DNA of 64,000 nt, from contig OZ360223.1 of the NCBI GenBank assembly GCA_977017645.1, forward strand, positions 80,662,001-80,726,000. Reading direction: 5' to 3'. The DNA is from Torpedo marmorata. Its lineage: Eukaryota. Positions 1-64,000 of this stretch are shown here, one piece after another. How positions within the stretch are numbered: position 1 is the first letter of the stretch; each line of letters starts with the position of its first letter. A model generated the notes under the pieces. That model was not told the origin of the DNA and made no database searches. It saw only the letters and a program-made list of their open reading frames with translations. The translations under genes and the position numbers were made by a program.

Positions 1-543
1 GTAGCACTGATGGCCCGCCTCAAAGGACCGCACTGGACCGACGAACTACCGTGGGTACTACTGGGAATCCGAACGGCACCCAAAGAGGACCTCGGTACCG
101 GAGTTGGTGTACGGCGCACCCCTGGTCATCTCCAGCGAGTTTCTGGCCGTCGCCAGGGACTCAGACGACACACCGGCGTTTACCCTCGAAAGGCTCCGAG
201 AGCGGCTGGGGACACTGGCCCCAACACAGCCCACACCGCTCGACCACCCAAAGGCACATGTGCCCAGGGGCCTACTCGACTGCAGGTTCGTTTTCGTGCG
301 ACGAGGAGCACATCATCCGCCGCTGCAATGACCTTACGAAGGGCCCTGCAAGGTAATCTGGCACAATGGATCCACATGTGCTAGACATCCGAGGCAAGGA
401 AGAGACTTTCACAATAGACCGCCTTAAGCCAGCACACATCGACGCCAGCCAACCAATCATTACACCAGCCCCACGGTGCAGAGGCAGGCCACCAAAAGCA
501 CGGGACACTGCCACGATCGCCAGTTCTGGGGGGGGGGGGGTCG
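1..543 (+). mobile_element. 3' end of Gypsy LTR retrotransposon internal region (degenerate integrase C-terminus and polypurine tract)
   Basis: Frameshifted peptides HWTDELPWVLLGIRTAPKEDL, FVFVRRGAHHPPLQ, EETFTIDRLKPAH typical of Gypsy integrase tails; G-run PPT at 528-540 just before the LTR. Confidence 0.85.
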
Positions 544-899
544 TGTAGCAGCCCACGAGCCGATCGGCGACCCGCTGCACAAAATGGCGGTCGAACTCGG
601 CGATCGCACCAAGGCCACGGACTAAATGGCCTTCTTGCAGCAGCTCCAGTCAACCGGCGGGAAATGACGAGCACCGGCGGGAAAACCGACCAATCGGCGG
701 CCGGCCTGTGACGTCATCTCCACCGGCGGGAAAACCGACCAATCAGCGGCCGGCCCGTGATGTCATCCTCGCCAGAAGAGGCGGGTTTCTCCAGCTCGCT
801 GGCCCTATATAAGGCAGAGCCAGAGAGCTAATAAACAAGTCTTGTTTGAGCTTACCTCGTGTGTGGTGGTTTTCTTCGACGCAGCAGCAGCGCGCTACA
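544..899 (+). mobile_element. Gypsy 3' LTR (356 bp)
   Basis: Inverted termini TGTAGC...GCTACA, TATATAA at 806-812, AATAAA at 830-835, follows PPT. Confidence 0.88.
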
Positions 900-2335
900 G
901 TCTCTTAATTTAATTCAATTAGTTTACTATTTTCTTCACAATTACCTGTTCAGCTGCAGCAAGTAAGAATGCTGGCAGGTATGTACATTGTACAAATGTG
1001 TACGACAATAAACTCATCATGGGTCAGCTTTAACTGAAAACAAATTTGAGTACCAGAGTCGAGACCAAAGAGACAACATCCTAAATACTGTACAAGCTGA
1101 TCTCCTGAACCAAAGAAGGGTATACTGAGAATGGAAGGCATGCAGTGAAAATTTACAAAGTTGATGCTTTTGCCTCTGAACCTTAGAGTGAGAAATAATC
1201 TCAATGAAATGTACAAAATTCTTAAGGGCTTGACAGGGTAAATGTAGAGTTGATGTTTCCACAAATGTGCGTGTTTGGAACCACCAATCACACTCTCAAT
1301 AAAAGAGGTGGACTTTTGAGGCCAGGAATGAAAAGAATATACTTCACTTCCAGGGTGGTGAATCTTTGGAATTCACTGTTCAAGACAGCTAGAGAGGCTT
1401 TCTTGCTGACCATAAAATGTTGAGATACTTTGATAAATGGTGTGATAATTCTGATGATAATATTATCACGTGACAGAGATTGGCTGTTTGCAATTTGATA
1501 AATATAGCCACTTAACTGGAACCATACACAGACTACTTTGATTCAAAGCAATTTGTGCTGTGAGGAATGACAATTCATGGTACTAGGGCATGCTCCTTTG
1601 GCAGAATGTGGATAGTCAGGGAAGCCAACGCTACCCCTGACGACTTCATCTGGCGAGAAGTGTACCCAACTGCAGCTCCTGACAGACCGTGTTAGGGAAT
1701 TGGAGCTGGAATTGGATGAACTCCGGATCATTCAGGAGGCAGAGGGGATGATGGACAGGAGTTACAGGATGCAATCACACCTAGGAGGCAGACAGAAGGT
1801 AGCTGGGTAACAGTCAGGAGAGGGAAAGGGGTCAGGCAGGTAGTGAAGGGTACCCCTGTGGCCATTCCCCTCAGCAACACATACCCCTTTTGATAATGCT
1901 GCGGGGTGGTTGACTTACCTGGGCCAGGCAGCAGCCAGACAAATTGCACCGGATAAGCTCTGAGCCTCAGAAGGAAAGGGTGGTCAGGTTGAACGATAGT
2001 CTTGGCGACTCGATAGTCAGGGGAAAAGATAGGCATTTCTATGACCGCAAAGGAGACTCCAGGATAGTGTGTTGCCTCCCGGGTGCTCGGGTCCAGGATG
2101 TCTGAGCAGGTGCAGAATATTCATAAGGGGGAGATTAATCAGCCAGAGGTCATGGTACCAATGACATAGGAAGGAGTGGGGCAGAGATCCTGAAAAATAA
2201 TTCAAGGGAGTGAAGAAAGAGGCTGAAGAGCAGGACCTCCAAGGTAGCAATCTCTGGATTACTCCCAATGCCACGAGCTAGGGAAGGTCAGAACAGGAAG
2301 ATAGTGCAGACAAACATGTGGCTGAAGAGATGGTG

Positions 2336-3360
2336 CAGAATCAGAATTTATTGTAATGAACAAGTCATGAAATTCGGTGTTTTGCAGCATCATCATAGTG
2401 CAAACATTCATATTATAACCATCTTACGACATTACTGTAAAAAAATATAAATAATAATGCACGAAAAGTAAGGCAGTGTCTTTGGTTCACTGATTATTCA
2501 GGAATCTGATGGCAGTGGGGAAGAAGCTGTCCTTGTGCCATTGAGTGCTCGTCTTTAGGATCCTGTACCGTTTCCCGATGGTAGCAGAGTGAAGAGGGCA
2601 TGGCCTGGGTGGTGGGGGTCTTTGAGGATAGAGGCTGCTTTTTTAAGACACCGCCTCATGTAGATGTCCTCGATGGAGTGAAGTCTGGTGCCTGTGATGT
2701 CACAGGCCGAGTTAACAACCCTCGAGTTTATTCTTGCCCTGAGAGTTGGCGCCTCCATACCAGGCAGTGATGCAACCAATCAGAATGCTCTCCACGGTAC
2801 ACCTGTAGAATTTTACAAGAGTCTTCGGTGACATACCGAATCTCCTCAGGCACCTCACAAAGTATAGCCGCTGGTGAGTCTTCAGGACAGATCGTCGGAG
2901 GTGTTGACACCCAGGAATTTGAAGTTCTTGACCCTCTCCACTACTGAGAACTGGGTCATGTTCCCCTGACTTCCTCCTGAAGTCCACAATCATTTCCTTG
3001 GTTTTGCTGACGTTGAGCGCAAGGTTGTTGTCGTTACACCATTCAACGAGCTGATCTATCTCCCTCTTGCACGCTTTCTCATTGCCATTTGTGATTCTGC
3101 CGACAACTGTGGTGTCATCTGCAAACTTGTAGATGGCATTGGAATTGTGCCTGGCCACAATCATGGGTGTATATCGAGTAGAGCAGTGGGCTAAGCACGC
3201 ATCCTTGGGGTGCGCCTGTGTTGATAATCAGTGAGGAGGAGACGTTGTTTCCAATTCGTACTGACTGGCGTCTTCCTATGAGAAAGTCAAGGATCCAGAG
3301 GCCTAGAGTTTGTAGCTCCTTGACCAGCACTGAGGGAATAATGGTATTGAAGGCCGAGCC
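2336..3360 (-). mobile_element. 5'-truncated Rex1/Babar-type LINE inserted in CR1 ORF1
   Basis: RT motifs [20 protein letters not shown] and [12 protein letters not shown]...LNVSKTKEMIVDFR; AATAAA plus (TTCTGA)n tail near 2336-2353 on the minus strand. Confidence 0.85.
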
Positions 3361-4742
3361 TTCAATCTTTCAGCCTTCAGGTTTTCAAGTTCTTGGATTA
3401 TTGGAACATTTTCTGAGGAAGGGGTGACCTACACAAGTGGGCTGGGTTGCACCTGAACTCGAGGGGAACAAATATCCCAGCAGGGAGATCTGCTAATGCT
3501 GTTGGGGGTTTAAACTAGATTCACAGTGGGGTGGGAACCAAAGTGAAGAAGCAGAGGAAGAGGTGGTTTGTGCACAAGTAGGGACAGCTGGTAAGGAGTT
3601 TGTGTGGAAGGACAGGCAGATAGGGCAAAGTTGCAGCCATGGGGATGCGTTGCACAGCAACAGTGACAGAATCTAATGTAACAAATAAAGGGCTAAATGT
3701 TTTGTATTTAAATGCACGCAGCATAAGACATCAAGTGGATGACCTTGTGGTACAGCTACACATAGGCAGGTATGTTGTTGTGGCCATCAAGGAGTCATGG
3801 TTAAATGATGGATGTCATTGGGAGCTGAATGTCCCAGGAGACATAGTGTATCGAAAGGATAGGCAGGTTAGCAGAGAGGGCAGGGTGGCTCTGTCAGTAA
3901 GGCACAACATTAAATCATTGGAAAGAGGTGACATAGGATCAGAAGATGCAAAGGTAAAAAGACACTGTTGGCTGTTATGTGCAGACCTCCAAATGGTAGC
4001 GGCCATGTGAATAACAAATTGCAATAGCAGATTGAAAAGACGTGGCAGAAGGGCAATGTTATGGCAGTCATGGGGATTTAAACATGCAAGTGGATTGGGA
4101 AAACCAGGTTGGGATTGGATCTCAAGAGAGATTTTGTGGAAAACCTATGAGATGGCTTTTCAGAGCAGCTTGTTAATGAGCCCATGAAGGGAATTGGCTG
4201 AACTGGATTGGATGTTGTGCAATTCACCCAAGGTGATTAGAAAGCTTAGAGAAAAGGAACTATTAGGGGGCAGTGATCACAATATGATTGAGTTCAATCT
4301 GAGATTTAACAAAGAGAAAATAAAATTAGATGTGTCTGTATTTCAGTGGAGTAAAGAGAATTACAGTGGCATAAGAGAATAACTGGCCAAAGTAGATTGG
4401 AAGGAGGCACTGGTAGGGAGACAGCAGAGCAGTAATGGATGGAATTTCTGCAAGAAGTGGGAAGTTGCAAGATAAATACATACCAAAAAAGAGGAAATAC
4501 TCAAATGGAAAAATGTCACAACTGTGGCTGACAAGGGAAGTCAAAGCCAACGTAAAAGCAAAAGAGGGAATACAAAGAAGCAAAAAAATAGTGGGAAGAT
4601 AGAGGACTGTGAAGTTTTTAAAAACTGACAGAAGGCAACTAAGCAACTCATAAGGAGGGAAAAGATGAAGTAGGCTAGCAAATAATATCAGAGGGTATAA
4701 AAAGCTTCTTAAAGTATATAAAGAATAAAAGAGAGATGAGAG

Positions 4743-5965
4743 CAATAGACAATAGACAATAGACAATAGGAGCTGGAGTAGGCCCTTCGGCCCGTCGAGC
4801 CAGCACCGCCATTTTACAGATCATGGCTGATCACTACTATCAGTACCCCTTACCAGCCTTATCCCCATAACCCTTAAATCCTCTGCCCATTAGAGTCTTA
4901 TCTAACTCTCTTTTGAACATAATCAGCGAATCTGCCTCTACCACCCTCTGTGGCAGAGCATTCCACAGATTCACACTTCTCTGGCTAAAGAAATTTTTTC
5001 TCATCTCCGTCCTAAAGGGCCTTCCCTGAATTCTTAAACTATGCCCTCTAGTCCTCGTCTCTCCCATCAATGGGAACAAGTAATCTGACTTCACCCTGTC
5101 TATCCCCTTGATAATTTTGTAAACCTCAATCATATCCCCCCTCATCCTCCTAAACTCCATCGAATATAAGTCCAGTTTTTCTAACCTTTCAGCATATGTC
5201 AACCCTGCCATTCCTGGAACTAACCTTGTAAATCTGCGCTGCACACCCTCTATAGCTAGTATGTCCTTCCTCAAATTTGGAGACCAGAACTGGACGCAAT
5301 ACTCCAGGTGGGGTCTCACCAGGGCCCTGTACAACTGCAGAAGGGCGTCTCTGCTCCTATTGTCCAATCCCCTCTTTATGAAAGCCAACATGCCATTTGC
5401 CTTCTTCACAGCTTTCTGTACCTGCATGTTAGCCTTCAGTGACTGGTGAACAAGTACACCCAGATCCATTTGCACTTCCCCACTCCCTAGCTTGTCACCA
5501 TTTAGATAATACTCTGCTTTCCTATTACTGCCCCCAAAATGGATAACCTCACATTTGCTCACATTGAACTTCATTTTCCATTCTTCAGCCCACTCCCCCA
5601 ACCTGTCCAAGTCCCTCTGCATTTTCCTGACATCCTCTTCACACTTTACACCGCCACCCAGTTTAGTGTCATCTGCAAATTTACTCAAGTTATTAATAAT
5701 CCCATCATCCAAATCATTTACATAAATGACAAACAACTGAGGACCCAACACCGATCCCTGCGGCACTCCACTCGTCACATCCTGCCATCCTGAAAAAGAC
5801 CCGCTTACCCCAACCCTTTGTTTCCTATTTCTTAACCAATTTCCTATCCACGTCAGCACCTTACCATCAATACCATGCTCCCTGATCTTGCCCACTAGTC
5901 TCCCGTGCGGTACCTTATCAAAGGCCTTCTGGAAGTCCAAATACACCACATCCACTGGCTCTCCC
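4743..5965 (-). mobile_element. Young 5'-truncated CR1 LINE with open RT C-terminal frame
   Basis: Uninterrupted frame 4840-5965 (VDVVYLDFQKAFDKVPH, GVPQGSVLGP, KFADDTKLG, RTRGHSLRI); (CTATTGT)n microsatellite tail at 4743-4768. Confidence 0.9.
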
Positions 5966-6400
5966 ACGAGAAAATGACACCCAAGAAATAAAAATGGGAG
6001 ACAAGGAGATGGCGGAGGAACTAAATGAGTGGAAGACACTAGCAGTGCGCCAGATGTCGAAGCGTATCAAGGAAGGAAAGTGAGTGCAGTTACTATTTCA
6101 AGGGAGAAGGTGCGAAGAAAGCTGAATAGTCTTCGGGTGGATATGTCTCCCTGACCAGACGGATTGCACCCTCGGGTCCTGAAAGAGGTAGCGGTAGAGA
6201 TAGATTCTGGCATGGTCCTGGAGGACTGGAAAATCGCAAATGTCACCCCACTATTCAAGAAGGGAGGCAGCAGAAAGAAAATTATAGGCCAGTTAGCCTG
6301 ACGCCAATGGTTGGAAGATGTTGGAGTCGATTGTCAAGGATGAGGTTACGGAGTACTTGGAGGCATGTGACAGGATAGGCCAAAGCCAGCATGGTTTCCT

Positions 6401-6651
6401 TTTTTAAAAAAAAAAAATTTAGACATGCAGCTCTGTAACAGGCCATTTCGGCCCACAAGGCCATGCCGCCCAACTTACTCCCAATTAACCTACACCCCCC
6501 GGTACGTTTCAAACGGTGGGAGGAAACCGGAGCCCCCGGGGAAAACCCACGCAGACACAGGGAGATGTACAAACTCCTTACAGACAACGCGGGATTCGAA
6601 CCATGGTCCTGATCGCTGGCGCTATAAAGGCGTTGCGCTAACCGCTACGTC
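6401..6651 (-). mobile_element. tRNA-derived SINE (V-SINE/HE1-like) with CR1-type tail
   Basis: A box TAGCGGTTAGCG and B box GGTTCGAATCCC (plus 6591-6602); central GTGGGTTTTCCCCGGGGGCTCCGGTTTCCTCCCAC; tail GGGCCGAAATGGCCTGTT followed by a T/A run. Confidence 0.8.
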
Positions 6652-6889
6652 TATTGGAATTCTTTGAGGAAGTGACAAGCAGGCTGGATAAGGGAGATGC
6701 AGTCGACGTTGTGTATTTGGATTTTCAGAAGGCATTTGACAAGGTGCCACAAATGAGGCTACTTAATAAGATAACAGCCCATGGTATAACAGGAAACATA
6801 TTAGAGTGGGTAGAGCATTGGCTGATTGGCAGGAAGCAGAGAGTTGGAATACAAGGATTATATTCTGATTGGCTGCCAGTTGCTAGTGG

Positions 6890-6972
6890 TAAAGGTAAAA
6901 AGGTAAAGGTTCCATTATTGTCACGTAATACTACATTTACAATGTAACATAAATTAAATTCTTTAATTTTTG
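6890..6972 (-). mobile_element. Short 3'-end fragment of the non-coding retroposon family also at 18.3 and 34.1 kb
   Basis: Splits the CR1 codons AGTGG|TGTTCCACAG; shares GGTTCC.TT.TTGTCA.GTAATA with 18310 and 34154; (TTTACC)n tail. Confidence 0.6.
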
Positions 6973-8330
6973 TTCCACAGGGGTCAGTGTTGGGGCCGCT
7001 TCTTTTTATGTTGTATATTAATGATTTAGATTATGCAATGAATGACTTTATGGCCAAGTTTGAGGATGATACAAAGGTAGGTGGAGGAGCAGATTGTGTT
7101 GAGGAAACACAGAGGCTGCATAAGAACTTAGACAGATTTGGAGAATGGGCAGAGAAGTGGCTAATGAAATGTAATGTCAGAAAGTATACGGTCATGCACT
7201 TTGGTAGAAAAAAAATAAACAGGCAGACTATTTTTTTTTAAATGTGAAGAAAATTGAAAATACCCAGATGTAAAGGGACTTGGGAGTCCTTGTGCAGAAT
7301 AGTCTGAAGGTAAATTTGCATGTTCAGAAAGTGAAGGCGGCAAATGCAATGTTGGCATTCATTTCGAGAGGAATAGAATACAAGATCCAGGATGTGATGT
7401 TGAGGCTTTAAAGAACACTGGTAAGACCCCACCTGCAGTATTGTGATCAGTTTTGGGCTCCTCAATTAAGCAAATATGTGCTGAAGTTGGAGAGGGTTTA
7501 AAGGAGGTTTACTGGGATGATTCCAGGAATGAAAGGGTTATCATACGAGAAGCGTTTGACAGCTCTTGGCCTGTATTCGTTGGAATTTAGGAAAATAAGT
7601 GGGGGGGGGATGTCATTGAAACATTTCGAATGTTGAAAGGCATCGACAGAGTTAATGTAGAAAGGTTGTTTCCCCATGGTCGTAGAGTCTGGGACAAGAG
7701 GGCACAACTTCAGGATTGAAGGGCATCCACTGAGAACAGAAATGCGTAGGAATTTCTTCAGCCTGAGGGTGGTAAAACTGGAATTTGTTGCCACAGGCGG
7801 TTGTGGTGGCCGAGTCATTGGCTTTATTTAAGACAGAGATTGATAGGTTCTTGATTAGCCAGGGCATCAAAGGTTATGGGGAGAAGGCCAGGCAGTGGGG
7901 CTGAATGGGAAAATGGATCAGCTCATGATTACATGGCAGGGCAGACTCGATGGGCTGAAGAACCTATTTCTTCTCCTATGTCTTATGGTCTCATTAGTTA
8001 CTGCTTAGAGAGATGACAACAAAACGTTGAGACATTGAATACATTATATTATGACTTAAATAGGAAATTTACAAAGCAACTGGCAGTATTTGCTCATTAA
8101 AGTAAAACTGGCTTAATAATAATCTTAAGGTACTGACAAGTGAAGTTCAATGCAAACAAACTGCAACCTATTGATAGGCCTATCAATAAACACTCAAAGA
8201 CTGTGAGCGTGAGTGAAGCATAGGCTTTTATTACCTTAGAACTGTGCAGTAGTTTCCTGCAGATCTGACCCGGACTGAGGGAGTGGCCGTGGCACAGTGG
8301 CCTTTATTCAGGTGAGGAAAGGGGAGGGAT

Positions 8331-11300
8331 GTATAATTCCAGAGAAAGAAAAAACTGTATATAACTGGAGATTAGACTCTTCTTTATTAAATAGAAAAGA
8401 TTTCTGTGAATATATAAGAAAAGAAATTCAGGAATTTTTAAGAATTAATAATAATTCAGTTGAAGATAAGTTTATAATTTGGGAATCTTTAAAAGCATAT
8501 TTAAGAGGATTGATAATAAGCTTCTCGGCAAAAATCAGAAAAGATTATGTGAAAGAAGAAGAAAAACTGGAGGGAGAAATTGAAGTTATGGAAAAAGATT
8601 TTCAAAGAAATAAAACAATTTTCAAAAGACAACGTTTAATTGGGAAAAAATTACATTATAATATATTACAAACTCGAAAAATAGAAAAATTAATTGGTAG
8701 AACAAAGCAAAGATATTATGAATTGGGAGAAAGAGCACATAAAGTTTTAGCATGGCAATTAAAGAAAGAACAAGTTTCTAAAACTATAAATGCTATAAAG
8801 AAAAGTACTGGAGAAATAACTTATAAACCTCAAGAAATAAATAATTCATTGAAAGAGTATTATCAAAATTTATATACTTCGCAAATGAATCAAGATGTTG
8901 TAAAAATTGATGATATTTTAGCCAAAATTACATTGCCCAAATTAAATAGTTTTAACAGAGATTTGTTAGATTTACCAATTACAATGAGAGAAGTAGGTGA
9001 GGCTTTATTATCATTGAATAGTGGTAAATCTCCCGGTGATGATGGATTTCCGGTAGAGTTTTATAAGAAGTTTAAAGATTTATTGATACCTATATATATG
9101 GAAGTATTAACTCAAATAAAGGAAACTCATTCATTACCGAAAACATTTTTAAATGCTATTATTACAGTTATACCAAAGAAGGATAGAGATGTATTAAAAA
9201 CTGAATCATATAGGCCTATATCATTGTTAAATGTAGATTATAAATTAATGGCAAAAATCTTGACAAATAGATTAGCTAAATTTTTACCATTTTTAATACA
9301 TCCAGATCAAGCAGGATTTATCAAAAATAGATATTCAAAGGATAATATAGCAAGATTAATAAGTTTGATTAATTTACAAAAAAAGAAACAGGATTTGCCG
9401 TTAGTGATAGCATTAGATGCAGAAAAAGCATTTGATAGACTAGAATGGAAGTTTTTATTTAAGGTTTTAGAGAAATATGGATTTGGAAATACGTTTATAA
9501 ACTGGATTAAGACTATATATAAGGAACCTACAGCCAGAGTAATTACAAATGGTCAAATATCATCTAAATTCTCTTTGACGCGGTCAACAAGACAAGGATG
9601 TCCATTGTCACCTGCTTTATTTGTATTGGCAATAGAACCGTTGGCGGAAATGATTAGGAAAGATATTAATATAAATGGGATAAAAGTAGGTGTAGAAGAG
9701 CATAAAATTAGTTTGTTTGCAGATGATGTATTAATATATATGACAAAGTCTATTAAATCACTTCAACAATTAGATAAAATATTAAGGGATTATGGTGAAA
9801 TATCTGGATATAAAATTAATTCGGATAAAAGTGAGATAATGGCTTTATCTCAAGGAGACTATACTAAATGTAAAGAAGTTACAAAATTTAAATGGGCTAA
9901 AGAAGCTATTAAATATTTGGGAGTTAAAGTGGATACAAAGTTAGAAAATTTATATAAATTAAATTATATACCTTTATTTCAGAAAATAAAGAAGGATTTG
10001 GATAATTGGAAAGATTTACCCATAACTTTAATGGGAAGAGTGAATTGTATTAAAATGAATATTTTTCCAAGAGTTCAATATCTTTTTCAATCTATACCTT
10101 TTGGTATTCCTCAAAAATTTTTTAAAGATTTAAAAATTATTATTAGAAAGTTTTTATGGAAAGGAAAATTGGCAAGAGTAAGTATGGATAAATTAACTTG
10201 GGAATACGAAATGGGTGGATTACAACTCCCTAATTTTCAATATTATTATAAGGCAGCACAATTAAAATTTATAAATGAACTATTTGATTTAACTAAAAAT
10301 ACGGCTTGGATTAATATAGAATTGAGTAATATAGGAGAAAGAAATAAGGAAGATATTATTTATAAATGGAATTCTAAATTATTATTGATTAAAAAGAAAA
10401 AGTCACCGATTATTAAACATTTATTGGAAATTTGGAATCAATTAGATAATGAAATAGGACGAAAAGGATTAATTTCTTTAAATATGCCATTATATCAGAA
10501 TTTATTATTACCATTTTCTATTGATAATCAATTTTTAAAATTATGGTATCAAAAAGGAATTAAGAAGATCAAAGATTGTTTTGAGGCAGGAAGATTTGTT
10601 ACTTTTTCTAGATTGAAAGAAAAATTTGGTATAATGGATAATACAATTTTGGCTTATTATCAAGTTAAAGGATTTTTAGTTGAGAAATTAGGGAATCAAT
10701 TATTATCCCCTAGACAAGATGGGTTAGAGTTATTAATTACTAATGGAAATGTTAACAAATTTATATCGCAAATGTATAAATTACTTCAGAAAAAAATGCT
10801 TAAAGTAGGACTACATAGATCTAGATTAAATTGGGAATCAGATCTAAATACTAGTATAGATGAAAAACACTGGAAAGAACTATGTAAACTGAGTATGACT
10901 AAGATTATTAATGTTAGATATAGATTAGTACAATATAATTTTTTTCATCAATTATATATAACACCTAAAAAATTAAAGAAATTCAATTCGGCATTGTCAG
11001 ATATGTGTTTTAGATGTAAAGATGAAATAGGTTCTTTTGTACATTGTACATGGTCGTGTTTGAAAATTAAAAATTTTTGGTCTAAAGTCAAGGATTTTTT
11101 AGATAGAATTCTTAATATTAAGATTCCAATGGACCCTATGATATTTCTGTTTGGAGATATTTAAAAAATTAGTATTAGAAATAGATTGAACATGTATCAA
11201 ATAGAATTTTTACGAATTGTGTTAGCAATTTCAAAAAAATGTATTGCTATTACTTGGAAATCAGACTTAGATTTAAATTTGGATAGATTACATGCAGAGT

Positions 11301-11407
11301 TACGCTCGTGTATACCATTGGAAAAAATTACATATAATTTACGAGATAAATATCATTTCTTTCTGAAAATCTGGAGCCCATACATGAGAATTATGGGTAT
11401 GAATTAA
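8331..11407 (+). pseudogene. L1 ORF2 (RT and C-terminal CCHC; endonuclease lost by truncation; one frameshift near 11160)
   Basis: KSPGDDG, YRPISLLNVDYK, LDAEKAFDR, TRQGCPLSP, LFADD, CFRC-x8-HCTWSC motifs. Confidence 0.92.
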
Positions 11408-11713
11408 TTCTCTAGAAGTTAGTACCGCTGACAAAGTAACCTCCAATATATAAGTAGAGTTAGCTTGAAATAATTTTCTCCTCACACTAACACTAACTTT
11501 CTTAACTTTATTATTCAATCTATTTCTTTTCTTTTAACTAACATTTTTATATTCTATTTTTTCTTTTTTATTAGATAGCTTGGGAGGGTTGGGAAGGGGA
11601 GGGTGGGAAGGGGGGGTGGTAATATATCACATGTATTTTCAATAATACATTATTTTTTTGATATATGTATTTTGTGATTTTAAAAAATTAAATAAAATTA
11701 TAAAAAAAAAAAA
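8331..11713 (+). mobile_element. 5'-truncated L1 LINE inserted in the G1 3' LTR
   Basis: 16-bp TSD AGGAAAGGGGAGGGAT (8315-8330, 11714-11729); poly(A) tail; AATAAA near 11691; G-rich tract 11582-11619 in the 3' UTR. Confidence 0.95.
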
Positions 11714-12000
11714 AGGAAAGGGGAGGGATTACCTGGACACCCAAGGGAGGGGAGGGAGTAGACATCGGGACAGCCTGCAGTACATACCTACACCACAATA
11801 CATAAACAGTGGTTTACCACATTCACCCCTCCTTTTTTTTTAAAAAAAAGAGTCCAGCGGGGTGACGTGACCACTCTAATTAAGTTACAGAAAACACACA
11901 GTAAATATAATACAGAAATATATGTACAAGCCCTTTTTCACAGGTCAAGGCGATCCGGCGGTCGAATTTGCCGCTGTGACCTGCGTAGTGGCGGGGCGGG

Positions 12001-14526
12001 TTATGGTGATGGGGGAGATGGTAGGGTTGTCTGTGCAGTCGCCTCCTGCCTGGCCTCTTGGAATGTCTGTGGTCCCGGCGAGGGGGCTGGGTCTGGCACA
12101 CTGGGTGGGGAATTAGAGGGGTTTTGCAGCACGTGGTAATTAGAGGGGGTTTGCAGCAGGTGGTCTTGCCCGTCGGAATGTTCTACCGGTGCCCCAGCGG
12201 GCGCCAGATCCCGAATCGAGACAGTGTCCTCTCGCCCATCAGGGAAGACCACGTACGCATATTGTGGGTTGGCGTGCGCCAACTGCACCCTCTGAACTGT
12301 CGGCTCATATTTGCTGCTCCGGAGGTGATTGCGGAGCAGCACTGGTCCCGGGGACGTCAGCCAGGCAGGTAGGGCGGTTCCGGTGGTCGACTTCCTGGGG
12401 AAGGAAAAAAATCGTTCATGAGGGGTTGCGTTGGTGGATGTGCACAGCAGGGACCGGATAGAGTGGAGGGCTTCGGGGAGAACCTCCTGCCAGCGGGAAA
12501 CCGGCCATCCCTTGGACTTGAGAGCCAGGAGTGCGGCCTTCCATACAGTAGCATTCTCCCTTTCCACCTGTCCATTCCCCCGGAGGTTGTATCCGGTGGT
12601 CCTGCTAGTGGCGATGCCTCGGGCCTGCAGGTACCGTCGCAGCTCCTTACTCATAAAAGCTGCTCCCCGATCGCTATGTATGTAGTTTGGGAAACCAAAC
12701 AGCGCGAATACCTGGTGGAGAGCTTTTATGGTTGAGGTAGCCGAAGTGTCGGGGCAGGGGATGGCAAAGGGGAACCGCGAGTACTCATCGATAATGGTTA
12801 AGAAGTACACGTTGCGGTTCGTGGAGGGAAGGGGCCCCTTGAAGTCAATACTAAGACGTTCAAAAGGGCGAGTGGCTTTGATCAGCTGTGCCCTGTCGGG
12901 GCGGTAGAACTGAGGTTTGCACTCCGCGCAAACCCGGCAACCTCTGATCAATGTCCTGACCTCTTCCAGGGAGTATGGCAGGTTCTGTGACTTCACAAAG
13001 TGAAAGAGCCTGGTAATCCCTGGGTGGCAGAGGGCGTCGTGTAGGGCATGTAATCGGTCGATCTGCGCGCTGGCGCATGATCCCCAGGATAGAGCGTCCG
13101 AGGGCTCATTGAGCTTCCCGGGCCGGTAAAGGATGTCATAATCGTAGGTGGAGAGTTCTATTCTCCACCTCATGATCTTGTCATTTTTGATCTTACCCCG
13201 CTGCTGGTTGTTGAACATAAATGCCACCGAGCGTTGGTCGGTCAGCAGGGTAAAATGCTTGCTGGCGAGATAGTGCCTCCAGTGCCTGATTGCTTCCACT
13301 ATGGCCTGGGCTTCTTTCTCTACCGCGGAGTGCCGAATTTCGGGGCCTTGAAGGGTCCGTGAGAAAAACGCCACCGGCCTTCCCGCCTGGTTGAGGGTAG
13401 CAGCCAGCGCGAAGTCCGATGCGTCGCTCTCTACCTGAAAAGGTATCTCCTCATCCACCGCGTGCATTGTTGCTCGAGCAATGTCCCCTTTTATAAGGTC
13501 AAAGGCCTTACGTGCCTCCGAATCAAGGGGAAATGCGGTGGATTTCACCAGGGGTCGGGCCTTATCAGCATAATTGGGAACCCACTGTGCATAATATGAG
13601 AAGAACCCGAGGCATCGTTTGAGTGCTTTGGGTGTGGAGGGAAGGGGAAGTTCCAGCAGGGGCCGCATGCGGTCGGGGTCGGGTCCAATCACCCCGTTCT
13701 CTACCACATACCCCAAAATAGCGAGGCGGGTGGTACCGAACACACATTTTTCTTTATTATATGTCAGGTTTAGTGCTTTGGCCGCCTGCAGGAACCTCCG
13801 GAGGTTGTTGTCGTGGTCCTGACGATCCAGACCACAGATGGTAATATCGTCCAGGTACGGGAAAGTGGCCTTAAGTTTATAGTGGTCCACAATCCTGTCC
13901 ATCTCCTGCTGAAATACAGAAACTCCATTAGTTACCCCGAAAGGAACACGCAGGAAATGGAACAGCCTACCATCTGCCTCGAACGCAGTGTACGGTCGGT
14001 CCTCCCTTCGGATAGGGAGCTGGTGGTATGCGGATTTCAGGTCTATGGTGGAAAAGCACCTGTATTGGGCGATCTGATTAACAGTATCCGCTATTCGTGG
14101 TAGTGGATAAGCGTCCAACTGTGTGAATCGATTAATCGTCTGACTGTAATCCACCACCATCCTACTCTTGGCCCCTTTTACTACGACTACCTGGGCCCTC
14201 CAGGGACTATTACTCCTCTCAATAATCCCCTCCTGTAATAATCTCTGCACCTCCGTCTTGATAAACGCCCTGTCCCCCGAACTGTATCGCCTGCTCTTGG
14301 TTGCCACAGGCTTACAGTCAGGGGTCAGGTTAGCGAATAGCGACGGGGGCGAGATCTTAAGAGTGGAGAGGCCACAGGTAGTCTGGGGCGTGTTATTAAG
14401 GAACTGGTGGTTTGCTACAGTGATCGCAGGGTGGGGACCGTCATAAAGCATAGTGACACTCTGTAAGTGGCTCTGAAAATCAAGTCCTAATAACACAGGT
14501 GCACACAACCGATTCATAATAAACAA
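12001..14526 (-). CDS. G1 pol: RT, RNase H, integrase (open frame, disconnected from gag-pro by a frameshift near 14530)
   Basis: DLKSAYHQ, VPFGVTNG, YLDD, ESDASD, HHCC zinc finger (HDALCHPG...CRVC), DFKGP, HSDRG, GQVER. Confidence 0.92.
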   Translation of the reverse strand: MFIMNRLCAPVLLGLDFQSHLQSVTMLYDGPHPAITVANHQFLNNTPQTTCGLSTLKISPPSLFANLTPDCKPVATKSRRYSSGDRAFIKTEVQRLLQEGIIERSNSPWRAQVVVVKGAKSRMVVDYSQTINRFTQLDAYPLPRIADTVNQIAQYRCFSTIDLKSAYHQLPIRREDRPYTAFEADGRLFHFLRVPFGVTNGVSVFQQEMDRIVDHYKLKATFPYLDDITICGLDRQDHDNNLRRFLQAAKALNLTYNKEKCVFGTTRLAILGYVVENGVIGPDPDRMRPLLELPLPSTPKALKRCLGFFSYYAQWVPNYADKARPLVKSTAFPLDSEARKAFDLIKGDIARATMHAVDEEIPFQVESDASDFALAATLNQAGRPVAFFSRTLQGPEIRHSAVEKEAQAIVEAIRHWRHYLASKHFTLLTDQRSVAFMFNNQQRGKIKNDKIMRWRIELSTYDYDILYRPGKLNEPSDALSWGSCASAQIDRLHALHDALCHPGITRLFHFVKSQNLPYSLEEVRTLIRGCRVCAECKPQFYRPDRAQLIKATRPFERLSIDFKGPLPSTNRNVYFLTIIDEYSRFPFAIPCPDTSATSTIKALHQVFALFGFPNYIHSDRGAAFMSKELRRYLQARGIATSRTTGYNLRGNGQVERENATVWKAALLALKSKGWPVSRWQEVLPEALHSIRSLLCTSTNATPHERFFSFPRKSTTGTALPAWLTSPGPVLLRNHLRSSKYEPTVQRVQLAHANPQYAYVVFPDGREDTVSIRDLAPAGAPVEHSDGQDHLLQTPSNYHVLQNPSNSPPSVPDPAPSPGPQTFQEARQEATAQTTLPSPPSP

Positions 14527-14532
14527 AGAAAA

Positions 14533-15825
14533 TTATCGATACTCAGTTCCTTGTACCACAATATTTGCCACACAAGCCCCCTGGATGTCTGTTGTGTGTG
14601 CCCCAGACGCCATGGCCACCCTCTGGCTTACCGGTATGGTAGTGAGGCCACAGCGCTGGACAGTGTCCGGGTGGATGAAGCTCTCCGTACTGCCTGTATC
14701 GAAGAGGCAGGTGGTTTTGTGCCCCTCCACCAGGATGTCCATCATGGATCTCGATAGCTGGTGAGGAACACTTTGGTCAAGGGTGACTGATGCAAGGGTT
14801 GAGATGTAGTCCTCTTGATCCTCTGCCGTTGTTAAAGATGGCCGCTCCCGTGGATCACACGTGTCGCTGCTGCTCGCGCTGCAAGATGGCGGCGGTAGTA
14901 AAGCCGGAAGTACAGACGCGGACGGTGGCGCCGGAAGTGCCAGCATCAAAGATGGCCGCCTCCATTCTTCGCACGAGTTCGCCGCCGGAAGTGCCCGCAT
15001 CAAAGATGGCCGCCCCCGCAGCTTGCACGCGGCGCTGCTCGGACCCGGGCGCGACTTGGAGCGGCAGGCCTTCACGTAATGGCCTTTCTTGCCGCAGCCG
15101 GAACAAGTCGCGTCGCGGGCCGGGCAGCGTTTCCTCTGATGTTTATCGAGCCCGCAGAAGTAACACTTCTCGGGCTCGCGGTTAACGGCAGCGGCGGTGA
15201 GGATCGCGGTAGCGATCGGATCGTTACAAACGGCGGCGGCAGTCAGCTCGTTGGCAGGGCTGGGGGATGGGGATGACCACGCTGCGGGCTGGGGGTCGCG
15301 CCCCTGCATGGCGTCGGAGTTCCGCAGCGCGGACTCCAGCGTGTGGACCATTGCTACCGCCCCACGAAAGTCCAGGTTGGCGTGCTCCAGCAGCCTCTGG
15401 CGCACATATACCGACCTGATCCCCATGATGAACGCGTCTCTCTCCACCACTCCAACGTGTTCCTCAGCGGTAAGGGCTTTACAGTCGCACGCTTGTGCCA
15501 GCGACTGTATGTCCCTGACGTATTCCACGGTCGACTCCCCGGCTCGCTGCTTTCGCGAAAAGAGTCTGTACCTCGCGTTGACAGGCGTCAGGTAGATCCT
15601 TTTCAGCTAATCCATCGCCTCCGTGTAGGTTCTACAGTCTCTCACCGTTGTGAATACCCGAGAGCTCACCCTGGACACGAGGACTCTCAGTTGCTGCTCC
15701 TCGCTTTCGGCTTTGATGGTGATCATAAAAGACTCTAGACATCGTAGCCAGTGCTTGAAAGAGTTACTGGCATCAGGAGCTAGGTGATCGATGTCCAGGC
15801 GGTCCGGTCTTAGTGCTCCTTCCAT
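14533..15825 (-). pseudogene. G1 gag-protease (in-frame stop at 15607)
   Basis: ATG at 15825; two CCHC knuckles (CYFCGLDKHQRKRC, CSGCGKKGHYVKAC); protease LFDTGS. Confidence 0.9.
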
Positions 15826-16439
15826 CAGATTTTACTAAGGTAATAAAATTGATAGGCCTATCAATAAACACTCAAAGACTGTGAGCGTGAGTGAAGCATA
15901 GGCTTTTATTACCTTAGAACTGTGCAGTAGTTACCTGCAGATCTGACCCGGACTGAGGGAGTGGCCGTGGCACAGTGGCCTTTATTCAGGTGAGGAAAGG
16001 GGAGGGATTACCTGGACACCCAAGGGAGGGGAGGGAGTAGACATCGGGACAGCCTGCAGTACATACCTACACCACAATACATAAACAGTGGTTTACCACA
16101 CTTATATACAAAATAAATTGGTATATGCACTGTATGGATGGTTAGCGGGTGAAAAGTTGAACGATTACTCAGTTGCCAAATATTATATCCAAACAAACTG
16201 ATAAAATGTATTAAAAATATATGCCAATCCTCATGTGCAGAGGTTGAACTGTACAGTGATCAGGTGAAACAATTACGTTAGCATATCATTTCAGAGTTTT
16301 GTGGAGTCAAGCCTAAGACTGACCCTTCATGTTACCAGTAATTCAGTGTGAGAAATGACTGGATAATCTTTGATCTTCCTAATTAAAGAGAGATACGTCA
16401 GATTTGATTTTATGGGAGTATGAGGTAATTAACAAGGGA

Positions 16440-16912
16440 GACAACAGAAACCTGGAATGATATTTTGGGGACACCAATACCCCTGAGCGCTAAGCCCTGC
16501 AAAAGGTAGTGGACATCGCCCAAGACATCACAGGCAAAACGCTCCCCACCATCGAGAACATCTGCAGATCACACTGCCGTTGGAGAGCAGCAGCAATCAT
16601 CAAGGATCCACACCACACAGCACATGCTCAGTTCTCGCTGTTACCATCAGGAAAGTGAAAAAGGTGCCACAAGACTCACACCACCAAGTTCAGGAACAGC
16701 TGCTACCCCTCATTTAAGGACTCTAACTTTTGCACTTTATTTATTTTTTCCCCTCTGTATTGCACAGTTTGTTTACATTTCTTTATTTGTTTACGTGTAG
16801 AGTTTTTTTTGCACTACCAATAAGTGGTAATTCTGCCTCGCCCACAGGAATAAGAATCTCAGGGTTGTATGTGATGTCATGTATGTACTCTGACAATAAA
16901 TCTGAAATCTGA
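16440..16912 (+). mobile_element. Rex1/Babar-type LINE 3' fragment
   Basis: Degenerate KAAAIIKDPHH...FSLLPSG-like coding remnant; AATAAA followed by TCTGAAA repeats. Confidence 0.7.
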
Positions 16913-18304
16913 TCTTTTCAGATGCACTGAGAGCAGAGACAGAGGACTCCATTTTAGAACTATACCAGTAATCAGTCTTTCTGCGAAGTCTGTTCATCAG
17001 CTACAATACATGGCTGAAGTCAGGGCATTGGTTAATTTAAAAGAGGTCAAAGCAATTCAGAGGAGGAATAGATTTGGAACTAAATTTCAAATGGATTAAT
17101 CAAAGTCAAACTTCTTCTGGACTTCTTGTGATGACAAGCATTTAGAATCAGGCATGATTTAATAGAACAAGGAACCTTGCCTGGGAAACTGATTGAACCA
17201 ATCTTGCTTCAGTTTGTTGCTAGAGGAAATACATGGTCTAATCCTGGTCCCACTTTTGTCTGCAGAGCAGAAAAAACAAATCCTCTCAGTTTCATGCCAG
17301 AGGAACTCTCCAACCTAACCCTATTTCTTATGCTCAGAATGTTACAGAATTATGAGATGAAATTCAGCTGCAGAAAAATAAACATCCAATTGCTGAGGGA
17401 AGGATCAGACATGAAGCATTAATTTTCCATAAGGTATTCATTAATCTGCCATAAATGTTCTAATCTTAATTTTAAATCTCCATCAACCATCTATTTTATA
17501 TTATGAAACATAACTATAGATAAAAAAAAATACTGAAATTGGACAATTTTTGTAAGCCCAAAAGGGAACAATTATGCAAGAAAAATAACAGCAGTTTCGA
17601 TTCACTGAGTGCTTTTGATTTCACAAAACTTTCCATGGCACTCATGAGGTAACAACATTTTATACTGAGTTACATGAAGAGGAAAAAATGGTTAAAGAAG
17701 TAGGTAGTATCTTAAAGCCAAGGGCTGATATCTTTGAACTGAAGGGGTGGAAATAAAGAGGGATGATGGCATTGAGGGATTTAAAAACAAGGATTAAAAC
17801 GAAGTTAGGGCCTTAATCAGTCAAGAGCTATCACTCGTTAATGGGAAAAGTTGGGATGGATGGATAGGACATGGTGCAAGCTAAAATACAGGCAGCAGGA
17901 TACAAGTGTATACCTGCATAATCCCAATTCCATTGATATCACTCCCTTGAATATACAAAACAACTAAACATTCTTCGCCCATTGAGGTAGAAGATAAAGG
18001 ATTTACACCATTTGAGTGAAGAAAATGTTCTTCTTCACACTCCTCTAATCTTGAGACCATGAATCATGTTACCAGCCAGAGTGAACATCAGTCCATTAAT
18101 TTTCTAGGTCTCGACAAGTTCAGACCTCTTCTGAATTCTGGGAAATAGAGGTCAAGTCTATTTAATTTCATTCCTTGGGACTGTCCATTCATCACAGGAA
18201 GATGACACATTTTGTTTTTGTGCTTCAGCTTCAACAAATATCCTTCTAAAGTAAGAGACCAAAAGTCTGCACAGAACAAGGCTTACCACACATCAAAAAA
18301 GGGG

Positions 18305-18995
18305 TCAAAGGTTCCTTTTATTGTCATGTAATAACACATTAAAAATGTAATACACATGTACAGTACTTCAACTTTTGTCTGCTGCAACGCAAACAAAGAT
18401 TCGCCATGAGCATTACTGGCACCCCAAACAATAGGAGAAAGAGAAGCAAAGGTGAGTCTCTTCAGAGATACTGAGTGTCCATGGATTCACCTCCAGCGTT
18501 CCCACAGACTCTGCAGCCTCACAGACTTCAGTTCATACCATCAGCAGTTCAAACCATCGGCAACGCGAGCTCCAGATCCAACCACAGATATGACCAGGAA
18601 GCCTTCAGCGCCCAACGCCATTCCAGAGCCCTTCTTGCCCTCAGCACCCTATCAAATTCCAATTCCGATACCTGGTTCCCAGGAACCAGTCTCCAGCAGC
18701 CCGCAGCCTGTGTGGGTCCTTCAGCTGCTGAGCCCTCGCTGGTCCGCTGCCACCGACCCACAGGGTTATCTCTCATTCTTCTTCTCAACAGGGTTGTTCA
18801 ACCAGTTTCTGGTGCCCTGTGCCAGTCTGCTGCTTCACCAGAATCTGCAACCTCTCGTGGTACACTGCCCAGTGAGGGCATCGCCATCTAGGGCACAGAC
18901 CTCCAGACAAGCATTTAAAAAACACTATTGGCTCCTTTAACAGGCTGTTTAAATCCTTTACGAAGCCATCAGTATCAGACAGTGGGACCCTGTGG
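18305..18995 (-). mobile_element. Non-coding ~0.7-kb retroposon, copy 1
   Basis: Colinear similarity with 34150-34922 (e.g. CTGAGTGTCCATGGATTCACCTCCAGCG, GATACCTGGTTCCC, CCAGTCTCCAGCAGCC). Confidence 0.65.
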
Positions 18996-20696
18996 AGAAG
19001 CGCTTCTTTGCATGTATACCATTATTTATTTACTGTAATGCCTTTTAACCAAGTTTATCAATTGACTGTTTTCAATACACCTCTAAACCAATGTGGACTG
19101 CTTTGTTGAGATTTAAGAACATGAGATTTAAATAAGTTACCCGATTTCATGATAAATTTGATGATAATCATTCTTTCCCAGAGGCCTTTTAATTACCTGC
19201 TTCATTGCACAATGCCTGTCCTGAAGTAACTGTTTCCTTGTTGGTTTCTTGACATGAATGTTGAGCATAACTATCATGAAATGCAAGCTATTGTAGATTT
19301 GTTCTGCTGAGTTGGAGAACTGTTTAATTTCCATGTTATATCACAAATAATGTTTGCAAGCCTATATTTTCCCTGCAACGGTGCTTTCTGCCCTTTTTTG
19401 CTTCCTGGTAGTGCGAAAACTAATTATACAAATTGTTCCCCCCACCCCCAAGATCATTTCTCCCTACTGCCTGCAGCCAATTCTTTATCAGGACAAACTA
19501 CTCCCATCCATTTTCTCATTTCATTAACTCTTCTCAAAGTATCTGGAATATTTAGTTTCCATCCTTCATCACTTTGCAAATTCAAATCCAATTATCTCTA
19601 TCTTTACTATTAATTCATCCCCTTTCATGTGAATGTTTTTCACATTCTAATATTTAAACTTTTAATCTTTCATTGACATCATCTCAATTAAGCGCTCTGA
19701 GCAGGTTATAGCTGCCTGATTTTTTGACCACACTTAGCCATTCATATGACTAAAGAACAAAAGCAGCTATTTCGTGTTAGTTGCAGAAACACCAACAATT
19801 GAAGGACGCGGTGTTAAACTACACCCCATTCCAATCTTTACGCTGGATGCAAGAGTAAAAAAAAATTGCATTTTCCCCAACCTCTTCTGGGAGATTGAGA
19901 ATGGAGAAAAATTGTATCTTTCTCCACGCACCCAACCCCCCCCAGAAGTGTCAGAAAACAATCCCTGGTGTCAAAGCCAATACTTAAGTAAACCAAAAAT
20001 CATTGAAATCGAATTGTCATTTGATTGAACCAAATCACACTGGAAGCAGCTGCTGGTTACCAAGGGAACTGCAAGATATTATCTGCTCTTGTCAGTCCTG
20101 AAATTGCATGTGGTCCTTTGTGATTCCAGGATGTGCTAAGTGCTGGATTTTCCCGCAAATTGTACTTAAACTTTTGAATATATATATGAGTACAAGAAAT
20201 ACGTCACCATTCACCATACAAGACTTACTATTCTAATTGGTTCTAAGATTTACATACCTGCATGACACGATTTTTTTCTTCCACATAAATTCTGTGAGGA
20301 AAAAGTCCAAGATTATTTCCCCCACAGATTCCAGTCTCCAACTGTGCATGACTAAAGGGCCTTTTTCTACACAGCCTATGCAGAGGCTGTACAAAGTGCA
20401 TCCCTCAGAATTTCATCCTGGTCCTTGGAATATGAAAATCTGCAAAATTCAATTTGTTCATAGCTCCATGCTTGGAAGCCCAGGAAGTTTTTGGCAGACC
20501 AAAAACAAGCCTGTCAGAGAGAATATCCTTCCAGCAGCATAGAATCATAGAAAACCTACAGCACAATACAGGCCCTTCGGCCCACAAAGTTGTGCCGAAC
20601 ATGTCACTACTCTAGGAATTGATAGACTTACTTACCGGTATATCCCTCTTTATTTCTGAGCTCCATGTACCTATCCAAAAGTCTCTTAAAAGTCCC

Positions 20697-23600
20697 TATT
20701 ACGGTGACTTCGATCCAACAATAGTCACCTGGAGGCTAAGTGAGATACTTGTCTTTGACGCGTTTTAATTAATTTACTAACAAAGTCCAATATGTTCAAA
20801 AACCTTTATTTACACACGTGACTTGCAGTAATCTTCAATGACTTTAATATAAACAGTTCTTGTAAACGATGTATGAAGTGTTCCTTTAAATGATTCTTTA
20901 AACAATTCCAAAACAATATGAAACACTGTAAAATGATGTTAAACGATATAAAAACGGTCAATAAAGATGTGGAGACCTCACTCACCCTACAAACATCTTA
21001 TTCCTTTCCTTTTCTCTCTCTCTATCCTTGATTTGCGCATGCCCATTAGCTCCTAAACCACTGCGCATCCTACCCCGCGCATACTACATTTCCCAGACTG
21101 CAACGCGCACAATGACGTCACTCCACACTGCGCATGCGCCCGTCGGCACTCCCGCGCATGCGCAGAGCAAAGAACGGGCCGACGACGGCCTACAGAACAA
21201 CGCGAGCGCTCCAAGGCCCGACGAGACTTCGGAGCGCCGCAACAACGGTAAGTTAATGAGCCTACGGCTCTTACACCGGCCCCTAATTATTATAATTAGA
21301 CGTAATGTCTTGAATAATAATTACACTATAAATTATAAATAACAATAACCATAACATTCAAAACAATACAAATCTTCTTTCTTCCTTCTTCTTAAATCTA
21401 GAGTTTACCATAACTCTGATTCAACAAAAGTCTGTAACCTGTGAAATATACAACAACAAATAAAGTCAGTTTATATTTATCAAAGTTCCTCTGTCTCCAA
21501 CAAAAGACAGACCTTGTTAATAGGTCTGCTTCGAAAAACCAGTCTTAGTTTTAATTCACACTTGACGCACAAGTCCTCTTTTGTCTTGAAAAGTCTCAAT
21601 AATTTTTCCAAGTAACCAGGAGTTTCTTGAAGTTGAATTATCCATAATAATCACAATGTCTCTTTAAAGTTCTTTTATCTTCATAATCTGAGTTAAAACG
21701 TCAACCAGTAAACCTCAAATCTTCCTCAGATAAAATAGATACAGTTTTTCTTTTGAATTTAACACAAGGCACTTCTTCAGCATGTCGTTTCACTTTATTC
21801 CTTTTTTCAGTATTCCACTTTTCATGTGAAGAATTTAAACTCTTAGAATTAGAATTTGAATATTTATCTGATCCTTTCGATTTTAAACAGGTCTGTTTAA
21901 CCACTCTGGTTTCTATTGCTCTTTCCTGCAATTCTAAATCCAATTTTGCAACTTTCAATTCAGTCTCAGTTCTTTCTGAGAAATTAATAATTTGATCTGA
22001 AGTCAAAATATCATGTGATACATTGATATTTCCATTGTCAATCCTGTTGCGACAAACTTGAAATTTTTTAATTTCTTCATCTTGTTTGTTACATTTCTGC
22101 AATGCAATATCACATTCTTTCTGCATTGGTAATTGTTGAACATTCAATTTACATTCTTGATTGGTTTTTAAAGTCAACTGTTTTGTGTTATTAACCAATA
22201 ACTTGTTCTCTTTCAAAACATTAATCTCTTCCTCCAACCTTTTACATTTTGATAATGCTGAATCTCTTTCCTCAATAACTGTATTCATTTCTTCAGCAGT
22301 TATTTTTTTCTTCCGCTTTCTGACTTTGCGAGTTTTACTTACAATTAAATCTTTCTGTTTACTGTTTTCTTGATTATCTAATATTTCCAATTCCCCTTTC
22401 AACATTTTGTTCTCTGAATTCAATTGCATTAAATTATCATTCACATTATTCTTTATTCCATCAGCACAATTTTCTGTGTTCTCCAGTTTTACATCACATT
22501 GTAATCTTTCTTCATTAGCTTTGTCTGTTATAATCTCTGAACTACAAAATCTACATTCAGATTTGTTTTCAGTCACTTGTTTTATTCCTGTATTTGATTC
22601 AATTACACATGAATAATCAATAGTATTATTTGCAATATCTTCTAATACTTCACTTTCATCCATTTCTGATAAAATTAATTCCTTCAATGTTGTTTTAAAT
22701 ACCCTTGATTTATTTTCACATTGATCTGTTTTCTTTTCTTCAAAAGTGATTTTCTTATTCAGTTTTTTGCTCTTCGCTTAACTCTTCAACTTTCTCAACC
22801 GAAATTCTATTAATATTTATCGCTACCTGTTCCTGAGCAATATCATTATTTCTTTCCATTGGTCCATTGATTGTCCAACCAAGCATGGTTTTAACAGCAT
22901 AAGGTCCATTCCTTTTACTCTCTATTACTTCTTTTGGTACCAAAATCTTTGGCACATCTGAACCAATCAGCATTTCTATCTCAGAATTAATTTCAGGTAA
23001 ATAAACCTTCCACAGATAAGCTAAATGATGGATATCCCTTTGATGAGGAATATTTCCTTCATTCACAGGCATAGTCTTCTGAGTATATACACTTGGAAGA
23101 TCACAAAATTTTTTGTCATCCAATCCAGCAACCTCTAAGCCTGAAACAATGTTAGTTTCAACAACCTTTTCTTGTCCCATGGTTTTTAACATAATTCTTG
23201 ATCTTTTTCCTTGAATATTAAGTTTATTCATTAGTCCTTCCGTGCAAAAAGATGCAGTGCTGCCTGGGTCTAGAAATGCATATGTTTTTACTATTGCATC
23301 CCCTTTCTTGGCCTTGACTTGTACAGGCACTATTGAAAGTTTGCAGTTATTCACCCCGGCCCCAGTAAGACCACTTGTCTGAACCGAGGTTATAACATTA
23401 TTTTCTGTTGTTTCCTTTGTTTCTGTTTGCTCCTTTTCCAATTCCTTGTTTCTGTTATGGATATGCAAAATTCTAGGATGTTTCAAATTGCATATGTTAC
23501 AATTAATTCGCTTCTCGCAGTTTTTACTGATGTGCCCTTTACACAGACAGCTAAAACATATTCCATTTTCCTTTAAGAAAGCGATCTTTTCCTTATGTTC

Positions 23601-26600
23601 CTTCTTTTCCAATCGTAAACACATTTCCAAAGTATGTCCACCTTTACAGAACAAACAACTCTTTTCATTAGGCAAACTTTTCTTTTCCTTATTTACTTTG
23701 TCATTTTCTTTACTTATAACTTGCACATTAGTAGCAAAAGTACTCCTTTTCACTTTCGGACTAAACTGTGTGTTAGACTTCTTTACATCTTTGCCCATTG
23801 AATTATCTCTGGTATTTCCATATAGTGGATCTGTTTCAACATACACCTGTCGTTCAAGAAAATTTACCAAGGTAATTTTTCGACCGTAATTTACTTGTAA
23901 ATCACAAGCCAAATTTCTCCATCTATCCCATACCTTGTAAGGTAATTTTTCTAAAATGATTCGCATATTACTATGCACATCAAGCTCACGAATACTATCG
24001 ATTTCTTCCATAGCATTACAACATCCTCTTAAAAACAGAGTAAACTCTTGCAGAGCCTTTACATCATTTTGTTTTATTGATGTCCATTTAAGAGCTTTAT
24101 CCATATAAGCTAAAGCAATTCAATGCTTGTTGCCAAAATATTGTTCCAATAAAGCCTTAGCTTTGTCTAATCCTCTTCCTGAAGACATTTGTTTACAACT
24201 TTTTACCAGTTCTTTTGGATGTCCCTTTGTGAACATTTCCAAATAATAAAGACATTCATCACGATCTTGGCATTTATCTTCAATATTGCGTTTGAAAGAT
24301 CTCATAAATGATTGATATTGAAGTGGATCACCATCAAAAGTTTGTATCTCTTTCTTGGGTAAAGAAGAGAGAGACTGTAACTGAAACAATGATGCAGCAA
24401 TTTCATTTTGTCTTTCCTTGGACGACAATACATTGCTCTGTTCACCGTCTCTTGTTGCATGCAATGTATCTGGAAACCTCACTGGTGTAGTTTCTTCCAT
24501 ATTTCTGATGTTTGACTCAAATAACAAAGAAGTTGCTTCGTTCGACCAAACCCAAGCCGCAGCTTTGCTTTCAGATGTTATCATTGGTACATGTGACTCG
24601 ATACCAATATGCTCTTGAAAGGTTTGTCCTTGTATATGTAAGTTTTGTATCCTTGGTTCTAAAATATCTATCCTTTTGATTGGTTTCTTTTCCTGTGATT
24701 CCTTTTTTAAATATGACCTTTTATTATCGGACAATTTAGATAATTTACTGCTAACACCAGATACCATTGAGCCTTTTATTGCTTTCTATTCTGCCTTGGC
24801 AATAGCAATGTTTGCTTCTAGCTCCTGCTGTTCTTTTCTCTGCCTAAGCTGCTCCTTCTCTTGTCTTAGCTGCTCCATTAGCTGCTTCTCATTTTGTCTT
24901 AGCTGCTCCTTTAGCTGTTTCTCATTTTGTCTTAGCTGCTCCTCCTCTTGTCTTAGCTGCTCCTTTAGCTGCTCCTCTTTGTCTTAGCTGCTCCTTTACC
25001 TGCTCCTCCTTTTGTTTTAGCTGCTCCTTTAGCTGCTCCTCCTTTTGTCTTAGCTGCTCCTTTACCTGCTCCCCCTTTTGTCTTAGCTGCTCCTCCTCTT
25101 CTTCCAAAATATACTTATCCTTAAGCGTTTTTTGTTGTGCAAGAAGAGCGGCCAATTTAACATCAACCTTTGTACGTGACGATGCAGAACTTGAAGTACG
25201 AGAAACTCTGGAGCTCGAACCAGAACTTCTTTTGCTTCTCCTGCTTTCAGCATTTGAGACACTGTCACTTGCTTGTATTTCGTCCTGCAGTTCATATGTT
25301 GTCTTCATACTTACCTCTTTATCCAATTCGAATTGTATATCCTTTGCATCTTCAACCACTTTAATTTCTTCATCATTTGTTGACACAATTTCAGCCATTT
25401 CCAAGTTATCTTCTTGTTCAACTAATGAAGCTGCCTCTTCATCCTTTGCCAGCTTCAATCTTTCGATAAGAGCCCTTTTATTTCCACTTATGTCCTTTTT
25501 CAGTCGCTTCAATTCTTCTTTAATATCCGAAACCTTCATGTCTTCAATACGTTGGTCCTCAACAGCAACATCAGCGGTTGCTGCGTCAGCTGCTGATATA
25601 TCAGTAGCTGCTGTATCAGTGGCTGCTGCGGCCATTTTACTCGTCTTGTTCCTCTTTCCTTCAAGCATACACAACACTAGCCAAATCAACAGTCCCCAAT
25701 GGACCAGCGGCAGCAATTCCAATCTGTGTTCTTACTTGCTAAAGATACACAGAAGGAGTCCACAGACTTATGCCTACCACTTCAAATGACTGTAATGTGC
25801 TGCAATCCACAAACGAGTTTCAACCACAACATCCGTCACTAATATCACTGATTTTCCAAAAATGGTTTCTCCAACGTATTTATAGGACACTTTACTATAA
25901 GATTTGAAGCTTTAAATCCCTCTCTGGCTGTTACTCATGGCAGATGGATGTGGATTACAAACTGCCCCCAACTCGAGGCATCTCCAAGATGGCCACCATT
26001 TTATATCAGTCCCAAGCACAGAGAGTTTTTTCTATCTTCTTTCTTTCAAACTTCTGTTCCAAACAGCCAGCTCTTTATTGACTATATTACGGTGACTTCG
26101 ATCCAACAATAGTCACCTGGAGGCTAAGTGAGATACTTGTCTTTGACGCGTTTTAATTAATTTACTAACAAAGTCCAATATGTTCAAAAACCTTTATTTA
26201 CACACGTGACTTGCAGTAATCTTCAATGACTTTAATATAAACAGTTCTTGAAATGATGTATGAAGTGTTCCTTTAAATGATTCTTTAAACAATTCCAAAA
26301 CAATATGAAACACTGTAAAATGATGTTAAACGATATAAAAACGGTCAATAAAGATGTGGAGAACTCACTCACCCTACAAACATCTTATTCCTTTCCTTTT
26401 CTCTCTCTCTATCCTTGATTTGCGCATGCCCATTAGCTCCTAAACCACTGCGCATCCTACCCCGCGCATACTACATTTCCCAGACTGCAACGCGCACAAT
26501 GACGTCACTCCACACTGTGCATGCGCCCGTCGGCACTCCCGCGCATGCGCAGAGCAAAGAACGGGCCGACGACGGCCTACAGAACAACGCGATTGCTCCA

Positions 26601-26722
26601 TGGCCCGACGTGGCCTCGGAGCGCTCCGAGGACGGCCTACAGAACAACGCGAGCGCTCCAAGGCCCGACGAGACATCGGAGCGCCGCAACAACGGTAAGT
26701 TAATGAGCCTACGGCTCTTACA
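20697..26722 (-). mobile_element. Non-autonomous BEL/Pao LTR element, copy 1 (3' LTR 20697-21275, 5' LTR 26083-26722), inserted in a CR1 3' fragment
   Basis: Paired LTRs, 5-bp TSD GTCCC, PPT-like AGGGGCCGG before the 3' LTR; CR1 sequence continues across 20540-20696 and 26723-26900. Confidence 0.92.
21701..25635 (-). pseudogene. BEL copy 1 Gag-protease-tail ORF, disrupted
   Basis: Same protein as copies 2 and 3, with stops (about 24788, 24120) and frameshifts (about 24960, 22760). Confidence 0.88.
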
Positions 26723-28220
26723 GTCCCTATAGAATCCACCTCCACCAGCATTGCCGGCAACTCATTCCACGCACCCACCACTCTCTGCGTAAAAAACGTA
26801 CCTCTGACATTTCCAGCATACCTTCTTCCCAACACCTTAAACCTGTGTCCCCTTGCAGCAACCATTTCGGCCCTGGGAAAAAGCCTCTGACTGTCTACCA
26901 TTCTCAGAGCGCGTCCTGGAATGGTTTGTTGGGTACAGACCCCTGCATATGTAAAATCTAGAGGATGAACTGCGACAGATGCATTTCATTCCTTTTGGGA
27001 TTCTCCATTAAACTGTTATTATTGACCTGTTAATGCATTCTTCCTGAGGACCCATTTGGGCTCACTGGAATTTTGAGGCATAAATAATTTCAAGGCCAAT
27101 TTTAGTGATCTCAATTGCCCATCATGTAAAGACCAGGTTGGCTTCACTGCTTAAGAAAAATTTAGCCCATTAAAAAAAGTAGCACGTTTTTCAAGAGTAC
27201 ACAACCACATAGTTCTGACTTTAAGATTCCTGTTCAGATACTGTAATTGGCTGCTAGCTCCGAAACAGAGCAGGCTAGAGGAAGAAACCATTTCACAAAT
27301 GGAACCACAATGCAAGAAACATTTGAGTACAAAAGGGACAAAGTATAAAAGGGATGTCAACTGATTGAAAATGTGTTTCTAGATACAAAAGAACTTGAGA
27401 TACAAGAGATGTGCAAAACTGTACAGTTCATCAAGATAGGCTGCCTTAGATATGGTAGTGTGCATGAGTGGGTAAGAAATGTAGAAGAACATTCTAAAGT
27501 AATTCTAAATGTGGAGACATTTCAAATATTACTTGTCACCAAATAAATGCTTAATTAATTGCAATCAAATACCAGCAATGGTATGAAAAGGTAGCAACTT
27601 TATATATGGAATGAGAGTATGGGAAGTCAACCTTTACCAATTTATTGTGAACCCATATCTAGAAGTTAAACTACAACTTGCTTAGCAGGTTCAAAATTAG
27701 CACAATATTTATCAGACTGGAATCTTGGAATAAAAAAAACAGAAAAAGGTGGCCAGCAGCCTCTGTGGAATGAGAAAAAGTTAATGTTACAAGCTGAAGA
27801 CCCTTCGTCACAACGGGAATCAATGCACAAGACAACTTAGAAAAATCTTAATGTGCAGAGTAAACATTTTCCATCAATTTAAACATATCAAAGCAACAAT
27901 TTATCATCTTATTGCAATAGGCAATCAACTCTGATTAAATATACAGAAGTTGCAGTTTATAATACCAGGTTATGTCGTAAACCACTGTATATATGTTTGT
28001 GGTTGTCTGGACACGCCCCTTACTGACTGTTCCTGTGGCTCCTCCCACAGACCCCTGAATAAAGGCTATTGTGCCACAGCTCCCTCCCCAGTCCAGGACA
28101 GACGACCACCAGGAATGTGCATCCATTCCGATGTAAATAAAAGCCTATCAGTTCCTGCATAACTTCTAGTCTTTCGGAGTTATTGATGGTGCATCAATTT
28201 TATTTACATCGCTTTCAATA

Positions 28221-31200
28221 ATGGATCAGTACCTGATACCTGAAAAGTTGGAGCTCGACCCTCAATCACCCGAGGCATCCAACGGTTTCGAACACTGTCT
28301 GCGTTGTTTTGAGGCATTCTTGAGGGCCTCTGCTACTGTCGTTCAATCTGAGGAAGACAAATTGCAAATACTACATTCCCGGGTCGGGCCCCGGGTGTAC
28401 TCGATGATCAGGGATGCTGAGTCTTACCAGGAGGCCTTGGACACGCTGAGAGCCAGTACCTGAAGAAGGTAAATGAAGTCTATGCAAGACATCTCCTGGC
28501 TACCCGAAAGCAGCGACCCAGGGAATCGAGCGACGAGTACCTACGGGCCCTGCAAACCCTCGGACCTCATAAGAGACGCCTATGTCGCCGGTATCCGATC
28601 AAATTAAATAAGGCAGAGACTGTTGGAGCAAAGTGAGCTTAACTTGCAGAAGGCAGTGGACCAAGCGGGCACGCTAGAAGTGGCCTTCCAAAATATGGAT
28701 GCGTACTCTGCCGATAACGCCGCCGCATCGTGGTTACCGAAGGCGTTGCCATCTTGAGATGCGGAGGGCCGCAAGCCTGTGGAACACCGCCACGTTCCAT
28801 TAGCGACTCGACAACGGCCGCTATGCTCCACGATCAGCCGAAGTGCTAATTCTGCGGCCTGGATAAGCACCGCCGGAAACGCTGCCTGGCGAAAGACGCG
28901 GTCTGCGCAAGCTGCGGGAAGAAGGGGCACTACGCAAAATCTGCAAGTCCAAACCGCCCTCCAGACCCAGCAGCTCCGCATGCGAGAAAGGGGCGTCGCC
29001 ATCTTGGGTGCCTCAATCTTCCCAACTCAGCAGCGCCGCGTGCAAAACATGGGGGCCGCCGTCTTGGATGGCGCTATCTTGGACAGACCGAACTCCCGAA
29101 CACCGCATCACCCCTACAGAACCCGACAGCGACTCAGTACTGGCCTCCATCACGCTGGATCAAGGGACACCCCATCAACTGGCCAGATCAATGATGGACA
29201 TGGAGGTGGACGGCAACAAGATGATCTGCCTTTTCGATAGTGGGAGCACGGAGAGCTTTATACACCCCGACTCGGTACAGCGTTACACCTCGCGGTAATG
29301 CCGGTAAGCCACAAAGTCTCCAAGGCTTCCAAGTCCCACACAGCAGAGATCCGCAGTTACTGTGTAGTGACCCTGACTGTGCTGGGCACAGAGTATAAAC
29401 CTTTTAAATTACTAGTCATGTCACAGCTCTGTGCGGACGTGCTACTGGGGCTAGACTTCCAATGTCACCTTAAAAGCATGACGTTGGAGTACGATGGGCC
29501 CCATCCCAGCCCTCACCATCTGAAATCCGAAGTTTGTAAACCGCCCACCGCAACTCACCCACAGAAGCTCCCTGGCCTCCCCTCCCACCGCGTCCAGCCA
29601 GCAACCCACTGATCGCTCATGACCTGCGGCCTTTCTACCCTCCGGATCATACCCCCCAACATTATTCACTAACCTTACCCCCGACTGCAAACCCTTGGCT
29701 ACCAAAAGTAGGTGATACAGTGCCGGGGACAGGGCCTTTATCAGGTCGGAGGTGCAGCAGCTATTGAAGGAGGGGATCATTGAAGCCAGCACCAGCCCCT
29801 GGAGAGCCCAAGTTGTGGTGGTAAAGAATGGGGAGAAAAACAGGATGGTCATCGATTATAGTCAGACCATCAACCGGTAAACGCAGCTGGACGCGTACCC
29901 TCTCACGCACATAGCCGACATGGTGAAACAAATCGCCCAATATCGGGTATTCTCCACCATTGATTTAAAGTCGGCATACCACCAACTCCCCATCCGCCCG
30001 GAGGACCGCCAATACACTGCCTTCGAGGCAGATGGCCGCCTCTATCATTTTCTGAGGGTTCCCTTTGGTGTCACCAACGGGGTCTCGGTCTTCCAGCAGG
30101 AGATGGACCGAATGGTTGACCAGCATGGGCTGCAGGCCACATTCCCATATCTGGATAACATCACCATTTGCGGCTATGACCTACAGGATCATGAAGCCAA
30201 CCTCCAAAAATTCCTCCAGACCACCAAGCTCCTCAACCTTACTTATAATAAGGATAAATGCGTCTTTGGCACAACACGCCTGGCCATCCTTGGCTGCGTC
30301 GTACAGGACGGAGTAATTGGCCCAGATCCAGACCACATGCGCCCCCTGTTGAAACTCCCCCTCCCCCACAGCCTCAAAGCCCTGAAAAGGTGCCTGGGCT
30401 TTTTCTCCTATTATGCCCAGTGGGTCCCCTATTATGCCCAGTGGGTCCCCAATTATGCCCAGTGGGTCCCCAATTATGCCCAGTGGGTCCCCAATTATGC
30501 CCAGTGGGTCCCCAATTATGCGGACAAGGTCCGCCCCCTCATCAAATCCACCTCTTTTCCCCTGACGTCAGAGGCCCATGCGGCCTTCAGCTGCATCAAG
30601 GCAGACATCGCCAAAGCTGCGATGCACGCTGTGGACGAAACCACCCTGTTCCAGGTGGAGAGCGATGCGTCCGACTTCGCCCTGGCTGCCACCCTCAACC
30701 AAGCGGGCAGACCCGTAGCTTTTTTTTCCCGCACCCTCCAGGGCCCAGAAATTTGACACTCCTCTGTCGAGAAAGAGGCCCAAGCCATTGTCGAGGCGGT
30801 ACGACACTGGAGGCATTACCTTGCCGGAAAACGATTCACCTTGCTAACTGACCAACGTTCAGTTGCGTTTATGTTCAATAACCAACAGCGAGGTAAAATT
30901 AAGAATGACAAGATTCTGAGGTGGAGAACCGAACTTTCCACCTACAATTACGATATCTTGTACCGGCCCGGTAAATTCAATGAGCCCCCAGATGCCCTAT
31001 CCCGTGGAACATGTGCCAGCGCACAAGTAGGCCGCCTACAAGCCCTCCACAGTGACCGCTGCCACCCCAGGGTCACCAGATTCTTCCATTCCATAAATGC
31101 CCGCAACCTACCTTACTCCATCGAGGAGGTCAGGACCATAACCAGGAACTGCCAGATCTGTGCGGAGTGCAAACCGCACTTCTATCAACCAGACAGAACG

Positions 31201-32150
31201 CACCTGATAAAAGCCACCCTCCCCTTCGAACACCTGAGCGTCAATTTCAAGGGACCCTTCCCCTCCTCTGACCACAATGTGTACTTCCTCAACATTATTG
31301 ACGAGTACTCACGTTTCCAGTTCGCCATCCCCTGCCCGGACATGACCACGGCCACAGTCATCAAGGTTCAATGCAACCTCTTCACACTGTTCGGGTACCC
31401 CTGCTATTTTCATAGCGACCGGAGGTCCTCTTTTATGAGCGACAAGCTGCGTCAGTACCTGCCGGCCAGAGGCATCGCCACGAGTAGGACCACCAGTTAT
31501 AACCCCTGAGGGAATAGGCAGGTGGAGAGGGAGAACGCTACCATTTGGAAGGCCACCCTCCTAGCCCTAAGGTCGAGAGGTCTTCCAGTCTTCCACTGGC
31601 GAGAGGTACTCCCTGAGGCATTCCATTCAATCAGATCACTCTTGTGCACAGCCACCAATGCCACTCCACATGAGAGAATGTTTTCCTTTCCGAGGAAGTC
31701 TGCTTCAGGGACCACGCTGCCATCCTGGCTGACGTCCCCAGGGCCGGTCCCACTCCGGAGGCATGCGAGGAGCCATAAGCATGACCCACTGGTCAAAGGG
31801 TCCATATCCTCCACGCCAACCCCTAATACGCCTACGTGACGTATCCTGATGGGCGGGAGGACAGTGTCTCCGTTCGTGTCCTGGCGCCCTCAGGCGTCCC
31901 TGACACCACTGCCGACTACCCTGCCCCCCCCTCCTCACCCACTGCCACCCACGATGCATCGTTGCTATGGCAAGTGACTCCAACTCCGGGGGGAGGTTTG
32001 CCAGATCCTTCGCCGCCATGCATCCACCAAGACAGAGCCGACAACAACACACAGGTGGTACACTCAGGACTGGATGCAACAGCTGCGCCGCAGCCGGTAC
32101 TACGACGGTCACAGCGGCAGACCAGACCACCTGAAAGACTGAATCTGTGA
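28221..32150 (+). pseudogene. G2 gag-pol with multiple stops and frameshifts
   Basis: MDQYLIPEKLELDP gag start; LFDSGS protease; DLKSAYHQ, YLDN and ESDASD motifs; integrase HHCC and core fragments. Confidence 0.9.
30412..30521 (+). repeat. 21-bp tandem repeat x5 inside G2 pol (YAQWVPN)
   Basis: TATGCCCAGTGGGTCCCCAAT repeated five times; G1 has one copy of the motif. Confidence 0.95.
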
Positions 32151-32181
32151 GAACTTTAATTCACTTCACCCCGCAGAACTC

Positions 32182-32213
<32 letters not shown>

Positions 32214-34149
32214 GGATGGGTGAATGGTAAACCAGTGTATAACTATATATGTGTTTGTGGTCGTCTGGACACGCCCCTTACTGGCTATACCTGTGGCTCC
32301 TCCCACAGACCTCTGAATAAAGGCAATTGTGCCACAGCTCCCTCCCCAGTCCAGGACAGACGACCACCAGGAATGTGCATCCATTCCAATATAAATAAAA
32401 GCCTATCATATCCTGCATAACTTCTGGTCTTTCGGAGTTATTGATGGTGCATCAGGTTACAAGCTGTGTAAATAGATCATTTATCTGGAAGAAATAAAAT
32501 CTTTTAACCATTTAAACAACTCAAGTTTCAGTAATACCCTTCAGCGGAGCTTGTCGCACCAATGTGGTTAGGCCAACACGCAGATCCATTCCAAAATTTA
32601 AAAGTTAATTCAATGCAGCACAGCAATTCATTCGGAACATGCACAACATTCATTCAAATACCTTCTCAGAACTATTCACACCACCTTATCAGCAATGCTT
32701 CTCGACAAAGGACATGTTTTTCTAGATGATTGAAAAAAAGTCACCTTCCTAAATTCTTCATTTACTTCATATCCATTTCAATGATGAATCAAGCAAGATC
32801 TAGCATTTCCTCTTTTGCCCCTTTTCGTACGTCAACAGTGCCCTGCAATCAATATCCATCAAGTTGTGTGCAATAACTTCCACTTTGTTTTTCGATTAAA
32901 TGCTCAATTATAATTAGTGCTCCAGGCAAATGATAATTTTAAACAACTTTCTTTTTGTACCACTGGCACCTTATTATCAGCAAGTAACCAGCCTTCGGCC
33001 CCATCCATGGAAGAATCTACAATTTCCACATTGGCCTCATTAGTCACCTCAGACCCCACCAAACTGCAATGGAAGAAAGTAATCCTTGACCCAAAGGAAC
33101 TGCCAAAGAATATGATATTTAATTATGAAAGCACATTGTATTCATAATTAGCCTGAGAATTGGGCAATGCAGTCCTAACACCAGACAAATGATAAATAAA
33201 ATTAATGTCCCTGATTTTGGATACGTGACTTCATTTTGATTTTTTTTGGTATTTCAAACACTGGACTTGGTTATCATAATTCTTAGTTTTTATAATCTTA
33301 ATGATTTTGTATGCATCAAAAGTATTTTTCCTCCCAAGGTAAAAACCGCCATTTAATTGATTCACTTTAAAAAAAAAAGGAACATTCAATTTTCCCAACC
33401 AAGAACACATTTAAATAGAGTCAACATGTTATTCAGTGTCAATTATTTTGCAGTCAACAGCAGAAACAATTGTGAATTTTGTTCAAAATTATTAAAGTGC
33501 CCATATCAAGGTGACAAAATCTTCAGGAAGAGTAAAATCTGCATGATTTGTGAAATAAAAACATTGTAACCATGCAAGCTTTGCTACAATGCCACTTTGG
33601 AGTTGTGCCCAATTTTGCTTTCCCATGCGTAAAGAGCAACAAACAAAAGATTACTCCATCTTCATGCTCTCAAGGCCAAGGAATCAGGGTCATTTTCATG
33701 AGAGAATTAGAAATTAGACTTGGAGGCAATTATATTGAGACTGCTAAAATCTTGCAGGATGTATCATGCAGAGCTGGATGGGTTTAGGGAATCAAACATC
33801 AGTTATAAGATATTGTCACAAGAGTAAGATTTAGATGAGATGTTGGTAGATACTACCAACAAGTTTATCATGCTGCAGATGCATGAAAAAGATCAACTTC
33901 AAACTCCAGTTTCTCCCCACATCAAAGATGTTTCGGTTGGTTTGTGAATTGGCCACTGTGCATTCACTTGAGTGCATTAGAGAATCTTGTGGGTAGTGCC
34001 AGGATAGTGGGGAAAGAGCAGGCAGGAACAGGGAGAATGCAATGGGATGAGGGTTAATAGGTGCTGGATATTCAGCATACTCAGTAGACCAAAGGGTCTG
34101 ATCTTGTGCAATATAACTCTTGAACTCTAATTCATCAAATGTTCAAGAT

Positions 34150-34922
34150 AGAAGATTCCTTTATTGTCATGTAATAGCACAGAGCATGCAATATTACACA
34201 AAATTGCCTTCTGCCTGCCATTAATCAGACAAAGAGTCGCCATTAGTGTCGCCCAGCGCCTCTTACAGCACGGAAAAAAACAGAAGCAAAAAAAAAAAAA
34301 AAATCCCTTCAGAGTCACTGAGTGTCCATGGATTCACCTCCAGCGCTCCTGCAACTGCAAAAAATCCTGCTGGATCCATCGGCAATCTGAGCTCCAGACC
34401 CAAACCTCCAATACGATTTGGAAGCCTTCAGTGCTCGAGGCCCTTTGGAAGTCATTCCTGCCCTCAGCACCCTCTCGAATTCTGGCTCTGATACCTGGTT
34501 CCCACGAGCCAGTCTCCAGCAGCCTGCAGGGTTCCCCTTACCACAAGTCGTCCACTGCCTGTGTGGTTCCCTCAGCCACTGAGCCCCTCGCTGGTCTGCC
34601 GCCGTGGTGACCGTCCGATGCAGTGTCTGCTCTGCTTCTCCTTCTCAATCAGAAGTGTTATCGCCGTTTCTGGTGCCATGCGCCAATCCACTGCTCCCTG
34701 GAGTCTACAACCTCTCATGGCCACTGCCGAGCACGTGCGCCGCTGCCTTGGGAACAGGCCTGTGGTTTCAGGATTTTAGTTTAAAAACACCATTGGATCC
34801 TTAACAGGCCGCTTAAAGCCTGTACAGAGCCGCCGACATTAGGACCGGACAGTTGAACCCTTCAGAAGAGTGCTGTGCCTCCACATTCCCGGATCCATCC
34901 CAGCAGTGGCACTGCCATTTTT
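34150..34922 (-). mobile_element. Non-coding ~0.77-kb retroposon, copy 2
   Basis: Similar to 18305-18995; begins AAAATGGCAGTGCC and ends GACAATAAAGGAATC on the minus strand. Confidence 0.65.
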
Positions 34923-35018
34923 TTTTCTCCTTGTGTTAGTTATGCTGTTAAGCATTTTGTTATGCTTAATGAATTCTATTTGATTGTAGATGAAATTCAC
35001 AGACTACATTATTGGAAT

Positions 35019-35828
35019 TGTTACAAATTCAAACCAGCAACGACAGAAGACGCAATGCAAAAGGGGTAAAATTGAAATTTATATTTATTAAAGACAATCA
35101 AACATATAGTTTCTTAACAATTAACCCCACTATAAATGTCTATAAACGTGTGTGTGTGTCCCACACCATTACAGTCTGTGCCCAACCCTCATGTAAAAAT
35201 GGAAAACCTTCTCAAAAACCCCCAGGTCAGTCATAAAAATAAGTCCGTCCCAAAAATACAGTCCACAAAAATCACTCTCTATGTTCAGGGTCCAAATTCA
35301 GATCTGTGCGCTGGCACCAAGGACTTCTTCATGACTGTTGGAGAGAAAGAGACAGTGACTGTTTAAGCTTACGAACGCTTGGCCTGATTTTCTTCCCTGA
35401 TGACTTTCCCTTTTGGTAGGTGCACGAGGATTGCGATTCCAAATCAATTTTGATTGAGGCGTATACTTGGATCTCACGCCTGTTCTCCAAGAAAGTTGCT
35501 TTATCTCAGGATTTTGCTGATACAGGAGGCCATGTGCTATTCTCCCAGCCTTTCTAGCTGGAATGCACAAGCCTCTGGTTTTGCTGTGTTGCTCCAGCCT
35601 TTTGCAACTCCAAACTGAATGTTTTTTGCAGAGTTTTGCACCTGCTTTTGCAAAAGTGCAACAAAGTATCGTTCTACAGCCTGTCTCTCTCTCTGTGTCT
35701 GTCTCTGAGCACAGCCAGTCCTGGGCAAGTTAACTCTTTCAGTACCTGGTCCCAGTGTGTACTCCAAAAATACTTCATCCTTCCTGCTGACCATCTGCAG
35801 TCCAAATGGTCAGTCATGGTCCATAACA
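35019..35828 (-). mobile_element. Solo LTR (810 bp)
   Basis: TGTTA...TAACA termini with 4-bp TSD GAAT on both sides; AATAAA on the minus strand near 35085. Confidence 0.82.
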
Positions 35829-36704
35829 GAATAGAGAACCAGAAAGTGGTAGAGTGGTAGTGGAGGGTTATAATTAACGGTGACTTCGCTCCACCAATAG
35901 TCACCTGGAGGCTAAGTGTGGTCCTTGCTTTTGACGCGTTTTAATTAATTTACTAACAAAGTCCAATATGTTCAAAACCTTTATTTTCACACATGACTTG
36001 CAGTAATCTTCAATGACTTTAATATGAACAGTTCTTGTAAACGATGTATGATGAGTTCCTTTAAATTATTCCTTAAACAATTCCAAAACGATATGAAACA
36101 CTGTAGATGATGTTAAAGTTATAAAAACATTATAAAACGATATAAAACGGTCAATAAAGATGTGGAGACCAGACTCACCCTCCTACATCTCTATCCTTTC
36201 TTTGTTCTCTCTCTCTAATGGCTCTGCGCATCCTACCCCGCGCATACTACAACTCCCAGCCTCCCACGCGCACAATGACGTCACTCCATACTGCGCATGC
36301 GCCCGTCGGCACTCCCGCGCATGCGCATATCAAAGAACGGGCCAACGACGGGCCACAGAACAACGCAAGCGCTCCAAGGCCCGACGTGGCCTCGGAGCGC
36401 TCCGAGGACGGCCTGGCGAACAACGCGAGCGCTCCAAGGACCGACCAGACATCGGAGCGCCGCAACAACGGTAAGTTAAACGAGCCTACGGCTTTACACC
36501 GGCCCCTAATTATTATAATTAGACGCAATGTCTTGAATAATAATTACACTATAAATTATAAATAACAATAACCATAATATTCAAAACAATACAAATCTTC
36601 TTTCTTCCTTTTTCATAAATCTAGAGTTTACCATAACTCTGATTCAACAAAAGTCTGTAACCTGTGAAATATACAACAACAAATAAAGTCAGTTTATATT
36701 TATC

Positions 36705-36885
36705 AAAGTTCCTCTGTCTCCAACAAACGGCAGACCTTGTTAATAGGTCTGTTTAGAAAACCAGTCTTAGCTTTAATTCGCACTTGACGCACAAGTCCTC
36801 TTTGTCTTGAAAAGTCTCAATAATCTTTTTCAAGTAACCAGGAATTTCTTGAAGTTGAACCATCCATAACAATCACAATGTCTCT
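36705..36885 (-). pseudogene. Relic of BEL integrase C-terminus (DUF5641-like) after the ORF stop; also at about 21485-21665 and 60835-61015
   Basis: Copy 1 reads DIVIIMDNSTSRNSWLLGKIIETFQDKRGLVRQV...RPINKVCLLLETEE, the typical end of BEL pol. Confidence 0.75.
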
Positions 36886-36922
36886 TTAAAGTTCTTCCAT
36901 CTTCACAATCCGAGTCAAAACG

Positions 36923-39900
36923 TCAACCAGTAAACCTCAAATCCTCCTCAGACAAAATAGATACAGTTTTTCTTTTGAATTTAACACAAGGCACTTCTTC
37001 AGCACGTCGTTTCACTTTATTCCTTTCTTCAGTATTCCACTTCTCATGTGAAGAATTTAAACTCTTAGAATTAGAATATTTATCTGATCCTTTCGATTTT
37101 AAACAGGTCTGTTTAACCACTCTGGTTTCTATTGCTCTTTCCTGCAATTCTAAATCCAATTTTGCAACTTTCAATTCAGTCTCAGTTCTTTCTGAGAAAT
37201 TAATAATTTGATCTGAAGTTAAAATATCATGTGATACATTGATATTTCCATTGTCAATCCTGTTGCGACAAACTTGAAATTTTTTAATTTCTTCATCTTG
37301 TTTGTTACATATCTGCAATGCAATATCACATTCTTTCTGCATTGTTAATTGTTGAACATTCAATTTACATTCTTGATTGGTTTTTAAAGTCAACTGTTTT
37401 GTGTTATTAACCAATAACTTGTTCTCTTTCAAAACATTAATCTCTTCCTCCAACCTTTTACATTTTGATAATGCTGAATCTCTTTCCTCAATAACTGTAT
37501 TCATTTCTTCAGCAGTTATTCTTTTCTTCCGCTTTCTGACTTTGCGAGTTTTACTTACAATTAAATCTTTTTGTTTACTGTTTTCTTGATTATCTAATAT
37601 TTCCAATTCTCCTTTCAACATTTTATTCTCTGAATTCAATTGCATTAAATTATCATTCACATTATTCATTATTCCATCAGCACAATTTTCTGTGTTTTCC
37701 AGTTTTACATCACATTGCAATAATTCTTCATTAGCTTTGTCTGTTGTAATCTCTGAACTACAAAATCTACATTCAGATTTGTTTTCAGTCACTTGTTCTA
37801 TTCCTTTATTTGATTCAATTACACATGAATAATCAATAGTATTATTTGCAATATCTTCTAATACTTCACTTTCATCCATTTCTGACGAAATTGATTCCTT
37901 CAATGTTGTTTTAAATACCATTGATTTATTTTCACATTGATCTGTTTTCTTTTCTTCATAAGTAATTTTCTTATTCACGGTTTTTTGCTCTTCGCTTAAC
38001 TCTTCAACTTTCTCAACTGAAATTTTATTAATATTTATCGCTACCTGTTCCTGAGCAATATCATTATTTCTTTCCATTGGTCCATTGATTGCCCAACCAA
38101 GCATGGTTCTAATAGCGTAAGGTCCATTCCTTTTACTCTCTATTACTTCTTTTGGTACCAAAATCTTTGGCACATCTGAACCAATCAGCATTTCTATTTC
38201 AGAATTAATTTCAGGTAAATAAACCTTCCACAGATAAGCTAAATGATGAATATCACTTTGATGAGGAATATTTCCTTCGTTCACAGGCATAGTCTTCTGA
38301 GTATATACACTTGGAAGATCACAAAACCTTTTGTCATCCAATCCAGCAACCTCTAAGCCTGAAACAATGTTAGTTTCAACAACCTTTTCTTGTCCCATGG
38401 TTTTTAACATAATTCTTTATCTTTTTCCTTGAATATTAAGTTTATTCATTAGTCCTTCCGTGTAAAAAGATGCAGTGCTGCCTGGGTCTAGAAATGCATA
38501 TGTTTTTACTATTGCATCCCCTTTCTTGGCCTTGACTTGTACAGGTACTATTGAAAGTTTGCAGTTATTCACCCCGGCCCCAGTAAGACCACTTGTCTGA
38601 ACCGAGGTTATAACATTATTTTCTGTTGTTTCCTTTGTTTCTGTTTGCTCCTTTTCCAATTCCTTGTTTCTGTTATGGATATGCAAAATTCTAGGATGTT
38701 TCAAATTGCATATTTTACAATTAATTCGCTTCTCGCAGTTTTTACTGATGTGCCCTTTACACAGACAGCTAAAACATATTCCATTTTCCTTTAAGAAAGC
38801 GATCTTTTCCTTATGTTCCTTCTTTTCCAATCGTAAACACATTTCCAAAGCATGTCCACCTTTACAGAACAAACAACTCCTTTCATTAGGCAAACTTTCC
38901 TTTTCCTTATTTACTTTGTCATTTTCTTTACTTATAACTTGCACATTAGTAGCAAAAGTACTCCTTTTCACTTTCGGACTAGACTGTGAATTAGACTTTC
39001 TTACATCTTTGCCCATTGAATTATCTCTGGTATTTCCATATAGTGGATCCGTTTCAACATACACCTGTCGTTCAAGAAAATTTACCAAATCCTTTAAAGT
39101 AATTTTTCGACCGTAATTTACTTGTAAATCACAAGCCAAATTTCTCCATCTATCCCATACCTTGTAAGGTAATTTTTCTAAGATAATTCGCATATTACTA
39201 TGCACTTCAAGTTCACGAATATTATCGATTTCTTCCATAGCATTACAACATCCTCTTAAAAACAGAGTAAACTCTTGCAGAGCCTTTACATCATTTTGTT
39301 TTATTGATGTCCATTTAAGAGCTTTATCCATATAAGCTAAAGCAATTCGATGCTTGTTGCCAAAATATTGTTCCAATAAATCCTTAGCTTTGTCTAATCC
39401 TCTTCCTGAAGACATTTGTTTACAACTTTTAACCAGTTCTTTTGGATGTCCCTTTGTAAACATTTCCAAATAATAAAGACATTCATCACGATCTTGGCAT
39501 TTATCTTCAATATTGCGTTTGAAAGATCTCATAAATGATTGATATTGAAATGGATCACCATCAAAAGTTTGTATCTCTTTCTTGGGTAAAGAAGAGAGAG
39601 ACTGTAACTGAAACAATGATGCAGCAATTTCATTTTGTCTTTCCTTGGATGACAATACATTGCTCTGTTCACTGTCTCGTGTTGTAAGCAATGTATCTGG
39701 AAACCTTACTGGTGTAGTTTTTTCCATATTTCTGATGCTTGGCTTATATAACAAAGAATTTACTTCGTTCGATCGGACCCAAGCCGCAGCTTTGCTTTCA
39801 GATGTTACTAATGATACATGTGACTCGATACCAATATGCTCGTGAAAAGTTTGTCCTTGTATATGTAAGTTTTGTATCCTTGGTTCTAAAATATCTATCC

Positions 39901-40861
39901 TTTTGGTTGGTTTCTTTTCCTGTGACTCCTTTTTTAAATATGACCTTTTATTATCAGACAATTTAGATGATTTACTGCTAACACCAGATACCATTGAGCC
40001 TTCTATTGCTTTCTTTTCTGCCTTGGCAATAGCAATGTTTGCTTCCAGCTCCTGCAGTTCTTTTCTCTGTCTTAGCTGCTCCTTCTCTTGTCTTAGCTTC
40101 TCCTTTAGCTGCTCCTCCTTTTGTCTTAGCTGCTCCTTATTTTGTCTTAGCTGCTCCTCCTCTTGTCTTAGCCGCTCCTTTAGCTGCTTCTCATTTTGTC
40201 TTAGCTGCTCCTCCTCTTGTCTTAGCCGCTCCTTTAGCTGATTCTCATTTTGTCTTAGCTGCTCCTCCTCTTGTCTTAGCCGCTCCTTTAGCTGATTCTC
40301 ATTTTGTCTTAGCTGCTCCTCCTCTTGTTCTAAAATAAATTTATCCTTAAGCGTTTTTTGTTGTGCAAGAAGAGTGGCCAATTTAACATCAATCTTTGTA
40401 CGTGACGACGCAGAACTTGAAGTACGAGAAACTCTGGAGCTCGAACCAGAACTTCTTTTGCTTCTCCTGCTTTCAGCATTTGAGACACTGTCACTTGCTT
40501 GTATTTCGTCCTGCAGTTCATATGTTGTCTTCATACTTACCTCTTTATCCAATTCGAATTGTATATCCTTTGCATCTTCAACCAATTCAATTTCTTCCTC
40601 ATTTGGTGACACAATTTCAGCCATTTCCAAGTTATCTTCTTGTTCAAATAATGAAGCTGCCTCTTCATCCTTTGCCTGCTTCAATCTTTCGATAAGAGCC
40701 CTTTTATTTCCACTTATGTCCTTTTTCAGTCGCTTCAATTCTTCTTTAATATCCGCAACCTTCATGTCTTCAATACGTTGGTCCTCAACAGCAACATCAG
40801 CGGTTGCTGCGTCAGCTGCTGATAAATCAGTAGCTGCTGTATCAGTGGCTGCTGCGGCCAT
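36923..40861 (-). CDS. BEL copy 2 polyprotein (~1312 aa; single in-frame TAA at 38417): SAP, coiled coil, Gag, three Cys-His knuckles, aspartic protease, MIPOL1-like tail
   Basis: MKVADIKEELKRLKKDISGNKRALIERL (SAP-like); LPKKEIQTFDGDP (BEL Gag); CLFCKGGH, CFSCLCKGHISKNC, CKICNLKHPRILH; YAFLDPGSTAS; GPYAIRTMLGWAINGP; no RT motifs. Confidence 0.9.
40065..40330 (-). repeat. Coding tandem repeats (54-bp unit QEEEQLRQNENQLKERLR with 21/33-bp subunits) in BEL gag
   Basis: Repeated TTGTCTTAGCTGCTCC; a different unit arrangement occurs in copy 1 (about 24840-25100). Confidence 0.9.
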
Positions 40862-41940
40862 TTTACTCGTCTTGTTCCTCTTTCCTTCAAGCATACACAA
40901 CACTAGTCAAACAACAGTCCCCAATGGACCAGCGGCAGCAATTCCAATCTGTGTTCTTACTTGCTAAAGATACACAGAAGGAGTCCACAGACTTATGCCT
41001 ACCACTTCAAATGACTGTAATGTGTTGCAATCCACAAACGAGTTTCAACCACAACATCCGGCTCTAATATCACTGATTTTCCAAAAATGGTTTCTCCAAC
41101 GTATTTATAGGACACTTTACTATAAGATTTGAAGCTTTAAATCCCTCTCTGGCTGTTATTCATGGCAGATGGAAGTGGATTACAAACTGCCCCCAACTCG
41201 AGGCATCTCCAAAATGGCCACCAATTTATATCAGTCCAAAGCACCGAGAGTTTTTTCTATCTTCTTTCCTTCAAACTTCTGTTCCAAACAGCCAGCCCTT
41301 TATTGACTATAATTAACGGTGACTTCGCTCCACCAATAGTCACCTGGAGGCTAAGTGTGGTCCTTGCTTTTGACGCGTTTTAATTAATTTACTAACAAAG
41401 TCCAATATGTTCAAAACCTTTATTTTCACACATGACTTGCAGTAATCTTCAATGACTTTAATATAAACAGTTCTTGTAAACGATGTATGATGAGTTCCTT
41501 TAAATTATTCCTTAAACAATTCCAAAACGATATGAAACACTGTAGATGATGTTAAAGTTATAAAAACATTATAAAACGATATAAAACGGTCAATAAAGAT
41601 GTGGAGACCAGACTCACCCTCCTACATCTCTATCCTTTCTTTGTTCTCTCTCTCTAATGGCTCTGCGCATCCTACCCCGCGCATACTACAACTCCCAGCC
41701 TCCCACGCGCACAATGACGTCACTCCATACTGCGCATGCGCCCGTCGGCACTCCCGCGCATGCGCATATCAAAGAACGGGCCGACGGGCCACAGAACAAC
41801 GCAAGCGCTCCAAGGCCCGACGTGGCCTCGGAGCGCTCCGAGGACGGCCTGGCGAACAACGCGAGCGCTCCAAGGCCCGACCAGACATCGGAGCGCCGCA
41901 ACAACGGTAAGTTAAACGAGCCTACGGCTCTTACAAGGGT

Positions 41941-42670
41941 GATTAGTCAGATTGGATGCGAGTGACCAATGGTGCGGAATAGGAATTGGAGCTGGGGCTA
42001 CTGTTTATCATCCATAAACAATTTGGATGATAACTTAGCATGGTTAGCAATTGACAGTAGAGTGGACAGTGAAGAAAGTTTCTGAAGATTACATCAGGAT
42101 CTTGATAAACTGGGAAAGTGAGCCAAAGTATGGCAGATACAATTTAACTCTGACAAGTGAGAGATGTTCCACTTTGATAGGGTACACCAGGGCAGGACTT
42201 TCATGGTGAATGGTAGGATCCTGTGGCATGTTGGGCACAGAGCTGGGGTCCAGGGAGGGGTGGGGGAAGGGGTGGGTACAGGTCTATAGTTCCATGAAAG
42301 TGCAGTCACAGAGAAATAGAGTGGTGAAGATGGTGTTGGTACACTTGCCTTAAAGTCAGGGTACAGGAGCAGATGTCATGTTACAGCCATAAAAGACATT
42401 AGTGAGTCTGCACTTGGAGTATTGTGCTCAATTCTGTTCACCCAGATACATGAAAGATAGCATAAAGCTGGAAAGGGTGCAAAAAATATTTGCAGGAATG
42501 TAACTGGGTCTGGTGGGCTTGAATTGCAAGGAAGGGCTTAATAAACTGGGACTTTCCTGCATGGTGAAGGAGGGTTACAGAGGATATAGACAATTATAAA
42601 ATCATAAGAGGCATAGACAAGGTAACCAGTCAATCTTTTTCCCAGGACAGGGGAATCTAAAACAAGAGGA
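41941..42670 (+). mobile_element. Decayed CR1 RT fragment
   Basis: Degenerate QDLDKLGKWAKVWQ, LEYCAQF and IKLERVQK coding remnants. Confidence 0.7.
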
Positions 42671-42742
42671 TATATATATATTTTTTTTTAAAAAATCAAC
42701 AATTCAAAAATCATTTCAACTAAGCAGTTATTGTGCAGAATA

Positions 42743-43466
42743 CAGGCATACCCTGCATAACACGGTTAATACGTTCGAAGCAAGTTCAGTGCTATGGAAA
42801 ACCACACTGTTCAAAGCATTATTACAATGCACTTTAATGTAATACGTTCCAATCCTATAAAAGAGATATATAAAACTGATCTTCACAGGCAATAGATCTT
42901 TATTGGCAATAAGTGAACATCGTTTATTTAAGAAAATATTTGTCTAATGTAGATTTGCGTCAAATCGCCCACAAGATTTTCACCAAAGTTAGATCAGTAC
43001 CATCGCGGGATAGTGCAGGGAGCCCGATCACAGTGGGGACAGCAATAACTTTCAACACAGCCACTTAACTCTCTCTATTCCACAGCAAATTCCAGGGGTT
43101 CCCCTCCATACAAACTGGCGTTGTTCAGTGGTTGGAAACTCGCTGGTCTGCCACATCAGAGCAGAGGTGAAAAAAAACAGATTCTCATCGGTGTAAGGCA
43201 GCGTGCTGCGGGATAGTGCAGGGAGCCCGATCACAGTGGGGACAGCAATAACTATCAACACAGCCACTTAACTCTCTCTATTCCACAGCTCAGCACCTAT
43301 ATTTCAAATATTTTAAACTAGAGTCTTGCAAAGTATTATGAGGTGGTGTAAATAGCAACAACAATAAAACTTTAACATTGCAAATTTAAAATTGCGGATC
43401 AGAAATTTCAAACCGCGTTATGTCAAAACCCACGCTTTTTGAACCATGTTATACAGGGTATGCCTG
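42743..43466. mobile_element. Non-autonomous pogo/Tigger-type DNA transposon (MITE, 724 bp)
   Basis: 25-bp TIRs CAGGCATACCCTG(C/T)ATAACA(C/T)GGTT flanked by TA; internal 82-bp direct repeat at 43005-43086 and 43208-43289. Confidence 0.85.
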
Positions 43467-43977
43467 TACTGTGAAAAAAGAGGCAACATTGCAGCAAAGT
43501 AGAAACCTTTTAAAAATTGTGCATACATTCTTTTTATTCATTATTTATCTGCAAATACAGAATGCAATTGAAGAGCACATGAATTGTGCATCAAGGCAAA
43601 GAATAATGTAAATGTACATCGAGAAAACAGAAGTTGAACCTCAGTTTTGAAATTCAAATTTACATTTCTATGAAAGCTTTTCTTGCCCATAGAAAGCATG
43701 ACGTGTTATACAGATACCAGAAGGATATTAGTTTGTCAATCAAATTTGTATATTCAATGCCATGAACTCAGATAACTAGATGGATATTGATGGTCTTAAA
43801 GAGGAAAAATAGATTGAATATTCCTTCCCATGCAGAAAAACTGCATTAAAACATCAGGTAGCAATCCTACAATTTTAAACTACATGCTTTGATAAAAGTG
43901 AGTTTTTGTAAGAAATGTGCACATGCAAATATTGCAAATATGCAAATCATTTGTCAAATGGTGACAACCTCCCTTTT

Positions 43978-44055
43978 TGACCACTCTCCAACTTCGTGAC
44001 CACTCTCCAACTTCGTGACCACTCTCCAACTTCGTGACCACTCTCCAACTTCGTG
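43978..44055. repeat. 19-bp minisatellite x4
   Basis: TGACCACTCTCCAACTTCG, four perfect copies. Confidence 0.95.
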
Positions 44056-44751
44056 GTAACATACAAATTGTCAATTTTTCTTGTCTGCTCACAATGCATA
44101 AAAACCCAGCCATTTTCAGATTTTTTAGCCAGTAGGATTCACCGACAGATTAATTGTATTTTGAATTCATTGTCAAGAGACCCACAATATGTTGCATCCC
44201 ACTGTTTAAACTTTGCCATTCTCCATTATGACTCGCTGAATAAGGTGAATTCAACTGGCAGTGCAGTCAATGTCTTTTGTTGAATGCAGCCCTTTGAAAA
44301 ATAATTCAAACAAAAAGCATTGCAAATGAAGGCACTAATTCCAGAGGTATTAGCATGTTACTGCCATATTGTTCACTCACATCAACCAGTGAATCAAGGG
44401 AGCCAGATTTTTCAGCAAAGAATTATGCCATTTGTTTATTCAAAAAATGTTGAGAGTTAGACCCACCTTCTCCACACTGGTTCAAATCTTTCTGACTTGG
44501 TTGGGCTGTCACTTCCAATCATTTATGGAAGCAAATGAGTCTCATCACCAGCTGTGAAATTCACAGCTCAATTGCTGCATTGTATTGATTCTGTAATTTA
44601 ATGATGAAAGGGATCCATTTAAAAAAAAATTAAATGGAGAACACCCAAATGTGCTCGAAAAAAAACGTAGATAACAACTGAACATTAGGCCAGCTCCAGA
44701 ATACTGAGGCTTGCAGTTTTGCAGCATTTTCTCATCTTTAAATACACACAA

Positions 44752-44859
44752 TCAGTGAAAAATGTTCAGCTTTTGATTTTCTTCTTTCAAGGCCACATTT
44801 TCCTTTATCAGTTCTTCTCTGGCTACTAAGTGCTTAAGTACCACTTCACCAACTGCAAT
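44752..44859 (-). CDS. NEDD1-like gene, terminal coding exon (IAVGEVVLKHLVAREELIKENVALKEENQKLNIFH*)
   Basis: Acceptor TTGCTTATTTTCAG, phase 0, stop TGA; resembles the NEDD1 end (as recalled: NEMHSLLERYSVNEGLVAEIERLREENKRLRAHF*); candidate AATAAA at 44435-44440. Confidence 0.75.
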   Translation of the reverse strand: MAVGEVVLKHLVAREELIKENVALKEENQKLNIFH

Positions 44860-45139
44860 CTGAAAATAAGCAAATGGTACTCTGCATTATCAAATAACTG
44901 CTCAACGTTCCAGAGACCCCACTCAAGTCAGTCTGGTTCAATCATAATGACTGGTGGAATAAGCTGTCACAGCAGCTCATTGCACACAAATATCATTCTA
45001 AGAAATGGCTTTTATTTCAAATAATAATCCTGAAATGACAGAAAAACAAATAGAACTGGGGATTTTGCATAAATGTTATTCCTCTCAAATGAGAGGTCAT
45101 TCGCAAGCTTCAGCACATAGTTAATGCTCAGAGAATTTT

Positions 45140-47065
45140 CCAAAAGTTGGCAGATGGAATTTAATCCCTACAAATGCAAGATGATATGTTTGTTTTGGCA
45201 CAATATTTACAGTAAATGATAGGGCACTGAAGAACAGAGGGGCTTTGCGATTCACTCCCTAGTTACCCTGAAATTGGGAACACAGGTAGATGGGGTGATG
45301 AAGTAGGCATATGGCATGCTTGCTTTCATGGATCTGGGACAGAATATAAAATCTGGGACATCATGTGGCAACTTAACACATTGATTGGAGAACACTGAGT
45401 ATTAGGTGCAGTTCTGGTTGTCACACTTAGAAGGATGTGCTTGTGCTGGGGAGAGTGATGGAGAGATTCACCAGGATATTGCCTGGACCAGAGGACTTCA
45501 GTTACATGGTGAGATTGGATAAGATGGATCCATTTTCCCTGGAATGAAGGACACTGAAGGGTGACGTGAAAGAACTAAATATCATAACAGGTGTAGAAAG
45601 TCAAAAATCTTTATTTTCCTGTGGTTAAGGTATCAAAAACAAGAGAGCATTGTTTAAGTTTTTGAGGTGAAAAACAAAGATATCTGGAATTTACTGACAA
45701 GGGAGGTGGTAGAGTCAGATATAATTATTAGGTTTGAGAGACATTTAGACTGGCAGTTAAATTGACAAGGCACATCAGGATACAGACTGCACACAGGCAA
45801 ACAGGATGAGTATGGATTGTGTTACGAACTAACAAACCTTGCTAGTACTAACAAAGAAACAGCAATGGAATATGCACCAGACAATGGTAAATTCAAAAAT
45901 AGTTTTTATTTAAACTATTAATAACATAACATATCTTACTTATCTCTAAACTTAACTCTAACTTAAACCCCACTATGCGCAAATGTAAATGCGTGTGTGT
46001 TAAAGTCCAAACCAGTTCAGTTCAAACTTAATTCTGAAAAAGTCAATTTTCAAAGTCCAGTTTCCAACTTCTTTTGTTTTTCTTCAGGATCCCTTTAAAC
46101 TGTGATTCAGAAATTATCATAAAGCAAGAATGGAATATTCAATTTCTTTCAAACTCACACATCTTCTGATGAGTTGTCTTTCAGAGATAGTCTTCATACG
46201 AATGTTCACAAGGTTCCCCCTATCTTGTTAGGGTTACGGAACTGTAATCTTCAAAATGATTTCTTAATCAGGAGTAACATACGCTGATGTCCTCTTTTCT
46301 TAGAAACAATTTGAAAAGTGGTCTTACTTATTTTAAAAGCCACATCTGGTGTACCTCCTATGATAAGGATAATACACAGAACAGCACCTCCTCACTCAGA
46401 GATTCACTGTTCAGACTCAATTCTGCCTTTCCAGAATATTAAAGTTCTTCAAACTTTATATCTTCGTCTTACCGAAGCGTCAGAGCCTTCTCCAGTCTGG
46501 TTCCATTTGCTTCTAAATGTCTCTCTGCTTTCATTATATATTTCTGACATCATGTGACATTACATCACTACAACTTTAGTTTCATTTTCAGAAAGCATTA
46601 CCTCATGCCTTTCTTCAAAATCACTTACATCTGACCTCATCTCTGTTCCAATAGGTTTAAGTGATTACGACTCCGAATAGTCTGGCATATGTCACTCAAA
46701 TGGCACTTGAGTTTGCAACAGCTGCTATCATAAGGCTTTTAAAAACCACTTCAGTTTTTAAATCACTTAAATGTTCTTAAGCAACCACTTCAGATTTTAT
46801 GACTTTTGACTTTCACAGACGCATCGACTCCGAAAGACTCCCAGCTGCAATTTCTTTCTCTCAGTAATAGTTTTTTTCTGCAAATGTGCTGTGACCTGTG
46901 TGTGACCCTGTACCAGCCCACAACTAACCTTACTAAGATATCTAATTCTATAACTTAACTTTAAATATTAATATTAACATTAACACATTCGTCACAATTG
47001 GTAGCGTAGGTCAGCATGGATGTGGTGGGCCAAACGGCTGGTTTTCAAGCTGAACAACTCTATGA
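45140..47065 (+). mobile_element. Decayed CR1 3' part, interrupted by the solo LTR at 45820-46996
   Basis: KWQMEFNPYKCK-like remnant and VQFW motif; CR1 tail GGGCCAAACGGC at about 47025. Confidence 0.65.
45820..46996 (-). mobile_element. Solo LTR, copy A (1177 bp)
   Basis: TGTTACG...CGTCACA termini, 4-bp TSD ATTG; highly similar second copy at 55758-57064. Confidence 0.85.
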
Positions 47066-47074
47066 TGATTTGTA

Positions 47075-47553
47075 AAGGGCTTGTTGTTGTTGCTGTTCTT
47101 CCATTTCCACCTCCTCTTCCTCGCTGTCAGAGCTAGGGAGACCCGATTCCTCTTCTCCTGACGTTGTAGACTCAGCTGTGAGTTCTGACGTTCCGCGCAT
47201 GCGCGTTGCACTTCCGGGTTCTTCCTCAGCGCCATCTTTCCGATGTCGCAGGTGCGCACCGCCAGCAGAGGTCCCTGCCAGCGATCCACTCGCCTCGGGA
47301 TCGGTTTGTACGCTAGCTCCCTGCTGATGAGGCCTTGTATCCTTTCCAGTCTTCTCCTTACGTTGGGCTAGAGGTAAGGCTGCGGCTGTTTTTCTTTTTT
47401 TTCGGAGGCATTTGGAGTGTTTTTCTCGTGTTCAGATGTTTTTAAAAAAATTTTAAATTTTCTAAAACTTTGTTTATTTGATACTTTTTTTGAGATTCCC
47501 AGGAGGGTCAGGTTCCTACGTCCTAACCCTACGGCATCACGTGACGTCCCCCC
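47075..47553 (-). mobile_element. Probable 5' end of an L1 (5' UTR plus ORF1 N-terminus), lacking the rest
   Basis: Starts GGGGGGACGTCACGTGATG; ATG at 47411 (MPPKKK..., 1-nt slip in an A-run), then an open ~105-codon low-complexity frame ending SDSEEEEVEMEEQQQQQ; CpG-rich. Family assignment is from resemblance only. Confidence 0.55.
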
Positions 47554-49325
47554 GACCAGATACACGTCGATCCCAGTGAAATTTCTATCTTGGTACAATA
47601 TAGTGTTAGTCATTTCAAATAATGCAATTGTTCCTGCATGCAAAATCTTTAAAATATATTCAAGGTGTTAGCCCTAAATTTATAAATTTAAATTTAATAA
47701 TTTTTTAAATTTTAAAATTTAAATAATGCAATTAAATTTAAATAATGCAATTGTTCCTGCATGCAAAATCTTCATTAAAATATATTCAAGGTGCTAGCCC
47801 TGTGGTAAGACTTCAGAATTTTGTTTGAATTGAAGGACATTTGCATCATCTTCCAAGATTTAAGAATACATTACTCAGAATGGCAATCAATGGTCCACAA
47901 AGGAAATGACTAGGAATATGCCATTTAACCTCAAGTCTATTCAGGCATTTTATCAAATAAGATGATTTTACATCAAATTCATTTATCTGTTTTTGTGTTC
48001 TACATCCCTTCAGAACTCAAATAAATTGATCAGTTTTATAAATGTTAGATGACCCTCATAACAGTCGTACAGGCAGCATTTAAAATTCCTCTATTGGAGG
48101 AAATACCAACAAGTTTCATCATTATCATTTTGAATACCCCAATTAGATTGCCCAAGATCCACTGAATTCAAGTGAGCACCAAATTCAGGCAACCCAAACT
48201 CAATCTTTAAACATTGGTATAATTTCAGTGAGATTGCACTGTAGTTCTTATAAAGCTAACGGATAAAATTTTGGGCTCTGCAGTGAAAGAACAGTGTTCA
48301 TCATTCACTGTGAAGAATTGCATTTTCTGATTTTGTCCAGTGACCCTCAATTGCTCTGTGCAACTCGCTGATTGCAGGGAAATCTAAAAAGAATTTTTTA
48401 ACAAAGTACAAAGAATCCCTAGCAAGCCAAGTAGAATGGATGCCAGGAAGTGTTGACAAAAAGTGACATTTAAAATCATAGATATAATGAAAGAAAACTA
48501 AAATGAAATTGAAAAGGGAGATATTAAAGAACAGTGCAAAATAAAATAAAGTAAAGTTCAGTCCCTCTCAATTTACAATGCTAATTAATTTGAGGAAATA
48601 AAACTCAATTTTTAAAAATTCAATTTGCAAAGCTAGCAGAATCTTTTGCCAAGATCACATTACTAAAATATTCCTCAGTTCTGAATGAAGCAGCCCTTGG
48701 CTTTTATTGTCTTGAGAAAGAAACTACCAGACAGGTTCTCACACATTCATGTTACTGCATAAAAGGTACACATGCAAGTGCTATACCAATGGTAAATGCT
48801 CATAACCTCACCATTCTACATCAACACGGATTTCGCAGGATTCATCTTTTGTCCAAAGCTCTGAACAATTTTGGGGCTTTGCATGAAAACTCATTTAATG
48901 ACAAAATTTTGATACTTTTCTAGATACTTTGTGGTATTCAAATCCCTTAAAAGATACATTATCCTTAACATCTACCTACCAAAAGAAAGCCAACGAAACC
49001 TTATGCACACCTGAGTGAATGGTGAGGGGAAATAAACTGATCTACTTTAAACAGCTGGCAAGCTACCTACAATATTTTCAAATCAATTAACCATTTTGAA
49101 AAAAAAAAATTAAAAATGTCCCTTTGCACTTCTCATTGTTAAGACACTCCAACAATTAGCTCCAACCAGGTCTTGCTTTTACTGCACCTTCAGTTCATCG
49201 GAATGAATCCCTTCATCCCATCAGATAAACAAGTACAGAGAACAATGTGCCTGGACATCTAACCAAATGACGGTAGCAAATTATCAGCACAATACCATTT
49301 CAAAGAACAAGAATTATCAGCATAC

Positions 49326-49392
49326 CTGTTGATTTTGAAATTCCTGGATCATGGCCAGCTGAAGTCCAACAACTTCTCGATGTTGCAACTCA
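49326..49392 (-). CDS. NEDD1-like gene, 67-nt penultimate exon (ELQHREVVGLQLAMIQEFQNQQ)
   Basis: AAACAG acceptor, CAG|GTATGC donor, phase 2 to 0; aligns to NEDD1 EACHRDIVNLQVEMIKQFHMQL (recalled). Confidence 0.8.
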
Positions 49393-50654
49393 CTGTTTAT
49401 ATGCAAGAAATAACCAGAATAGAAACTTTGCTCAATGGAAATTCTTAAGTAGATTGATAATACACATTGTAATGGAGGACAGGTAAAACGTCAGGGGACT
49501 CGTGAGCAAAGCATCAAAGGTGCAATGAGGGGATGGAATTGGCAAAAAGGTACACATGATCAATTGTGGAATACAACAGCTCAGAATTTGCAGCTGCAAA
49601 GTCTATGTAGGTTCTTCAGTATTAATACTTAATTAGGCAAATGACAAGGAGGTAGGCCATCAGGGTGACAAACTTTATCAGAGACAGTACTTTGAACTAA
49701 CAGTGTCTGGAACAAGAATGCATCAAAAGTCATACCACTAGCACTGCTTCACCTTCAAAGACAACATCCACACTAACCAACTATACACAACTTAAATTCA
49801 CTCAATCTTTTGATCTTCTCATCTACAAACTCTTCAGTGGGAGGTCTACCAGACATCTCTGAAATGTCCATTCTAGGCACAGTTAATTGCAATGGATGAT
49901 TTCTCCAGAAAGGCTTAAAATGCACCAGGTCTTGCATCCCATGTGCAATTATTGCTTCAACACGATTGTCATTATATCTACGAATATACTGTATTACACA
50001 TTAAGAAACTATGGTATTAATATTTTAAACACCTAATTGGTCACATACAACTTAATACAGGGCTGATCTCTCCTTACTATGATAGCAATTACAATGAAGA
50101 TTCCTCGTTACATTGAGCTCAATCACAAGTCTCCACATCTCCATCTCTGTGCCTTTACCTGCATATCATTCTGCATTCCAATGCAATTATGTTTCCTACA
50201 GATACCAGTCATTTCCTCTTTCCTGCTGTTCCTTTTGAAGTCAGAAGATTATCTCCTCTGACAATGCATTTCTGGATTATTTCCCAGCCTATGAACTCTT
50301 TCATGACCGCTTATAATCCACCTTTGTCACATCAGGTAACATCAGTCCAACACAGCATTGCCAGAGCTATTGAACAACTTCCGTATTGCAAAGAATTTCT
50401 TTCTTGACAGATCCAAATTAATTTGTGCTTGATTCAGATGGCTTAGAAATTTTATAAACAACCATCCGGTAGACACCAACCCCTTCCCTAAATGCTCCGC
50501 AGACTCGGCCTGGCCACCATTTTGTCTACACCCAATTTGAGAGATACAACAGCACATCGTGATGAACCTTCAGTTGCTCACTTAACTTGCACATTGGTGT
50601 AATTGCCCCAAAACTGGTTCTATCATGCTGTTCAATCACATTGAATTTTGAGAT

Positions 50655-50960
50655 TCAGGCCCTTTGAATCCACGAGTCCATTTGACCAATTAACCTAACC
50701 CTGTACATCTTTGGAACTTGGGCGGAAACTGGGGCACCCAGAGGAAACCCACGAAGTCACAGGGAGAACGTACAAACACCTTACAGATTGGGGTGGAATC
50801 GAACCCCAGTCATAGCATGAAGAAGCACTCAGGCTCGAAACATCGGTTAAATATCTTTACCTCCGATGGACACAGCGAGACCTGCTGAGTTCCTCTAGCA
50901 TTTCTGTGTTTCACTGGCACTGTAATAGCATTGCACTAACTCCTACACAAACGGAGGCAC
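50655..50960 (-). mobile_element. V-SINE-like element with a ~100-bp repeat nested at about 50815-50913
   Basis: Similar to the SINE at 6401-6651 (GGAAACCCACG, GTACAAAC.CCTTACAGA, B-box-like GGAATCGAACC). Confidence 0.65.
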
Positions 50961-51446
50961 CCCATTCTATTCCTGATTACTCTTCCAGAGTCAGTGAGAT
51001 TTGTGAAGACTCCTATTATTCTGAGAAAGCCTCCTGAAAGGCTCTTCACTTCAGCTATTCATAAAATACCTCCCAGCACCAGATGCAAAATATTCACCCT
51101 CTCCCCCATTTCCTCCAGGACATGCAAACCAAAGCTATTTTTCTGGTCAGTCCTCAACCTTGTCGTGGGCTCTTTTGGTACTTCTGTAATCAACATTTTT
51201 TTTCTCCACTACCTCCATGCCATTATGCTTCATTTGTTGACCAACAGCAAAACAGATATTTGCCCAGATTTAAGTCAGCACTGCAAATCCACAACTCGTG
51301 AAGAACACACTCAATAACCTTTTTCTGTATGCAAGGCACGTTCTTTCTTAATATTGTCAATTCTTATTGCAAACATCTTCTGGAGATGGCAAGTTACCAT
51401 TCAACAATACAAGATTTCACCACAGACCTTGCCTTCATCATCCCAT

Positions 51447-51765
51447 CAGGGCTGGATAGAGTGAATGTGGAGAAGAGGTTTCCTGCCATGGGAGAGTACA
51501 AGATCAGAGGGCACAGCCTCAAAATAAAAGCCAGAGGATGGTGAATCTCTGGAATTCATTGCCACAGACTGCTGTGGAGGCCAGATTACTGGGTATATTT
51601 AAAGTGGAGGTTGATAGGTTCTTGATTTGTATGGGTGTCGAAGGTTATGGGTAAAATGCAGGACAATGGAGTTGAGATGAAAAATACATCAGCCATGATT
51701 TGAATAGCAGAGCAGTCTCAATGGGCTGAATGGCCTAATTCTGCTCCTACGTCTTATGATTTTAT
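51447..51765 (+). mobile_element. CR1 3' end fragment
   Basis: GLDRVNVEKRFP...RGHSLKIK peptide; GGGCTGAATGGCCTAATTCTGCTCCTA tail. Confidence 0.8.
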
Positions 51766-52303
51766 AATCTTTTCTCAATATCCATAGCACAAAACATTGA
51801 CATCTTCAAATTGTTGATCTGCCTCAACTCAGCAAGGTCTTGTACTTGACTGCTGAGCTCCACTTTCCCCTTGCACCATGTCTCATCAGGTGGTTTGTCA
51901 ACGAATCCCACCTGCAAAAATGCCTGTAGGTCACTGCACATTCCTCGTTCACCACACGTGCCCTTTGGAAAGGGCTGTCCACTCTCGCTGCAAACCTATC
52001 CCAGCCTATACTTCCTGGACAGTTCTATGGCAACCACTGAACTCTCAGCAACCATCACTATTTGGTTGTTGCAGAATTCCCAATGTCTGCAGCCTGTACA
52101 CAACTTGTTGCCTTTGAAGGCCATGTCCAGTAGTCTGTTTGGATGGAACCAGTCCAGCAAAAAGTGCAAATATCTGCTGGATTTCTTCATTTCCCAAAGC
52201 CAAGAACCTTTCAATAAAATATTTCCTCATTCCAAGGGATTTAATCTAATCTGCCTCATTATAAATCCCTCATTTGTATGCACATTACACGAGATTAACA
52301 AAC

Positions 52304-52451
52304 CTGAACTCCTCCAGGGTATCTTTCAGCATGTTTTCCATTAACTGTACCACTGCCCAAGGGATTGCATGTTCTTTTTCCCTCTCTTTGTCTGGTTGGA
52401 GAGAAGGGCAACTCGGTGATTTGGTCTCAGTCCTGGGATTGGTTTCTTGTT
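52304..52451 (-). CDS. NEDD1-like gene, 148-nt exon (EQETNPRTETKSPSCPSLQPDKEREKEHAIPWAVVQLMENMLKDTLEEF)
   Basis: Pyrimidine tract plus CTACAG acceptor, CAG|GTTTGT donor, phase 1 to 2, in frame with the 67-nt exon; VQLMENMLKDTLEEF resembles NEDD1 IRFIQNMIQETLDDF (recalled). Confidence 0.8.
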
Positions 52452-53404
52452 CTGTAGCAAAGAGAAATATGCAAACAGAAATAGATTTTAATCGATAGCC
52501 ATTTGTTGAAATCACTTGCAATGATCACCAGCATCACATATTACGATTGACTAAACACAACTCAAACAGAAAAACACTTCTTTCTATTTTATTACGAAGG
52601 AGGTAAACAAGTCAAGAAAAGGCTTAATTGTTCAATTTTTTTTAATGGAAAACACCCTTGCGGGATATCTGAAATAAAAACAGAAAATACTAGGAACATT
52701 TAACAGGTCAGAAAGCATCTGCAGAAGGAGAAGTTGTTGTTTCAGGTCTGGGACCTGTCATCAAAACTGGGACTTATTTCCCTTTGCAATTCCCAACAAT
52801 AACATTCACAAACAAAACAAGACAAAGCATTGTCCATAAGCTTTGATCCAACTTCTCTCGCTTCACACCCAATACAAAATTAAAAAAATATTGAAAGGAA
52901 CCATTAAATTTGGCAGTACAACATTGCAAGCCTGCAGTTTGAAGATATTCTGACACTCAGGTGTTTTAAAACAAAAAAAAATAAAACCACCTGCACTGTC
53001 ACAGGAAAGTTAGGTGACAGTTGGTTAGCTGATGACATTACTTGTGGGTTGTCAGAGGCTCAGTGTGCAGAACCTCATGTGATCAACAGTACTTGTGCTG
53101 GAAGTGACCACCTTCCTTCATTCTGCATTCCTGATGGGTTTTTCTCCCCAAATCGGAAATACTAATTCACCATCAGTTTTTCTTTCCCTTTGATTAAAAA
53201 CTTCCTTCAGTTCCACAAGCACAAAGTCTATGAATGATTTTTATCATGGGACCACAACTTCATACCACGAGATGCTCTTTAATATTATAATGGTCATACA
53301 TCTTCATAGCTTGAACTCAGTTGCAAATACACAGGAAAAGAATGTTATGGTGACTGGTTTTGAGTAGTGCATTCTTGAAGTTACTGAAGCCTTGTAATCA
53401 CCTG

Positions 53405-55624
53405 AGTGCAGGTTATTATAATATGCCATTTAGTCAGGCAATTAGACAAGGTGAAATACTAAGCATGCATTTTTTATTAATGAGTTAAATAAGCAAGGAT
53501 AAATTAGTTGACGTGATTCTCCGTGTTACTTGAAAAACATGGTTTTATCATTGTTATTGAGTATAAATAACTTGACTGTTTGAAGGTGGATTTTAAAAAA
53601 GCAACAGGGAGCAAGCACTCTTATGTCTGAAGATGTTTATATCTAAAAAATGGGAGAAACCAGCAAGACTGGTGGAATCTTTAGCAAACAGGATTGTTAA
53701 GTTTCATGTTTTCATTTCTGTATTTTAACTTGTGCTTTAAACTTTAAAATAGCAATGACCCAATATTTCTGTTAAAATATATGAGTGCTTTTATCATAAA
53801 ACTATCTATTCTTTCTTTCCACCAGAGTTTGGATGGGGAAACATTTTGAGAACGAGAAAAATACATCACGTTAATTTGTGTCATTTGTTGCTTTCTGTGT
53901 ACAAGAAATTTGTGCCAATAGGTGTACATAGCGACTTGCATGTGACAACTATTTTCCTAATCATGAACAATTTTGGAAGACCAAGGCCACACAAACTTCA
54001 ATTCTCAGTCTCCAACGCAATCCCTTTCTCTGCCAATTGTCTAAAATGGAACCAAACATTCTGCAACTTCAATGTTATTTAACTCAAAAAGGATAGAGTG
54101 TTGACCTGAAACTTGACAATCCCTCACTGCCCTGGCCCCTCCGTCATCCCCACAGATGATGCTCAACCCATTGAGTTTCCCCAACACTTTGGTTTTTGGC
54201 TCAGATTCCAGAATCTACAGTTTCTCATGTTTCCTTTAAAGAACTTGATCTTAACCTGGACCTGCCATTGAATTATTTGCCATCACTCATGCTGCGCCTC
54301 AGCTGCCATCATCCTCACTCACACCCTCATTACCTCAAGATTTGACTGCTAGCCTGTCTCCTTCCTGATCAGGCACTGCAACCTTGAGTTCATCTGAAAG
54401 CTGTTCACTATTGTGCTTAAAGACCAACGCTGGCTTAAATTTAAAACTATATTTTTCAAATCCTTCCCTGGACTTATTCTTACCTCTGCATCCATTCGCT
54501 TCCAGTCTTTATCTTTGTAGAAATCTGTATTCCGCCAATTTGGCCACACGAGGATCCCTATAATTAATCTTTCCACTTCAAACAGACGGAATTGCCTCAT
54601 CCATAAACTCAGGAATTCATCAGAAAATGTCTATAACATTGCTCTTTGAAAATAGTTCTTTATCATCTATCTTAATATTTTCTCATGATTCTTAAGGTCA
54701 AAATTTGATTGATAGTATTCTTATAATCGAACTTGAAATGTTTTGCAACATTGATCTGTATGAATATGTACACAGGGCCCACATACAAATGCTCATTGCA
54801 CTCTGTTAAGTAATACTAATAAAGTAATTGGATAACAAGATGTAATAGTTGCTGTATACATTTATCTCCACTTGCTAACTCAACCAAAATAGCAGCATTG
54901 AAAACAAATGCAATCTGAGATAGCATGCATAATTAATAGATTATATGTTTTCAAAATAATTTATTTGTAGCTTTCTTGGATGTTCCAATAAATTCAACCA
55001 TATTCTGTGACTGCCGCATATTAAAAAAATGTGGTTTCTGTTCTCTTTGCCAAGGACAGAATGAACTGTATTCAGCATTTACATCTCAGTGGGGTGTTAA
55101 AGTTGACAGTTTCAATTTTAATCCTCAATTAAAAAGTTGGAGAGATCATTCAGGCTTGAGGCATACACTAATAATCAGTGGAATCCCAAAGTGGTTGCAA
55201 AATAAGTCAGTCTTTTAAAAACAGCGACTAGAAGTACAGGATGTTGAAATTAACATTGCCTTTTAAAGAACTTGTGTGCTCCAGTCAATCAATCAATACT
55301 CCATACAAGCCATTGCTTGCCAGGTGTGTCCTTGCTGCGATTTTGATTAACAGTTCAACAGACAAGTGTTTGAAATTGATCTCGAAGACAAGTGCATGCA
55401 GATTACTGCAATGTAGCACAATTCCAAAAGTACATTTCTTAAAACACCTTCAGTCAAGTTATTTATACTCAATAACAATGATAAAACCATGTTTTTCAAG
55501 TAACACGGAGAATCACGTCAACTAATTTATCCTTGCTTATTTAACTCATTAATAAAAAATGCATGCTTAGTATTTCACCTTGTCTAATTGCCTGACTAAA
55601 TGGCATATTATAATAACCTGCACT
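53405..55624. repeat. Perfect 174-bp inverted repeat (53405-53578 / 55451-55624) around a 1.87-kb spacer
   Basis: Base-by-base reverse-complement comparison found no mismatch. Confidence 0.92.
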
Positions 55625-55757
55625 TAGAAAGGAAGTTGATTGATCCTGACACGTACTTTGGTAGAAGTTTGTTATATAATTTTGTTTTATGGTCAGGAAA
55701 ATTTTGAACTTTGAAGAGCACCCTCTTCAATGAAAGCTATTTTTCCAGTGATCCAAG

Positions 55758-57064
55758 TATTACGAACATAGACTACAAACAACAGTACCAAATATTCTTG
55801 TGCACATCATCAATAAAACAAACCAAAGGGACACAAAGCAGTTTGTTAGAAATGTAAATAATGTGGTCTTGTATTCACCAAGTATATAACCTATTGACAG
55901 AAACCTTGCTAGTACTAACAAAGAAACAGCAATGGAATATGCACCAGACAATGGTAAATTCAAAAATAGTTTTTATTTAAACTATTAATAACATAACATA
56001 TCTTACTTATCTCTAAACTTAACTCTAACTTAAACTCCACTATGCGCAAATGTAAATGTGTGTGTTAAAGTCCAAACTAGTTCAGCTTAAACTTAAATCT
56101 GAAAAAGTCAATTTTTAAAGTCCAGTTTCCAACTTCTTTTGTTTTTCTTCGGGATTCCTTTAAATTGTGATTCAGAAATTATTATAAAGCAAGAATGGAA
56201 TATTCAATTTCTTTCAAACTCACACATCTTTTGATGAGTTGTCTTTCAGAGATAGTCTTCATACGAGTGTTCACAAGGTTCCCCCTATCTTGTTAGGGTT
56301 ACGGAACTGTAATCTTCAAAATGATTTCTTAATCAGGAGTAACATACGCTGATGTCCTCTTTTCTTAGAAAAGAATTTGAAAAGTGGTCTTACTTATTTT
56401 AAAAGCCACATATGGTGTATCTCCTATGATAAGGATAATATACAGAACAGCACCTCCTCACTCAGAGATTCACTGTTCAGACTCAATTCTGCCTTTCCAG
56501 AATATTAAAGTTCTTCAGACTTCATATCTTCGTTTTTCCGAAGTGTCAGAGTTTTTTCCAGTCTGGTTCAATCTGCTTCTAAAATCCTCTCTGCTTTCAT
56601 TATATATTTCTGACATCATGTGACATTACATCACCACAATTATAGTTTCATTTTCAGAAAGCATTACCTCATACCTTTCTTCAGAAATCACTTACATCTG
56701 ACCTTATCTCTGTTCCAAGAGGTTTAAGTGATTACGACTCCGAATAGTCTGGCATATGTCACTCAAATGGCACTCGAGTTTGTAACAGCTGCTATCATAA
56801 GGCTTTTAAAAACCACTTCAGTTTTTTAAATCACTTAAATGTTTTTAAGCAACCACTTCAGGTTTTATGGCTTTTGACTTTCATAGACTTGTCGACTCCG
56901 AAAACTCCCAGCTGCAATTTCTTTCTCTCAGTAATAGTTTTTTTTCTGCAAATGTGCCGTGACCTGTGTGTGACCCTGTACCAGCCCACAAATAACCTTA
57001 CTAAGATATCTAATTCTATAACTTAACTTTAAATATTAATATTAACATTAACACATCCGTCACA
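55758..57064 (-). mobile_element. Solo LTR, copy B (1307 bp)
   Basis: Colinear with 45820-46996 with about 130 extra bp near the left end; termini TATTACG...CGTCACA; TSD not clean (CAAG/CATT). Confidence 0.8.
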
Positions 57065-57180
57065 CATTGCATGAGCATAATTACAATTGTCTACCTTTAC
57101 TGTTGTCTGCACATTGATTATTATGCTATAGCATCAGTGCAGTCAGAATTAAGCAAAATGCAGATCAAAGCACAACTTAC

Positions 57181-57265
57181 CAATCAATTCCAGTTCCGAA
57201 TTACAGCAGTGCAAATTTTGTGCTTGGGCACATTTCTCTGCTGTTAAACAGGTAGCTTCACTGAA
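57181..57265 (-). CDS. Candidate upstream exon of the NEDD1-like gene (FSEATCLTAEKCAQAQNLHCCNSELELI)
   Basis: Strong donor G|GTAAGT in phase 1, matching the next exon; acceptor CTCTTCCAG (alternative at 57240); open frame but no recognised homology. Confidence 0.45.
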
Positions 57266-59961
57266 CTGGAAGAGATATTATAAATTAGTTGGAAAACCTT
57301 CAGCATTCCTTTAAGATATACTAAGCATGTTACCAAGAAACCACAATAAGGGATGATTTCTGCGTTGCCAAGTAAATAACTAGCTATAAATTAACAATTT
57401 AAAAAAGTACATTAAGGTGGAAGATATTTCTTTCTTTCATTCCATAATTAGAATGTGAAAGGCAGCGCAGCAAGTCGACTCTGTAGCCAAGGCAATTGCG
57501 GCATTTAAGTGCAAATAAAAAATTCAAAGGAAAACTATGAAGTAAAATAGAGACATAGTTGGCATACATTAAATTAGAGATGAAAGCACAGATGAAGAGT
57601 TGGTAGCTGACTTGGGATAGTGGGTTAAGTGACTTTACTGTTCAGATATTTCAATTTTTTTTTTAAGACAACAACTTCTGATTGTTCATTCTCAAAATAA
57701 TTTTTGAGATTTGGTCAATGCTCAAAATCATATTTAGTCATAACTTCCCATAACTGATCTTTTAAAGGTGGTTGTTAGCCCTCCCCTTGAATCACTGGTG
57801 TACTATGGTAATGATGCTGCTGGGATAGCAAATTTCATGTTGACAAACTTTTGCCCACTGAATAATTACATGTAGAAAGAAGTGAAGCAACATCACAGCT
57901 CACTGGGGTTGACAAACTCTGTTCATAAGAATTCTGCAAGAGGGGAAATCTCAATGATGGATACCATTCTGACAGGACTTGAGCGACTCGATCCTGGGCG
58001 AATGTTTCTGCTGGTTTTATGGAGTGGGGGTGGGTGGGGTGGGGTGGGGGGGGGTGGTGAAGGTGCATTCTAGACCAGAGCTCTCAATCTCAGGAAATTT
58101 CTTCAAAGTGAGTGGTGAACCTGCAGAACTCCACACACAAGACTCTGGTGGCCAAGTCATTGAATACATTTACAAGATTGATTGATTTCTCGGCACAATG
58201 AGTACAAAGGGACCAAGGGGAGCAGTGGGAGACCTGGAATATGGTATTGAGACAATGGATCAACCATGATAATATTGAATAGCATGACAGTCTGGAACAG
58301 CCTACTTACTGCACCTACTTTGCTGTGTTTCTCCCTCACATACTAAAACACTTCGATGCACTTCATAATAGAACTATGGAAAGAGGTCAGCTTGGCATGA
58401 TGAGGAACAATTCTTGTTCTTCAATAAGAGCTATGACAACAGCTTGCCTTCTGTTGCATCTTTCACAAAGATACTACTGGCATGCAACAAAACAAATTTT
58501 AACACAAGGAGAAATTAGGAAAATTGACCCAAAGCGAAATTAAAGATACCGGCATGAGAAGAGATTGAGAACAAGAATTAGGTTTGCAGAATCAAGAACT
58601 CAGTCAAAAGGCCATGATGTCTGCTTTTTAACCCCAGGACCTTCTGCATTTTGAATACCACTGTTCAACTTATTTCCACGATTTTGTCTGGCATTCCATT
58701 CCAAAACCCAATCATTTGGAAAATAAAATTGTATCATATCTGGGTTTTTAATGTTAGTCATCTTAAATCCACAACCAACTCTTTAACCTTCGCTAACAGG
58801 CTTCTCTCTATTTGGTCTAATCCCTTAACATTCTTAAAAATCTCAATCAAATCTCCTGAGCTTTGATGGTTCAAAAGTAAAAACTTTGTCTACCTACACA
58901 ACTATCTTTCAAAACCATTCTCGTAATTTTTTTGTTATCGTTTCCAATATCCTCATGCACTACCTCAGTAAAGCAGACAAAATACTTATCTTGGGCCAAC
59001 GTGCAGATTTTAGCACAACTTCCTTGCTTTTATATTCTCTGACTCAGTTTATCATGCCCAAGATCCAATATATTCCATTAACAGTTTTGTGAGATTTACC
59101 AGGAAGAGATTGAGAAGAGATAAACCAGATGTTGCCTTGATGAGAGACGAGATGAGCTACAAAGAGGGGTGAGACAAACTTGGGCTGTTTTCTCCAGAGC
59201 ACTGGAGGCCAAGAAGAGACACGATAGAAGTTAATAAAATAATGAGAGCCATTGACAGGAAAGACAGTCAGAAGCTTTTTCCCCAGGCGAAACTGTCACA
59301 CAGTTGAGAACAGACATTTAAGGCAAGGGAGGGCAAGTGCGTGCTTTTTGTAAAACCACACACAAAGTGGGAGGTGCCTAGAACAGGCTGCCAGGAGTAG
59401 TTGTGGAAGCAGATACAATGGTAGCATTTGAGGCTTCTCAATAGATGCACATAACGCAGGGATTAGAGGGATACACATCAGCAAGCAGCAAAATTTAGTT
59501 TAACTTGCGCATTATGGTTGGGGCAGACAGAAATACCAGCAAATGCTTTGAGTTTTTAGGTACCTAATAAAGTTGTAACATTTCGCTAGAAGGGTGTTTA
59601 ATCCAAACGATCAACTCAGTTCCTCTTCCCACAGATGTGGCCTGACCTACTGTGTATTTCTTGCATTTGGAATCAGAATTTATTTTCATGAACATGTGTC
59701 ACAAAATTCATTGTTTTGCGGCAGCATTGTTGTGCATTATAGGTACAAAAATTGCAATAAGTTACATTCCATAAATATACCATTAAAAAATAAATCAAAT
59801 AGTGCAAAAGAAGAGAAAAAAAGGTGAGGTAGTATGTGGTTCATTGTCCATTCAGATATCTGAGGTGGAGGAGAAGAAGCTGTTTTAGTACCATTAAGTG
59901 TTTATTTTTTTTATATTTAGACTTCCAATAATATCTGCAGGAAATTTTATTTCACAGCTTG

Positions 59962-62900
59962 TATAAGTAACGGTGACTTCGCTCCACCAATAGTCACCTG
60001 GAGGCTAAGTGTGGTCCTTGCTTTTGACGCGTTTTAATTAATTTACTAACAAAGTCCAATATGTTCAAAAACCTTTATTTTCACACATGACTTGCAGTAA
60101 TCTTCAATGACTTTAATATAAACAGTTCTTGTAAACGATGTATGATGAGTTCCTTTAAATAATTCTTTAAACAATTCCAAAACGATATGAAAACACTGTA
60201 GAACGATGTAAAAGTTATAAAACGATATAAAACGGTCAATAAAGATGTGGAGACCAGACTCACCCTCCATACATCTTTTCCTTTCCTTCTCTATCTCTCT
60301 CTAATGGCTCTGCGCATCCTACCCCGCGCATACTACAACTCCCAGCCTCCCACGCGCACAATGACGTCACTCCATACTGCGCATGCGCCCGTCGGCACTC
60401 CCGCGCATGCGCATATCAAAGAACGGGCCGATGACGGCCCACAGAACAACGCAAGCGCTCCAAGGCCCGACGTGGCGCTCCGAGGACGGCCCAGCGAACA
60501 ACGCGAGCGCTCAATGGCCCGACGTGGCCTAGGAGCGCTCCGAGGACGGCCCACCGAACTACGCGAGCGCTCCAAGGCCCGACGAGACATCGGAGCGCCG
60601 CAACAACGGTAAGTTAACGAGCCTACGGCTCTTACACCGGCCCCTAATTATTATAATTAGACGTAATGTCTTGAATAATAATTACACTATAAATAATAAT
60701 AACCATAACATTCAAAACAATACAAATCTTCTTTCTTCCTTCTTCATAAATCTAGAGTTTACCATAACTCTGATTCAACAAAAGTCTGTAACCTGTGAAA
60801 TATACAATAACAAATAAAGTCAGTTTATATTTATCAAAGTTCCTCTGTCTCCAACAAAAGACAGACCTGGTTAATAGGTCTGTTTAGAAAACCAGTCTTA
60901 GCTTTAATTCGCACTTGACGCACAAGTCCTCTTTGTCTTGAAAAGTCTCAATAATCTTTTCCAAGTAACCAGGAATTTCTTGAAGTTGAACCATCCATAA
61001 CAATCACAATGTCTCTTTAAAGTTCTTCCATCTTCACAATCCGAGTCAAAACGTTAACCAGTAAACCTCAAATCATCCTCAGATAAAATAGATACAGTTT
61101 TTCTTTTGAATTTAACACAAGGCACTTCTTCAGCACGTCGTTTCACTTTATTCCTTTCTTCAGTATTCCACTTCTCATGTGAAGAATTTAAACTCTTAGA
61201 ATTAGAATTTGAATATTTATCTGATTCTTTCGATTTTAAACAGGTCTGTTTAACCACTCTGGTTTCTATGGCTCTTTCCTGCAATTCTAAATCCAATTTT
61301 GCAACTTTCAATTCAGTCTCAGCTCCTTCTGAGAAATTAATAATTTGATCTGAAGTCAAAATATCATATAGTACATTGATATTTCTATTGTCAATCCTGT
61401 CGCGACAAACTTGAAATTTTTTTATTTCTTCATCTTGTTTGTTACATTTCTGCAATGCAATATCACATTCTTTCTGCATTGTTAATTGTTGAACATTCAA
61501 TTTACATTCTTGATTGGTTTTTAAAGTCAACTGTTTTGTGTTATTAACCAATAACTTGTTCTCTTTTAAAACATTAATCTCTTCCTCCAACCTTTTACAT
61601 TTTGATAATGCTGAATCTCTTTCTTCGATAACTGTATTCATTTCTTCAGCAGTTATTCTTTTCTTCCGCTTTCTGACTTTGCGAGTTTTACTTACAATTA
61701 AATCTTTCTGTTTACTGTTTTCTTGATTATCTAATATTTCCAATTCCCCTTTCAACATTTTGTTCTCTGGATTCAATTGCATTGAATTATCATTCACATT
61801 ATTCTTTATTCCATCAGCACAATTTTCTGTGTTTTCCAGTTTTACATCACATTGTAATATTTCTTCATTAGCTTTGTCTGTTGTAATCTCTGAACTACAA
61901 AATCTACATTCAGATTTGTTTTCAGTCACTTGTTTTATTCCTGTATCTGATTCAATTACACATGAATGATCAATAGTATTATTTGCAACATCTTTTAATA
62001 CTTCACTTTCATCCTCTAACACTTCACTTTCATCCATTTCTGACGAAATTAATTCCTTCAATGTTGTTTTAAATACCATTGATTTATTTTCACATTGATC
62101 TGTTTTCTTTTCTTCATAAGTGATTTTCTTATTCACGGTTTTTTGCTCTTCTCTTAACTCTTCAACTTTCTCAATTGAAATTTTATTAACATTTATCGAT
62201 ACCTGTGCCTGAGCAATATCATTATTTCTTTCCATTGGTCCATTGATTGCCCAACCAAGTATGGTTCTAATAGCGTAAGGTCCATTCCTTTTACTTTCTA
62301 TTACTTCTTTTGGTACCAAAACCTTTGGCACATCTGAACCAATCAGCATTTCTATCTCAGAATTAATTTCAGGTAAATAAACCTTCCACAGATAAGCTAA
62401 ATGATGGATATCACTTTGATGAGGAATATTTCCTTCGTTCACAGGCATAGTCTTCTGAGTATATACACTTGGAAGATCACAAAATTTTTTGTCATCCAAT
62501 CCAGCAACCTCTAAGCCTGAAACAATGTTAGTTTCAACAAACTTTTCTTGTCCCATGGTTTTTAACATAATTCTTGATTTTCTTCCTTGAATATTAAGTT
62601 TATTCATTAGTCCTTCCGTGCAAAAAGATGCAGTGCTACTTGGGTCTAGAAATGCATATGTTTTTACTATTGCATCCCCTTTCTTGGCCTTAACTTGTAC
62701 AGGCACTATTGAAAGTTTGCAGTTATTCACCCCGGCCCCAGTAAGACCACTTGTCTGAACCGAGGTTATAACATTATTTTCTGTTGTTTCCTTTGTTTCT
62801 GTTTGCTCCTTTTCCAATTCCTTGTTTCTGTTATGGACATGCAAAATTTTAGGATGTTTAAAATTGCATATGTCACAATTAATTTGCTTCTCGCAGTTTT

Positions 62901-64000
62901 TACTGATGTGCCCTTTACACAGACAGCTAAAACATATTCCATTTTCCTTTAAGAAAGCGATCCTTTCTTTATGTTCCTTCCTTTCCAATTGTAAACACAT
63001 TTCCAAAGCATGTCCACCTTTACAGAACAAACAACTCTTTTCATTAGGCAAACTTTCCTTTTCCTTATTTATTTTGTCCTTTTCTTTACTTATAACTTGC
63101 ACATTAGTAGCAAAAGTACTCCTTTTCACTTTCGGACTAGACTGTGAATTAGACTTTCTTACATCTTTGCCCATTGAATTATCTCTGGTATTTCCATATA
63201 GTGGATCTGTTTCAACATACACTTGTCGTTCAAGAAAATTTACCAAATCCTTTAAAGTAATTCTTCGACCATAATTTACTTGTAAATCACAAGCCAAATT
63301 TCTCCATCTATCCCATACCTTGTAAGGTAATTTTTCTAAAATGATTCGCATATTACTATGCACATCAAGATCACGAATACCATTGATTTCTTCCATAGCA
63401 TTACAACATCCTCTTAAAAACAAAGTATATTCTTGCAAAGCCTTTACATCATTTTGTTTTATTGATGTCCATTTAAGAGCTTTATCCATATAAGCTAAAG
63501 CAATTCGATGCTTGTTGCCAAAATATTGTTCCAATAAATCCTTAGCTTTGTCTAATCCTCTTCCTGAAGACATTTGTTTACAACTTTTAACCAGTTCTTT
63601 TGGATGTCCCTTTGTAAACATTTCCAAATAATAAAGACATTCATCACGATCTTGGCATTTATCTTCAATATTGCGTTTGAAAGATCTCATAAATGATTGA
63701 TATTGAAGTGGATCACCATCAAAAGTTTGTATCTCTTTCTTGGGTAAAGAAGAGAGAGACTTTACCTGAAACAATGATGCAGCAATTTCATTTTGTCTTT
63801 CCTTGGATGACAATACATTGCTCTGTTCACTGTCTCGTGTTGTATACAATGTATCTGGAAACCTTACTGGTGTAGTTTCTTCCATATTTATGATGCTTGG
63901 CTTATATAACAAAGAAGCTACTTCGTTCGACCGAACCCAATCCGCAGCCTTGCTTTCAGATGTTATCATTGGTACATGTGACTCGATACCAATATGCTCT
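59962..64000 (-). mobile_element. Non-autonomous BEL/Pao LTR element, copy 3 (3' LTR 59962-60636; continues beyond the window)
   Basis: LTR and internal region colinear with copies 1 and 2. Confidence 0.93.
61054..64000 (-). CDS. BEL copy 3 Gag-protease-MIPOL1-like polyprotein (partial; uninterrupted within the window)
   Basis: At least 971 codons open from Gag through the knuckles, protease (YAFLDPSSTAS) and tail to the shared stop after LRFTG. Confidence 0.92.
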   Translation of the reverse strand, partial: EHIGIESHVPMITSESKAADWVRSNEVASLLYKPSIINMEETTPVRFPDTLYTTRDSEQSNVLSSKERQNEIAASLFQVKSLSSLPKKEIQTFDGDPLQYQSFMRSFKRNIEDKCQDRDECLYYLEMFTKGHPKELVKSCKQMSSGRGLDKAKDLLEQYFGNKHRIALAYMDKALKWTSIKQNDVKALQEYTLFLRGCCNAMEEINGIRDLDVHSNMRIILEKLPYKVWDRWRNLACDLQVNYGRRITLKDLVNFLERQVYVETDPLYGNTRDNSMGKDVRKSNSQSSPKVKRSTFATNVQVISKEKDKINKEKESLPNEKSCLFCKGGHALEMCLQLERKEHKERIAFLKENGICFSCLCKGHISKNCEKQINCDICNFKHPKILHVHNRNKELEKEQTETKETTENNVITSVQTSGLTGAGVNNCKLSIVPVQVKAKKGDAIVKTYAFLDPSSTASFCTEGLMNKLNIQGRKSRIMLKTMGQEKFVETNIVSGLEVAGLDDKKFCDLPSVYTQKTMPVNEGNIPHQSDIHHLAYLWKVYLPEINSEIEMLIGSDVPKVLVPKEVIESKRNGPYAIRTILGWAINGPMERNNDIAQAQVSINVNKISIEKVEELREEQKTVNKKITYEEKKTDQCENKSMVFKTTLKELISSEMDESEVLEDESEVLKDVANNTIDHSCVIESDTGIKQVTENKSECRFCSSEITTDKANEEILQCDVKLENTENCADGIKNNVNDNSMQLNPENKMLKGELEILDNQENSKQKDLIVSKTRKVRKRKKRITAEEMNTVIEERDSALSKCKRLEEEINVLKENKLLVNNTKQLTLKTNQECKLNVQQLTMQKECDIALQKCNKQDEEIKKFQVCRDRIDNRNINVLYDILTSDQIINFSEGAETELKVAKLDLELQERAIETRVVKQTCLKSKESDKYSNSNSKSLNSSHEKWNTEERNKVKRRAEEVPCVKFKRKTVSILSEDDLRFTG

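Follow-up and report, generated by a model that had tools for sequence, protein, structure and literature searches.

The window analysed here, a stretch of 64,000 nucleotides of Torpedo marmorata DNA, carries two LTR retrotransposons, G1 and G2, in both of which the Pfam domain order is protease, reverse transcriptase, RNase H and integrase (PR-RT-RNase H-IN). G1 lies on the minus strand. Its 5' LTR (15850..16100), delimited by self-BLAST against the split 3' LTR and by reading of the ends, is 251 bp long and runs from TG to CA. In the sense direction it contains AATAAA(GG) at 15981..15986, 32 nt 5' of the A (15954) of a conserved CAGT at 15952..15955. We take these two motifs to be a TATA-like element and an initiator; the first may have a promoter role and the second is a candidate transcription start, placed from the pile-up of aberrant copy ends at the corresponding point in sister families. 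Further downstream is a 14-nucleotide segment that includes AATAAA (15904..15917), here called the partner, which is complementary to the leader, covaries with it and is the putative 3' segment of a self-primer whose 3' end would fall at 15904. The bases that follow, GCCTAT (15898..15903), are placed by folds and the host alignment at the opening of a second helix, which begins at an invariant RCC and would stack on the primer end; its predicted 3' strand is ATAGGC (15856..15861), within a palindromic LTR end. A 1-nt spacer, A (15849), separates the LTR from the leader segment at 15835..15848, the complement of the partner and the putative primer-binding site (PBS) for the self-primer. The LTR end and spacer (15846-15864) also form an 18-nt perfect palindrome with a GGCC centre, possibly a hairpin alternative to the second helix and a candidate dimerisation signal; in families of the G2 type the palindrome at the LTR end is imperfect.

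The gag-pol region of G1 (12001..15825, from open reading frames and Pfam) encodes PR, RT, RNase H and IN but no chromodomain, and is broken by in-frame stops at 15607-15609 and 14533-14535. A polypurine tract followed by AA (11822..11841, from reading of the sequence) lies 5' of the 3' LTR, which has been split in two by an inserted reverse-transcriptase element. The first part (11714..11821) is 100% identical to 15993-16100 and the second (8172..8330), with an identical partner 14-mer inside, 99.4% identical to 15850-16008. The insert itself (8331-11713) has 28% GC, a 961-aa frame with RVT_1 as its only domain, a poly(A) tail and a flanking duplication of about 15 bp; it is probably a 5'-truncated non-LTR retrotransposon.

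G2 lies on the plus strand and is flanked by a 5-bp target duplication, GGTTA. Its 5' LTR (27973..28196) carries a TATA-like AATAAA (28058-28063) and a CAGT (28089-28092), assigned by reading of the sequence and from spacing statistics in the host (together 28058..28092), and then the partner, again a putative self-primer 3' segment (28129..28142). The spacer A (28197) and the putative PBS (28198-28211) follow the LTR. The gag-pol region (28221..32160, from open reading frames and Pfam) is split over several frames, and its RT part includes a tandem repeat of about six copies of a 21-bp unit (30383-30550). The 3' LTR (32225..32454) is 94% identical to the 5' LTR, and its copy of the partner (32387-32400) has two differences from the 5' copy and matches the leader imperfectly.

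The duplex at the G1 and G2 junctions is real. The reverse complement of plus 15904-15917 is found in the G1 leader at plus 15835-15848, and that of 28129-28142 in the G2 leader at 28198-28211, exactly as originally predicted in both coordinates and letters. Neither 5' LTR is followed by TGG, again as foreseen, and both leaders begin 1 nt (A) past an LTR end reading ...ATCA, a boundary fixed by comparison with the 3' LTR. The partner ends 54 nt before the LTR end in both elements. At the composition of the window, a 250-nt LTR would contain the complement of a given 14-mer with a chance of about 3e-6. The original prediction went further, stating that the seven positions outside AATAAAA all differ between G1 and G2 with pairing intact; the pairing is indeed exact in both, but only four of the seven positions differ.

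The host genome provides a much larger sample. A junction pattern that does not touch the duplex has 28,491 matches genome-wide against 72 in a control, and a pattern with both hexamers fixed has 9,040 against none. We analysed the first 100 of the 28,491 matches, in which the duplex had been left free, and dropped four that have no element leader (L173, L213, L234 and L236). L224, with a 1-nt deletion, was retained in the pairing statistics and left out of trees; 30 loci from a pattern fixing AATAAAA/TTTTATT were kept out of the statistics. The spacer is A in 96/96 junctions, no TGG occurs within 0-5 nt of the LTR in any of the 96, and the four bases past the partner are G in 93, C in 95, C in 95 and T in 96. 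The fixed core is the junction A|RCC together with the LTR end CA, one nucleotide and a T. A 5-bp target duplication is present in 43 of 71 scored copies. At the loci L095 and L333, respectively, the LTR end plus primer site and part of the primer site are tandem-duplicated in the leader.

Watson-Crick pairs are found in 89-96 of the 96 junctions at positions 1-13, in 74 at position 14 and in 10 at position 15. Pairing is perfect over all 14 positions in 51/96 and extends to at least 13 pairs in 85/96, and G-U accounts for 4/576 cells at positions 8-13. There are 21 distinct perfect 14-mers in the sample, and Watson-Crick covariation, extensive in this genome, recurs across 21 distant families. 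Covariation also holds among the collected family members: over positions 8-14, 59 distinct pairs are 0.893 paired, versus 0.468 with shuffled partners (maximum 0.562 in 2000 shuffles), and all copies together are 0.92 paired in register versus 0.23-0.31 when slid by 1-3 nt. Not every host copy pairs fully: several subfamilies have a stable mismatch at positions 13-14 (4 + 4 copies), and another mismatch, at position 8, is recurrent (2 copies).

An RT tree was built from 81 of the 95 copies, the other 14 having too little RT. On it, one Watson-Crick pair is exchanged for a different one 51 times, including 11 and 12 times at positions 8 and 9. RT third codon positions on the same tree undergo a mean of 5.15 single changes, with a 90th percentile of 9. 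Recombination between subfamilies may inflate the switch count. Compensatory switches at the neutral rate of single changes, with no wobble intermediates, suggest that one strand is copied from the other, in preference to selection acting alone. The stable mismatches at positions 13-14 and the recurrent one at position 8 indicate that rewriting of the primer site is incomplete.

A second trace of copying comes from aberrant copies. In L048 and L059 the leader is complementary to the LTR beyond position 14, and genome-wide there are 87 copies, of many 14-mer types and counted without the G1-type families, in which the leader continues from position 15 as inverted LTR sequence. These copies, together with the neutral rate of the switches, argue that the site is re-templated from the primer. 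The reciprocal event, in which the leader spacer overwrites the LTR, was recognized by eye in five, at most eight, of 32 matches. Two LTRs 3.4 kb apart (G000:C45:73064448 and C45:73067846), which probably belong to one element, both show the reciprocal overwrite, placing that event before or during reverse transcription.

End points were analysed by eye for 60 of the 87 copies, 27 being left out. Of 40 read to 116 nt, 27 reach the edge and 13 stop earlier; of the 20 followed beyond that, 12 stop precisely where the LTR begins, two fall just short of it and six end early. Measured upstream from the cut, the 18 independent early ends are at 21, 21, 23, 31, 35, 37, 38, 48, 50, 52, 53, 54, 54, 54, 55, 61, 66 and 102 nt. 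Six of them fall at 52-55 nt, at CAGT (p of 6e-5 for this fixed window and 0.004 for any window); microhomology shapes end points, and two of the six share one 9-nt acceptor. A conserved CAGT is found 32 nt downstream of AATAAAGG in 71 of 95 host junctions. We read the pile-up, with microhomology as a caveat, as the point where reverse transcriptase reaches the 5' end of the RNA and runs off, at a start of the TATA-initiator kind. The host RNA would then begin about 51-53 nt upstream of the cut, with the paired segment about 40 nt inside it, a placement that the data suggest weakly; another candidate for the start is an RTT motif lying 17-18 nt upstream of the cut. Such a long unpaired 5' part is not universal, as some distant LTRs (L139 and L091) have less than 50 nt upstream of the cut. 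Searches for processed poly(A)-tailed copies, used as a proxy for the poly(A) site, gave two places with one pattern and one place with another.

RNA folding is consistent with a structured junction. The 5' regions of G1 and G2 fold with z = -4.6 and -3.0, respectively, and form the duplex in both cases, while the G1 3' LTR with its host flank forms no duplex (z = 0.05). When all 28 host types were folded the duplex had a probability of 0.92-0.99 and was mostly extended by the second helix from GCCT. The G1 and G2 folds also show a third helix, linking the RNA 5' end and the gag AUG; it was rejected, as permuted pairs bind about as well as cognate ones (-6.22 versus -6.30 kcal/mol, 1450 of 5000), although a conserved UCC/GGA remains in that region. 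Minimum-energy folds under a pseudoknot-free model gave no duplex between the PBS 3' flank and U5, and Rfam returned no match at E <= 1.

More distant relatives were taken from 69 metagenome loci and nine loci from prokaryote bins, and 21 families with a readable LTR-gag junction were grouped by eye; in the remaining loci that junction is missing. L354, a tandem duplicate of L337, was dropped, and L362, with a 13-bp match of ambiguous geometry, was left out of the count. In 21/21 families there is a 1-nt purine spacer and a duplex of 11-18 bp, with one mismatch or G-U in three (L111, L126 and L129). RCC lies directly past the partner in 20/21 and usually opens a hairpin, RCCT...AGGY. Clade members in records labelled as bacterial genome bins (L362-L370, P0011 and P0070) presumably represent host contamination; no relatives were found in viral contigs. 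One clade member, L085:1-93, is a contig beginning ...TTACA, A, TGG with a candidate LTR end, and may be a tRNA-primed exception. The closest named protein relatives come from rays and a catshark (72-83% identity), followed by sea anemone, mussel, nematode and damselfly (56-62%), a pattern that by itself points to a cartilaginous fish as the probable host.

The elements have the features of Ty3/Gypsy: PR-RT-RNase H-IN between LTRs, a polypurine tract and a 5-bp target duplication, with Ty3 Pol as the best solved relative. A chromodomain was found neither in G1 by Pfam, nor in precomputed domains of 120 homologues, nor in ten that were rescanned. The RT tree, whose outgroups are sequences that we take to be Mag-like (from a motif) and Gmr1-like and which includes no chromovirus, places the host and distant duplex-bearing families in one long-stemmed clade (SH-aLRT 99) apart from these outgroups; one Mag-like sequence falls far outside it. 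Against Ty3 RT, G1 scores 182 bits and a Gmr1-like element 263 bits. In the Gmr1 clade the integrase lies upstream of RT. Membership of that clade was rejected, as IN follows RNase H in G1 and the Gmr1-like sequences fall outside the duplex-bearing clade. A PF24626 search for a chromovirus outgroup yielded Gmr1-like elements in the two loci examined among 150 matches; such elements also occur beside clade members and in the host genome (L107:8448-11345, L096, L371 and L372). The Saci2/lennie clade, described in the available text of PMC12471100 as having a 4-bp target duplication and a tRNA-matched PBS, was likewise set aside given the 5-bp duplication and the lack of TGG here. A motif search of the obtainable supplements of PMC8556966, PMC6238403 and PMC12471100 found no sequences by which the clade could be matched to the Mag lineage or to a named mollusc clade such as MolGy1/2, and an atlas of protein clusters contained generic Gag clusters only.

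We consider it likely that the leader is the PBS of a tRNA-independent Gypsy clade that primes itself in cis, and very likely that the primer, whether acting in cis or in trans, derives from the element's own RNA. The proposal of self-priming has good support from the PBS geometry, the covariation and the absence of TGG (0/96), but its stated likeness to the Tf1/sushi group is mechanistic only, given the missing chromodomain and the apparently internal position of the paired segment in this host. The cis mechanism starts from what the sequence shows, namely that the 14 nt located 1 nt past the 5' LTR are exactly complementary to an R-region segment ending at the invariant A|RCC. The predicted fold joins this duplex to a second helix, RCCT...AGGY, beginning at the very next base. 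By analogy with Tf1, RT/RNase H would cut at A|RCC and so place a 3'-OH for minus-strand synthesis into the spacer and U5. The strong-stop DNA would then move to the 3' R sequence between the cut and the poly(A) site, and a partner bearing AATAAA would double as the poly(A) signal in the 3' LTR. Plus-strand synthesis, to judge from the genomic traces, would copy the attached primer, and the primer site would be rewritten from the LTR in each cycle, making compensatory change automatic over about 12-13 nt. If the host RNA does start about 51-53 nt upstream of the cut, which is weakly indicated, the primer would carry a long unpaired 5' part, in contrast to the 11-mer of Tf1.

An alternative that we regard as unlikely is that the primer acts in trans, with short R transcripts from solo LTRs or from early termination in the 5' LTR annealing to the leader and being trimmed to A|RCC while the template stays uncut. 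This would explain the same covariation, copying traces and CAGT end points, and would have the merit of leaving a longer R for strand transfer and an intact genomic 5' end. The recombinant mismatches at position 8 show that primer site and LTR can have different parents, as a trans primer would allow. In L191 and L246 an identical partner mutation is present in both LTRs and the leader is unchanged, a pattern expected if the partner is copied from the 3' LTR of the parent and one that a trans primer fits as well. However, the cis duplex predicted in all 28 types folded would block a primer arriving from elsewhere, and a second helix beginning exactly at RCC fits a cis cleavage substrate, as in the multi-duplex structure of Tf1.

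It is most improbable that the duplex serves mainly to hide the poly(A) signal of the 5' LTR while another RNA primes. AATAAA or ATTAAA lies within the partner in nearly all host copies and in 13/21 distant families (ten directly, and three more as judged from the leader or from a sister copy). Formation of the duplex is confined to the 5' LTR, and TGTA, which we take to represent the UGUA upstream element of poly(A) sites, lies upstream in 52 of 95 host junctions. There is also a precedent in the HIV-1 polyA hairpin (PMC2645353), which likewise holds AAUAAA in a 5'-end helix; in the portion of that report available, however, the hairpin is confined to R-U5, apart from a PBS that a tRNA primes, whereas in the present elements the pairing strand and the primer site are one and the same. 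Against such a role as the conserved core, which the original prediction had offered as an option, eight of the 21 distant families have no hexamer in the partner, yet retain the duplex and A|RCC; their partners end in GTTAAA, TTTAAA, GGTAAA, GTGAAAA or TGAAGA, and in L079 AATAAA sits downstream in U5. Covariation reaches into the hexamer itself (L102 versus L105 and L136, L102 and L105 being one compensated base apart). Hiding of the signal leaves priming unexplained and predicts neither the fixed 1-nt spacer, the sharp edge at position 14, the scarcity of G-U nor compensation at the neutral rate. Because of the hexamer-free families it can be a second role at most, and in hexamer-bearing families occlusion may be such a secondary role.

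Equally hard to credit is an inverted repeat that acts at the DNA stage, in the second strand transfer, the folding of cDNA ends or repeated correction of a quasi-palindrome, and that owes its perfect match to template switching and not to priming. Many of the long aberrant copies can be read as a primer-plus-strong-stop junction joined to a distant internal site, but they could equally represent a U5 loop turned around between the repeats, an outcome that template switching at the DNA level could produce; the exact junction is masked by the 14-bp inverted repeat. A few reciprocal overwrites also exist. The overwrites are nevertheless strongly one-way (87 versus 5-8), no other primer site is present and palindrome repair would not halt after 14 nt in each of the families. 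It is scarcely credible that a host tRNA, a tRNA half or some other small RNA does the priming and that the LTR match is incidental: tRNA halves do prime some Copia lineages (PMC6317226 and PMC10886601, in the parts available) and the host tRNA set was sampled in part (27 distinct genes, seven amino-acid types), but there are more than 40 different leaders, every one of which follows its own LTR, TGG is absent from the 96 junctions and the longest match of 60 leaders to the sampled tRNAs is 5-7 nt.

In Tf1 the RNA's initial 11 bases anneal to the PBS and RNase H cleaves between bases 11 and 12 (PMC7175516), within a multi-duplex 'pretzel' structure around the PBS (10.1101/2022.12.06.519325). 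As far as the accessible text of these two reports goes, the present clade resembles Tf1, Tf2 of Schizosaccharomyces pombe and sushi in having no tRNA site, an LTR complement just past the 5' LTR and a neighbouring U5 helix. The Tf1-type configuration, an LTR complement of at least 10 bp lying 0-5 nt past the 5' LTR with no tRNA PBS, is present here, as are the Ty3/Gypsy domain order and a predicted RNase H cut at the duplex end. Of the three duplexes of the pretzel, modelling recovers the central one and one adjacent helix. The clade differs from Tf1 and sushi in having no chromodomain (G1 and 120 relatives), and from Tf1 in its duplex of about 14 rather than 11 bp, its partner often being the poly(A) hexamer. 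It also differs from Tf1, where the RNA's first bases pair, in that the host partner seemingly lies about 40 nt inside the RNA, and in that the primer site appears to be re-templated from the primer.

Self-primers have also been predicted in the plant Tcn1 (Gypsy) and TAR/Houba/Osr-1 (Copia) lineages, as here, from LTR complementarity of at least 10 bp lying 0-5 nt past the LTR, and TAR is a case of self-priming outside Tf1/sushi (PMC6317226). These are other, plant lineages, and no A|RCC motif or poly(A) overlap is described for them in the available part of that source. The Conserved Hairpin Site of fungal GalEa (PMC5445492) and Dictyostelium Skipper (PMC5006619) share the lack of a tRNA site and a proposal of unconventional priming; according to the available text their structures involve the internal region or no LTR complement and are conserved in sequence, whereas in the present clade the partner belongs to the LTR and the sequence is free to turn over. 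Unconventional priming is mentioned for bivalve TRIMs in the literature available. We found no account of self-priming in a non-chromovirus animal Gypsy clade in the accessible portions of the open full-text literature (including PMC6934838, PMC3601003, PMC6238403 and PMC11042837); subscription journals and Repbase Reports fall outside this scope, and an earlier mention is possible.

A broader proposal, tentative and to our minds somewhat doubtful, is that an animal-wide Gypsy clade, spanning sharks and rays, cnidarians, molluscs, nematodes and insects by its protein relatives, invented self-priming independently of Tf1/sushi. Its primer would come from within R, in many cases being the poly(A) signal itself, and would be freed by a cut at the invariant A|RCC, some 50 nt from the cap; its primer site would be rewritten every cycle. 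To our knowledge, yeast Tf1 is the one element for which self-priming has been demonstrated; the mechanism is regarded as a hallmark of the Tf1/sushi chromoviruses, and a few predictions exist for plants. If the present reading is confirmed, a large, recently active, chromodomain-free animal clade (about 28,000 junction matches in the host genome) primes itself, most likely through a separate invention with its own layout of internal primer, poly(A)-signal overlap and invariant cut motif. The neutral-rate compensation and the failed read-through copies would be rare genomic evidence on whether the sequence of a self-primer passes into the primer site of the progeny. Such elements would possess a self-correcting, tRNA-free replication origin and offer no target for tRNA-fragment silencing, and LTR-annotation tools that require a tRNA PBS would miss or mislabel them. 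The junction is a strongly conserved RNA element and, on comparative grounds, a putative variant form of self-primed reverse transcription that belongs to a separate lineage of animal elements; the RNA involved is short (140-nt) and testable by itself.

The window holds further repeats. Three related minus-strand elements of 5.4 kb with long direct repeats lie at about 20700-26700, 35870-41900 and 59970-64000; SAP and DUF1759 domains occur in one frame, no RT was detected in the two frames scanned, and the elements are possibly related to BEL/Pao. Inverted repeats of 177-nt and 99% identity, 1.9 kb apart at 53402-53578 and 55451-55627, have the appearance of a DNA transposon.

Follow-up and report, generated by a model that had tools for sequence, protein, structure and literature searches.

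NEDD1 (GCP-WD) is the adaptor that anchors the microtubule-nucleating complex of the cell, and to our knowledge it has been treated as a single-copy gene in vertebrates. Vertebrate NEDD1 (PDB 9QVM/9QVN for human, 9I8M/9I8N for Xenopus, and 9PZM) combines a propeller, a disordered linker carrying S405/S411, and a short followed by a long helix. Mutations that reduce or abolish gamma-TuRC binding have been described at E598, L600, D602, F603, E605, V612, L614, V616, I619, F622 and M629 (PMC11903878, PMC12094035), while S405/S411 are kinase sites of the linker, S637 is a Plk1 site, and deletion of the distal 'fishtail' lowers gamma-tubulin binding (PMC12094035). PMC10115646 counts 19 ohnologues that cartilaginous fish retained and bony vertebrates lost, with wnt6b and cspg5 as named examples.

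The gene described here ends within the window (the 64,000-nt stretch of Torpedo marmorata contig C22 that was analysed). It has the propeller, linker and helices of vertebrate NEDD1 in common, but lies on another chromosome, has a shorter linker, carries an insertion in the helix and has not kept Y636/S637. Judging from sequence comparison, we put the probability at roughly 70% that it is an intact coding NEDD1 paralogue, namely the first-duplication copy that was lost in bony vertebrates, serving as a second, differently regulated gamma-TuRC adaptor.

Gene structure in and beyond the window

The earlier note had reported three minus-strand exons with canonical splice sites and compatible phases, had recognised in them the C-terminal helix of NEDD1 with introns placed as in that gene, a 67-nt exon included, and had expected any WD40 exons to lie outside the 64 kb. 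The three are confirmed as real coding exons, the final three of 13 that extend over 94 kb with an open frame of 557 codons. The features, from the start codon onwards, are as follows (C22 coordinates outside the window, window coordinates within it).

C22 80800311-80800446, minus strand: coding exon 1 (ATG, 136 nt; WD40)
C22 80789460-80789554, minus strand: coding exon 2 (95 nt; WD40)
C22 80786353-80786469, minus strand: coding exon 3 (117 nt; WD40)
C22 80779898-80780038, minus strand: coding exon 4 (141 nt; WD40)
C22 80777277-80777506, minus strand: coding exon 5 (230 nt; WD40)
C22 80769947-80770148, minus strand: coding exon 6 (202 nt; WD40)
C22 80742115-80742220, minus strand: coding exon 7 (106 nt; linker)
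C22 80740393-80740503, minus strand: coding exon 8 (111 nt; linker with the S405/S411 motif)
C22 80728310-80728461, minus strand: coding exon 9 (linker), with the orthologue-matched start
57266-64000, minus strand: 3' part of intron 9, after the nine coding exons listed above
57181-57265, minus strand: coding exon 10 (85 nt; linker), weak acceptor, in frame, matched by orthologues
52304-52451, minus strand: coding exon 11 (148 nt; end of the linker and short helix), encoding the equivalents of E598, L600, D602 and F603
49326-49392, minus strand: coding exon 12 (67 nt), in which the long helix begins, encoding the equivalents of E605, V612, L614, V616, I619 and F622
44752-44859, minus strand: coding part of the last exon, 13 (108 nt with the stop; distal helix or 'fishtail')
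44435-44440, minus strand: candidate polyadenylation signal (AATAAA), about 310 nt past the stop

Each of the last three exons has an AG acceptor, exons 11 and 12 have a GT donor, and, spliced together, the three encode without interruption the peptide quoted in that note; the WD40 exons were located 44-74 kb outside the window. The spliced 77-residue helix matched a profile made from the C-terminal helices of 11 canonical NEDD1 sequences of other genomes at 50.7 bits, compared to at most 13.2 bits for 2000 shuffles, and the last three exons of the conserved NEDD1 of the same genome measure 148, 67 and 105 nt and have the same phases. Taken singly, the exons gave no NEDD1 match in Pfam or the PDB, and a word-seeded protein search with exon 11 yielded four candidates, none of which scored. 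A search of sequencing runs with the last exon and the 3' UTR listed no RNA run containing them, a result that has no bearing on expression.

At the orthologue-matched acceptor of exon 9 the window copy has TG, not AG, unlike the other NEDD1-like entries, and the gene model uses the in-phase AG start at 80728437, 24 nt downstream. Exons 9 and 10 are both missing from one whale-shark isoform. Exon 10 also marks the end of the interval singled out by the earlier note, yet is absent from its exon list. A retrocopy is ruled out because 12 introns are held in common with NEDD1, and a pseudogene, as the main reading, by the open frame together with orthologues in 11 species.

Two NEDD1-type genes in one genome

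Whether the genome holds a separate conserved NEDD1 had been raised as a check, and a complete one indeed sits on contig C57, flanked by exons of LAP2 type (LAP2/TMPO; LEM) and ELK type (Ets). The two genes agree in having 13 coding exons, the same phases throughout, and an AT-AC first intron whose donor is ATATCCTT. Helix identity to primate NEDD1 is 72% for the C57 gene versus 32% for the window gene, whose WD40 identity to primate NEDD1 is 47%. The best PDB matches of the exon 6 peptide (WD40) are NEDD1 (E 2.5e-17 and 1e-15; next 1e-8), and those of a skate orthologue are likewise NEDD1 chains. Two features would mark an orthologue of human NEDD1, grouping with bony-vertebrate NEDD1 and having TMPO and ELK3 alongside; the C57 gene has both and the window gene neither. 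The reading of the window gene as a paralogue rather than an orthologue is thereby supported.

Orthologues of the window gene, which NCBI and UniRef carry under the automatic label 'protein NEDD1-like' and partly as shortened models, were found in 11 cartilaginous species comprising sharks, rays and one chimaera (for example XP_038666638, XP_043564531, XP_048462514, XP_067854365, XP_078269883, XP_051873612 and V9KN66). The window gene nests among them, together with sawfish and skate (100/100). All orthologues among the 120 listed matches of a word-seeded search came from cartilaginous fish and none from bony vertebrates, in a list without named ray-finned fish, amphibian or lungfish proteins. 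In two of the 11 paralogue rows (Pristis, 414 aa; Heterodontus, 329 aa) the helix is largely or wholly missing, from either annotation failure or decay, and the other nine, spanning chimaera, sharks and rays, carry it at full length. Among cluster representatives (P0024-P0170), retrieved by a profile-free search dominated by repeat-rich WD40 proteins, the helix profile matched only the chimaera paralogue and lamprey NEDD1, and no invertebrate outgroup was obtained.

Age and origin of the duplication

The paralogue clade received a support of 100/100, and jawed-vertebrate NEDD1 formed a clade excluding the paralogue with 99/97 and 98/97. Grouping of the paralogue with cartilaginous NEDD1 was rejected by the AU test both on all columns (21 rows, p 0.0036; truncated Heterodontus and the near copy from S. 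torazame were excluded here and from the corresponding tree) and on the two-domain alignment (13 of the 23 rows, p 0.0094). The trees are unrooted, with one lamprey row and no invertebrate outgroup; the full alignment gave a long-branch warning and the two-domain alignment none. As judged from these alignments, the trees show the duplication to be older than the split between cartilaginous and bony vertebrates, and since it predates that split, the low identity of the window gene probably reflects largely its great age.

The chromosomal neighbourhood bears on the origin of the duplication. On C22 the window gene is bracketed by a FOXP gene (68.3 Mb), a DYRK2/3-type gene 149 kb upstream (80.95 Mb) and a TMCC gene (89.3 Mb), and the same arm holds a PPAR-gamma-type gene (42.6 Mb), two WNT genes and one ELK gene. 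Copies of TMCC and ELK also lie on C57 and C45, and two further DYRK2/3-type genes on C48 and C45. The DYRK gene, the nearest ohnologue-type neighbour, pairs with C48 and not with C57, the contig of NEDD1. Scanning 614 kb for exons by their splice sites gave no neighbour that could be recognised, an open-frame scan did reveal neighbours, and GPCR and homeodomain searches found no marker near 80 Mb. We take the C22 markers to belong to human 3p and chicken 12, a placement that puts the window gene in a sister segment of the ancestral linkage group to which NEDD1 belongs. For linkage group E/O, SI Table 3 of PMC10115646 equates 1-alpha with chicken 12, 2-alpha with two skate chromosomes and 2-beta with chicken 26. 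The location would fit a NEDD1 copy that arose in the first vertebrate genome duplication, on a chicken-12-type segment, and was later lost in bony vertebrates. The window gene resembles the cartilaginous-only ohnologues of PMC10115646 in distribution, tree and location on a paralogous segment, and differs from wnt6b and cspg5 in being a core cell-division adaptor.

A later single-gene DNA duplication, on the jawed-vertebrate or cartilaginous stem, followed by relocation, fast evolution and long-branch attraction towards lamprey, would account for the long-branch warning of the first tree, for orthologues that are all cartilaginous among the listed matches, for a strongly accelerated helix (26 versus 3 and 28 versus 2 lineage-specific changes), and for the finding that, over some 200 kb to one side and 275 kb to the other, no second copy of the immediate neighbours of C57 NEDD1 turned up. 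We nevertheless consider it unlikely, as the AU tests reject the cartilaginous grouping also on the alignment that gave no warning, the WD40 domain shows no significant acceleration with respect to lamprey, and random insertion would seldom hit the sister segment of the same linkage group, at 149 kb from a DYRK2/3 copy.

Helix, linker and evolutionary rates

The C-terminal helix of the paralogue has evolved approximately 7.6 times faster than that of NEDD1, and the WD40 domain only 1.5 times faster. In relative-rate tests the counts given above for the helix were highly skewed (p 1.5e-5 and 9e-7), and those for the WD40 domain were not significant (p 0.08 and 0.06). The earlier idea of an undescribed, fast-evolving paralogue therefore stands for the paralogy and for the speed of the helix, the acceleration of the WD40 domain not being significant; 'undescribed' holds within the literature searched, where no study of the cartilaginous NEDD1-like gene was found, but not for the databases, which already list it.

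All 11 mutationally tested residues are kept in kind in the window gene, 7 of them identical, compared to 30 of the 65 other helix positions (p 6e-4), with residue classes grouped by the analysis itself. Over the nine helix-bearing rows, the tested interface residues were kept at a mean of 0.96 versus 0.56 for the background. Three of the tested sites vary in some orthologues, D602 being lysine in three of the nine rows and V612 serine in chimaera. The helix is one residue longer than that of NEDD1, with the insertion near 629-630, and Y636/S637 are kept in none of the nine rows. All but one of the 11 paralogue rows retain S405/S411, alignment around S377 is poor, and the linker spans 158-186 aa compared to 263-297 in NEDD1, i.e. 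about 100 residues fewer.

Such changes could also belong to an old, real gene whose helix no longer binds gamma-TuRC productively, whether selection on it has relaxed, some lineages are losing it or it serves as a decoy, so that only the propeller is strongly constrained. A ray-to-chimaera helix identity of 43%, versus 90% in NEDD1, points that way, as do the lost Y636/S637 with the nearby insertion, the effect of fishtail deletion on gamma-tubulin binding in NEDD1 (PMC12094035), the exon 9 acceptor of the window copy and the two shortened database models. Since the window gene has an open frame to its very end, nine of the 11 rows carry an untruncated helix, and the preferential retention of interface residues is unexpected under relaxed selection, we find this reading slightly more doubtful still than a later duplication. 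That the window gene is merely the divergent, sole and orthologous NEDD1 of Torpedo marmorata, as its exon sizes and phases might suggest, is refuted by the complete C57 gene, which has the neighbours expected of NEDD1 and falls with chimaera and bony-vertebrate NEDD1 in the tree.

Predicted structure and possible function

In the model of a shark orthologue (P0178), residues 6-299 form a propeller whose top fold match is a 7-bladed propeller, followed by a disordered linker and two helices (484-500 and 503-558, pLDDT 55-82); 28 of the 38 rows of its alignment were canonical NEDD1, so the model leans towards NEDD1. A model from seven paralogue rows alone had a mean pLDDT of 38 and was discarded, and a four-copy complex prediction with the skate orthologue helix, made without an alignment, gave no verdict (score 0.01). 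The genome yielded one MZT1 locus and five GCP loci, which speaks against a duplicated partner complex.

As a second adaptor, the paralogue may form a four-chain helix bundle like that of NEDD1, alone or mixed with NEDD1, which would bind MZT1:GCP3 modules and tether the single kind of gamma-TuRC of the cell to sites chosen by its own propeller. Its shorter linker and altered fishtail, together with the lack of the Plk1 site S637, suggest that it is regulated differently from NEDD1, probably in a particular cell type. A more specific version, which we consider less likely than not, is that the adaptor has its own job, with nucleation targeted or damped at an organising centre that is non-mitotic or belongs to the germ line; the same nucleator would be held via the conserved four-helix core, possibly in mixed NEDD1 bundles, with the Plk1 site, fishtail and tether altered.

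Implications

The pattern of cartilaginous-only retention and the automatic database label of the gene are already known. A paralogue that has been separate since before the shark/bony split shows which helix positions are needed for binding (kept) and which are regulatory (lost or changed), and it supplies natural chimaeras for probing the fishtail, S637 and tether length. With it, a core cell-division gene joins the short list of duplicates kept only in cartilaginous fish. Should the paralogue indeed have a job of its own, it would constitute a natural separation-of-function variant of NEDD1.

Gene structure and sequence context

The minus-strand exons that the earlier note had joined (window 52304-52451, 49326-49392 and 44752-44859) have AG/GT ends and a single frame and splice to the peptide proposed there, and a fourth exon within the window (57181-57265) is likewise in frame. 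The resemblance to the NEDD1 C-terminus was borne out by a profile of the C-terminal helix from 11 canonical NEDD1 proteins, against which the spliced 77-residue helix scored 50.7 bits, compared to at most 13.2 bits in 2000 shuffles. Single exons gave no NEDD1 match in Pfam or the PDB, since they are too short and divergent. A splice-site scan over 150 kb revealed WD40-like exons of 117, 141 and 202 nt upstream, the last of which had NEDD1 chains as its first PDB matches. The window corresponds to G000:C22:80662001-80726000. In the orthologue-guided model, the gene comprises 13 coding exons over 94 kb of the 6.2-Gb genome, with an open frame of 557 codons; as had been guessed, the WD40 exons lie outside the window (six exons, 44-74 kb past its end). 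Intron 1 (G000:C22:80789555-80800310) is of the AT-AC type with donor ATATCCTT and is read as a minor-spliceosome intron.

One splice site deviates, in a stretch of contig C22 termed L002:

L002:2310-2461 = G000:C22:80728310-80728461, minus strand, exon 9, orthologue-matched start preceded by TG, not AG

The residues just after the TG still match the orthologues, and the model uses an in-phase AG 24 nt downstream of the orthologue-matched start. The TG may itself act as an unusual acceptor, may have arisen by recent mutation, or may reflect a shifted acceptor or an assembly error; alternatively, exons 9 and 10 may be skipped jointly, which preserves the frame and occurs in a whale-shark isoform.

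The window also contains an LTR retroelement family in three copies (~20697-26722, ~35869-41935 and ~59962-64000), the first two with terminal repeats 98-99% alike and the third located in intron 9. The first frame (38417-40906, minus strand) encodes a SAP domain and DUF1759, a BEL/Pao-type gag. A 1.17-kb repeat is found as 95% identical copies at 45834-47000 (intron 12) and 55901-57069 (intron 10). Long retroelement frames are present at:

8279-11164, plus strand, 961-codon reverse transcriptase
12001-15606, minus strand, Gypsy-like protease/RT/RNase H/integrase set
4840-6066, minus strand, RT fragment

A conserved NEDD1 in the same genome

Three protein searches of the genome, two of them with a stricter first look, recovered series of NEDD1-type exons on C22 and C57 and on no other contig. 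The separate conserved NEDD1 for which the earlier note had proposed a TBLASTN search is thus present as the C57 gene, which has 13 coding exons with phases identical to those of the window's gene and an AT-AC intron at the same position. Its helix is 72% identical to that of a primate NEDD1, whereas the window's gene reaches 32%. A LAP2-type LEM exon lies ~150 kb from the C57 gene, and an ELK-type Ets exon is found at a distance of 1.6 Mb; these are the neighbours of NEDD1 on human 12q23. Since the C57 gene carries both the NEDD1-type surroundings and the high helix identity, the window's gene is a paralogue and not the orthologue, as suspected.

Distribution of the paralogue

Orthologues were found in databases for 11 species (Callorhinchus, Heptranchias, Heterodontus, two Scyliorhinus, two Chiloscyllium, Rhincodon, Stegostoma, Pristis and Rhinoraja), mostly labelled 'protein NEDD1-like', and the window's gene clusters with those of sawfish and skate, which places the animal among the rays and skates. 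The paralogue is an intact old gene of cartilaginous fish. Several species carry X1-X3 isoform models, which suggests transcript support; in the models from Pristis and Heterodontus, the helix is largely or wholly missing. In a profile search, the best 9 of the 120 matches listed (157 above the cut) were orthologues of the paralogue, while the remaining 111 scored as canonical NEDD1, the named ones coming from birds, mammals, a gecko and the chimaera. No bony-vertebrate paralogue was among the 120 matches listed, but none of the named proteins there came from a ray-finned fish, an amphibian or a lungfish, so that the search is a weak test of its absence from bony vertebrates.

The earlier description of the gene as undescribed holds in part: no paper devoted to it was found in the open-access literature searched, but databases already label its orthologues, so that it is machine-annotated and apparently unstudied. 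The term 'nedd1' was not found in part of the supplements of the whale-shark paper and of the skate paper (PMC10115646), and the wording 'nedd1-like' occurs in a newt lens study. By the count of the skate paper, 19 ohnologues that bony fish have lost are retained in cartilaginous fish (PMC10115646); this list, or catshark expression data, may already include the gene.

Age and origin of the duplication

In a tree of 21 rows, a 100/100 branch set the paralogues apart, and the NEDD1 rows of cartilaginous fish and bony vertebrates formed a group that excluded them (99/97), with a program warning that long branches meet. With 13 rows and two well-aligned domains the grouping held (98/97) without this warning; both trees are unrooted and include one lamprey row. 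That the duplication took place within the cartilaginous fish was rejected by AU tests (p 0.0036 for 21 rows, 0.0094 for 13 rows).

Neighbouring genes were sought over 614 kb, and recognisable ones lie in two further stretches of C22, L109 and L110:

L109:420-2015 = G000:C22:80949919-80951514, minus strand, DYRK2/3-type kinase, 149 kb upstream, nearest recognisable neighbour
L110:287-1747 = G000:C22:81029086-81030546, plus strand, fascin-like frame, intronless, complete, 487 codons, 229 kb upstream

The genome has three DYRK2/3-type genes, and the one on C22, which shares 71% identity with the C48 copy and 67% with the C45 copy, is probably a further duplicate retained from the early genome duplications. 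The fascin-like frame may be an old retrocopy, since introns are present in the gene most closely related to it within the genome (C50, up to 60% identity). TMCC and ELK copies occur on C22, C57 and C45. The same C22 arm carries PPAR-gamma, a pair of WNT genes taken to be WNT5 and WNT7, and a FOXP gene taken to be FOXP1; these are markers of human 3p and chicken 12. Other markers (RXR, NR5A) appear beyond 107 Mb, so C22 is probably a fused chromosome. In linkage group E/O, 1-alpha corresponds to chicken 12, 2-alpha to two skate chromosomes and 2-beta to chicken 26 (PMC10115646, SI Table 3), a scheme that fits C22, C48 plus C57, and C45, respectively. The first vertebrate genome duplication has been assigned to the early Cambrian, on the vertebrate stem (PMC10927551). 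Taken together, the trees, the C22 neighbourhood and the linkage table favour a copy from this duplication as the best reading of the gene's origin.

Helix divergence and proposed role

The suggestion of fast evolution applied to the helix but not significantly to the WD40 domain. Between ray and chimaera, 44/77 helix sites differ in the paralogue versus 8/76 in NEDD1 (7.6-fold, p 7e-10), and 116/305 versus 83/304 sites in the WD40 domain (1.5-fold, p 0.006). Relative to lamprey, the paralogue helix is accelerated (26 versus 3 changes, p 1.5e-5), while the WD40 domain is not significantly so (63 versus 44, p 0.08).

In two structural studies, the NEDD1 C-terminus forms a four-helix bundle that holds four MZT1:GCP3 modules and itself docks on the gamma-TuRC; 11 residues are named there whose mutation, in sets, reduces binding (PMC11903878, PMC12094035). 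These were mapped through a 660-residue primate NEDD1, which agrees with the published numbering at 11/11. In the window's gene all 11 are kept in kind, seven of them identical, versus 30/65 other helix positions (p 6e-4), and across nine paralogue rows the mean kept in kind is 0.96 at these residues versus 0.56 elsewhere in the helix. As exceptions, lysine replaces D602 in three rows and serine replaces V612 in the chimaera. Of 11 paralogue rows, 10 keep S405/S411; none of nine keeps Y636 or S637, the Plk1 site. The paralogue helix also has a one-residue insertion near 629-630, and the linker is 158-186 residues long versus 263-297 in NEDD1. The predicted structure of the bamboo-shark orthologue, based on an alignment with many canonical NEDD1 rows, shows a propeller, a disordered linker and two helices.

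Most likely, the paralogue would serve the gamma-TuRC as a second adaptor whose regulation has changed; that it is a specialised adaptor is doubtful, at perhaps one chance in four. Since the genome shows one MZT1 and five GCP loci, the paralogue and NEDD1 would share one common gamma-TuRC nucleator.

Follow-up and report, generated by a model that had tools for sequence, protein, structure and literature searches.

The window analysed here is the whole 64-kb stretch of DNA, and its minus strand carries three copies of one element, 16.1 kb in total. Each of the three has paired long terminal repeats (LTRs), 579-675 bp in length, and a 5-bp target-site duplication (TSD). Their features are as follows, in window coordinates.

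20697..26722, minus strand: copy 1, full length; LTRs 20697-21275 and 26085-26722 with 4 mismatches in 578; 5-bp TSD
22047/22046, minus strand: back-splice-type junction of copy 1
near 22770: frameshift between protease and tail of copy 1; another near 24980; stops also present
35869..41935, minus strand: copy 2, full length; LTRs 35869-36498 and 41308-41935 with 2 mismatches in 627; 5-bp TSD
37263/37262, minus strand: back-splice-type junction of copy 2
38417-38419, minus strand: stop inside the protease of copy 2
59962 to beyond 64000, minus strand: copy 3; 5′ LTR outside the window; 5-bp TSD
59962..60636, minus strand: 3′ LTR of copy 3, 675 bp long and bounded by TG...TA as read on this strand; 1 mismatch in 675 against the 5′ LTR
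60637..60650, minus strand: polypurine tract (PPT) of copy 3, the same in an autonomous relative
60861..61013, minus strand: integrase C-terminus remnant of copy 3, out of frame and broken, 3′ of the stop; 59% to residues 1944-1994 of P0127
61043..61255, minus strand: Elongin A (ELOA)-derived piece of copy 3, shortened in the young family; ORF stop at 61054-61056 inside it
61255..61399, minus strand: MIPOL1 upstream exons A and B of copy 3, 3′ of the back-splice-type junction; 81-nt in-frame deletion across both
61399..61400, minus strand: back-splice-type junction of copy 3, where downstream exon Z ends and upstream exon A begins
61400..61705, minus strand: MIPOL1 downstream exons X (3′ part), Y and Z of copy 3, spliced; contains the segment first annotated
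61698..62142, minus strand: BRCA1-derived piece of copy 3, approximately residues 200-350 of skate BRCA1
62143..64000, minus strand: BEL/Pao Gag (DUF1759, zinc knuckles) and aspartic protease of copy 3

The LTR pairs of copies 1, 2 and 3 differ at just 4, 2 and 1 sites, respectively, so the three insertions are recent, and their cargo is 96-99% identical. Of the three, copy 3 alone has an uninterrupted frame, which comprises 1312 codons when the adjoining stretch L055 is included. The initial annotation of this DNA had reported a MIPOL1-like peptide, which was recovered at 61399-61701 on the minus strand with near-identical versions in copies 1 and 2. It had also read an unbroken frame from protease to tail in all three copies; this holds for copy 3 but not for copy 1, which has frameshifts and stops, or for copy 2, which has a stop in the protease. 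The LTRs of the window copies, and those of an autonomous element found elsewhere in the genome (L061), end in TG...TA rather than TG...CA and include an internal 60-bp tandem repeat in variable number.

The Gag-protease region (DUF1759) gave 112 matches to long polyproteins, nearly all with PF05380 and the best with an E value of 1e-208; PF18701 also occurs among these relatives. Homology to BEL polyproteins ends just past the protease and returns after the stop as a broken 51-residue remnant of the integrase end. No reverse transcriptase (RT), RNase H or integrase core is present in the element, so its earlier description as RT-less was borne out, with the out-of-frame integrase C-terminus as the only remnant. 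The place of RT-RNaseH-integrase is taken by a cassette of approximately 1.1 kb comprising BRCA1, then MIPOL1, then Elongin A sequence, all three pieces being in sense orientation and in the frame of Gag-protease. Intron-free partial host sequence therefore lies between two parts of one LTR element, which is the configuration used to recognise LTR-mediated retrocopies of the Tan et al. 2016 type (PMC5131818). The element is a non-autonomous BEL/Pao LTR derivative; without RT, RNase H and integrase it does not qualify as autonomous. A SAP domain (PF02037, E value of 2.5e-7) was also observed at the Gag N-terminus of copy 2 (40673-40774, minus strand), a domain listed for one of the 112 autonomous BEL relatives.

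The 368-aa tail that follows the protease matched MIPOL1 proteins with an E value of 1.5e-29 (192 matches); all named proteins among the 120 of these that were listed were either MIPOL1 or hypothetical proteins sharing its two Pfam entries. In a control that preserved heptad phase, the real score of 334 compared with a maximum of 92 in 500 shuffles, and the match is therefore not a coiled-coil artefact. A native BEL region was likewise rejected, MIPOL1-like sequence being found in 0 of the 112 autonomous BEL polyproteins (best E value of 0.2). The proposed MIPOL1 likeness and its foreign origin were thus both upheld. The tail was not recognised as MIPOL1 by Pfam, which gave 0 families for P0002 and, for P0003, three weak matches below threshold. 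A Gag-MIPOL1 fusion protein of 539-1717 aa was absent from the protein collection (5 matches, all MIPOL1-type), which is a weak negative as repeats often go unannotated.

BLASTP of the tail returned two MIPOL1 pieces in reversed order, and a genome search with ray MIPOL1 revealed many older copies in which residues ~340-470 are directly followed by residues ~210-300. The MIPOL1 part is consequently longer than first described and permuted, and the remainder of the tail is BRCA1 and Elongin A. The host gene lies on contig C40, with the following exons.

C40:64591881-64591746, minus strand: exon A
C40:64591106-64591001, minus strand: exon B
C40:64508001-64507872, minus strand: exon C
C40, end near 64492512, minus strand: exon X
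C40:64463599-64463492, minus strand: exon Y
C40:64385806-64385712, minus strand: exon Z
C40, outside the captured arc: two single-copy exons, the large one upstream (64.64 Mb) and the next one downstream (64.32 Mb)

From its start within X to its end 18 nt into C, the captured arc comprises 587 nt with introns absent. The X-Y, Y-Z, A-B and B-C joins are those of normal splicing and coincide with the host exon boundaries to the base. Where they align, older copies are 87-99% identical to host exons Y, Z, A and B, while copy 3 is 72% identical to exon A, 90% to exon B and 80-85% to the downstream exons. The order Y-Z-A-B was kept in all 30 young loci and the three window copies, at 68-90% identity. 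The host MIPOL1 exons share 181 of 187 aligned residues with Narcine bancroftii, and 167, 160 and 147 of 188 with sawfish, stingray and shark, respectively, which points to an electric ray or close kin as the host. Eleven positions distinguish the host from two other rays; the captured piece agrees with the host at 9 of these 11, and the capture is therefore placed within the electric-ray line.

The 5′ part of the cassette had two protein matches among 1.84 billion (best E value of 1.4e-25), both BRCA1 by name and by the presence of RING and BRCT domains; an ESM Atlas search with this piece gave no match. In the host, the large BRCA1 exon was located on C61 (1195-codon frame). Older copies are 89-92% identical to it over 270-400 nt with introns absent, and positions 61698-61994 of copy 3 are 78% identical. 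The match begins at the acceptor of this large exon while the protein match extends further upstream, so the BRCA1 piece probably also came from spliced RNA. No RING or BRCT part of BRCA1 was captured. The switch from BRCA1 to MIPOL1 is mid-exon on both sides with a 2-nt overlap, and at this join copy 3 has a 120-nt in-frame deletion relative to older copies. Among the sequencing runs listed, none is recorded as RNA. Contigs of four out of four runs cover parts of the cargo and one record spans the BRCA1-MIPOL1 join, and no conclusion on expression or species range is drawn from them.

For the 3′ part of the cassette, scoring the genome with PF06881 gave 136 matches among the 150 scored, many of them beside MIPOL1 matches, and this part of an older copy matched human Elongin-A in the PDB with an E value of 2.4e-33. 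Three host ELOA exons on C41 are joined exactly in older copies at 89-97% identity. In copy 3, one of these C41 exons is represented by 55 nt (61043-61097; 82% identity, E value of 2.7e-9), and positions 61189-61255 are 76% identical to the corresponding part of an older copy. The Elongin BC-box/SIII part is present in older copies and gone from the young family. In one older copy, L071, a single 594-codon frame spans the three host pieces and stops where the native BEL polyprotein does, while the last cassette join is not in frame in L062 and L065. A search for the ELOA entry exon was negative, both among the best 40 of 2245 candidates, which were element copies, and in L072; the BRCA1 upstream exon(s) and MIPOL1 exon D were not located either, and two of the four switch points were mapped on the host side. 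Two side observations concern these sequences: L071 has no BEL protease upstream within the stretch covered, and two split PF06881 matches at C25:175318134-175337048 (minus strand) suggest a second, intron-containing Elongin A paralogue.

We searched the genome for Pao RNase H and obtained 6,618 candidates; among the 150 listed (PF05380), 11 had frames of more than 2000 codons. One autonomous BEL element, L061, with a 2046-codon frame, has LTRs, primer binding site (PBS) region, PPT and gag-protease in common with the window copies at 91-94%, and the cassette occupies the place of 3.2 kb of RT-RNaseH-integrase in L061. The sequence 3′ of the 5′ LTR, which is the PBS region, is common to both, and its first bases are not TGG. 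These shared ends make it likely that an autonomous sister family of the L061 type is the helper that mobilises the element in trans. As a separate observation, eight helper-type RT matches at C45:16237520-16596790, spaced approximately 42-100 kb apart on one strand, suggest a large tandem segmental array.

Compared with L061 in 100-nt steps, copy 3 is 94-100% identical down to approximately 62320 and 73-81% identical below. The only full older carrier examined, L062, has different LTRs, and its gag-protease is 65-74% identical to those of the window copies or L061. For gag, dS is approximately 0.03 to the helper and 0.5-0.85 to the older carrier, while the cargo dS to the host is 0.35. On the simplest reading of these values, the cassette appears to have changed vehicle by recombining onto a second BEL backbone, with putative crossovers late in the protease and in ELOA; the comparison draws on a single full older copy (L062) and a single autonomous one (L061). 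With queries of equal length, the first look returned 32,474 cargo candidates versus 6,074 helper RT candidates (about five to one), which are first-look counts and not copy numbers. Frames of at least 1200 codons were present in 102 of the best 150 cargo matches, as ranked by identity to copy 3. The family seems to have spread to many thousands of copies, and the original claim of a host fragment amplified in frame with Gag-protease agrees with these results.

We then considered selection on the tail. Over 277 codons, copy 3 differs from the host exons by 47 synonymous and 143 non-synonymous changes. A spectrum-keeping null predicts 45.8 synonymous changes, and 897 of 2000 simulations reached the observed number; changes confined to the young family, taken against each of four older copies, showed no synonymous excess either (P 0.36-0.64). 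Stops, on the other hand, number 0 in the cargo versus 10.7 expected, and 0 of 2000 simulations were without one. Copy 3, on which this test was run, has an open frame and served as the identity reference for picking the 30 young loci, so both are biased towards intact copies; the bias is tempered in that most cargo differences are shared, as follows from the near-identity of the cargo in the three window copies. The four large indels relative to both older copies compared (78, 6, 120 and 81 nt) are all multiples of three, a count that leaves out smaller indels of ambiguous alignment in the ELOA part. The tail is open end to end in 29 of the 30 young loci and the protease motif is intact in 29 of 30. 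The same approach does register constraint elsewhere: against the older backbone, dN/dS is 0.37 for the gag core and 0.19 for the protease (0 of 1000), with a range of 0.19-0.42 over gag-protease, while the zinc-knuckle stretch was not significant (227 of 1000). Neutral amino acids together with absent stops indicate that the open frame was kept and the host protein sequence was not: the cargo is neutral at the amino-acid level and its open frame is maintained.

These data bear on whether the tail is a functional protein, released by the protease or carried on the particle, that aids assembly or disturbs the MIPOL1, BRCA1 or Elongin pathways of the host, and to which the family would owe its success. 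The frame kept open against expectation, its integrity and that of the protease motif in the young loci, the retention of the coiled-coil part while other parts were deleted, and the excess of cargo over helper RT candidates would all fit such a function. However, no comparison revealed a synonymous excess, the Elongin BC-box/SIII part was lost from the young family and the RING and BRCT parts of BRCA1 were never captured, and we judge a functional tail improbable. In particular, a role for the amino-acid sequence of MIPOL1 is unsupported given the lack of any excess of synonymous change in the cargo.

The non-colinear join within the MIPOL1 piece was examined in 19 older loci (L032-L050), which were taken from the best 20 matches rather than at random, L031 being left out as it is the host exon. 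In all 19, Z is present over its complete 95 nt and is followed without a gap by the first base of A. In the host, a GT donor follows Z and an AG acceptor precedes A, 206 kb upstream of Z. The two boundaries share phase 2, which means that the reading frame continues across the junction. Exons X, Y, Z, A, B and the 18 nt of C account for all parent sequence found in the captured piece; by protein alignment, the full circle would comprise 260 codons (780 nt). Dong et al. 2016 (PMC4897178) use a non-colinear junction of a downstream donor with an upstream acceptor as their criterion for an origin from circular RNA (circRNA). The exact donor/acceptor junction in 19 of 19 older loci and the lack of parent sequence from outside the circle correspond to this signature, and the source of the MIPOL1 piece was very probably a circRNA, predicted here from genomic sequence. 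The initial proposal of capture from spliced mRNA therefore stands as regards splicing, the exon joins matching the host base for base, but not as regards a colinear mRNA, the Z-A junction being of the circRNA type. Tandem duplication of the host exons was rejected, as each exon-end pattern that had a match gave one site on C40; one further site was found on C77, and the other patterns gave none or one site each off the host locus. For each of the three genes, the host exons that were located lie at a single locus (C40, C41 and C61). The acceptor of exon A (C40:64591881, L054) is a tandem NAGNAG, of which the captured junction uses the upstream AG.

A permuted MIPOL1 piece could in principle also derive from linear RNA, through trans-splicing or exon repetition or through a jump of RT within one mRNA at short microhomology. 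The two exon boundaries have AG plus one base in common, which makes a template jump within a linear mRNA formally possible, and RT evidently jumped freely at other switch points; other routes to non-colinear junctions are noted by Dong et al. (PMC4897178). Against this, both sides of the Z-A junction coincide exactly with splice sites, in contrast with the mid-exon switch between BRCA1 and MIPOL1, all 587 nt of captured MIPOL1 lie inside exons A-Z with none outside, and the exons outside the captured arc are single-copy. We therefore regard a linear source as quite improbable. A further possibility, that BEL took up in one event pieces already assembled into processed pseudogenes made by LINEs or into a chimeric host gene, is very unlikely. 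LINE elements are plentiful in the window and circRNA-derived pseudogenes exist (PMC4897178), but exon C and the exon after it had one strong match each, with no separate retrocopy containing either, a poly(A) tract lies at no mapped junction, and 19 of 19 older loci also hold BEL or cassette sequence.

We consider it probable that these loci belong to a helper-dependent BEL/Pao LTR family with a three-gene host cassette, which arose by template switching with a circRNA among its sources, changed backbone and carries an inert tail. During reverse transcription in a BEL particle, RT would have switched from the protease end of the element RNA to BRCA1 mRNA and then to MIPOL1 circRNA, entering exon X, crossing the back-splice junction and leaving 18 nt into exon C. 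It would next have moved to Elongin A mRNA and finally have returned to the element RNA close to the end of integrase, and the switches may have taken one round or more; template switching among co-packaged RNAs has been modelled by Tan et al. 2016 (PMC5131818). The product would retain LTRs, PBS, PPT and Gag-protease and be mobilised in trans by the autonomous sister family, and the cassette would later have recombined onto the second BEL backbone, where most of the expansion would have occurred.

Under this model the tail would be an inert appendage rather than a mimic of MIPOL1, BRCA1 or Elongin. A possible reason for the kept frame is that it holds the stop close to the 3′ LTR (approximately 0.4 kb away rather than 1.5 kb). 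Decay of messages with long 3′ UTRs is an established pathway, and a near stop could spare the element RNA from it while its own Gag packages that RNA in cis. Within the model, we lean slightly towards this combination of RNA protection and Gag packaging as the reason for the kept frame; a literature search on the decay explanation returned no paper. It is also conceivable, though rather unlikely, that the cassette, having outlived its first vehicle to become one of the most abundant coding repeats of the 6.2-Gb genome, acts on the host through its tail protein or through small RNAs matching the three host genes, two of which are tied to DNA repair and transcription, and that this drives the expansion.

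Defective transducing retroviruses hold spliced host sequence in place of pol and fused to gag, depend on a helper, and have a cargo selected for protein function. The present family resembles them in its gag-host fusion and likely helper dependence; it differs in that its amino acids drift neutrally, it has no env and it is not a retrovirus. Like maize Bs1, as described in PMC13317346 and PMC5131818, it is an LTR element whose chimeric ORF contains exonic pieces from three host genes, and it underwent non-autonomous re-amplification. Bs1, however, has 1-5 copies; the present BEL/Pao family is from a vertebrate, its candidate sites number in the tens of thousands, and it has a putatively back-spliced piece, a likely helper and an apparent backbone swap. 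The LTR retrocopies and four-gene ‘Super’ retrocopy of Tan et al. 2016 (PMC5131818) likewise combine partial mRNAs of several genes in sense orientation through template switching, with secondary retroposition; their switches occur at microsimilarity, and in the present family the BRCA1-MIPOL1 switch has the 2-nt overlap. However, those loci are single or few-copy, with no mass amplification described and no use of the word ‘circular’ in the main text. Mouse circRFWD2 pseudogenes (Dong et al. 2016, PMC4897178) also have a back-splice junction fixed in DNA, in multiple copies with LTR-enriched flanks; they differ in that the account concerns 33 high-confidence copies, leaves the mechanism open and reports no Gag fusion, whereas here the junction lies in a complete LTR element with TSDs and in the polyprotein frame. 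Each ingredient thus has a precedent, and it is the combination and scale that are striking within LTR-mediated gene capture. No description of this family, of gene capture by BEL/Pao elements or of a circMIPOL1 was found in the mainly open-access literature searched.

The scale of gene capture is far above the copy numbers given for Bs1 (PMC13317346, PMC5131818) or circRFWD2 (PMC4897178), and so many copies form a natural test of why a dispensable frame stays open. A back-spliced junction in a complete, recently active LTR element bears on the question left open by Dong et al. (PMC4897178) of how circRNAs enter genomes; if the circRNA source is true, circRNAs can be packaged and copied in LTR particles alongside mRNAs. 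There is also a warning for annotation. A 2026 preprint (10.64898/2026.06.26.734816) places MIPOL1 first among retrocopy parents in cartilaginous fishes and reads this as functional enrichment; its available text links retrocopies to non-LTR elements and does not contain the words circular, back-splice or chimeric. Cargo of the element could explain this top rank of MIPOL1. SUDS3, SDF2L1, SLU7 and ZNF276, the other top parents in the same preprint, may be cargo of similar elements.

Other repeats were also observed in the window. Two Gypsy-type LTR elements (12001-15606, minus strand, and 27984-32454, plus strand) are 73% alike, the first with an 843-codon pol frame, and LINE reverse transcriptase frames of 408 and 961 codons lie at 4840-6066 (minus strand) and 8279-11164 (plus strand), respectively. 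An inverted pair of 177-199 nt, approximately 1.9 kb apart (53402-53600 and 55435-55627), and a 1.17-kb direct repeat at 95% (45834-47000 and 55901-57069) are probably further repeats.
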